From: Diadema antillarum
Lineage: Eukaryota
Assembly: GCF_040938485.1 (NCBI RefSeq)
Contig: NW_027272332.1
Location: 310,001-374,000 of the forward strand
Reading direction: 5' to 3'
Length of the DNA: 64,000 bases
The notes beneath the pieces were generated by a model. That model saw nothing but the letters and a program-made list of their open reading frames with translations. It searched no databases and was not told where the DNA came from. Numbering within the stretch: the first letter of the stretch is position 1; the number at the start of each line of letters is the position of its first letter. Position numbers and translations under genes: made by a program. Shown here one piece after another: positions 1-64,000 of the stretch.

Positions 1-13
1 TAATTTAACTTAC

Positions 14-59
14 CTTTCCTGCCAGGTTTTCCTATTTCCGTAGTGACATGTAGCGCCAT
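14..59 (-). CDS. First coding exon of an unidentified gene that continues leftward out of the window (MALHVTTEIGKPGRK+1 nt)
   Basis: Minus strand reads aaactATGGCGCTACAT...GGCAGGAAAG|gtaagt: good start context, 15 open codons, phase-1 canonical donor at 13-12, next to a CpG-rich stretch. Too short to name. Confidence 0.6.
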
Positions 60-658
60 AGTTTCTTAAATCAGGGTGTATTGACGACAAAAAGTAAAAA
101 AGCACTACTGCATAGTGGCCAGTACAGTCCCCTGACCTCCAAACAGGCGCACCTGTCGGTGGGCTGGGCGGATAGCCGCGGCCTCTTGCTTGACCGTTGA
201 ATCGCTCCTCGGGTTAGTTCTGCTGAAGTGTTATCGCGATGAATATGTACCGGTAAAACGGTTTCCACAAACAAATGATAATCTTATCGTAACATTAATC
301 TTGAGTTATGTTACTAGATGTATATCCGTATGGGTCACCGACGGTATTCCATGCATGAGGAAATATTCCAAGTCAAATCGCTAGGACAGGGTACACAGAA
401 TCTCGGCAACTTGTTTACACCGTGTTTACGCGTGAGGGAATCGCAGTTACTACCACGGGCTGCCTTTGATTGTGACGTGCGTGCTGTACGGGGGTCAATG
501 CACCTAGCGCGTGACGCGTTGCTAGGCGATGGTCTCCTAGGCCCAGGACAAAGGGACGGTGGAGTGTTGGACAAAGCGTGCCGAGCCGCCACCAGTAGAC
601 TCACTTCCACAACACGTTTCGACGAATCAATATTCCCGCTAAAAACGCTAATGGCGAG
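60..658. promoter_or_regulatory. Putative bidirectional CpG-rich promoter region
   Basis: Visibly GC/CpG-rich compared with the AT-rich flanks. It is bounded by the minus-strand ATG at 59 and a strong plus-strand donor GCGAG|gtaagc at 658/659. Confidence 0.5.
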
Positions 659-2192
659 GTAAGCCGAGTCGCATTCATGATACTATTTTAAGTCTATAAC
701 CAAAGATGGTTCTACTCTTCCGGTCCAATCATCTAGATGAGTTGAGCTCAGTTAACCAATAATAATGTCATGTTTTCGAGTGCCAGTATGTCATGTTGTC
801 AATAATAATAATGTGATGCATTCACTCAATAACTATTATGATAGAAATTTGAAGTCGGACTATCACTTTCAAGCATCTTGATTTGTGAATGTTTTCTAAC
901 GTGTTGGGGCGCCTTTACTTTTGATTTTTATGTTAGATTTTTGACAAATATATACTCTGGCCAAACAATGCCTAATGAATCAATGAAAATTCTACATAAT
1001 GTATCACAATTTTATGTAATTTTACTCTTAACAACATAGCAACACAATTTGCTTAAGCCAGTCACTCATTTTTCAGCTTACTTTAGCAATTATCACATCA
1101 CCATTTATGTCATTCATAGCAAACCCAGAGACTAAGTAACGTACAAGAAGCCGTATATATATATATTTTTTTTTTTAAAGTATGGCTTAATGACTTAGAT
1201 TTCCAGAGTATACTATACCTTAAAATGTGATTTTTCATTATGATTTCCCAGTCCAATTACTATAGACTCCTACAGTATAGAGAATCGATTTTGTTCGATG
1301 AGTTCAAAATACTCATTTCACCGGATTAATATGCTCGCTCATGACATATCTTTCACTCAAAAGGGCGGTAAGTTTTTGATTTTGATCATGCTGCTCAAGC
1401 AAATTACATCAGAGGCATCCGGAAAATATAAACACTTGATTATCTGGCAACGTTTATAGATATACATGTACAAAGAAAGATTATTAAATGAGACTCAGTA
1501 TAACAAGATCCATTAGCCTTACTCCTGCTTATTGCTTGTTCAAAAACGTGTTCTATCTTATACGGATGACAGCATCTGTATATGATACGTAATCATACCG
1601 ATCAATGTGTTTCGCAATATTGCCACTAAAATGTTTCTGACTTTTGTATTCCTTTTATTGCAATCTTCATGTATCATTATATATGGAATAATCTAGTACC
1701 AAATGTTCTTGCTTCATGGTTTCTTGAAAATAGTATCCAGAATATTACACTCGTACTTTAAAAGATAGAGTGATTTTTTTCATTTCCTCCCCATGGCATG
1801 CATGGAGATCTGCGTTTGCTAAAAAATAAAAAAAGGAAAGAAAGAAAGAATGAAAGAATGAAAGATAGGAAAAAAAAACACACACACACAAACCCAAAAT
1901 AGTAGCATTCTCCCCGAAAAAAACAAAAACAAAAACTGCCATGAGGCAAATATTAAAGGATTGTTCCTCTCATATTAACTTTCAAAATATGTAAGCTGAA
2001 AAAAAAAGAGAAAGAAAAATGAACAAGTACCAAGATGATTATACTAGACAAAGCCATTTCCCTTTTGTGTGTCTTCCTATAGTTTTATATCAAACGGGAT
2101 GTCGGATTGAAGATGACCTCACCTGCACGTATACCAAATGCGAGAAGCATAGTGTATTCTAGATTTATGCCAGTGCAGCGTGTCGACATTAA

Positions 2193-2579
2193 AATGATGT
2201 TATAGTTCTGGTTGAGATGAGTATTCTGGCTCTAACTTTTTACATGATAGAAACTTCTTATATGAAATAGAGAGCATACAATTCTAAGAGGAATTCAAAG
2301 TTTATTTGACAAAAATCGATTCTGAAATTGCTGAGATATCCAGAAACATGGTGTTCTAATAAAAGGTTGGTCCCACCGTTTATTAGGATCACTTTGCGTT
2401 ACTTTGGGGTGGTTTTTTTTAATGTCTCAACCATTTCAAAACTAAAAGAAAAATTAAACAAACTGAATTTCTTTAAGAGTTGTATTATGCTCTTTGATAT
2501 TTCATATAAGTGGTTTTTAATCATCTCGTAGAAGCAAAAACCTGAATCCCCGGATTCTACCAAAACTATTCCATTATAT
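2193..2579. mobile_element. Degenerate copy of the palindromic TTAA MITE family
   Basis: Shares AATTCTAAGAGGAATTCAAAGTTTATT, GCTGAGATATC, GGTCCCAC and the mirrored arm. Confidence 0.7.
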
Positions 2580-4579
2580 TTAATGTTGTAAACTTAAGAA
2601 ATGTACACGATCCTCTGAATTCAAGTCTATTTGAAAAAGGGAGATAACTTAATATTGCGAGAACTTATAGGGAAGACGCAATAAAAGACGAACTGATCAG
2701 GAAGGATGATAGTGCTCTGATTTTATTCTGAGGCTATTGCTCTTAAAAAAACTTCCAAAAGATCGTGATTTACGTAAACAATATTTCCATATATTCAAAT
2801 TATCTACAAGAACCAACAGAATAAAAGGAATTCAATTGGGTACCCTAATGGAATGGAGAGTATATAATTCAGTAAATTAACCAATAGGTAAAGAAGAGCA
2901 TGAGATAATGTGATAGCTGGAGAGGATCACTAGAATGGGAGATGTCTGGGCTCAATAAAAGGAATCAAGTGTGGGATGGAATGAATGAACACACCTGAAC
3001 AGAGAATGAGTGAAGGTGACAAAACTGAACAAGCTGAAAGATATCTGAAGTAATGGTTATTTTTTGCTGTCTGTGTATCATTCCTTCAAACGCATGTCGA
3101 ATTTATACTTTTTGTACATTCTGTTGAAAGAAGTGAAAATAAAAACCTTTGAATTGAATTGAATTGAAATGGTGATGAGGTGACAACTTAATATCATTAA
3201 CATAACTGAATTATCGCCAGCAATCAGACTGCATGGCTGTGCTGAAAAGAAATCTAATGCAAATCAATGCAAGGTCAGACAATATAAAAAAAGCAGAGTA
3301 GACAAACAAGTTGTGAGTTGTATATACAGCAAAATAGATTTACATTACAATAGGCTATACTTACCTGTACTTCACCCTTATGCAAACTCATACGTAACCA
3401 TCAGTATATTACTCTTTCATTTCGGATATTTTCTTGGTTGTTGTTGTTTTTTCGCGCATTTTTCTCTTTGTCCTTTACTATTCTTGCGTATAGGGCATAA
3501 ACTATGTAAATGGGATTCCACATCCCCCGCACATTCCCTACATTCCCTAACCCTATCCACATTCCCAACAAGAATTGCAGTTTATTAGGCTTTAAGTTGT
3601 TCTACTTTCTCAAGTCAATGGAATTTTATTTCGTAAAAGCTTGCTGTTTGCTTTGCTTTCTTGGTGATGATGTTGCATTAAATCAAATATCTGAGTGTTT
3701 ATGTCATCATTTTGTTACTTTGTGCTGCTTTTGTCTTGAATGTGGAACGCACAAACAAATAAATGAAATGTAATGAATGAAATCATAGAGTGCAGCTCAC
3801 CACGCCCTAAGTATCACTCTAGGTGAGAGTATTGAAAATTAATCAAAAAACGTCTTGTTCCGTCGCCTCGATGAGAATGCGAGGTTGGCTATTTTATCTT
3901 ACATAACACGCAGACATAACGCTCTTTTCTTTCTTTTCTTTTCTTCTTTTTTTTCGTCATCGACTCGCTTCGGCACGGTGATACCAATGGGTGTGTGGGA
4001 TAAGTTATACGCTTTTGGCGGAAATTGGGTTTCTTTTGGCAACAAAATACCAAGGATCAACAGAGAACCGCTGTGCAATCAAAAAAGATTGGTGACAAAT
4101 TTCACATCCTGTTCGAATGTAACTTCTTCAGCACTCAGAGACAGGCTATATGTTACCTAAATATTACTATTGATATTAAAGTACTTTTAAAATGAAAAAG
4201 TTGTTTAATAGTGAAAATACAGGTATATTGCTGAAGCTTTGTAAACTGATTGGTGGTATTATTGCTAAGTTTAGATCCTCAAAGCCAGCCTAGATCCCCC
4301 CCCCCACCCTGCCCCGTTCGCTATACTCCTCCCCAACTTTCTCTCCAAACCCTCCGTATATCTATTAGCTCAGGACTTTCGCAAGATTATAAAAGTAACC
4401 ATAAGTTCATTACGTATATGTTGTTAATACTGTGTTTGAAGTCTTGCCTTAATACTGTATACCTTGTATTCTTTTCTTTTTCTTTCTGTACTATATTGTA
4501 CTATATTGTATAATGCAATTTATCTATATGTCTTTTTACTTTAGTTATCTTATTTTTTTTTACTTTACTTCCTACACAG

Positions 4580-4588
4580 TGAAAGACC
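4580..4588 (+). CDS. Candidate 9-nt microexon (TGAAAGACC) of the plus-strand gene
   Basis: A long polypyrimidine tract ending ttcctacacAG, then 9 nt, then GTAAGA. Symmetric, so it would keep phase 1 (x|TG AAA GAC C|CG). Confidence 0.3.
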
Positions 4589-4917
4589 GTAAGAGTAAAT
4601 CTATTATCCCACACTATTGTTTATATAGTAGAGTATTTCTTACCCAAATGATGTATACTCTATATTGAAATATACGTGCTCTCTTTAATCAACATTATAT
4701 TGAATGTTTGACTTGATATTTTTTATTTATTTTACTCTTATTTTCGATATTATGTACGCTGAACTGCTCTCAATGCACAGGCGTTTTTACCAATACCCCC
4801 CTTGAGTCTTTGCTTTGTTTAGGCCTATGCTTACATCGACATTTTGATATGTCCTTTTGTACGTGTGTTATGTTGTTGATATATTTATACAATGTGTATG
4901 CCCCCCCCCCGGCCCCC

Positions 4918-4951
<34 letters not shown>

Positions 4952-6287
4952 CCAAAAGGTGTTCAAGCTACCGAGGATTTACCATCGATGATAAATACAC
5001 AGAGTTTAGTGTGGAAGCACACGCTGTAAGTGGGATATCTCCAAAGAGGTTCTACATGTATCCTCTTTGGATATCTCGCATTGTTTTGCGCAGCTGTTTT
5101 GTGTGCGAGATCCACAGACTGTATACTATAGGTAGTTGTGTATGTGTGTAGTGCATATATAGTGCATGCAGTGCTGTGACAACCCGGCGACCCCACGACT
5201 TCAAAATGTCATCTTCGCTCAATAGAGTATGGGTCATAATATACCGTCGTGATCTAACTTGTAAGTTTTTATATCGTTCCAACTATCTATTGATGAGTTA
5301 GGACATTCTTCATTCAGTATGAAACTTCAGTGCAGTGTAACAGTTTAGTATGGCCGTTCGTAAGTTCCGTAGCAATACATCAACAACACTATGGATGCCT
5401 CTCCGAATTTCGTTGTCCCGTGTACTTGAAACGGCGTTAGTTTATTGTGCCCATGTATGAATTGCGTAATTTGCGTAAACATCAGAATTTGTAACATCAG
5501 AATTTTGGAAATACATTTTTACTTAGACCACTAGGTCTATATGAATTGTAACCATAGCTAGAACGCCTTACCCATTCTAATTTCTAGTTGTAATGGTAGA
5601 AAGATCTACCAACACCACAACTAACCTTGAATTAAAATAAAAGTAAATGCATCTTGATCAGACAATCCAGATTTAGTAGAATTGAAATAGATCTAACGTT
5701 TTCTAGAAATAGAATGTGCGGTTATGAGTCGAAGGGAACCTAATTTCATGTTTAAAAAGTCTTGTGAGCTATCTCTCTCATAAGGGAGAAATCAGTGGAA
5801 ATAGTGTGAAAGTATCACATTTTGATTGCCTTCTCTCTAGATCTATAGGCTCTAGATCTAGAAATGAAATAGACTAATTTTATACCCATTGTTTGTTTGT
5901 GCACAGCATGTTACGTGATTTCTGATGACTAATTCACCCTCTATAAAGCTTGACTACATGAAGATCTTGAGCACTGATCATTGCTGCAACAGTGAAACAT
6001 GGATATTCTATTTTACATTACACCACAAATTGCCACAATCACCATATAGAGTGAGTGTTCATTGTCATTTGCTTTAATAATGAAAAGTAAAAAGAATTGC
6101 ATTCTTTTTTTTTAAACACACACACATAAAGTTATATTATAATCCTACATAGGGTAAAACTTCAGAGATACAGCAGTCAATGCATACATTTTACAGACAC
6201 ACAACAAATGTCATTGCCTCTGTGACCTCAATGAATTGATTTTTTTTGTTTTTGTGTTTGTTTCTCTTGTGTATCTGATTCCCACAG

Positions 6288-9200
6288 CGGACACTGCAGC
6301 AGATGCATCCAAGTCTGTTCCGCGATGTGTCATCCTGCCCCAGGACAGCTCGACAGCTGAAGTCCAAGAAATATTCAGGAGCAGCCTGGCCCTGCAGGAT
6401 GAGAACTTGGTGCTGAAGGTAGACCATTGTCATGACTCTATCTTCTTTTTATTTCTACTCTCCTTATGAGTCTCTGTTGAAATTCATCAGTTACTCCATG
6501 TTTCCCCTATATCATGTCATCAAAAGTTATGTATAATATGCTCGGTGAGTAGAGGGATAAACAATGAAATATTCTTGTCAAGGTGTTTAAACTGCATTGA
6601 GGGAAGAAAATTGGGGCCACATATGATGGACCTACATGTGTCATCTTTTGAAATACCATCTCATATTTGACAATGATGATAACAACAATGCATTTGGTAA
6701 CTGTTATTATTCTAGGTAGCCAGTCTCGGTCTTAAGAAAAGGGTACTCGCCACTATCATACAAATTTGTCTGTATAGATTGCAGAGACAGATGAAGATCT
6801 ATTGCGTATATTGTACCATATTGACGTCGTGTACATACATACAAGTATGTTTATTTCATTGCCACTGACAGTATGATTTCTTCATATCATCATTTTTCTT
6901 TCTTACAGCTGAGGAATAACAGAGGATCATTGATTCCCATGAATATACACATCATACCCAACTCAAAATTCCAGTAAGTATCATTTCGTTTTGATATATT
7001 ACAGTGCCGCTTAATTATGTACTTGTTGAGGTTTTCATTTATCCATCCATTTGTTTAAATGCTCTCATATCCTTTATTCCCACTTTCCATCTAAAAAAAC
7101 AAAACAAAACAAACAACAAATAATAATAATAATCTATCATCATATACTAAGTAACTGTATAGCTTGATTCAATGGATGACTTTTCTGTTCATGTTTGGAT
7201 TGATCACAAACAATACATTCTCCAAATTTACCTTCACAATAATATCATTGCCATTGCTGTTGTTTCATTGTTATTTCCATTTCTTTTGAAGTGTGTTTTA
7301 ATTACAAAAATACATATTTTCCACACAGACCATACATACTTGAGGTGACAAAACGCTACCAGAACAGTAAGTATATCAACAAGTTTGTTTTTGTTATTGT
7401 TTGTTTGTTGTAGGAGTTTTGGTGTTTGTATTACATTCTCTCTTCTTTTGTAGGATGGTTCAGTTGCTTCTTCAAAGGCTTTTGTGGGAAAGAAACGAGC
7501 TAATTCAATTAAAGCATGCTAAAAAAAAAGTGAGTAACTGTAAAAGAAAATGTATCCTTGTTTTTAACCCCTTTAGCAAATAAAATTGCCCTTCTTTATT
7601 TCTTTTTTTCCTGCAAACAAAACTATGGTATCCCCAAAGGTCACTGAGATGCAAAATCAAGTGTACAGAAAAATCAATCAAAATCTATCAGTGCTTGTTT
7701 GAGCAAACTTACATGGCACATTTACACTTTATCAAAGAGTCATACCTCCAGTCAGTCAAGGGAAATTGACTCTTTGAGAGGTGGGCAATTTCTTATATGT
7801 TTGCAAACAGAAATACAGCTGTATACAATGCACTAGATTATATATTTCTTCAGTTTGCCAACAATCAAAAGGCCAGCATTGTTCAATCTCTGACTCATGC
7901 TCTTTCGTATGTATTTCTCTATGTATTTCCTTCCAGTCAAGCCACTGAAGCGAACAGTTAAGATTAATGGGTACAATGAGATTATCAAGCAGCGCCTCCA
8001 ACAGATTGTCAAAAGGGTAAGTAAAGTGTGAGTTGTATGTGCTTATTGGATGATATGCATAATATGCCCACAAATACATACCGGTACTTGGAATCACATT
8101 TGGAAAATATATTGTTTCACAATTTTGTAGTCCCATTGTTGAGATTCATGTAGACTTCATGTTGTCAATAATACCAGAACTGTATGAACTGTGAGGAAAA
8201 ATGATCCCCAGTTATCCAGTTTCTCTTCTTTGTATGCATAATGTATTTTCTGTGATATGATATATCGTTGCTTTGATAAGGAATGCTATCAAGGCAGCTG
8301 ACTTGTTAACCCGTTAATGACAAGTCCTGAGTATACTCGGGCAGGGGTCTGTGGGAAATGAGTGTTGTAGGCTGTAGCAAAATCGGCTTGTCCTCAACGG
8401 GTTAACTGTACTCAAAAAATTTGTGCCAAGATGAGATAACTTGTGTGCAGAGGTGTGAATCCATTTGATTATAATTGTGTTTCTTTTTAAGATAAGACCG
8501 TTGTAACTTTTCACACATGAGAATAACACCATATGGGCAGGAGGAGTGTTGCATTTAATTATGTTTTGGTAATTTTGTTTTTCACTCTCTTTCCCCCAGA
8601 TTGACAAATTAGAGGAGGCAGTCCCTGAGATGAAGACAACGAGGGAGGCTAAAATCACCAAGGTGAGGGGAAGGAGGATGGCAAGTCCAGCCTACTTTCC
8701 AGTCAGCCTAAAGATGCTTTTCTTAACCCTTTATGTGCTTTGAGTTCCGATTGACACAGAAATAGTGTTATTCACACTATCCAAAGTCTCCAGCATGGAA
8801 AGGGTTTCTGTTGTTTGGCGATGAGCTGTGGAGGTAATGGTTAAAATTACAAATCAGGAGACCAGAAACTTTTGGCTCTCTATTTATGTATATACTGCAA
8901 ACCCCAAAGCCACAGAAACAGGGATTTTGTTTTCCTCAGGAAGATACGGCTAAAACTATAAGAGGCTCTTTCAAGGTGGAGAAGTCAGTGCAGTGGTGCA
9001 GTGTGCATCTGTTTTGTAAGATGAGCTCAGTAATGAACGAATCTAACTCACAGCAACATCCCCATAATCGGTTTTTGAAGTTTCCATGATGGAAGATACA
9101 TGTAAATTACATGTGAACCCTTTTTAACATTTGCAACTGGTTTAATCTTCACACTCATCAAGGTGCAAATCAAAAGAAAAGAAAAAAAAATCATGTGCAT

Positions 9201-9753
9201 CCTTGATGTTTAACAAACATACACATATATATGATATGTGTATACATGTAAAAGAAAATTTGTGGTATCATTTTATTCATGATTGAAGAATATAAGGGAT
9301 GACAAAGTTTGAATTCATATTATGTCATGAAATTTGGGATTTAGAAATTTACGACAAACTGCATATGAGCTTAGTCCATAAGAATAATGGAAAGTACTGT
9401 ACTGAATATTGACAAGGGCAACTTTATTATAACAAGAACCTAAAAACCATGACAATTGCCTTCTTTTATCAGTCTCCTCACTATATCATTGTATTAAAGC
9501 AAAGGAATACATGTACGTTGTACAGAGAATTGAGACCAGCAAAGTCACCTTGTTAAGGAGGGTTTTGTAATACCCACCCTCTTTATAACGAGATTTCACT
9601 GGATATATGTAAAGCTATAGATGTGCCTGTCTACCAAATTTTACACAGGGTGTCGAGGAGCTCAATGTGAAGATGAACTTCCTGAACCAGAGGATGCACG
9701 AAGCCGAGTCCTCCAAGTGGCAAGGCATGTTCAAGAAGCATCCACTATGGTGA
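6288..9753 (+). CDS. Spliced gene, about 160+ aa, N-terminal ubiquitin-like/beta-grasp-type region plus coiled coil; resembles the PDE9A N-terminal region; start codon unresolved
   Basis: Exons 6288-6418, 6909-6973, 7329-7366, 7937-8016, 8600-8662, 9649-9753. All are GT-AG with consistent phases (1/0/2/1/0/0). Product: ..DTAADASKSVPRCVILPQDSSTAEVQEIFRSSLALQDENLVLKLRNNRGSLIPMNIHIIPNSKFQPYILEVTKRYQNIKPLKRTVKINGYNEIIKQRLQQIVKRIDKLEEAVPEMKTTREAKITKGVEELNVKMNFLNQRMHEAESSKWQGMFKKHPLW*. An upstream phase-1 exon is required. Confidence 0.85.
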
Positions 9754-11750
9754 GAGAGTCGTGGCAACATGCAATGCAACCAAGTCTTGTCGCAGATTCT
9801 GTGTTTATGGAGCAGGTAGATAGACATACCGGAGGTGGCCGCCCCTTTGAGTGCACAAGATTAATGTGGAATATTGCATCAAAGAGGGCAAAGTTGAGCA
9901 GCAGGTACTTGTCTTCTTAAACAGATCATCTCCTACACAATCAAATCAGATTTGTTCTCATATAAAAATGTAGTACAGAGAGACAGATCATCAGATCTCA
10001 TGCTTTTGTCAAAGATACAAAGATTTTACATGGTTATTATTTTCTCCTGTATTGATTTGAAGCTCTGCAATGCACACAATGTTTTGTTTACTAGTATCAG
10101 TATGTTTTTAGTGATCAACTCAATCCACCAGTCTTTGTTTGGTTTCTGTTGTAGATCTTGTTGACAAAATGTTGGTAGATGTATCAAGTGTGTACATTTG
10201 CTTTAGTGACAAGCACTCATGACATTCTGCACTAAATATTTTGTTCATTGTTGTGATTACCACTAGTTCCACTGTGTTATGTGTGGTGATGCTGAAGAAA
10301 TGTGTTCGTAGACTGGAAGAAAGACAGGCCTGGTATACATGTATGTGGGTAAGAAGGCACTAGAACAAGTAACGATATATATTTCAGATCTAAGGCCTTT
10401 GTGAGAATCTTGATGCCACAAGTTTCGGGCCAATACAGCTTGAGATAAATTAGCAGGTTACGTTTTTTTTTACACAATGTACTATTTTTTGTATAACATA
10501 CAGTAGCGTCCATGAAGATATTCTCCACTAGTTGCTAATGGGTCTGGGATTCAAACTCTAGGCAACATTGTTGCTCAAAGTATGGATGTGATAGGACCAG
10601 CAGTAGAGGGGTGGCTGGGTGGACGAAAAAGAAAAGAAGGTAGGTAGGGGTCTAATGACTTGCAAACATAACCTGACCGCGGTGGTGCTGAGTGAACCTG
10701 GATGTGGGTCTGAGCAGCAAGACTAGTCACAGTTTCCACAGTGAGTCTCAGATAGAGAGGAGACAAGTTACTGGCTGTCATATGACTAAAGGAGCTATCA
10801 TCCTGCTTTCCTGTCTACTACCTTGCTGTCTGTACTGTTGCTACTATATGGAAGAGTGTTGTCAATTTTTGTTTTCCTTTGCTTACCGGTACCACTTGAT
10901 TGTTGCTACTGTAATACCAACCTGTCTTTACTCGATTAAGCTTTGTCAAAATACATTGACAGAGCTCTCTCTTGGCACATTATCAAATGTCTGATGGCAA
11001 ACAGGCAACAGGGTGTGCTAAAGTGATCACTAATTTTAACTTATGAGTATGACTTGTGACCATGCTGCAAATTCACACATCTGTGGAAACTTTATTTAGC
11101 AACACTTCTATGAGTCTGCCCAGCAGACACATTAATCTATTAAATCCAGACCTTAATTTGTGTCGCAGACAGTTTGGAGTTTGACTTTATCACACTTGAG
11201 GTTATTCAAACCTGAGACTTGCAAACACCATAGTGAGGAACGGGGTACATGTACTCATGGAAGTACTTTGTAAGTAGTTGATAAAAAGTTGGTGTTCAAC
11301 TTTCTCCAAGATCTCTTTAAGTGGGTGTTGTATGTGTATGTGTGTGTGTGTGATTTGTGGTGTGAAAGCAGTAAATGCTTTTGCTATCATTGCACCCAGT
11401 ACTAAATGTGTAAACTGTGTGATTCCCTACTTTAATTTTGATTGTATATCAAACTAGCCACGATCAGTCCATATTATGGTTATGCACAGTGTCGGGAATT
11501 CTACGGTATTGATATTACATGTACCAATCTACCATGAATGTATTTAGTATTGCTTTTACAACTATATGGCTAAAGTTGTTTTAAGTTTAGATTTTTCTCA
11601 TATATTAGTCTATCAGGGGACTGTGTTAGGAGTAGAATGCATTGATTTAAGGAAAAAAAAAAAAACAACAAACATGTGCAGTTGTACTCTGTGTACTGAA
11701 GGAATGCTCAAACTTGACCAAGATCTGAAGTTCGACATCCTACTCAGGGG

Positions 11751-11903
11751 TAGTCTTTTTCAAAGGCAGCTCGCTATAATTTCAGCACATGCACACAGAA
11801 AGCAATGGACTCGCACACACAGCGTGCGACTGGCGAGCTGCGAGAGGAGCGAGCTCCTCTCGCCATATGCGAGTCCATTGCGAGCCGCCTTTGAAAAAGG
11901 CTA
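11751..11903. mobile_element. 153-bp MITE with a 9-bp TSD (Mutator-like)
   Basis: TIR TAGTCTTTTTCAAAGGCAGCTCGC / GCGAGCCGCCTTTGAAAAAGGCTA. TSD ACTCAGGGG at 11742-11750 and 11904-11912. Confidence 0.85.
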
Positions 11904-14900
11904 ACTCAGGGGGTAAACCACTGTTGTACAAGTAGTCCCACATGGAGGCCATTTGAATGGATCAGGGATTAGGAAGCTCACATAAATCCCACCTTCTTGA
12001 TTGATCATTTTGAGACATCTAAGGCCAAGTGTTGAAAAGAGTACTTAGAGGGTATGCTGTTAATATGACACAGAGCCAGATTGGTGCTGTATGCCAAGTT
12101 CAGATTGGTGCCATAAGCCCTCTAGAAATGGATATACACTGTACACGTATACGGTATGTCCCAGAAAAAACGAAACTGAGTTTCATTGCAACATTTTGCT
12201 ATCAAAATCATAAATTTGCTTGATGAGTTGCACATCAATACAAAGATATGCTTCTCTTCTTTCATTTGATGTACAACTCAATGTTCATAATTCATGCATG
12301 ACTGAAATAGAACAAAGGACAGTGGCACTACCTAATGTTCATTTTCACATGCAAATGGAGACTGAATTTTTCAGACTTTTACCATTATGTTTTCAGTTTG
12401 TTTTTTTGTTTTTTTCTGGGACACACTGTTTATACCTGTATTTCTCGTCACGAAACCTTGAGAACAGTACAAGAGCAAGAAAGTTCCCTCTTTTTCATGA
12501 GGTCATCAACATCGATTTCTCATTGAATAATAACGCTTTTTGTCAGAGCCCCCATTGTGTCACTATTTTCCCTGCACCTGATGTATTCTTAGCATTTTGA
12601 GGGTCAAAGGTCACTCTCTTTCATACTCATCCTTTTGACTGCACAATAGTTATGTGCTGTATGATGTGTGATAGAATGCAATGCCACCAACTCCTTGCCA
12701 GGTAATATGCCAGCTTTACGGTTAAATTGTGAACAGTGAGCTCTTTATGGTGCAAATAGACAATAAACTTGGGTATACATGTACTTTATACTGATGCTGC
12801 ATGTTTCCTGTTAAAAAAGAAAATCCTTCCTGTTAACCTATCTTATTTGGAGCAGAATTTTAGCAGTGGTTGAATAAGTTGCATAGGTCATAATCCCATT
12901 GATATTAAGATAGTGTCACTTGCTATGTTGTAATGAGGGTAACAAGGAATACAAGGGGCATTTTTTGTTGTTGAAATGTTTACAGTATTATGTTTTGTGC
13001 AAGTGTGAAAATAAAAACAAAGAGGAGAGGAGAGCAGTGACGCTTTACAAGCATACTATATAGATGCAGACATAATAGTAATTATGTGAATGTGACCCTA
13101 GTACATCACAGTATGGAACCATAATTCTTTGAAGGCAAATTGACTCTCTGTTAGGGCCATATTGGAGAGCTGTCCTGTAAAATACCGTCATCATCTTGCC
13201 ATGTCTTGAGAATATTTTTTTTTTTATTATGCCACAAGTGTGCTCTGACAGAAAACAAAACAAAACAAAAACAAAACAGGATCACATGCCTATGCGTATT
13301 GTGGACGTGGGTACATCGTATGCAAGGTGAATCATTTCATTGGAAGGATGCAACTACGATGTACTTCTAAGGGTTCAAACTGACTGTTAAAGCAAGCTTA
13401 TTGTCTTACCAATTGTATAGACCGATTCGGGTTCGTTGAGGGCAGCAGACAATTTGTGGCACTGGGCGCAGCCATGAGCTCTTTTTTGAGGTGTCCCAGC
13501 CGACCCCCCCTCCTCTCCCCCACCCCCGGGCAACATGTTTATCGCGCACTTGTAACAAAGGTTCGCGCACTAAGCAAGCGTTCGTGCACTTAGTACGAGA
13601 CGCCTATTGGCTAAAACAATCATGCATCAGTTTTTCATTCCGCGCGCGGAAGGGGGTGGGGGGGGGGGGGGGGTCAGCTAAGACACCGCGTAATGGTGCT
13701 GCCCATGCCAAAAATACACATAGCGCGTCACAGAATCGGTCTACAACGTGTATATGGGTTTTGTTTCTTTGGAAGTAGGCAACACTTGGGGGGGGGGGGG
13801 GGAGGGAATGGGGATGAAGCTCTGTAAGTGAGAATATGGTTCCAAGATGATGAGATATAGATGCATTGTACATTGTATATTTCTTAGTCTTTAATAGAGT
13901 GAAATATCAGTCATAAAATTCCAATCAGTACTCACATTGAATTACATTTTGTATTTCTTTCCGATGTAGCTTTATGTCAGTTGCGATTTGTGATGATTCA
14001 GGATTTGACTTTGCCATTTGCATCGAAGCAGGGTAAAGTACAGTTTGTACTGTGTGTTGTGATATTTCAAATCCTGTCATTAAGTTAAATTTTGTCGTTC
14101 ATTGCCCAGATTTTGCTTCTAGAGAACATACCCGTGTATACTGTAACTGAGGATGACTAGCCACATTTTATGTGATTTCTGTATTGTATGACAGGTGTGC
14201 CATTTTCACATATTTGTTAGAAGTTGTACGTGTTATAGAAATTCACCGATATCTTCCATATCATTCCTTGGTTTGGATAACATAGAAAGCTGGGATTCAT
14301 TATCGACTACATGAACAGCTCACAAATTGTTTCGTGTTTCTTGTTTAAGTTGTAAAATTTTGATGTTGAAGTAATATAAGTTATAATAGCCGTATGATCA
14401 ATGTTTTATCTCCAAATACATATTTATAGAGTGTGTAGAAAGGCTGATATTAAATAGATTATTTATAATCACACTTTTAAACAGTGTCATAAGTCCTATT
14501 TATTTGTTTTTCTTGTCTGCACAGTGAAGATACATACCGGTCTATTAATAATGCGAGTGTGAATGTGTATGTAAGTTATGTGTGTGTTTGCAAATATTTA
14601 TTTTTTTCCCGCAGCTTTATCTTGTGAAATTCAGGTCTAATTTTGCTGTAGATCTATAATCATTTCTATTGGAGATTACCGTTAATTTAACCGAGTATAT
14701 TGTGTTTGCAAAAAATAAGATAGAACTGCGTAGAGTCATTAAATATACACAAATCAAAACATACTCAAACATTCGCCAATTTCAGATGGAGACAGAATTT
14801 TAATCTTCTTACAAGTGTCACCAATGTAAGGCTATGTTATACCAGTATAAATTAATACATTGTAGTGATGTAGACTAGATGCAGTTGTATAGGACTTTGA

Positions 14901-15386
14901 TATCTCAAACCAAAATAACGCTGCTTTCTGACCTGAATAGGCTTCAAATCAAAGAGTTTCTATTCTACCTCAAAATGAAATTGAAAAGATGGAAGACAAG
15001 TTAAAGAATAACAAACAAATCCTGTAGTATTGCATAGCACAGTCTTGTTTTTTTTTTGTATAATACATGTATCATGATAAAATTTTTAGAATACTTTTGC
15101 ACTTGAAGCTTGACTTTCGCTTTCTTTTCTTGATTTTTTCTTTGTTCATTTTATGGTCACTTACGTAAAACACTTGAAATATTCTTCTTCTTCTTCTTCT
15201 TCATCCTCTGGTTAAGCCTGACTCCTTCAATTTAAGATTCTTTATTACCAACATATATAGCGTATTTACCAAAAAATGTTCAAACGCTTTGCGTTGTCGA
15301 TAACAAAAACTATCGCCGATAATCTCAGCTTTATACAGAAGAGCACTACAGGCACAAAACCAGATACATTGTACATACCAGGTGCC

Positions 15387-15671
15387 AGGTAAAAATGTCA
15401 GAGGTAAAAATGTAAGAGGTAAAAATGTAAGAGGTAAAAATATCAGAGGTAAAAATGTAAGAGGTAAAAATATCAGAGGTAAAAATGTAAGTGGTAAAAA
15501 TATCAGAGGTAAAAATGTAAAAGGTAAAAATGTAAGAGGTAAAAATGTAAGAAGTAAAAATGTCAGAGGTAAAAATGCCAGAGGTAAAAATGTCTGAAGT
15601 AAAAATGTCAATCAGAGGTAAAAATGTCAACCTCTGCCATTTTTACCTCTGACATTTTTACCTGTGACATT
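15387..15671. repeat. 15-bp minisatellite (AGGTAAAAATGTMAG, about 16 units) followed by about 2.5 inverted units (foldback-like)
   Basis: Direct units run 15387-15629; inverted CATTTTTACCTCTGACATTTTTACCT units run 15631-15671. Confidence 0.9.
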
Positions 15672-16095
15672 ATTACACCGAACCACATACCATACGAGAT
15701 GTGACGAAGGTGAAATACAATTATTTCGTGGTTGGTCCTTTTAAGCTAATGATGTCTGTCACAATTGCAAGATAAACATTAAAATGACGGTAGTATGGCG
15801 TAGATAATGATAGTAAAAACAAGAATAATAATGATGATTATTACATGTATAGGCCTACATGTTGTTGCTGAGTAAATGTATAGGCCTACATGTTGTTGCT
15901 GAGTAAATGTTCTAAACTTGTGTGCATGGCATGTATACCTAGGCAATTCCCTGAATACTGATTGAATCAATACGAAAAAAAAAAAAAAAGGTGGGCGAAA
16001 GTAGTAACTCTTTGCATGCCATATTGATTTCCTATCCATTATGCCTGAGATTTGTGCACACAAGACTCGTTGGGACAGGAAAGGTTAAAGTCGCG

Positions 16096-19000
16096 CTACG
16101 GTTGGTTAAGGATGTTCCGGCGCACTTCTCTCACGTACTCCTCGTCGGGCAATGGGAAGCGTCTTGGGCTAGAGAGGTAGTCTCGGATACCAGGCTGCTG
16201 GGAAATATGATCGACGAATGCCTAAACCATGGATGTAAATAATACATAGACAGCGGGTGTTTAGCGACGGACAATGAATTTAGAAGAAAAAACAAACACA
16301 GAACGAAACACATTTATACAAGCAATCACATAATCATTAAAAAACAGAGCGAAAAAAATTTTTTTTTGAGTGATTCGGACACGAAATGAGATCTGTATTT
16401 CTCCGGTTTCATATGTTTTAGCAAGGCAGTAAAATCGGTCACAACAACTAGTATATAGTATAAAATCGAAAGAAATGATGGCGTTATGGTCTCAGAACTC
16501 TCCATCGAATTTGATTGATAGATTGATTAATTTTGTCCATGTATTTCTTTTTCATACCTGCATAAGTGTAACACAAAATCTATTGGACGGAGTTCAAGTA
16601 TTGTTTGATTTTAAGAGTTGAAACCGATAAGCGATGTTACGTACGATTTATTCCACGATAATATACAAAATCAAAACGAGCAGATGTTATCTTATGCATA
16701 TGCAAACTTAAGAATGACACGCACCTGCCATTCAAAAGACAAAATGAGCAACTCTAAATACAACAAATGCATGAGACCATCATCACACAAATAAAACGCT
16801 TGACAAGGATAATGTCCTCAAACATGGTTGAAGGTCAAAATCTACAAGAAGAACAGTAAGTAAGAAACTATTCAAAAAACAATTTTGTATTTTGAAATGA
16901 CACCCGGAGGTGTTAATCTAACACGATATATGAACACCAGAAATTTAACACCAGCTCGGTGTTTTATATTTAACACCGGACTTTTTTGCAGTGTGTATGT
17001 TAAAACTAGTTGTTATGCAACACGACACAACCAGAGACGAGAGTATTATATACGTATACTCTAAACCATAGGACTTTTGAAACGCTTGTCATAAAAGGAA
17101 TAATTGTCTACAATTCTTAGTTGTATTTACTTTGCACTGAGGAAAATCCGCCAGCACCTCCGTCAGAATGGGTATGTCGTCGAAGTAACTGACCGGATCA
17201 AAGAACGCTAGGTCAGCCATGGTCAAGGAATTGCCGACCAAGAAACCGGATTTGTTGGCGGTAAGCGTCTGCAACAAATAATATTGATCGAGCACGAGCA
17301 TCATTTTTGAGATTTCTTTGAAAGCTCTTTCTTATTTGATTTATAACGCGCATTAATAGCCGTCAAATATTGAAGCTTCATAATGTATCTGAATTTATGT
17401 TCAACCTGATGATAAAACATTTTCCTAACATGCCTAAGCAACTGGATAGTTCAATTGAATCAGCCTCTGATTTACGGAAGTTATTTAGGAAGGTTACACA
17501 GCCCAGGGATCCAGATTACACAAAACACGTGAAAGAAACATCCATTTATGCAATAGGATACATTCAGCAATCATCATCATCATCTCGTGTCATCACACAA
17601 CCATTTCCTAATGTCTAGCGCATGCAAGAGCCACGTCATTCGCCACTGCCAGGTCCCTCTCGGTACAAGGTTGTAACATTGTATTGCAGCTGAGAAGATG
17701 AGGCATAGTCTCGCTGCCCTGCCCACACTCACACTCTGCAGAGCTATCAGTGTACCCCCACTTCAGCATGTTTGCCTTGCACTTCCCCATGCGCGATCTT
17801 AATCTGTTCAAACAACGCCAGGTGATCCATGGCTGTTTGGAACCTGCAGGGAGTGACTCAATTAGATTGATTTGCATGTGATTGTCGTTCAGCAATGGAA
17901 GTATGATTATGTTATTATCACGTGAACCCCTGTTCAAGGCATGCAGGCAAAGCTGGTAAATTAGCTTTCGAACTGTCGATATTAAGGAATACAGCTTTGA
18001 AATGAAATCATGAAAATTGAGATGCCCAAAGTCATGAATTACATCTCATAGGTCAAGGCGATTAAATTTGCAGCACCGTCAGCCTGTATCTGTGCATTGT
18101 ATATAAATTCTCTATGATCGTCATTTTTTAAATCTTTACTTGAGGGCAGGTATCATTTTCATTCCCAAGTATTTCCGAAAATCTAAGGGTGTGGTAAATG
18201 AGAGAAGTACATTTACCTCTTTATTTATTCAGTTTGTTTCACATTAAGATATTGCAGCGACGGAATTGCCTAAAAGCCACCAAAATCTTTTTCGATGAAA
18301 TCAACACTGGTCGTGATTTTCCTCTTGTTGCGTGCCATTTATCGCTGGTGTTAATTGTGATGGAGAGGGTATCCTAAGGAAAATAAAGGCCAAACGATAT
18401 TTTGTTCTACTCGGAACGGAAAGTCCCATTTAACTAAAACCCCCTTTTTGTAATTTCATACATTCTCTCCTACTTACAAATCTGAATCGTGTTCGTAAAA
18501 AGTAGCATCTTTCGTTGACCGTAAGCTGGCTTTCTATGGAGGCGTTTTTCATGCTTATACTCAATTATCTTAATCTAGTAGTTACATGATTTTAACCTTT
18601 TCAAATATAGGGAGATAGCGTTCTCTGCTCTGCTTGGCTATGTTCTGTATGATTTCCTCCTGTTTCTCTGGTGGCGAGAATTTGAAACTTGGGAGCCCGG
18701 ACTTCAGCAGATCTCGTGCCCCAAGTGTGAGCATCTCAATCCTGGAAAGAAAAGAAAAGCGGAAACAATAGTATTAGTAACGAGCAATTATTGATAATTA
18801 TGATAAAAGTGATAACAACATGAGGGAGTAAGAACAAGCATTAAAACTGCAGATACGACATGCTTTAAAAAGGTACTCGTGCATCCATTAGTATGTGACT
18901 AATAGGGCAAACGGTTTGGACTCGGCTGAAGATATAATATACGAAGAATGTAACATGAAATGATAATAACCATATTGAAATCGTTATGATTTTGATTATA

Positions 19001-21301
19001 ATTATTAGGATGATAACAACAATAATGGTGATTTCTTTATCCGGGTAGTATCTTTATATCGTAAGCATTGTCATTCCAGTGGGCTCAGCCATGTTCTTTA
19101 CCCCAGCATTTAAGGCATTCCAGTCTGTGCACCTGGGTCACATTTATGGGGCATAAATTATAATGGATAAGAATATCTTGTCCATGGATAACGCTCTAGA
19201 TACACACCAGACAGGAGTTGAATCCAGAACCTCAAAGAGTCCACAACTATAATCCTCTTCATTTATAGAGTACTCGCACTGCAGATTAAGTGCAGCAAAT
19301 CTAACTGTATAAATCATAATGTATATGAGTTTACAGGTGAGAAAACTGTATAGGTCTATGAAAAGCAGCGATCGTCGCACGTCTGTATTTTTTACGCAGA
19401 GTATGAAGTATGAGTTTGTGAAACTTATAGAGAGCATCTATTATGCAGGTATGCACGTATGTAATACATTGTATATTTTTGACGAAGTCAATGCAGCTAT
19501 ATAACTGATATTAGGCCCTATCATAGTCATGACGTTCAACTTGATTTTGTTCTTCGGCTTTACGAATTCTTTAAATATGCTTAATTGGTTTATATTTTGT
19601 TTTGTTCGTTTGTTTGTTTGTTGTTGTTGATTTTTGTTTTTGTTTTTGTTTTTTTGTTTTTTGCTAGACATTTTCCTCGAATGCTGTGAGGGAAGTCAAA
19701 TTTAGGTTCTCACATGGCCTGATCTTTGTCTGTCTTTCCCATGAGACCCGCCTTGTTGCAGACATAGCGTAGGAGGGCGTCACTGCCTACCAAACAAATT
19801 CCGTCCATCTCCAGCAAAGGGATTTGGTTGAACAGCAGTTTCCCATCTGAACATTGAAAGACATATGGAATACAAGATATATGGATGACCACGCATGCGA
19901 AACGATATGGAGAAACGCATGCACCCATTATCGGTGTTGTCATTACGCCGTATTAACCGTGAATGTTCATCACGAAAAGGGCATTTGCCTCAGTGACTCA
20001 GGCGTGATTCTGAGGAAGTGATATAGTTTATTAATGAATATAATACAAACATGCACTCCGACTCTTTCCTTCATCTTGATTCGTTACATTGTTGAGGGTT
20101 ATCTCGTATAAGGATCAGAAGTAGGTGAATTTTGTCATTGTGCAAAGTGTGAAGTCGTTTGCAAAAGTATTCATTACTGATTTGATATTCATTTTTACTT
20201 GGTAATTAAAACATGCATACGAAAAAAAAAACACATCACAAATGAACAGCTATGACATGACCATACGAAGGGGGAAAGGGTTATTAAGTGAAGGGGTTAA
20301 TGAGAAGGCACTGCATGTGGCCTTACTATAAAACTAACCAAGGCAAACTAAGTACAGTGTTATGTCTTTTCTTTCTACTGCAGACTGTATGGGGACTGCA
20401 CTCCCCACCCCACCCCTTTTTTTTAGGGGGAGGGGAACGGGGACAAAATCGGAAAACGCAGTGCAACACTCCTCCCATCGCTCCTTTCCATCGAAGAGAA
20501 GGGGGAGGGGAGGGGGGGGGGGAAGGAAGGAAGCACTGACCCCTACAAACCCAACCCAACCATTCGGAATCTTTTCCCTGAAAGGTTCACAGCAATACCA
20601 TGAACTTTGAGATGTACAGGCACTTCTGTTCCCAGGTCCGATGTAGTGTTTTCAAAAAATTGAGAATTCAATAAGATAAGATGTCTAGCTTTCAAAATGC
20701 CATCACAGTTAAAAAACGTTGCTTGCCAATTTCTTTTAAAGGTCAAGGCTGCCATGCACGACTCCAATTTACCACACATTCAAAACGTATACACCTGTAC
20801 TTTGTATCACGGACAATTTGAGCTTGTATCACAACCTTTCAAACGAGGCGAAGGTCTAACTGAGTTTAAAGCCATATGAAGTTCCCCTAATATTGCTTTT
20901 AGATTGCTAGAATGATCAAATATATTTATCATTAGTATGACAATTAATGAATCAATGAGATATGTACGAGACATTTCAGGATAGCTTACCATTAATCAAC
21001 TGCAGAAAAGCTTCGCGTGAAGTCAGGTAGATGTCTTCATACTGGTAAAATTTACAAAAAGAAAGAAAAAAAAAAAGCCCCAGAGATACCCAAGAGTCCT
21101 AGTATAGGTCCGAGTATTTAGTTTACAACTTTGGCATAACAAATGCTGGTGATGAAATATTGCCCAACTTTTATGAAAAGGAAAAAAAAATACGCAACTA
21201 TAGGTATTTGGTGTGAGATATATTAACATCCTCATTCTTACAACCTATGCAAAGTAGTTAGTCACAGGTCTTTACTGTTTGTTCAAAACACACCGTGCAC
21301 C

Positions 21302-21336
<35 letters not shown>

Positions 21337-23408
21337 AGAAACAGAGAAATGCATTGTGCAATGCATTTCTCTGTTATGTGAGCGAATATAATATAGGTTT
21401 TCCCATTCATTTTCAAACTTTTTTCATTCAATTTCACAAATTTTTACTGCAATTTCGTCGCAGGATGTCGGGAATCTTACTTTCAAATTCGTCTTTCGTC
21501 CTTCATTTTCAAATAAAGTCCATTCAATTTAGTCATTTGGCATACATTTTCGTCATTTACAGTTCAAATTCGTCAGTCTCACTCGCAGAATTCAAAACAG
21601 CAGGATCGATTTCGTCTTTTGTTAATCATTTTCGTTAGATTTTCATTCATATTCGTCTCATATCTCTATCCGGTGTGATTTTCCGGTCATTCATGATTTT
21701 TTTTTCTGTAACCGTTCACATTTTACATTCAAGAGTTAACATACACACAAGTGCCTCCCCCCCCCCCCCCACACACACACAAGCAATCTGAGTACACACT
21801 GATACAAACAGACGTATCATCTCGCAAACGAAAACCCTGACAAACGATTTCTAGGCAAACATGATTAAAGACAAAATTTAAGTGTAGAATTGTAGCCTGT
21901 TTAATGTCAAAGAATGGACAACATAATTATGTAAGCTGCTTTCCATGGTACAAAAATTAAAGTTTGCTTCATGCATTATGATGCGAAAACCTGAACATTA
22001 CGAGATAAAGTTTAAGGGGTGACACTGACATACTGTCCTGGGTTATGTCTTATGACTGCCGTTTATCCTTCAATCAATTTTGGTTGGCAGTCATCTTTTT
22101 CGTATGTATTGTCAAAGCAAGTGGTTAGAGAATAATGTGTAACGATACAATTTACGAGAGAAAGTAAAAATATGTCGGCTTAAAGTTGGTTCACCATCAA
22201 AATAAAGAATCGACAACATCTGACTAATCTGAATGAAAAATTCATGAAATTATTGTGTGAACAAAGACGAATTCAATCTTCACATTCTGCGATCCGTCAG
22301 CGGGAGGGATGAATTTGAATGACAATTGACGATTCTGAATGCTATGTCTTCGAAAATGTTTGACGAAAAACGAATTACAGTAGGCGTTTTCACATCAGCC
22401 CGATAAAAATCCAAGCTCGAGATATTTTTTAATGTCCCAAGTCAGAAAAATAGCGCGCTCTTTCGAAACATCGGGCTGATGTGAAAACGCCCAATGACGA
22501 TTGACGAAATTGAAGTTAGGATTTGCGTTCCACGTGCTTCTCGGGACGAAATTGAATAATAAATCTTTGAAATTGAATGACAAAAGTGCGAAAATGGACG
22601 GGACAGCCTATACTATTATCCACTGACGTATACGACATATTGCAGGAACGTGCATCATGCTTAATGGCAGGCAAAACTGTACCGACTTGAAGATTTGTAC
22701 TTTGAGATTATACTGACGATAACATTAAAGTTGTACACATCCCTGCACACATACAGCCCTGCACACACACACATACATACATACATACACAAAATGATAG
22801 ATAAATGCGTTGTATGTGCGCGAATATCTATACAACGTACACGGCATTTTGCAGGAACGTGCATCATGCTTAATGGCAGGCAAAACTGTACCGACTTGAA
22901 GATTTGTACTTTGAGATTATACTGATGATAACATTAAAGATGTACACATCCCTGCACAAGCATAATTGTTATACACACACACATATTCCCTTAACTCAAA
23001 CAATACAAACACGCACGCACACACATATAAGACTCATATATACACACACATAGTACATTTACGATATGCGTTACTCATTGGCTGTTACAAAGTTCACTCA
23101 AGTTATCACATTCTTCCCCATCTGTGGCTCAGAAATTTGCTGGACTAGCCGTAGACCCTCACAAGAAAATGTACATAACAACACATTCAATAATTGCAAC
23201 TGTAACCTCTAACTTCTTTAGATATAATTGCTATTAAATGTCATTAGTTCTCACCGTGACTGCCCTGGGTATAAAGTCTATAAAGGCATGCAATAACTAG
23301 GTGTATATTACATCGTACCTCAATACCGCCAGCTACTAGCGCCAGTCGGGTGACTTCAGCGAGTCCGCGCCCGGGAGTGTACGTAAGTCGAGGTTTGCCG
23401 TCCGCCAT
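16096..23408 (-). CDS. GSTA: Glutathione S-transferase, alpha-class-like, copy A (227 aa)
   Basis: Exons 23408-23319, 21041-20990, 19846-19714, 18741-18597, 17268-17131, 16221-16096 (90/52/133/145/138/126 nt), all GT-AG, with an open frame. Motifs: KPRLTYTPGRG, KLLFNQIPLLEMDG, RERYLPIFEK, FLVGNSLTMADL. Confidence 0.95.
17573..17900 (-). mobile_element. Non-LTR retrotransposon 3' remnant in GST-A intron 4
   Basis: Translation LNRLRSRMGKCKANMLKWG...CECG...TMPHLLSC (a C-terminal CxC..H..C motif typical of LINE ORF2), followed by a (GAT)n tail. Confidence 0.75.
21392..22612. mobile_element. Degenerate 1.2-kb TIR element in GST-A intron 1
   Basis: The left end TATAGGTTTTCCCATTCATTTTC...CATTCAATTTCA matches the reverse complement of the right end TGAAATTGAATGACAAAAGTGCGAAAATGGACGGGACAGCCTATA. 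The internal TTCGTC/GACGAA motifs are mirrored. Confidence 0.6.
22641..22958 (+). repeat. 109-bp near-identical direct duplication (22641-22749 and 22850-22958)
   Basis: TGCAGGAACGTGCATCATGCTTAATGGCAGG...GTACACATCCCTGCACA occurs twice, separated by CA/CATA microsatellite. Confidence 0.9.
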
Positions 23409-25499
23409 GATATGGAGAGCGGGAAATGTTTCTTCAGGCGTCAAAATCAACTGCTGCCTGAAGTGCGTAATTGATGTTATGTATCAATGTAGATATGATG
23501 GCATTAACTTCTTGTCTTTACGACAATCTAAGCAACAGCGATCGTTTCCCAACCCTTGACCGGGGCTACATCAAAAGTCATAAAATTAGCCTTTTGACAA
23601 GGCTTCGATTCTCAACATTTTGAAACAAGATTGACAGGAGCGACAAGACTGCACTGAGGGACTACGATGCAGATTTTCGCTTTCAACCAACTCATTCTTT
23701 CTCTGATACTAATTGATTCTTTATACATCGGTTTTTGGTTGATAATTTACGTCCGAGGATTTCAAGTACTATGATGTCACCCTTTATTTAAAACATGGTA
23801 TATACATGTATTGTAATCAAAAATTTCATAATGGTGGCAAGGTGGTGAAAATGATAGCCTCATGTTGTATAACTACGTAGGATCTATACTATACACGGAC
23901 TTAGTCACGGCGGAAGCACACCCTCAATGACGAGAATCCACCAGAGAGGAATGAAATTCTACATGCACAATTGTTCAAGTTGATTTTATCAAACAAACAA
24001 ACAAAAAAAAACATGTAAAATCAGGTAAAGTATTTGATGGAAGTTTAACCTCAACCGGATGAAAAAAGAAAGTGATGGACTTGCTTTCACCGAATATTGC
24101 CTACAGTACATGAACTTGAGCCATCACAGCTAGAGTTTGGTGCTGGCGATTATAAGAGAAGAAAATGGCGTGAGAGGATATGATTGTACTACGCCGTAAG
24201 TTTATTGCTTGGCTGGTATAGAAATTATCTTTGGGTCAGGAACTTTAAAACTCACGATGAATACGAAAAATGGGGATCCCGATGACAATATCATAATGGT
24301 GTTTTCCCTGTTTATTTTGTACTTTCACGAAGAGATGTGCACGAAAGCACTAGCGACCATTCAATCGAATACATAACGCAACAAGATAACGCACTTCAAA
24401 GATATAAACGCTTGTCGGAAGTCCACTTTTCACAGTTAGACTACATACGTTCAGGAAAATTGTACATAAAAAAATCACCTGTATATTAACGGAATGGCTG
24501 GTTTCATTATAATGGTAGTTCGTATAGTTCTTAACTTGATCTCTTCACCGGGTGTGGAAAAGATCGACATGTATGGTTTCAATTTAAGCCTCGTTCACAT
24601 AAGAAATCTCTTGAATATTTTTGTTTTTGTCATTTTTTTTAAATTTTTCTTTCTTTGTCATATAAACAATATAAAAATCAATTCATTACAAGATAATACA
24701 ACTTTCCTTATGACAACATTAATTCCACACTGTTAATATTACGAATGAAAAAGAAAGAATTTTGAATATAAAAAAGGAATCTGCATCTGCATGGTACTTA
24801 CATACGTACACATACAGACACATGCACACAAACACTGTAATTTTTGTTTGATTACTGGACATGATCTCTGGGTCAAATTGGCCCCATTTTAAGCAGCACG
24901 TCTAGTAAAGATATCATGTTTGCCTATCATTGATTTGCAAAACTTCTTGTTTGCACATTCTAAGAATAAATACATAAAGACATATATTTCTACATTTACT
25001 CATTTCTATAGAAATTAGAACTTATTGTGCAACGAATGATACATTGGACAAAGTGCATGAACAGATTGACGAAAACACGTTAGCACAGAACAATACTTCT
25101 GGGCAATTTCAAAATCTCGGAGTAGTACGTTCACACTTTGAACAGACTAACAAATCATAATCATGGTAATAGCATCGGAAAATCTTTCTCGGCATCTTCA
25201 GGCTGACTACAGTACCAGTACGATGGTTCACACTATAAGCAACACAATAAGCAGTGATAACATGAAATGATTCATATCCTTCATTTTACACATACATTAG
25301 CCAAACGCAGAGTTTAGACATGTCAGTGACGTGGACAATCTAAAGGTAATCTTGTGTGGTTCAACGGTTACTTAAAGTTTACCCTGGTTATTTGTACTCT
25401 TCTCACTACTAGTCAACATGAATATAATTATGGATTTGAGTTTCCGTCAAAGAAAGCGTGTATGTAACAGAATTACAATCTTTTCGAACAAGACTACAC

Positions 25500-26580
25500 C
25501 TATACCCAAGAGAAAATGTCCTTCACTACTTGCACGAATTTCTCAGACAAAAGAGGAAAGTTGTGGGGACCAACCATGAACTCCTTCAAACCCGGTTGAT
25601 TTCGAAAGTGCTCAATAAAAGCCTGCACAGATGCGATGTCAAGGAGAAATAGAACAAACCAAACGCATAGAAGACAATAAGTAACTCTTGTAAAAATGCA
25701 GACAAATTGGTTATTAGGGGTTAGCGAGATAAAGTGTTCTTGAGATTTTAAGTTAAATCATAATTATAAGGTTAATAATGTACTTTGAAACAGTCACGTT
25801 GATGCCAGTATACAAAAACTGAATTAATCGTTAAAGGTCCTGTTTACCTTTGGGAACTTAAGTAATTGTAAAAATGTTCGAGATATGACATTTAATGCAT
25901 GTGTACGTCTCTTGTACCATGCACAAAACATACTACCACATGAAAAAAAAAATCGCGATAAAGCCTAAAATGTAAGGAAATATCTGTATTTTTCTCAATA
26001 AACTGTAACCGTATAGACGGTTTAGTCTGGAAACATTTTTATTGTAATTGTTCACATTTTATATTTAACAATTTAGACTTAACATCGATTTTACCGATTC
26101 AAATTTTACAGTGGTTGTTTCTATCCTTAACTCACATTTTAGAATTATTTTGAAGCACTAATGCTGAGTTTTTTGTTTCATCTGCAAATGGTAAATTATG
26201 CCTGTAAAAAACAATATCACTAACAAGGAGAAGCATGTCAAATATCCCAATCATGTCCAATAGTTCCCACAATGGTATTCTATACTTCATTCAGAACTCA
26301 TTTGTTCCACGCTTTACTTTACAAAATCCTTTAAAAATTTCGTCAAATGCCAATGGTTTGTTTGATAAAAACCGAAATGAAACAAACTTGTAATTGAAAT
26401 TGAATTTGAGCTTACTCTGCACTTGGGGAAGTTGGCGAGCTCTTTCTCCAGGTCGGGATCGTCGCTGATGATGCTCACGGAATCGTAGAACACGATGTCC
26501 GCCATGGACAAGCAATCGCCGACCAGGAATCCAGACGAGTTGTCTGTCAATGTCTGGAAGATTTCAATGTATATTATATC

Positions 26581-26623
<43 letters not shown>

Positions 26624-26626
26624 ATA

Positions 26627-26666
<40 letters not shown>

Positions 26667-27003
26667 AAAGTCACAGTTCAGTGTCTCACTGAAATCTAAA
26701 CAGATTTGAATATGCAAGTGTCAAAATTGATTGTATGATACAATCAATTTCACACTTGCATGTTCAAATATATATATATATATATATAGCGAAAACTTCT
26801 GACCACACGAGCAAACAGAGTTAAGGGTTTGGGACGAACACCGATCTAGGGCTTTCAATAGCTCAGTCGGTAGAGCACCGGTCTAGTAATCCGGAGGTCT
26901 CGGGTTCGAATCCCGATGAAAACCCATTTTCTTTGCTCAAAAAGTTTTCGCTGTTTATTATTACAATTGTTTCTGGTCAGTTTTTCCTTCCTTGTTTCAA
27001 AAC

Positions 27004-27047
<44 letters not shown>

Positions 27048-29875
27048 TATATTTGTGTGTGTGTGTGTGTGAGTGAGTATCTTTCATCAATGGAAAAACT
27101 TACAAATTGCCTGCATCCATTTCGCCTGATTTTAACAAATAAGCTACAATAAGACTATCAACAGTTGATCATTCTGTTGACGACTTCCTTCTATATGTCG
27201 GATTATCTCCGAAGTATAATGACGTAAAGAGTCAGCCATGTTCGGTTTCTTGTTTGGTTTGATATAGTACTTCTACATAAAATCATCAATTAAGTAGCCT
27301 AACATCCAGCAGCATAACGTAATCAAGTCGACACCAAAACAGAGGGGAAATACAGTAATGCAGGAGTAAGAGTGGGTGTGTGTAACATCTGTAGATAAGG
27401 TGGTAGGTCTTAAATGTATCGGGGAAAAAATATGTCTTTCTGCCTGAATCTATGATGGCAAGTATAGAAAACCTCATGTGAACGGTGTACAGACAGAGTT
27501 TTATGTGACCTTTTCAAAGACGGGAAGATACCGTTCCCTGGCTTCTTTGAGACCGCGCTGCAATTCTTGGTCCTTCCTCTCTGGCTCAAAGAATTTGAAC
27601 ATTACAAGGCCTGCCTTCAGCATGTCTCGGGCTCCATGCGACAACATTTCAATCCTAGAAAAGAAGAGATAACAGCTTTTTTCATGCCACGTCAAGTAAC
27701 GTGACATTTTTGCATCCCTCTTCAGAAAGACAAAATTTCGCCTGAATAGACATGGCAAGAAGATCATTTTCTCTTTGCCTTTTTACGAGCTTGTATCTGG
27801 ATAAGTCAAACACAGTTTCCACAACCTTTCACTCTTAAAATGAATGACAATGTATTACTAAATGTATAATTATATACTGTGACATTGCTAAGCGAAAGAA
27901 AGTGGACATGAAAGGATAAGATTACACCGGAAAGCATTACTCATGCTTTCCTAAAGTGGAAATAGTCACAATCACTATGCAAATTTATAAGATGAGGCGA
28001 GGCTTTAGTTTATCGTCCATTGACTTATATATAGACACGTTAATCAATTTCCATGCTTGAGGTCAACTCATTGCAGGGTACATTATCTTTGCAATGTTGG
28101 CTTTATAAGGGGAGAATTGTAGTCGGACCTATATTATGTCAGCTACCAAATACATGTCCTTTGTAACACACTTCTGTATACTATTTTATGAAGCCTGTGA
28201 GAAAATTGTGAAAATATTAAAATCAACACATTTTAATTTTTTTAGCACAATGAAAGGGCACTTGACTCGCTTCTCTTAGAAAGCAGGGTGAACAAGAACC
28301 ATTTACATAATATGTCAAGAACAATTAAGTCCAGGGAAATTGTACTTTTTGCGACTTTTTTTGTTGTGGGGGGGGGGGTATTGCTCACTTGATCTCTTCG
28401 TCAGACGTCTTGCCCATGAGTCCTCCTTTCTTGCAAACATAGCGGATGATGCAATCACTCCCGATCAAATTTTTGCCGTCGATTTCGAGGAGAGGGATTT
28501 GTTTAAACATCAGTTTCCCGGCTTGACAAATAAAAGGGACCAGAAAAAGGAGAAAAGAAAGTCATGGCAAGAAGGCAATTTCCGGGACGTCTCCAAACAT
28601 GGTGACAACTTATTTGACGTCGCCAAAATGCCTCCACGACATCTCTGATACGTCTACTTAGTCGCGGAGACGTCTCCACAACGTCTACACATCCTCGCCG
28701 CGTGTATAGGTGTCCATGGGTCTCCGCAAGTCGCGGACAAAATTAGTCTCCGCGACTTGGTCGCAACTAAGGAGACGTCGCGGAGACGTCTACGAGACCA
28801 ACCGGAGACTATACAGTGCTATAGAAAAAGTCTCTGAAAAAATGGACATGTTCGATTCTCTCGCGATTCCCCGCATGGAGACCAGGCTAGTCCTGTCGCA
28901 GGGAACGTCACGGAGACGTCTCCGAGACCAGCGAGACTCGAGTCGCTACCAAATTATCTCCAATTTTTGTAGTCTTACAAACAGCAAGACAACTGAATAT
29001 CTAGAGCCTTTAATAGTACTCACTCTCGATTAGTTTCAGAAAATCTTCTCTCGTCGCCAGGTAGGCATCCTCGTACTGAAGAGAAAAATACAAGACAGAG
29101 AGAGATGACGAAAAGATAAGAAAAAACAAATACACATTCATGAATATTAATCTGCAGCTGGTAGGCACGCAAAAGATAATGGCGCGGTTGGTGCGTTCCC
29201 TAATAATATTGAGAGGAGGTCTTGTGGTTCAGTGGATAAGACAAGGGACAATTATCACTTATACAAGGTCCCTGGTTCGAGTCACCTAGCAACAGCCGTT
29301 GTGCCCCACTCTAAGCACGGCACCTTATCCTCACAGACTCGTCATTTAATTCAGTTCAGTTCAAATATATTTTTATTTTTCCACAAAGCATACATTTCTC
29401 TTGCTTTTGTCACAGAGAATAAGGAAAAAAGGGGGCAATATGAAATGAAGTGAACAGAGTATACAACAATAGTGAAGCGTTATAGTAATTATACATTGTA
29501 ATACTGAAATGATCAGGATGAAGTGAACAATATGCAATATGCCCCCTCAAAAAAAATGGAGGGAGGGACCCGCTGAAAAATACAATGTTTGTAGAATGTG
29601 GGCCTCCGTGGGGAAAAAAAAAGATCAGTATATAAACATAAAAATTTTATGTTTAGTCAAAGAAGAAAACGGGTTTGAACAGCTTACATATTAATCTCCT
29701 AGCTCCGTAAGTATTCTATAGTAAACAACATAAATATGGCTCTGCTGGCGGGTTTGGAACACGTACCTGTGTTCACAGACCTCACCTCTATTTTGGCGGC
29801 AGCCAGTGCGATCCGTATGGCTGACGAAAATCCCCTGCTAGCTGTGTATGTTAACCGTGGTTTCGAGTCCGCCAT
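25500..29875 (-). CDS. GSTA: Glutathione S-transferase, alpha-class-like, copy B (226 aa)
   Basis: Exons 29875-29786, 29075-29024, 28521-28389, 27654-27510, 26553-26416, 25622-25500 (90/52/133/145/138/123 nt), GT-AG, open frame. MADSKPRLTYTASRG...KLMFKQIPLLEIDG...RERYLPVFEK...FLVGDCLSMADI...VKDIFSWV*. Confidence 0.95.
25835..26215 (+). mobile_element. Dispersed repeat fragment with a TTAA|AGGTC terminus (GST-B intron 5)
   Basis: A reverse-complement copy lies at about 35285-35672 (shared TGTTTACCTTTGGGA and GTTTCATCTGCAAATGGTAA). Confidence 0.7.
26704..26769. repeat. Near-perfect 66-bp palindrome next to the tRNA-like cassette
   Basis: ATTTGAATATGCAAGTGTCAAAATTGATTGTA-TGA-TACAATCAATTTCACACTTGCATGTTCAAAT. 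Confidence 0.85.
26849..26926 (+). tRNA. tRNA-Thr(AGT)-like sequence, probably a pseudogene or SINE head, in GST-B intron 4
   Basis: A box (TAGCTCAGTCGGTAGAGC), anticodon loop CT-AGT-AA (26885-26887), variable loop AGGTC, T arm TCGGG-TTCGAAT-CCCGA and a downstream TTTT. The acceptor stem is irregular (extra base and a mismatch) and the anticodon stem has a T-T mismatch. Confidence 0.55.
28575..28975. repeat. Palindrome-rich repeat element in GST-B intron 2
   Basis: Repeated GAGACGTCTC, GTCGCGGAGAC and CGCGAC motifs in both orientations. It has no counterpart in GST-C intron 2. Confidence 0.6.
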
Positions 29876-30143
29876 GGCCGTTGCCGATGGTACGAATATG
29901 AAGAAAGCAAACACAGCACGCTGAGCACACGACACAACAGGGCAGTCCTATGATCTCACGTTGCCAATTTGATTACACAAGATCAATTTTCCCTTAGATA
30001 CGCGTGTTAACAATAATGAAATGAAAAAGAAAATAATGAATGGTTCAATTATGTCGAAATTATATTCTATGATTTTGTTCTGATTGGTCAATGTTTCTAG
30101 CATTAAGGGACCGACTTCTTTGACATGTTCCCGTTTCCCCTAA

Positions 30144-30772
30144 AGGGTAATTCCCGACCAGCTAAATGTTAGTCTGATAACAAAGAGTTTAATTCTAAAA
30201 CCTTAACAAATGAAAATTTGTTCAAAAATTATCAGTTAAAAGTGACCAGGATTAAGGAACAAGTTCGATGAACGTAACATTGTTGAGTTTCGCCAACTTT
30301 CATGAAATCGCTCTTGAATAGTGAGGACATGATTACATGCAAATGAGTGAGTTGACGATATCGTGGCTTCACAACTTCCCTCGTAGTGTGTACACAAATC
30401 TTAAAATTTCCAGGGGTTTTGTTGTTGTTGTTGTTGTTGTTTTGTTCAACGCCATACTGCTCCTGTGTCTGATCCTAATTCGTCTAGCTGATCATTTTGA
30501 AGTTATTCAACCAGGAATAGCGTGTTTTAAACATTTATAGCACGAACAAATATGGACTTTGATTTTATTATCGTACACGATTAACAAAAAATTGGGATGA
30601 CATCAGTAGCTCACTCAATCATTCGCATATTGCTTTACAACAATTCACGAAACTTCACAATTTCCTAATGTTAGTGATATTTGTCTACTACGGATTAGAT
30701 TTTCACTGTTGTGTTTATCAGATATTACTTTTTCCTTCCATACCAACTTTTAACTGGTCTGAAATTCCCCTT
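30144..30772. mobile_element. Degenerate relative of the 49845-50455 MITE, about 270 bp upstream of the GST-B ATG
   Basis: AAGGGTAATTCC...GTTAGTCTGATAA ... TAGCTCACTCAATCATTCGCATATT ... CTGAAATTCCCCTT. Confidence 0.6.
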
Positions 30773-31021
30773 TTAGAGCGAGAGAAGGCAGTGTCGTTTA
30801 TTGGAAACATTGAGAATTTAGGGCTTGAATTTTGAAGAAGTAATCCCTGTTGCAGCTTTTCGTGGGAAGCTATACTGGGATGGTACACGGTGACATCAAC
30901 GGCCAACGCACAGAGTGTATTTACAGTCTGATGGCAAATATACTAGTAATCAGTTATACAAAATAAAAATTTTGCCATGTGCAAGTAAAAACCAAACCGG
31001 TGGATTTATGCATTCTGGATC

Positions 31022-31290
31022 CTACTGGGGGCTGCATATGTTCCGAATAGATGAGAGGGCAGCCTCTTGGAAAGCAGTACGTGTTCTTGAAGTAATTGTA
31101 GAGTATGGTAGGCGGTTCCACAGTTTTGTTGTTCTTCGGGAGGAATGAATATTTGTATGGATCAATTGTAGCTTCCGGGACTGTGTATTTGAGGAGGCGG
31201 TCATTTCTGCCAATATAAGTTGCTGGGATTATGATGGCTGGGAGGGAGATGTTCACCTGTTTATGTTGTATTTTGTAAAACATTGTTGCT
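31022..31290 (-). mobile_element. Frameshifted LINE (L2/CR1-group) ORF2 C-terminal remnant
   Basis: YKYSFLP in one frame continues as RTTKLWNRLP in another, matching the YSFFPRT..WN.LP motif. Confidence 0.65.
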
Positions 31291-32332
31291 TGTGCAAGAA
31301 GACGGCGGGTGAGTAACAGGTCCCAGTCTAACTTGGATAGTAATGGTGTGACAGGAGATGAACGTCTGTAGGGGGTTAAGGTGCGGTTTGGGGAAAGTGA
31401 AGGGGTTGTGTATACACAGATGGTGCCAAATAGTTGAAAACGTTTACAGTTCGTTATTTCGGAGGTTCCTTTATGATGAAATTAAATGAAAATGAAATAA
31501 GGTTCATGAATCCGAAGGTTTGTTAGTAGGACGTATACGCACCGCCTTTCCATTTTCCTGCTGAAAACGGAATGATTTTGGTCTTTCTGACAGTGTATAC
31601 GGTACAATAAAAAAGGTTTCTGGTGTGTTTGGTTGTGTTTTTTTTTCAGTGAAATTGCGGACTACGTCTCAGACCTTTATTTGACGTCAATGCCGATCCA
31701 CCATATACCAGCGATGCATGATGTCCATTGTGTTGTAAATACTAACAACTACATATTGTTATGTATGATGTCTCCAACTTTCATCTGATATTTCACACAG
31801 ATCACTCTACAATCTTCTCGTTCCCATGGTTACACTGAGTTACTCTGACACTGTTTTCTTCAGATTTTATCATATAGCACATCGCCATCTCCATCTGCTA
31901 TAATGGTATAGGCGCCCACTGTTTTGTAAAGGCATAACGTTTATAAACTTCAGCATTTGCACCTCTGCAAAAATGTTACATTGAACCCTTCCGGAACGAA
32001 TGAAGTGTTATTCTGTTTTTAACTGTACATACGTGCAGATATCTCAAAGCGCTTTTGTATCCATCGCACTAAATCAATATTAATCACACTATGATGATAA
32101 TGATTACAAGGTTTATAATAACATTTTTCACACGCTAGAAAATCTTCTCATGAGGTCAGGCAGACAGCTCCATACTATGGCAGAATTTATTCAGAAACGA
32201 AAATGAGAGATGTTCCGAGAGTCAGTTGTATAATGATGACAGTTACCGAGTATTACTTGTTAACAGTTAACCCAAGTATTAATACACTATCACAATATCA
32301 TATTTATCTACACGATGAGTAAGGCCACTTTT

Positions 32333-32335
<3 letters not shown>

Positions 32336-32390
<55 letters not shown>
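32336..32390. repeat. (CA)n microsatellite; other (TA)n tracts at 26585-26662, 26767-26787, 27008-27050, 40650-40690, 62415-62475 and poly-C at 4900-4950
   Basis: Direct reading of the sequence. Confidence 0.95.
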
Positions 32391-32393
<3 letters not shown>

Positions 32394-33661
32394 GACGCAC
32401 AATTACACACGTATACATAACGCCCTTACACATCTACGCCCACACACACATTCAGATGAACAACGCATTTTGTTAAATACATTGTACAGTGTAACTAGAC
32501 AATGTTCAAGTATGCAGATATCATGATTGCGTATTACTATCAATTTGCAAACACCTTCGCTTGGACCTTCCAAAGGAAACAATGAAAGACATTTTTTCTA
32601 TACTTGCATTTTATTACTTAAACAACTGTGGAACGATCGATACATTTCACGGTTAGTGAACAGACTGACAAAACATGACATGAACATTTTTTCTCGGCAG
32701 CTTCAAATTCCCTGAGTGCCAGTATGATGGTTCACGTTCGATCAGCCACATAACGACAGGAACGGCTGATACATTTCACACATAAGCCAATCACGTAACA
32801 GAAGTTTATACACAAGGTCATGTCAGTGACATTAAAAAGGTTTAAAATCAATCTATTAGCGGTTCAAGACCCGTGTTGCTTGAAAAGTTTTTACCAGGTA
32901 ACAATGATGGTTCGAATCCACTTTAAGTACGATCTTTAGGGCAAACTGCTTTCAAAGACAAAGACATGTCATTGCCCAGCGATGCCAGGAAACATTATAC
33001 CCCTGTAATTGTACAAGAGGGATAGAGACCATAAAATATCTTGCCCGAGGAAGTATACGCATCGGGCGGGTTTGAAACTATAGCTTCTCCTATTCAACAG
33101 TGTTTGAGATTTCTACAATGCGTTAAATTATACCAGGTACAAGGCTTAATAATCCATACACTGTACTACGAACACTCTCTCTCTCTTTCACAGAAATACA
33201 AAAATAAAATAATTCTTATCTTTTCATAAAGAGTTGTAGTGGAAGATAGAAAATAAGAAAATCATCCTTTGCATCAATTACATTTTGGTAATAAAACAAA
33301 ATAAAGAGGAAATATTATCTATAGCACAGATTACAGAGATGCAATGACTATCATGCTCTAAAAGGAGATGGTTACAGTTGCTTAATCCTAATTTTAAGTT
33401 AAAGTAAGAGTTTTGAAACGTTATGAGACGATAACATTGTTACTATTAGGGCAGCCTCTTGTAATCTGCATATACCTGGTTGCGAATGGTATGAACGTTT
33501 TGTGAAACTTCAGCATTCAACAATCTGCTGTTTTGCTGTCCACCATATCTCTTGAAACCTTGCACTGTCCTGCTGGTTTCATTCTTTACCCTTCTCCCTA
33601 CCGCCAACGTGCTATAGGAAACATGGACTAAGAGTTTCCGTTAAAGAATGCATGTCCTTAA

Positions 33662-34058
33662 AGGGATAGTAGAGTTTCAGGTGAGATGGGGCTTCAGGTT
33701 TCTAACCTTTTTTGATGATAAGTTTTTTGAGATGATGGAAAGCCTCTTATTAGATATGAAAGATCATATAATTCTCAGAGGAATTCAAAGATAATTTGAT
33801 GAAAATAGGTTTTGAAACGGCTGAGATATAAAAAAAGCGATCCTACTATAAAGGTGGGACCCACCTTTTACTAGGATCGCTTTGTTTTTGTTTGTTTTTA
33901 GATATCTCGGCCATTTCAAAACCGATTTCCATGAAGTAAACGATGAATTATTCCTCTTAGAATATGTATGCTCTTTTGCATTTCACAAAGTGGTTTCTAA
34001 GTATCTTGCAAAAAGTTAGAAGCTGAATCCTCACCTCAACCGACACTATATCATCCCT
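33662..34058. mobile_element. Palindromic TTAA-type MITE 30 bp past the GST-C stop codon
   Basis: TTAA|AGGGATAGT ... ATCATCCCT. The centre of symmetry is near AAAGGTGGGACCCACCTTT. Same family as the copies at 2193, 43835 and 44332. Confidence 0.85.
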
Positions 34059-34087
34059 TTCAAAGAAATACGATCTACTTGAACAGA

Positions 34088-37000
34088 CTATGGTATGAGA
34101 AAGACGCCCTTCACTTCTTGCACGTGTTCGTCGGACGGGGGAGGGAAGTTGCGAGGACCAGTCATGAACTCCTTCAAACCCGGTTGACTTCGAAAGTGCT
34201 CAATGAAAGCCTGCACAGATGCGATGTGAAAGGGAACAAAGAATAAACCACATGCATATATAAGAAGACAATGATAACTCTGGTCAACAAACAAAAAACA
34301 CGTTATTAGGAGTGAGTAACATGGAAGAAAGCGCGTGTTCTGTTTATTTCATTTGCATAATATTAGTTCATTTTCCTTTTTTGCAGGGGGAAGGTAGATT
34401 CTTGAGCTAGAGAGAGCGAGACAATGGCCCCAGGAGACGAAAAGATAAGCAATAATGACGTGCTATGGTCTTGTGACTGATGTTAATACATCTTGAGCTT
34501 ATATACTGATGTATCACGCTTAACGCCGGTCCACGAGAACTGAATAATGGTAGAAACAAAGCCAGTTACAAGGAGCAAGTGATCCAATATTCTCACATGT
34601 CTTACCATGATGTGTTCTTTATTCAAAACCCATTGTTCAACGCTTTACTTCACAACAAAATTTAAGAATTATTGTCAGTGGTCTCTTCGATGGAAACAAA
34701 CTTAAAAACCATAACGTCAATTTGAAATTGAAATTGAATTCGAGCTCACTCTGCACTTGGGGAAGTTAGCTAGCTCTTTCTCCAAGGCGGGATCGTCGCT
34801 GATAATGCTCACGGAATCGTAGAACACGATGTCCGCCATGGACAAGGAACCACCGACCAGGAATCCAGACGGATTGACTGTTAGGGTCTGGAAGATGCAA
34901 AAAAAAAAAATTACATTACACAAAATATTTTAGTGACAACTAATAACTAGCCGACAGCCATTTCGCCTAATGCCAACAAGTATAAGCCTTACTGCAAATA
35001 CCATATTATATTCCAGTTGACGACTTTCTGCTTGATAATGTAGTTCTAATCGTCAGATTATATCCGAAGTATGTTCTATCATCAAAATGACATAAGGGTC
35101 AACACAATTGCGGCTATGATATGTTACGGTTCAGTTTCACTTTCACTTTTTATTTCTCAACTTGTACAAATGAAATAGTTATGACAAAATCAACAATTTT
35201 CACATCAAAATGGGTTGTACACAATAATACTAAGAAAAATATACAATTACGTATATGACGTATACGCACAAACTACATATCTTTTCAAGGCATGATTACC
35301 ATTTGCAGATGAAACAAAAACCCAGCATTGGTGCTTCAAAATAGTTTTAAAATGTTAGTTAGGGAAAGAAACAACCAATGTAAAAATTTGAATCAGTATT
35401 ATCAATGTTAAGTATTGTTAAATAAATGTTAATGTGAACAATAGTTACAATAAAAATGCTTCTAGACCAAACCGTCTGCAGTTATGGTTTATTGAGAAAA
35501 ACAGTCATATCTCCTTGAAAATACACAAATATAGGCTTTACTGCAAAAACTTTATATGGTAGGATGTTTTTGTGATACCGTTTACTGACCTACACATATG
35601 CATCAAATTAATGTGATATCTTTAACATTTTTTACATCACTGCTCCCAAAGGTAAACAGGATCGACCTTTAAAAGCAAATTAATGTTAAGGTATACAGGT
35701 GCATGGAGGAGACTGTCATTCATAAGCAATTCCCTTGACTGGGATTACAGTCTCTTGGGGATATCTTAAAAAATGATAATTCTCACTTAAATTTAACTGC
35801 AAGAGCAACACAAATACGCAGATAAACAATCTATAGATACATTACAGAATTACGCCTCAAACCAAGGCAATAACACCAACGTGTCGGAGCAAAGCAAAGG
35901 TGTCTTATATGCCCGAATAATTCAATTTGTTCTTCTTCAATTTGACTCAGTCTGTCCTCTTCATAAAGTTATTTGGCAGAATAATTTTAATGCCCACACC
36001 AGTCATAGTGCAGCATAATGCAGTGACGCAGAAGTCCTGTAACAAATCACTCGTACCAGAGTGCGAAACAACTGTAAAGAGAAGGCGGTAGTTTTCATGG
36101 TAATGGTATAGTAGTAATTTTGCCTTTCTGCATGGATATGTATTTATGGTAGTGCGTTTTTGAGCTCCATAGACCCTGTGTGTGACAAAGAGCGTTGTCT
36201 CACCTTTTCAAAGACGGGAAGATACCGCTCCCTGGCTTCTTTGAGACCGCCCTGCAATTCTTGGTCTTGCTTCTGTGGTTCCACGTACTTGTGCATCACG
36301 AAACCTGCTTTCAACATGTCTCTTGCTCCCATAGACATCATTTCAATCCTGGGATAAGAAATTAAAAGGTAAAATAACGTTAATTTACACGACATCACGT
36401 GACAATGGCGGATCCAGGCGGGGACGCACCAGGCGCACCCCCCTTTATCTTTATTTTTTGTTAAAACAAAAAAATAGATAAAAAGAAAAAATGGGAGTGG
36501 GGTGCGTGCGCTTCCCTTTAATTTTGCAAAGGCTCCCCTACTTTACGGAATTCCTGGTTCCGCCCCCGCGTGACATGCCATGTTTGCATCCTCTTGTAAG
36601 ACAGACAAAATATTTGTAAAACTTCCCTGCATTGGTCTTCCCCAGATGTGACAGGTCCAGATGATAATAATAGTTTGCTTTGCGCACTTTTATGAAGTTG
36701 TATCTGGATAAATCAGACATATTTTCTTCAACTCCACATTAAAGTGAAATGTTACTTCATGTTCACTCTCACCTCAAATAGAAAATGTAAACGGTATTCT
36801 CTGTTTAACTTCATCGAAGCTGGATATAGAATTACACTTTTGCCAACAGAAAATATCACAAAGTATTAACAAGGTAATAGTGGTGACGAGGATATGCAAA
36901 TTAGAATAGGTTATGTTATATTTTACAAAAGAATACACATGACACAGGGCGTTAGCAAGGATTATCCACCCGATATAGTAACTTTGGATCAGTCGGAAAC

Positions 37001-48875: not shown

Positions 48876-49500
48876 AAAAACATGTGTATGTCTTTATCCT
48901 GCAAGGCTTATTCCAAAGCAAAGCAATTATTCTACGAATTTCTCTTTCCATGATGTTGGTTATTTTATACCGATCGCCTTTATCCAGATCCAGCATAGAT
49001 GGGAAAGGCATTTTGATAGGATATCACTGCCCTTTGTCATTTGTTGTTGTTGTTTTTTCCTTGTAAAGTCATTAAAGAGATAGGACAGTAATCGGTGGGC
49101 GGATCCAGGTGGGAGAGCACAGGGCGCGCGCCTCCCCTTTATATTTTGTTAAAACGAAAGAAATAAACAGAAATAAATGGGGGCATGCGCCCCCTTTGAT
49201 TTTGTAAAAGCGCCTCTCCTTAACGGAATTCCTGGATCCCTGCGATTAACAGAAAACATGAATAAAAAAACATGTATCTGTCTTTATCTTGCAAGACTTG
49301 ATAATATTTATATTCCGAGGCAAAGCAATCAATTCTTCTGTGTATTTCTCTTTCCATGACCTTGGTTATTTATACTTGTCGCCTTTTACCCAGATAGCCT
49401 ATTACTTGGTTTGGACTGGGAAAGTTATTTCAATAAGATGCCAGTGCCCTTTCTCATTTGTTGTTTTTTCTTGTAAAGTCATTAAAGATATAGGGATATA
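48876..49500 (+). repeat. Diverged direct repeat of about 220 bp flanking a MITE
   Basis: AAAACATG...GTCTTTATC.TGCAAG...TTTCTCTTTCCATGA...TTGTAAAGTCATTAAAGA occurs at about 48876 and about 49267. Confidence 0.75.
49093..49244. mobile_element. Third copy of the GGCGGATCCAGG MITE family
   Basis: GGCGGATCCAGG...TAACGGAATTCCTGGATCC, with the same internal A-rich and GCGCCCCC motifs as the other copies. Confidence 0.7.
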
Positions 49501-49844
49501 GGGCTTTGATGAGAAAGATAAAACAGCTTGACCTCAGGATGCTCGAGTGGCTGTGTCATGTCCTTTCTTTCCTGTGTGGAGTAAGCAACTTTCTGCGAGA
49601 ATTTCCGAGTTTCCCCTTAGCGCCCTCTTTTGGCGATACATGTATAATAACCCAGGAGGCATCTGGAAAGAAAATTTACTGATACTAGGCCATCGACGAC
49701 AGAAGAGGGTGAACCGAAACATGGAAACTTTCGTTGTAAGTCCATGACCAAAAGAAGGGCGGTCTTTGACAGAATAAAGGTCAGTTTCTCACTTTTCAGT
49801 CCATCCCGAATTTTCAGTTAATTGAAGGATTTTCAATTAGTTAA

Positions 49845-50455
49845 AGGGAAATTCCAGTGTGGTTAAAGGTTAGTCTGATTTTTTTTTTTAAGCACAACAA
49901 TGACACTTTGATTAAAATCGGCTGAAAAAAGTAAGGAAGTTATGGAATTTTGAAATCTCGCTATATTCTTTTTCGAAACAGTTCTTGAACAGTCAATATG
50001 AATATGCAAATAGTGAAGGGAATATTAACATGTCATCCCCTCACAACTTGCCATACACAGTAGTTTGTACATACAATTTTGAAATTTCCAGTTTTTAATG
50101 CAAACACAATAACTTTGCCCTAGTCTCAAATCTTGATTTTTTTATCTGACTGATCATTATTTGAAGTTATTCAGCCAGATAGGCTATATACTAGTATTTT
50201 ACACTATGATTTTAAAAAAATTAATTTTCATCACTTTTTTTTCACAATCAAAGAAACTTGTGAGGTGATGTCACCATCAGCTCACTCATTTGCATATTCA
50301 TACAACTGTACGAGAGTTGTTCTACAGAAGTAAGCGAAACTTCACAATTTCGTAACTTCCCTAATATTTATCCGATTCGATCAAATTTCCACAGTTGTAC
50401 TTGTTTTGTTTTACTCTGTTTTATCAGACTAACATAACTGGCCTGGAATTCCGCT
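49845..50455. mobile_element. TTAA-flanked MITE, third family
   Basis: TTAA|AGGGAAATTCCAG ... CTGGAATTCCGCT|TTAA. The internal CAGCTCACTCATTTGCATATT resembles a stretch of 30144-30772. Confidence 0.75.
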
Positions 50456-52551
50456 TTAACAGCAAGTATTACATCATACAGTAGATTAGATATTATACGT
50501 TTCACTCATTCGGCGCTGAATAGAGACATTTGGTGACATTTAACCTAAAGCTGTATTTAGACTTACTATCTAATGCAGAAAATTTGCCAACTGCGCAGGA
50601 GCAAATTATCGCGTGACTCACTGCTTGTGGTCCTCTATATTTTCAACTTTAAAATTTTCAACTTTATTTCAACTTTCAACTTTATTTTCATTTCCATTGA
50701 ATAAACAGGGAAAATTATATACAATGCATTATCAGAACATATTTGTAACAATTTCAAAGAAAACGTACATGGTATTGTGATCACGAGTAACAACATAAAT
50801 TCATTTTCTAAGGTACATATACACATGCATAATACAAGGATTGGAATGGAAATGGAGGGTCCCACTAAAAAGCAAAGCTTGTAGGGTATGGGACCCTCGG
50901 AAAATACATAAGAGAACAAATAATGACTTAATGAAACTACAAACATTACATGAAACATTGTATTTCTAATTATTTGTTTGTTGGAAATGAAATAAATCAA
51001 CTTGAACTTGAACTTGAAATAAAATCAAAGAAACCAATGTGAAGGACTCGGCAATGCTGACAATTTGTCTTGCCTAAGAATACATCCGCTGCTGGCAGCG
51101 GACATGAACCAGCGACCTCACGAATGGGGAAACCATTACAATGTTTATCTTCTAGGCCACAACGGCTTTTACAGACATTTAGAAGGGATACATGTATTAG
51201 TGCGCTTTAGATCTGCGACGCGAGCGCTAAGACGACGCTAAATAGGCCAAATATAGTGTTCTGCACATGCGCGGGACAGCTGTTTCCATTGTTCAACCCG
51301 AGAGGCTGCGTCACCTTAGCGTTCGCGTCGCTGATCTAAAGCTCACTAATGATCCACTTATGAAATCGCTTGATACTATTCAATTTATTTATTTTATTGC
51401 AAACAAACGGACAAATAAATACATAAAACAAATTGAGAAATTGGTAAAACACAATACAAAGCATAATTTCACAAATCGGTATAAGGTTTAACAATTTGTA
51501 AGAAATAATGTTTAGCACAACGTGAATCTTAAAGTGCATTACAAAGTAAATGTGCATATGAATATATCACAGTTGTAATAAGAGACACAATGCATACTTT
51601 GCAGTACAATGTTCTTTACGTTAATCCTAAATATGTGAAAATAATGGGTGAAAATACCTAAATGAAATTTGAAAACAATATAAAATTACATTTCATGACC
51701 CAAATGAGAACTGATTGTCTTCATAAAGATTGTATTTATTATTTATCATTATTATACATGTATCATAAGACTCGATACAGCATCAGCGAAACGCAGAGAA
51801 TACATAACCGTCATGCACAAATGGCGAGTTAATATGAATGTTGCTTCATAACACGAAATACAATACATTGCATATAATAAGCAGCATTCAACTATAAAAG
51901 CGTATGGCAACTCGTATGAACCATCTTAGCATTGGACTTTGCAGTTGTGTGTGGCATCCCCTGTCAACTCAACAAATGAGAAACGGTCAACAAAGTGTTG
52001 TTGAAATCTTAACAATGATACCGTACTTATCATTCACTCATAACACTTAGTATAGTTAGCCTTCACATGTAGCTTCAATAAGAAAACAATATTATCTGCA
52101 AATAACAGTGGTGTAACACGAGTGTGTTATGCGTGTAGATTTTTGAATGCACATGGGCATCCTTTACACATTGTTTTTTCATTTTTTTCATGACACATTT
52201 CCTTTCCTTTCCTTCTTATTTCATTTAGATGCTCAGAGTATCTAGATGAAATCCAATGGAAAACATCGATTCTGTCGAAGATGAAGAACATGATTAAAGT
52301 TCCTCTTTAGGATTATCATCAAGAAAGCAAATATATTACATTCACCTCTAATTATGATTATCTAATGAACGCTCTTATTGAGTCAGTGGTGGATCCGGGG
52401 GGGGGGGGGGGGGGGGCGCCAGAGGGGGTGCACCGGGAGCGCGCCCCCTCTTTATTTATTTTTTTGTTTGTTGCTAAAACAAAAGAAATAAAGAGTAAAA
52501 AAATGAGTGGAGGGATGCGTGCGCCCCCTTTAATTTTATATAGGTGCCTCC

Positions 52552-54369
52552 CAGTGGCGTACCGTGGGTCAAGACATTTGGGGGGGGGTACTTCGTGGAA
52601 AAGTATCTGGAGAATGGCATAACGATTGAATGCGAGCGAGCGAAGCGAGCGAGCTTGAAAATTTTGACATTTTACAATCCCCAAACTGCCGTTTGTAGCT
52701 ATATATTTTCGCTTTGGAAATTAAGGGGGGGGGGGCGCACCGGGCTGGCGATTACTGGCAACAACATCAGGAGAATGGCATAACGATTAAATGCGAGCGA
52801 GCGGAGCGAGCGAGCTTTAAAATTTTGATATTTTACAGTCCCCAAACTGTCGTTTGTAGGTATATCTTTTCGCTTTGGAAATTAAGGGGGTGCAACGGGC
52901 ACAACTGCTGGCAATTACTGGCAGCAACATCAGGAGAATGGCATAGCGATTAAATGCGAGCGAGCGAAGCGAGCGAGCTTGAAAATTTTGACATTTTACA
53001 GTCCCCAAACTGCCGTTTGTAGCTATATATTTTCGCTTTGGAAATTAAGGGGGGGGGGGCGCACTGGGCAAAACTACTGGCGATTACTGGCAACAACATC
53101 AGGAGAATGGCATAACGATTAAATGCGAGCGAGCGAAGCGAGCGAGCTTGAAAATGTTGACATTTTACAGTCCCCAAACTGCCGTTTGTAGCTATATATT
53201 TTCGCTTTGGAAATTAAGGGGGGGGGGGGGCGCACCGGACAAAACTGCTGGCGATTACTGGCAACAACATCAGGAGAATGGCATAGCGATTAAATGCGAG
53301 CGAGCTTCAAAATTTTGACATTTTATAGTCCCCAAACTGCCGTTTGTAGCTATATATTTTCGCTTTGGAAATTAAGGGGGGGGGGGGGGGCGCACCGGAC
53401 AAAACTGCTGGCGATTACTGGCAACAACATCAGGAGAATGGCATAACGATTAAATGCGAGCGAGCGGAGCGAGCGAGCTTGAAAATTTTGACATTTTACA
53501 GTCCCAAAACTGCCGTTTGTAGCTACATTTTTTCAATTGGAAATTAAGGGGGGCGCACCGGGCGCAACTGCTGGCAAATACTGGCAGCAACATCAAGAGA
53601 ATGGCATAACGATTAAATTGAAGCGAGCGAGGCGAGCGAGCTTGAAAATTTTGACATTTTACAGTACAAAAACTGCCGTTTGTAGCTATATTTTTTTCGC
53701 TTTGGAAATTAAGGGGGGGGGGCAGTGCGCCCCCTGGATCCGCTACTGTGGTAGTCAAGGATGTCGCTTTATGTTCATGATTGGAGAGGTATGACCAGCG
53801 AGGGGGCGTCGAAGTGACCAAGCGGGGGAAAGAAGTCCAAAATATGCACTTTAGAGCATCCCCTAATTGTTTGTGTTTGTGTGTGTGTGTTTTATATACA
53901 TGGAAAAATTAGGAAATAACCCAGTTCGAGTCTTATTATTGGCAATGCAAGGCATTTTGATGTAGACTAGTATGTAAAGCAACACTGCAAAATCAATGGT
54001 CTAATTGTGATATAACGAAACGTAAGGTACAAAGGTGTACATTTTACATCTATTATTACGCAACATTGCAGTGACTCTTTTTGCCGTTCGGATGTTCTGA
54101 GTACACTGCTCACATCCTGCTTCTATTCAGAATGCCAACCAGGAATCACGCTGAATCACAATCTTTTGTCTGCTCCGGGCTTTTTAAACAATGTTTTACA
54201 CTACATACCTCCTTAATTACGATTAAAAGAAGTCTTAGAAAAATATCTTACTTCTTGATCATCCTTTCATGTCCATTTTAAAAGCAGTTTACCCACCCTT
54301 GAATTACCTTTTTTTCTTCTTTTTTTTTAACCAGCGGATGGCCCCCCCCCCCCCGTAGTTACGCCACTG
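52552..54369. mobile_element. Non-autonomous hAT-type DNA transposon (1.8 kb) carrying an internal tandem array, nested in a MITE
   Basis: TIR CAGTGGCGTA (52552) / TACGCCACTG (54369). Perfect 8-bp TSD GTGCCTCC at 52544-52551 and 54370-54377. Confidence 0.85.
52609..53725 (+). repeat. Tandem array of about 7 units of 160-171 bp
   Basis: The GGAGAATGGCATA anchor or a close variant recurs at about 52609, 52770, 52933, 53102, 53273, 53433 and 53596. Each unit has GCGAGCGAGCGAAGCGAGCGAGC and a variable poly-G tract. Confidence 0.95.
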
Positions 54370-56433
54370 GTGCCTCCCCTTTACGGAATTCCTGGATCCG
54401 CCCCTCAGTCACTCTGAGAGTCACTCGGGAGGCGAGTGACTAGTATATCTTCTCAACGTACTTCCAATTCGAATGCATGCTGGTGTTCGACGTTAATACA
54501 GAAAACTATAGAGTAACAACATGGACTAGCACCGTAAGGGCTTTACCAAAACCCCTTGTGCGTCATTTAGAAGTGAATCACACTACTGAATAAATAAAAA
54601 AAAATACAATTGTTATTAATGTCCATCTGCTGACAGTACATGCATGTACTAGGTGTTACAAAAAACATTTCCCACTTTTGATTAGTTCAACAACTATATA
54701 GCAGATAACACAGGCATTGATATGAGCAATAGCTGAATAGTGTACAATTTTGTTGGAGGTAATTTGAAAATGTTAGCATCAGTTTCATTAAATTCAAGAT
54801 TTATTTTTAAGTTAGGTCTCAGATTTTGCTCTATTTTCAACCCTTTGTACAAAACTTTGACTTTGCACAGGGGTCAATTGGTGTGTATGGGAGTGTGTGG
54901 TTAACACCCAAACAATGAATCTGAACAATGGCCAGGGTTTGAATGCTCTATTACATATTCATGAGAAATTCCACTATCACAGCTAGTCTTTATTCATTCT
55001 GAAATTAAGTGTATGCAAGCACATGAAAACATGTGTTTATTTCTTTCATGCGCATGCATTTTACCCTTTACCGTGAATTCAGACCAGCAGTGCTCAGGGC
55101 AATTAATCATGAATTATTGATAAAGCATTCATATGCCTTGGAGCAAGAGTCCAGAAACCTAGTCAGCAGAGCTCTGGAAAGGGTATTCGTGGTATTCATG
55201 TCTGTTGTTCAGGATCATTGTAAGAACACACTCAGATACACATCATTGGTTCTTGTGCAAAGTTAAATTTTTTACAGAGGATTCAAATTTGTCCAAAATC
55301 TGGAACTTTGCTTTAAAATCAATCATGGATCTAACGAAGCTGATTCATGCTCTCATATTCAAATCACCTCCAACTAAATCGTACACTATTCAGCTATTAC
55401 TCGTATCAATGACAGTGTTATCTGATGTATAGTTTCCGAACTATTAAGGATCAAACGTGGGAATTTTTTGTTAGCACCTAGTATAAAAAGAGAAAAGACG
55501 AAGGACATTTTGAAATAGTATCAATACGACACATTGATACAGACATTATCGATAAGAGCACATATTATAGCAACCAAATCCGCACTGGTGTGCATTCTAT
55601 TGTGTAAATGAACGAGTCAATAACCTTGCATGTACTTTGTGCACGGTCTTGCCAGTTGCTTTGGATTTATAAAAAACTTCCCTTACCCTTGTAGCGAATA
55701 TGCAGTGTGAAATATTATGACTTGACGCAAAACAGAAAGACAGTCGAAAGGGGAGAGACAAAAGCACTCTAAGCAATGACGTCACGAACTTCATCTGAGC
55801 ACGGTGGTCTTCAGTTGACAAGGTAACTGACATTTAAACAGCATATAATTTAGGTTCGAATCCAGCCTAGAAATCTATATTAACATCTTTAAACAAGATA
55901 GTTTACCTCAATTGTCTCTCCTGAACATGAGTATGCCTGAGTATCAATCATGACAAGAATGTCTTAAAATAAAAAATGCTGGCATGAGGGTGCTTATATT
56001 CGTTGTTTAGGAAGACCATACCAATTATCATGATTATTATGATCTCATTCTCCAAGTGTCATGGGCTCGGCACACCAAGCACGGTAAGGGCAGTGGTCCG
56101 GTTATTTTGCTATGGTGCGCCAAAATGAACCATGTCTGGTTCTGTTTATAAAAAAAAAAATCAATAAGTCGGTACAAAATCACCCCAAATCTTATTCTCA
56201 TGTCAAAATCAAGTGCAATAAAGCAATTGAAGATTTATCTTGTAACAAAATTATTAGCGGGGAAGTGATACTGTAATAGAACCAGACATGGTTCCGTTTG
56301 GCGCACCACAACAAAAAACCTTGACTGTTGCCGTTACCGTGCTCGGTGTCCCGATGCCTTTATCATCATCATCATCATGATAAAACCGTCTTTGTCTTCG
56401 CGGAGCTGATGGGCAAACAAGGCAGCCAACGCC

Positions 56434-59400
56434 TCAGACGACTGTTCCAAGACCACTTCCAGATTCCACGGCCTTGGATGCCTTTCCCTTCTGGTATCTT
56501 TTGAGAGACACGAGAGCTACCGTTAAAAGAACCGTGACTGCACACATCCCGCCAACGATGCGGAAGACAACGTCAAGGGAGCCTGTGACGTCATAAAGCT
56601 TCCCTGTAAGATGGCGGAGATCAGGGGAGGCGGTTTGAAAGTTCGACTTTAAGTTTTCAGAACATCAAATTACTATATTGATTATACACTAATTCCAAAA
56701 AAAAAAAAAAAAACAGATTTACACACAGCTTAGATAAAAATTATCGCTGTAATGAAGCGCCATTTTTACATCCCGTTGTTTCTCTCTTCGTTATATTGGC
56801 AACGTGGGTGCACATGAAATTACGCATTGTATAACGACGAACAGGCACACTGCACATAATTATACATTCAGTCATTATTTATTGAGTTTCCACACAAATT
56901 GCGTGAGTGACCTACACCTAGAAATCACTGAATACTACTCTTTTTTTTTGGGGGGGGGGGGCAATTCAACGTTTACAGACTGAGCCTATTTCGTGATACA
57001 TTCTGGAGTACGACATATTCAAATTGGAAAATAAAAAAGAAAGTGCGGGGGAACCGACAGAAAGATAGATGCTTGTGGGGGTAAGTCCCCATTACAGAAG
57101 TCGCACACACTCATTCACACACACACTGAACACATGCAAGTACACCTGCACGAACATGTGTACACACACACACACACACACACTCAACGCACACAACAAA
57201 GACAAATAAAAGAGAAAGCACCAACAAAATCGTCATACGGACAACATTAAGTAGAAAATAATGTGGGTGCCTGCAGCTGGGAGAGGGAAGAAAGTATCAA
57301 TAAAAAGAAGTTGGGAGATAAGACTATGAGGTCGTGTTCAACAACATCATGCGTGCATATATTACATAATCTTATACACATGCCATCTACTTACCTGTAA
57401 CATATCCGGACACCACGACCCCGATTCCGGTTATGAAGAGTTTTGTGGAGAGCATTCCGGTGAAGTTTGCCTCCGAGACGTACGTCACAAGGACGGCGTA
57501 GGACGCAGCAAAGCCGGCGAATATACCGCCACCGGCAAAGAACGAACATGCGAGCAGATAGGCGAAGCTGGTGTGGGCGGGATATAGGCACATTGCTGCT
57601 GCAAGTGATATCATGTTAATGATAAATAGGGCCGCTCCCCAACGTTGCCTGTAGTGCAATATGACGGTGATAAGTCCTTGGAAGATGAACCCTCCAATGG
57701 ACCCAACAAGAGGTAGGTATGCTGCCTCCGGTTCCTCATAGCCCTTCGACATTCCGAATGATACAATGAAGAGGGTCCAACTCACCATGGCAACTTGCAG
57801 AATGACCTTACACGGCATGAAAAGAACAGTGAAGGCCCACTCCTGCACTAGCGCTCTTACGCCCAACTCTACCCACACAAAATGCCACCACCTCCCCCAC
57901 ATGGACAACGGAGGTTCAGTTTCACTGTTTCCAGGGGGATCAGAATCGGGAGGCGTCGGATGTTCTAAGGAACTCAGTTCCATCACATTGTCACTATCCT
58001 TGGACGGCAGACATGGTTCTTGTTCCTCTGTACTGCATTTTTGTGTGTCGCCTATAAAAGGCACCGGACAAGTTGCTTCTACAAAGTCAGATGGGGGTCG
58101 TAGTGTCATAGCTATAGGTACACAATTCAGAAACACGCCTCCGATACAAAGTAGGGCGCCCTCAAGTCCATACGACTCCAGCAAGGAAGAGGTGAGAACA
58201 GGGAATGCTATGCCTCCAACGAGGCATCCCATAAGGCACATAGAGTTTGCGTAGCCAAATCTTTCTCCGTAATACTGGTGTAAGACGACATGTGAGATCT
58301 GGTTGATGGGAGAACTGAGAAACCCTGTGGGTGATATAAAACACATATCATTCTTTATGATTTATACTATTTTCACGAAATATAACTACAATGTACTGAA
58401 TAAATCAGGAAACGTTTAACAATTCTGCGGAATATTTTTCACACACATAATAAAACTAAGATGTTGGTTCCATTTATTGCTTTTCAAATAGGCCCCTATA
58501 CGTTAAAGGACAAGTCCACCTTCATATACATAAGGATTGAGAGAATGCAGCAACATTAGTAGAACACATCAGTGAAAGTTTGAGGAAAATTGGACAATCC
58601 GTTCAAAAGTTACGAATATTTTAAGTATCTGCGCAGTCACTGCTGGAAGAGAAGACTACTACAGTGTATGATGTCACATGCGTACAACTATATAAGGAAA
58701 ATAAAAAGAGAATTTCACAAAACTTTACTTTTTGAATAAAGTGCACAGTTCTTCGACTTGCTACTGACGTATGTTAAGGGTAATATTATTCCAACTGCCT
58801 TCTGAAAGAGAGAAGGCGAGTGTTTTGTTTTAGGAGAAAAATGGAAACAGGGTATGTTGAATTTTCTTTATTCTTTCTTTATATCGTTGTACTCATGTGA
58901 CATCACAAGCTATATTAGTCTTTTCATCCAGCCGTGACAGAACAGAAACTTCAAAAATTCATAACTTTTTAACGGATTGTCCGATTTTGCTCAAACTCTC
59001 ACTGATGTGTTCTATTAATATTGCTACATTCACTCAACCTACATGTCTATGAAGGTGAACTTGTCCTTTAACAGCAACATCACCCACAGTGTACGATATC
59101 AAAACAAATCCATGTAATTGAGGAAATAATATTACCCAGAATATTATTTCGAAAACAGACGAAAAAGAGACGCTGTTATCATGGAGTAGCAAAGCTCCAT
59201 GCTGTGACATTTCATATACTTGCTAGCCATCGACTGCTATACATCAAAGAACATAGCACCTATTTACTAATGGTTGATAAACTGAAAGTTCATTGCGTTG
59301 ATTTAAAGGTCGGAATCTCCATACTCGTAGTTTTCTGATCAAGATGATGAAGTGGCAAATTATCTTACCTGTGAGGAACATTGCAACACCAAACCATAGC

Positions 59401-60226
59401 GTCGAGCTTAAATACCCTGACACCATGATCGCAACGGACGCACCCACGCTTCCCACAATGCACAGGGTTCTGGGGGGAATCTTCCGACTTGCGACGCTTG
59501 AAAGCGGACCTGGAAATTCAATGACAAACAGAATGTAACCATTATAGCAATTTGAAATGTATACCCATAACTACACCTCATTTGTCAGTTGATATTGAAC
59601 AATGATGAATCTTATGCCATTCTTAAGCTTGGGTAGGTCTCATCGTGCTCAAATCACATTACCTGAATAGCAATTCAGAAAAACCCAAATAAACAAAAAA
59701 GAGAGAGAGAGAGAAAAAGCACACCAACATAAACCAAACAGTAAAGCTTTGTGATTATAACTGGCAACCATTCTGTATGAAAATTAATATATGACGCAAC
59801 GCATAGATGTGATTATCTCACAGATGTATATAACGAAAAGTAACGAGATTACAATTCGTAAGAAATTTTGGAGGCATAGAAAGCAAGCATGTAGTCAAAA
59901 AATGGAACACCATGAAGAGTTCTATTTCCTGATATGAAATATCATAATGGTGACAGAAAATAAATATTATTGAGTACATACAGACACTTAAATAATACCA
60001 TATTTTGGCGTGAACTCATGTACTTACAGGCTAGGAAAAATACTGTCAGCTCCATTGCCAACATGAATCCGATAGTACCATAATCTGTGTCGAGTTTCTG
60101 GACCAAAGGAGGAACCAAAACTCCAAAGGCCTTCAGGAGGCCCTGGGTGAGGCAATCCAGGCAAAACTTTGCCCCCATCACGACATACTTCCATCTGTCT
60201 TGCGACTCTTTCACTTCAACGCCCAT
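56434..60226 (-). CDS. Major facilitator superfamily transporter, SLC16/monocarboxylate-transporter-like (479 aa)
   Basis: Exons 60226-60028, 59509-59369, 58324-57395, 56603-56434 (199/141/930/170 nt, all introns phase 1, GT-AG). About 12 hydrophobic segments and a hydrophilic central loop. MCT-type motifs: GLLKAFGVLVPPL, YYGERFGYANSMCLMG, GKLYDVTGS. Confidence 0.9.
58507..59067. mobile_element. Second copy of the same TTAA MITE, in transporter intron 2
   Basis: TTAA|AGGACAAGTCCACCTTC ... GAAGGTGAACTTGTCCT|TTAA, collinear with 42466-43024. Confidence 0.9.
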
Positions 60227-60524
60227 GGTGTGCGAATGCAAAGTTTCTTCTTAGGAAAAAAATATGGGCACAGCATTTATCTAGAGTATAGAGAAAACAA
60301 CAAAATTTGGTTGGAATTACTTATCAAAAACTATTAATCGATGTTACAAGACAAAGAAAAAAACATGTCGTAATCACACTACACCTTCATGTATTGTGGT
60401 TTCTTTCTTAAAAAGTACTGTTGATCACACGACGTTAAACTTGACTTTGAGAGATATGGACTGAACCGATCACAGGGAGTCACGTGGTAGAGGTCGGACC
60501 TAAAAAAAGTGGTTTATTGCCACT

Positions 60525-60910
60525 TAATTGGTCTACTATCCGATGGTCTACTTCCCAGTTCGTCAAATACCACTACGGCAACACTCATTTGGTATAGGCC
60601 CTACTCTCAATTTCGACTAATACCCATTTGTTCTAATCCTCACTTAGTCTAATGCCCAGTTTGGTTAATTATAGTTTCGTCTAAAACCAGATGGTCTAAT
60701 TGCAATTTTGTCTCCTTGGGATATTTTCCCTTTTGGTCTAATAAACTGTGGGTATTAGAGGAAATGGGCATAGCCAATCTGGAAGTAGACCAAGTGGCAA
60801 TTGGACTAAATGGTCATTACTAGTTGTAGACGAAACGGGATTAGACCATGTGGGTTGAGACTAAATGGCTATCGGACGAAGTAGGAGTAGACCAACTGAT
60901 AGATAACCAA
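60525..60910. repeat. Degenerate foldback element with about 20-bp modules
   Basis: GGTCTA/CGTCTA/AGTCTA modules occupy the left half, and the mirrored TAGACC/TAGACG/GACTAA modules occupy the right half. Confidence 0.6.
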
Positions 60911-61564
60911 AAAGAATTACGGGTTTTTTCCTTCATTAGAACTTAAAAATGTCTCGGTTTTACTGTTATGTATACCTACCTGTATCTGGAACGATTTGTA
61001 TGAGACCACCTCCATTCTGCTTTTTATCACCAGTCATTTATTAATGCCAACTTGAATATGCTGTGGAACTAAACTTTAACATGAGGGCCTTTTGTGATCA
61101 TGCTCAACTGTATCGAATCCTGAAAATCCAGTCATAATCAGAATATAGGTTCATCCCATATATATATGGGTCATTCCTCGCTAAGTGTATATTTCTGTGT
61201 CCCACCAGTTTAAAGAAAATATATACAAAAATAAAAGGTCATTTCATTACTTTCTGTTCCGTTTACGATGAGTTACTTTCATATGATTAAGATAACATAC
61301 AAAAAAGAGGGATGAATGGTTTATCTTGACCTATTATCTTAATTTTCCCGTATCCGTACCACTGAAAACCCAATGTCCCAGTGATACTACAAATAGATCC
61401 TTATATCGCATTTCAAGATGGAAGCGTGTTGAAACGTTTTTAAATGCTTATTTGTTTCATTTCAGAACGTACTATTTAGTTATTAGCATAAGATATACCA
61501 ATATCAAACGATTTAAGAAAAAAAATGAAATGAATAATTCAAAATTGTGTGCCCACCATTTTGC

Positions 61565-62405
61565 GTCATCTCCGTCACAAACATTCAGGGCGCCATTAAC
61601 TAAAAATGTCGGGTACCCTAAGTATAAATTTTAGTGCTACATGACAGTTACATGCTGAAGTTGAAGAACTCACGTGGTGTTCCCCCTATTTTAATCAAGA
61701 AAGTTATTTTTTTTTGAAATTTTTGACAAAAGCCACGTCGTACCTTTATTCAGCGTCATCTCCGAACGCTTAAGATTACATATCAAATCAAATTAATTTA
61801 TAATTTTGGTGGCATTACGGGAAAGAAGATCATACCCTCTACCAGTACACACGGTTCTTACAGCAGGTGAATGGATCAGGAAGATGGTATGAGGCCATTA
61901 ATTGTTAAACCCATCATCTCCGTCACGTCATCTCCGTCACGAAAAGTGACGGAGATGACGTTGATGGAATTTTTTCTTTAGTACAAAATAACATATAAGT
62001 GATATTGAAAATGCATGGTGTTAATCATATTGGAAGTCCTTTAACCACTGCTATTTCTTTTTTGTTCAGGTGCATTAAATATCCATCCTGAAATTTGTTT
62101 ATGCCATGTTAGATTACCAAATGTCATCTCCGTCACGTCATCTCCGTCACGTCACATTTTGCATTATCATATTTATAACTGCAGCACTAAAAATTGAAAG
62201 TTATTTTAAATGAGGAAACACCCCATAAAGATTGCGCCCGTATTAGATGAAGTCAACATTCATCGTGATTTTCCCACTTTATAAAAGATTTGTCATTTCT
62301 GAGACACTTTTTCTTTCAATAATTTTGTAATGCCGAAAATATACACTTAGCGAAGAATGACCCATCTCCGGCATATATATACTTATATTTATGTTGTGAC
62401 GGAGG
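61565..62405. repeat. Cluster of TCATCTCCGTCAC motifs in both orientations
   Basis: Copies or partial copies lie at about 61565, 61756, 61914-61941 (two direct copies then an inverted GTGACGGAGATGA), 62125-62150 (two), 62363 and 62397 (inverted). Confidence 0.7.
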
Positions 62406-62438
62406 AAAAAATATATATATGTATATATATAATATATA

Positions 62439-62479
<41 letters not shown>

Positions 62480-64000
62480 TATCAGTATCATTCCACTGAT
62501 ATATGATTCGCCATGTAAATAACACGTTTCTTCAAATCATATAATGTAAGAATTATTTTTATTTATTCTGACATTCATGCTGTCATGACAGCAAAGTAGA
62601 TTCAAGACGCCCCTCGTTATTATACTTTGAAAAATCATTCTGGGTGCACTATGAACATTTCAGAAATCGGAATTGACAGTTAAGTACTTGATACACATCA
62701 TTCATGTGCCTATCCAAACACAACCAGACCTACATTGTATATGCAAATTAAAGCCAGCTGCTTTGATTCGCCGCGCCTGTAAATCATTGTTTGCACTGCC
62801 TCTGTTTATTGTGATAAAGCTTGAAGTGTGTATGTAATAAAGTAAGGGAATTTAAAGGTTGGCTCCGAATTTAATTATTTGGCTATATCGAAGTGGAAGG
62901 ACAATGGATAGTTTCCATAATATTTTTGCGAGGGAGCGAAGCAATAAGGGGCGGGGTAGGGGAAGGGGAATGAGGTATACTTTTAACAAGTCATTATAAC
63001 ATGGCGTAATAAATAACGTACACATTACAGAGTGCTTCTGAAATACATACTTTACATGACGCATTCCTGATTTAAATGGGATTTTATTATTTATCTGATT
63101 ACAAACTGCCTAAAGGGGTCTTGGTCAATGTACCCCCTGGGCAATTACCCTGGACCCTCTCTTGCTCTCAATTAAGCAGTAACGCCGTATATTCACTAAA
63201 TTTAAGGGAGAACGGAATTAGGTCTGTGGCCCGTAATATCATGTGATTGTCGTATGAAGGAGCATAGGCTATCCTGAAAATCCCTGTCTCAGATTTGCAA
63301 ATTACAAACCCGCCCTACATCGACCTTTGTAAGTGAACATGCGTATGACTAATTGATTCCACACACCCGAAACGTGCTTGTTTCCTGTCATTAAATTGCC
63401 CAAATGCAGGGCAAGATCAGAATTTTCAGTTTCCTAATTAAGAGTTGGACTTCCATATTATGTAGACGGGGAGTTTAAGTATCAAACACCTGTATTCCAC
63501 TTAATTGTTGCAATGTTATTTTAATACTCAAACGAAAAATCATGTAGTACGATTTGTTAATATAACCCTCTTTACAATGTATCATCCAAGTGGCGGAGTA
63601 AGACACAATACTCCACCTATAGATTGGTAAAATGTCTAGTTGGTAAGTCTATTTTTTGTTTCTTCATATCACATATGTACTACTATAACGATAATGACAT
63701 TGATGATAATAATAACTACATCAACAATAATACTAATAACAAAAACAATGATAATAATGTTAATATGCATTTATAGAAAGCGCATATAAATCTGTACGAT
63801 AGCAACGATTTTCTATACGTGCTTATACAACCAAAGCTTTTAAAGAATCTGCATATTGTTTATTGTCTGTTTCGGCGCAAAGTAAGTCCGGCAATTGCTA
63901 TTCCACAAAATTTTTCGGAGCTGCACCAGCCCAGCAAAAAACGATCTCAATAATTACGAAGGATCAAACTGATAGATACAATTTAAGTACACAACACTTT

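Follow-up and report, generated by a model that had tools for sequence, protein, structure and literature searches.

Three intact genes of glutathione S-transferases (GSTs), here called A, B and C, are neighbours on the minus strand of the window, a 64,000-nucleotide stretch of Diadema antillarum DNA (contig NW_027272332.1, positions 310,001 to 374,000), where they occupy positions 16096-43660. Their exons were reconstructed from the window sequence, and each gene has six coding exons (Table 1); position 16096 is the final base of the stop codon of gene A, and 43660 is the A of the ATG of gene C. The coding exons are 90/93, 52, 133, 145, 138 and 123/126 nt long in the three genes, and the lengths are the same in D. 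setosum. Exons of 52 and 133 nt are presumably found in human GSTA genes as well. An earlier note on this DNA held that all frames and splice sites are intact, and this is the case: the introns are GT...AG in 15/15, and there are no internal stops. The exon-4 donor of gene A, GTTAAA, is weak. A tblastn search of the 64-kb window gave no extra GST copies or stray exons.

Table 1. Coordinates of the three GST genes and of their codons for residues 67-70 (window positions).
Feature	Position	Strand	Remarks
GST gene A	16096..23408	-	227 aa; motif LVGSDALL in exon 3
Gene A coding exons	23408-23319, 21041-20990, 19846-19714, 18741-18597, 17268-17131, 16221-16096	-	stop included
GSDA codons, gene A	19776-19787	-	equivalent of Q67-T68-R69-A70
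GST gene B	25500..29875	-	226 aa; motif LIGSDCII
Gene B coding exons	29875-29786, 29075-29024, 28521-28389, 27654-27510, 26553-26416, 25622-25500	-	
G-S-D-C codons, gene B	28451..28462	-	aligned to Q67-T68-R69-A70 of mammalian GSTA
GST gene C	34088..43660	-	227 aa; motif LIGSDCIV
Gene C coding exons	43660-43568, 39790-39739, 38918-38786, 36348-36204, 34887-34750, 34210-34088	-	
GSDC codons, gene C	38848-38859	-	equivalent of Q67-T68-R69-A70

Gene B is the RefSeq protein 'glutathione S-transferase alpha-4-like [Diadema antillarum]' (P0151), with 226/226 residues and 100% identity. For the other two genes the reconstruction corrects the D. antillarum annotation. Gene A appears there as XP_071504012.1, truncated to 144 aa with the exon-4 donor read through, and gene C is cut in two, XP_071504014.1 (93 aa, exons 1-3) and XP_071504013.1 (142 aa, exons 4-6). 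Their orthologues in D. setosum are full length: P0206 (228 aa), with exon sizes and the GTTAAA donor alike, for gene A, and P0208 (226 aa, ~96% identical) for gene C. Carried over to the D. setosum genome, the exon boundaries found for genes A and C reproduce the RefSeq proteins there exactly. Full-length searches were made with P0151, which is identical to B, and with the D. setosum orthologues as queries.

Are these genes decaying or unexpressed copies, young pseudogenes that merely appear intact? Decay would account for the incomplete RefSeq models of A and C, the first truncated and the second split; it would also fit the weak donor of gene A and the fact that no RNA run was found for the window DNA. 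Against it, dN/dS is 0.14-0.25 between the paralogues and 0.10-0.21 between the orthologues of D. antillarum and D. setosum (C 0.10; A 0.21). This comparison, which the earlier note had proposed, indicates purifying selection. Synonymous sites are saturated at the split of A from B/C, so the copies are old, and every frame is still open, with all introns bounded by GT and AG. The model of gene B is complete in RefSeq, and D. setosum has kept the full-length A and C with exon structure and the GTTAAA donor unchanged. With frames intact, dN/dS low and orthologues conserved, we reject the pseudogene explanation and give it almost no credence; the view that the altered residues described below reflect selected change rather than decay is upheld by the open frames and by dN/dS of 0.10-0.25 among paralogues and Diadema orthologues.

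By sequence and by predicted fold, A, B and C belong to the alpha class. Pfam matches of B are past all curated cut-offs (GST_N 4.1e-8, GST_C 1e-11, GST_C_3 4.9e-18), so both domains of a cytosolic GST, the thioredoxin-like N-terminal and the all-helical C-terminal one, are found. For A and C, exon peptides match the same families as B does; taken as single exons, exon 3 gives a weak match and exon 4 gives none. In a phmmer search of PDB, alpha chains were matched at 1e-37 to 1e-29, sigma and nematode chains at 1e-22 or weaker and pi chains at ~1e-10. Sigma class is thus rejected, its E-values being 15 orders of magnitude worse than those of alpha. An AlphaFold model of the gene B sequence, another check proposed earlier, predicts an alpha-class fold (pLDDT 94.6, pTM 0.92), and its top 50 Foldseek matches are all alpha-class, with TM-scores 0.85-0.94. 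The model includes a C-terminal helix at 213-223, as expected of the alpha-9 helix that closes over the active site in this class.

How much of the alpha-class glutathione site (G site) is left? Residues are numbered as in mammalian GSTA, from a residue-by-residue alignment to solved GSTA1, A2 and A3 chains. The alignment bears out that the catalytic Tyr9, Arg13, Arg20, Gln54-[IV]55-Pro56, Asp101 and Arg131 are retained in A, B and C, with Ile or Val at 55. Position 15, where the alpha class has Arg beside the glutathione thiolate, is Leu, Phe and Leu in A, B and C; the residues at 45, 67, 68, 69 and 104 are Ile, Gly, Ser, Asp and Lys in all three. The charge at position 69 is thereby reversed, and a hydrophobic residue takes the place of Glu97. 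Position 212 is Tyr in A, Phe in B and His in C. Lys53 is specific to urchins.

The earlier note read these changes as the loss of several hallmarks, and only a part of that list stands. Of the Gln-Thr/Ser pair at the start of helix 3, Gln67 is gone, but the hydroxyl residue is retained; Ser68 is also found in horse GST A3-3 (6zj9, 'VQSRAIL') and is an ordinary variant, not a hallmark. Brittle star, crinoid, hemichordate and sponge have L, F, C and L in place of Arg15, which appears to be a mark of chordates and molluscs and not of the alpha class as a whole; the position of Glu104 is variable everywhere among the alpha-like GSTs compared. Since both positions already vary in non-chordate alpha-like GSTs, their loss is rejected as a distinctive feature. 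At position 45, human A4 has Gln. Ile45 is indeed present in A, B and C, but it occurs also in bird GSTA4 and opossum GSTA3 (PMC10526480). Thus among the five altered positions 67, 45, 15, 69 and 104, only Gly67 and Ile45 seem distinctive of echinoids in these sequence comparisons.

Is the Gly67 pocket a peculiarity of the three Diadema genes? Alpha-like GSTs of five urchin species were compared, and Gly67 is present in 20/20 of the proteins, which all keep Tyr9, Arg13, Gln54, Pro56, Asp101 and Arg/Lys131 and nearly all have Ser68 and Asp/Glu69. On the tree they are monophyletic (support 95/96), with several paralogue lineages per species. Gln67 is retained in brittle star, crinoid, hemichordate, chordates, molluscs and a sponge. 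Among the 149 representative clusters closest to exon 3, seven have Gly at this place (five of the urchin family and two of unknown origin), which suggests that it is rare. The Gly67 pocket is therefore the norm among the sampled sea urchins and not peculiar to A, B and C, and the divergent GST subfamily proposed earlier is real: the change in the urchin glutathione site is old and selected, within a well-known enzyme family. What appears new is the Gly67/Ile45 variant of the glutathione pocket common to the sampled urchins; the alpha-class family itself is known.

The sister clade of the urchin proteins (support 84/73) consists of alpha-like GSTs of the sea cucumbers Apostichopus japonicus and Holothuria leucospilota (P0168, P0212, P0216, P0217). 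These have also lost Gln67, and most have Leu/Phe at position 15. They differ from the urchin proteins in having Glu67, in having Ser or Ala for Asp101, and in keeping Lys/Arg45. Glu67 is usual in the theta, zeta and plant GST classes. The pattern hints at redundancy: urchins, without a side chain at residue 67, keep Asp101, while holothuroids with Glu67 have lost it, so that either lineage is left with one partner, acidic or polar, in its pocket.

There is a further question of concern, whether a pocket of this kind still serves glutathione. The accepted alpha-class G-site residues include Arg45, Gln54, Val55, Pro56, Gln67, Asp101 and Arg131 (PMC10526480), and loss of both Gln67 and Arg45 could seriously weaken glutathione binding. 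In one crystal structure of hGSTA1-1, Arg131, Thr68, Asp101 and the carbonyl of Val55 are reported to contact GSH directly (PMC3584069). All of these (Thr/Ser at 68, the backbone at 55), together with Tyr9, are kept in A, B and C. Because the direct-contact residues and Tyr9 are conserved, we infer that the three proteins are most likely still glutathione-dependent, with a looser grip on the gamma-glutamyl and glycyl ends. The conservation of Tyr9, Gln54, Ser68, Asp101 and Arg/Lys131 across the urchin paralogue lineages likewise speaks for continued binding of a glutathione-type ligand.

We think it fairly probable, then, that A, B and C are tandem, selectively maintained alpha-class paralogues of the ancestral, GSTA4-like type, expressed-type genes of an echinoid-specific clade whose G site was remodelled, and that they are still glutathione-using enzymes. 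A single remodelling on the sea-urchin stem would have changed Gln67 to Gly and Arg45 to Ile and placed an acidic residue at 69. The proteins would most likely remain dimeric and Tyr9-dependent: Tyr9 would activate the thiol, and residue 55 (through its backbone, next to cis-Pro56), Gln54, Ser68 (through its hydroxyl) and the N-terminus of helix 3 would hold the peptide, with Asp101 and Arg131 contributing from across the dimer. The contacts that the side chains of Gln67 and Arg45 normally make with the two ends of glutathione would be absent, which probably lowers the affinity or lets water mediate more of the binding. As for substrates, the hydrophobic site (H-site) of gene A is of the GSTA4 type (Tyr212, Phe111, Val216) and suggests conjugation of alkenals or lipid-peroxidation products; it has diverged at 212 in B and C. 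We found no literature on urchin alpha GST enzymology, GSH affinity, G-site residues or expression, including in pigment cells, in what is searchable, and a paper on the diatom-aldehyde defensome does not mention GST.

A ligandin role, raised in the earlier note, would explain the same changes differently. Glutathione affinity would be greatly reduced by the loss of Gln67 and Arg45 and the lack of Arg15, and the proteins would be non-catalytic or weakly catalytic carriers whose main ligands, hydrophobic or anionic, would sit in the H-site or the dimer cleft; possible ligands are urchin-specific naphthoquinone pigments, haem or bile-pigment-like compounds, and fatty-acid derivatives. Two listed G-site residues are replaced across the clade, and the start of helix 3 and helix 4 are remodelled by the charge reversal at 69 and the hydrophobic residue at 97, positions which we place at the dimer interface. 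Expansion into several paralogue lineages in each species is what one would expect of binding proteins with diversified ligands, and the variable position 212 belongs to the H-site. Yet a glutathione pocket out of use would not be expected to conserve Tyr9, Gln54, Pro56, Ser68, Asp101 and Arg/Lys131 in the urchin set, and the classical ligandins, which are alpha-class GSTs, are active enzymes themselves. We regard the carrier role as doubtful. A crystallin-like role has no evidence in its favour. Of S-crystallin-type derivatives one expects lost catalytic residues and great abundance in a tissue as structural protein; here Tyr9 and most G-site residues are conserved. The suggested functional link to an adjacent transporter is rejected, the sole observation being an MFS-type ORF 14 kb away.

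Could the co-substrate be another thiol? A pocket that lacks two positive or polar groups and has gained a carboxylate at 69 might take a different thiol in place of glutathione, or an analogue of it that differs at the gamma-glutamyl end; ovothiol, gamma-Glu-Cys, Cys-Gly or a decarboxy-type analogue are examples. The changes do fall in the parts of the pocket that receive the two ends of glutathione. Sea-urchin eggs contain millimolar ovothiol. There is an engineered precedent in hGSTA1-1 T68E with decarboxy-glutathione (1pl2); to judge by its entry, changes in the turn that begins helix 3 can alter the choice of glutathione analogue. It carries a carboxylate in the same turn as the urchin Asp69, but by engineering of residue 68, as that entry gives it, rather than naturally at 69. 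On the other hand, Ser68, Asp101 and Arg131, the holders of the gamma-glutamyl carboxylate and amine, are kept, as is residue 55 with cis-Pro56, which holds the cysteinyl backbone; this fits glutathione itself. Ovothiol is present also in animals with Gln67 in their alpha-like GSTs, we know of no GST that uses it, and nothing in this analysis ties urchin GSTs to it. An altered thiol is thus unlikely. We consider it very unlikely that the whole urchin alpha repertoire was retuned to ovothiol or to a truncated or decarboxylated analogue, or that glutathione takes a new pose with Asp/Glu69 replacing the role of the ligand or of Gln67.

Either outcome would be of interest. If the Gly67/Ile45 pocket still allows efficient catalysis, nature can do without two routinely listed alpha-class G-site determinants, and together with the sea-cucumber variant (Glu67, no Asp101) the pocket would be a natural experiment in how far glutathione recognition is redundant. 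If catalysis has been lost, sea urchins would have switched the whole alpha class to carriers or to another thiol, which would matter because bulk 'GST activity' is a common biomarker of pollution and stress in urchins.

Known systems show how far parts of the urchin pocket have precedents. The motif R-G-L, with Leu at the position of the alpha-class Arg15, is found in mu class GSTs and occurs naturally in the solved GST 5d73. The R15L mutant of hGSTA1-1 (2r3x), with Leu at the Arg15 position as in A and C, was crystallised with S-hexyl-glutathione bound. Unlike the urchin proteins, 2r3x, 5d73 and like GSTs retain Gln at the equivalent of residue 67. The best sequence matches of A, B and C are vertebrate alpha-class GSTs, chiefly those of the GSTA4 type (mouse 1guk/1b48, human 1gul/3ik7) along with chicken GSTA3 (1vf1), at E 1e-37 to 1e-34 and ~33-36% identity, and the predicted fold is the same over the whole length (TM ~0.9), C-terminal helix included. 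Tyr9, Arg13, Arg20, Gln54-Val55-Pro56, Asp101, Arg131 and the dimer 'key' residue Phe52 are shared with the GSTA4 type, and gene A shares Tyr212, Phe111 and Val216 as well. A, B and C differ from it in having Gly for Gln67, Ile for Arg45, Leu/Phe for Arg15 and Asp for Arg69, and in the loss of Glu97.

Three complete alpha-like GST genes, A, B and C, were recovered on the minus strand by six-frame translation and a subsequent search for their short second exon. Their outer coordinates had been placed exactly in the earlier note, 16096 marking the stop codon of A and 43660 the start codon of C. The coding exons measure 90 or 93, 52, 133, 145, 138 and 123 or 126 nt, the frames are uninterrupted, and 15 of 15 introns start with GT and end with AG. 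When the three proteins were searched against the window by tblastn, the matches were limited to these 18 exons, and thus the window holds no extra GST copies or relic exons.

Features of the window, with positions in nucleotides
Feature	Position	Strand	Length	Remarks
Gene A	23408 to 16096	minus	227 aa	complete, six coding exons
Gene B	29875 to 25500	minus	226 aa	complete, six coding exons
Gene C	43660 to 34088	minus	227 aa	complete, six coding exons
Last exon, A	16120-16221	minus		covers GSTA4 Tyr212 position
Last exon, B	25503-25622	minus		covers GSTA4 Tyr212 position
Last exon, C	34091-34210	minus		covers GSTA4 Tyr212 position
Minisatellite	15201-15630			~30-nt units, directly downstream of A; several frames give LTFLPLIF or IFTSD repeats
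Long TA-rich microsatellites	26570-26720, 26980-27080			intron 4 of B; translate as YIYIYI
ORF	17608-17937	minus		intron 4 of A; resembles C-terminal tail of non-LTR retrotransposon protein
ORF	30954-31283	minus		same resemblance
ORF	46372-46728	minus		same resemblance
MFS-type open exon	57387-58346	minus	319 aa	Pfam MFS_1, E 1.1e-11

Are these models to be preferred to the database annotation? Gene B matches RefSeq protein P0151, named "glutathione S-transferase alpha-4-like [Diadema antillarum]", at 226 of 226 residues, so its splicing is independently reproduced. In D. antillarum RefSeq, A is represented only by XP_071504012.1, a 144-aa truncation that runs through the weak exon-4 donor GTTAAA, and C by two models of 93 aa (exons 1-3) and 142 aa (exons 4-6). 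Full-length RefSeq orthologues are present in D. setosum (P0206 for A, P0208 for C), and the exon boundaries of A and C, moved onto that genome, give both proteins residue for residue, with the GTTAAA donor shared. Because of this exact match, we accept the full-length models of A and C and regard the D. antillarum annotation as incomplete. On D. setosum OZ188204.1 (L001:10001-29336, a stretch carrying both orthologues), C and A are neighbours 3.9 kb apart, with no copy of B between them. B and C differ by a synonymous distance of 0.39-0.40, larger than the 0.14-0.17 between the two Diadema species; B is thus judged an older duplicate, one that D. setosum lacks at this locus.

The dN/dS ratio (Nei-Gojobori) between paralogues is 0.17 for A/B, 0.14 for A/C and 0.25 for B/C, synonymous sites of A versus B and C being saturated; between the orthologues of the two species it is 0.21 for A and 0.10 for C. 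Judging from these ratios (0.10-0.25) and from the intact frames and splice sites, A, B and C are under selection, which agrees with the earlier claim of selected changes instead of decay. As far as sequence can show, open frames and low dN/dS rule decay out. That the three are unexpressed or decaying copies is hardly credible, since frames, selection and orthologues all contradict it.

By sequence and model, A, B and C are assigned to the alpha class, A4-like type. In B, the Pfam domains GST_N, GST_C and GST_C_3 all exceed their curated cut-offs. The best sequence matches in the PDB are alpha-class (E 1e-37 to 1e-29), namely chicken A3, mouse and human A4, then A1-A3; sigma-like and nematode GSTs come next and reach 1e-22 at best, and pi about 1e-10. 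The AlphaFold2 model of B, built with 44 homologues, has a mean pLDDT of 94.6, a pTM of 0.92 and a predicted C-terminal helix at 213-223, and its 50 top Foldseek matches in the PDB are all alpha-class chains (TM-scores 0.85-0.94, rmsd 1.5-1.9 Å). The A4-like type appears to be ancestral. Most urchin proteins have Tyr at the GSTA4 Tyr212 position, as do amphioxus, lamprey, hagfish, abalone, sea cucumber and bird A4 proteins. As this is the common invertebrate and A4-type state, the Tyr of A, Phe of B and His of C suggest that the electrophile-side pocket (H-site) diverged after duplication. Much of this is known already: RefSeq contains the proteins, whole or in part, with automatically assigned names, and family, class and fold belong to textbook knowledge.

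What, then, is distinctive in the glutathione site (G-site)? The alpha-class list comprises Tyr9, Arg15, Arg45, Gln54, Val55, Pro56, Gln67, Thr68, Asp101, Arg131 and Phe220 (PMC10526480). Exon 3 was aligned to solved GSTA chains by HMMER, and residue states were read from a MAFFT alignment numbered on a mammalian GSTA1. All three proteins have Tyr9, Arg13, Arg20, Gln-Ile/Val-Pro at 54-56, Asp101 and Arg131, together with Leu (A, C) or Phe (B) at 15, Ile45 and Lys104; their Gly-Ser-Asp aligns with Q67-T68-R69. The residues listed in the earlier note were all right in this check. Of the Gln-Thr/Ser pair which it described as lost, Gln67 is indeed replaced by Gly, while the hydroxyl residue is retained as Ser68. 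Within echinoderms, Ile45 occurs in urchins only, the other classes having Arg or Lys, so it is urchin-specific among echinoderms; it is also present in bird GSTA4 and in opossum GSTA3 (PMC10526480). Other states fixed in urchins are Lys53, Asp162, Cys181, an acidic residue 69 and a residue other than Glu at 97. On these alignments, the truly distinctive conserved urchin change is Gln67 to Gly, with Ile45 and Asp/Glu69 going along.

Relatives were gathered with an exon-3 profile of the three peptides against 1.84 billion representative proteins, then by a word-indexed profile search. Among the 175 matched domains of the 149 most similar representative clusters, position 67 is mostly Gln (160), with Glu in 8 and Gly in 7; five of the latter are sea-urchin-family (four from named urchin species, one a fragment), and two are of unassigned source. 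Every urchin alpha-like GST retrieved at full or nearly full length, 20 in all, carries Gly67, and none has Gln67; the sources are D. antillarum, D. setosum, Strongylocentrotus purpuratus, Lytechinus variegatus, L. pictus and one transcript. Ser68 and Asp/Glu69 accompany it in nearly all of them, and Ile45 in most. The maximum-likelihood tree places the 20 in a single clade (support 95/96), with several paralogue lineages common to Diadema and camarodont urchins, so the divergent subfamily proposed earlier is recovered. In this midpoint-rooted tree, for which no starfish or cidaroid sequence was retrieved, the sea-cucumber clade is its sister with weaker support (84/73), the echinozoan node being only moderately supported. 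Gln67 is kept in Amphiura (brittle star), Anneissia (crinoid), Ptychodera (hemichordate), amphioxus, Ciona, abalone, Aplysia, a sponge and every vertebrate sampled. One Gly67 clade amid Gln67 outgroups indicates that urchin Gly67 arose once, at some point before the Diadema-camarodont split, and was retained through repeated duplication. Among echinoids this split is ancient. A separate, unrelated alpha/sigma-like group, P0081 and P0135 from the Logan assembly, reads Gly-Thr-His at this site and also lacks Gln54 (FEDLP); Gly here has thus arisen more than once.

Is the altered pocket still in use? An unused pocket would be expected to drift, yet Tyr9 and the direct glutathione contacts reported from an hGSTA1-1 crystal structure, namely Arg131, Thr68 (Ser in A, B and C), Asp101 and the Val55 carbonyl (PMC3584069), are conserved in all urchin paralogue lineages, which argues for continued use. 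Sea cucumbers (P0168, P0210-P0217) have Glu67-Ser/Thr68 with Asp101 changed to Ser or Ala; here the pocket has been remodelled in another way, which complements that of urchins. These complementary losses fit residue 67 and Asp101 being redundant partners for the gamma-glutamyl end, of which each echinozoan lineage would keep one. We consider it rather probable that A, B and C work as dimeric transferases that depend on Tyr and use glutathione, gripping both of its ends more loosely or more through water. Going beyond the conservation pattern, we infer the glutathione use, the looser hold and an alkenal-type, A4-like H-site retained in A, from which B and C would have diverged. A ligandin-type carrier would suit the loss of two G-site side chains, the remodelled region round positions 69 and 97 and the expanded urchin clade; the conserved glutathione pocket makes it unlikely. 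Use of another thiol is less likely still: the changes fall at both ligand ends, and T68E with decarboxy-glutathione (1pl2) is an engineered precedent in the same turn, but the retained Ser68, Asp101 and Arg131 fit glutathione itself. The MFS-type ORF, the SLC16-like transporter of the earlier note, shares the strand of C and lies some 14 kb upstream of it; we have no evidence for a functional link to this transporter, or for a crystallin-like role of A, B and C.

In the literature searched, we found no paper characterising a sea-urchin alpha-class GST or remarking on its G-site. What appears new is the Gly67/Ile45/acidic-69 signature, fixed throughout the alpha class of echinoids (20 proteins sampled), with a different solution in sea cucumbers and a canonical residue 67 in other ambulacrarians. 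Its interest is moderate and mainly for enzymologists who work on GSTs; in other respects it surprises little. Two further residues had been counted as lost hallmarks, and neither is one outside chordates. Glu104 is variable everywhere outside jawed vertebrates. Position 15 is Leu in brittle star and sponge, Phe in crinoid, Cys in hemichordate and mostly Leu/Phe in sea cucumbers, so the missing Arg15 is no urchin novelty. Among known structures, the solved GST 5d73 reads R-G-L at this site, and the R15L mutant of hGSTA1-1 (2r3x) was crystallised with S-hexyl-glutathione bound. Ser68 is likewise shared by horse GST A3-3 (6zj9), a solved mammalian alpha-class GST.
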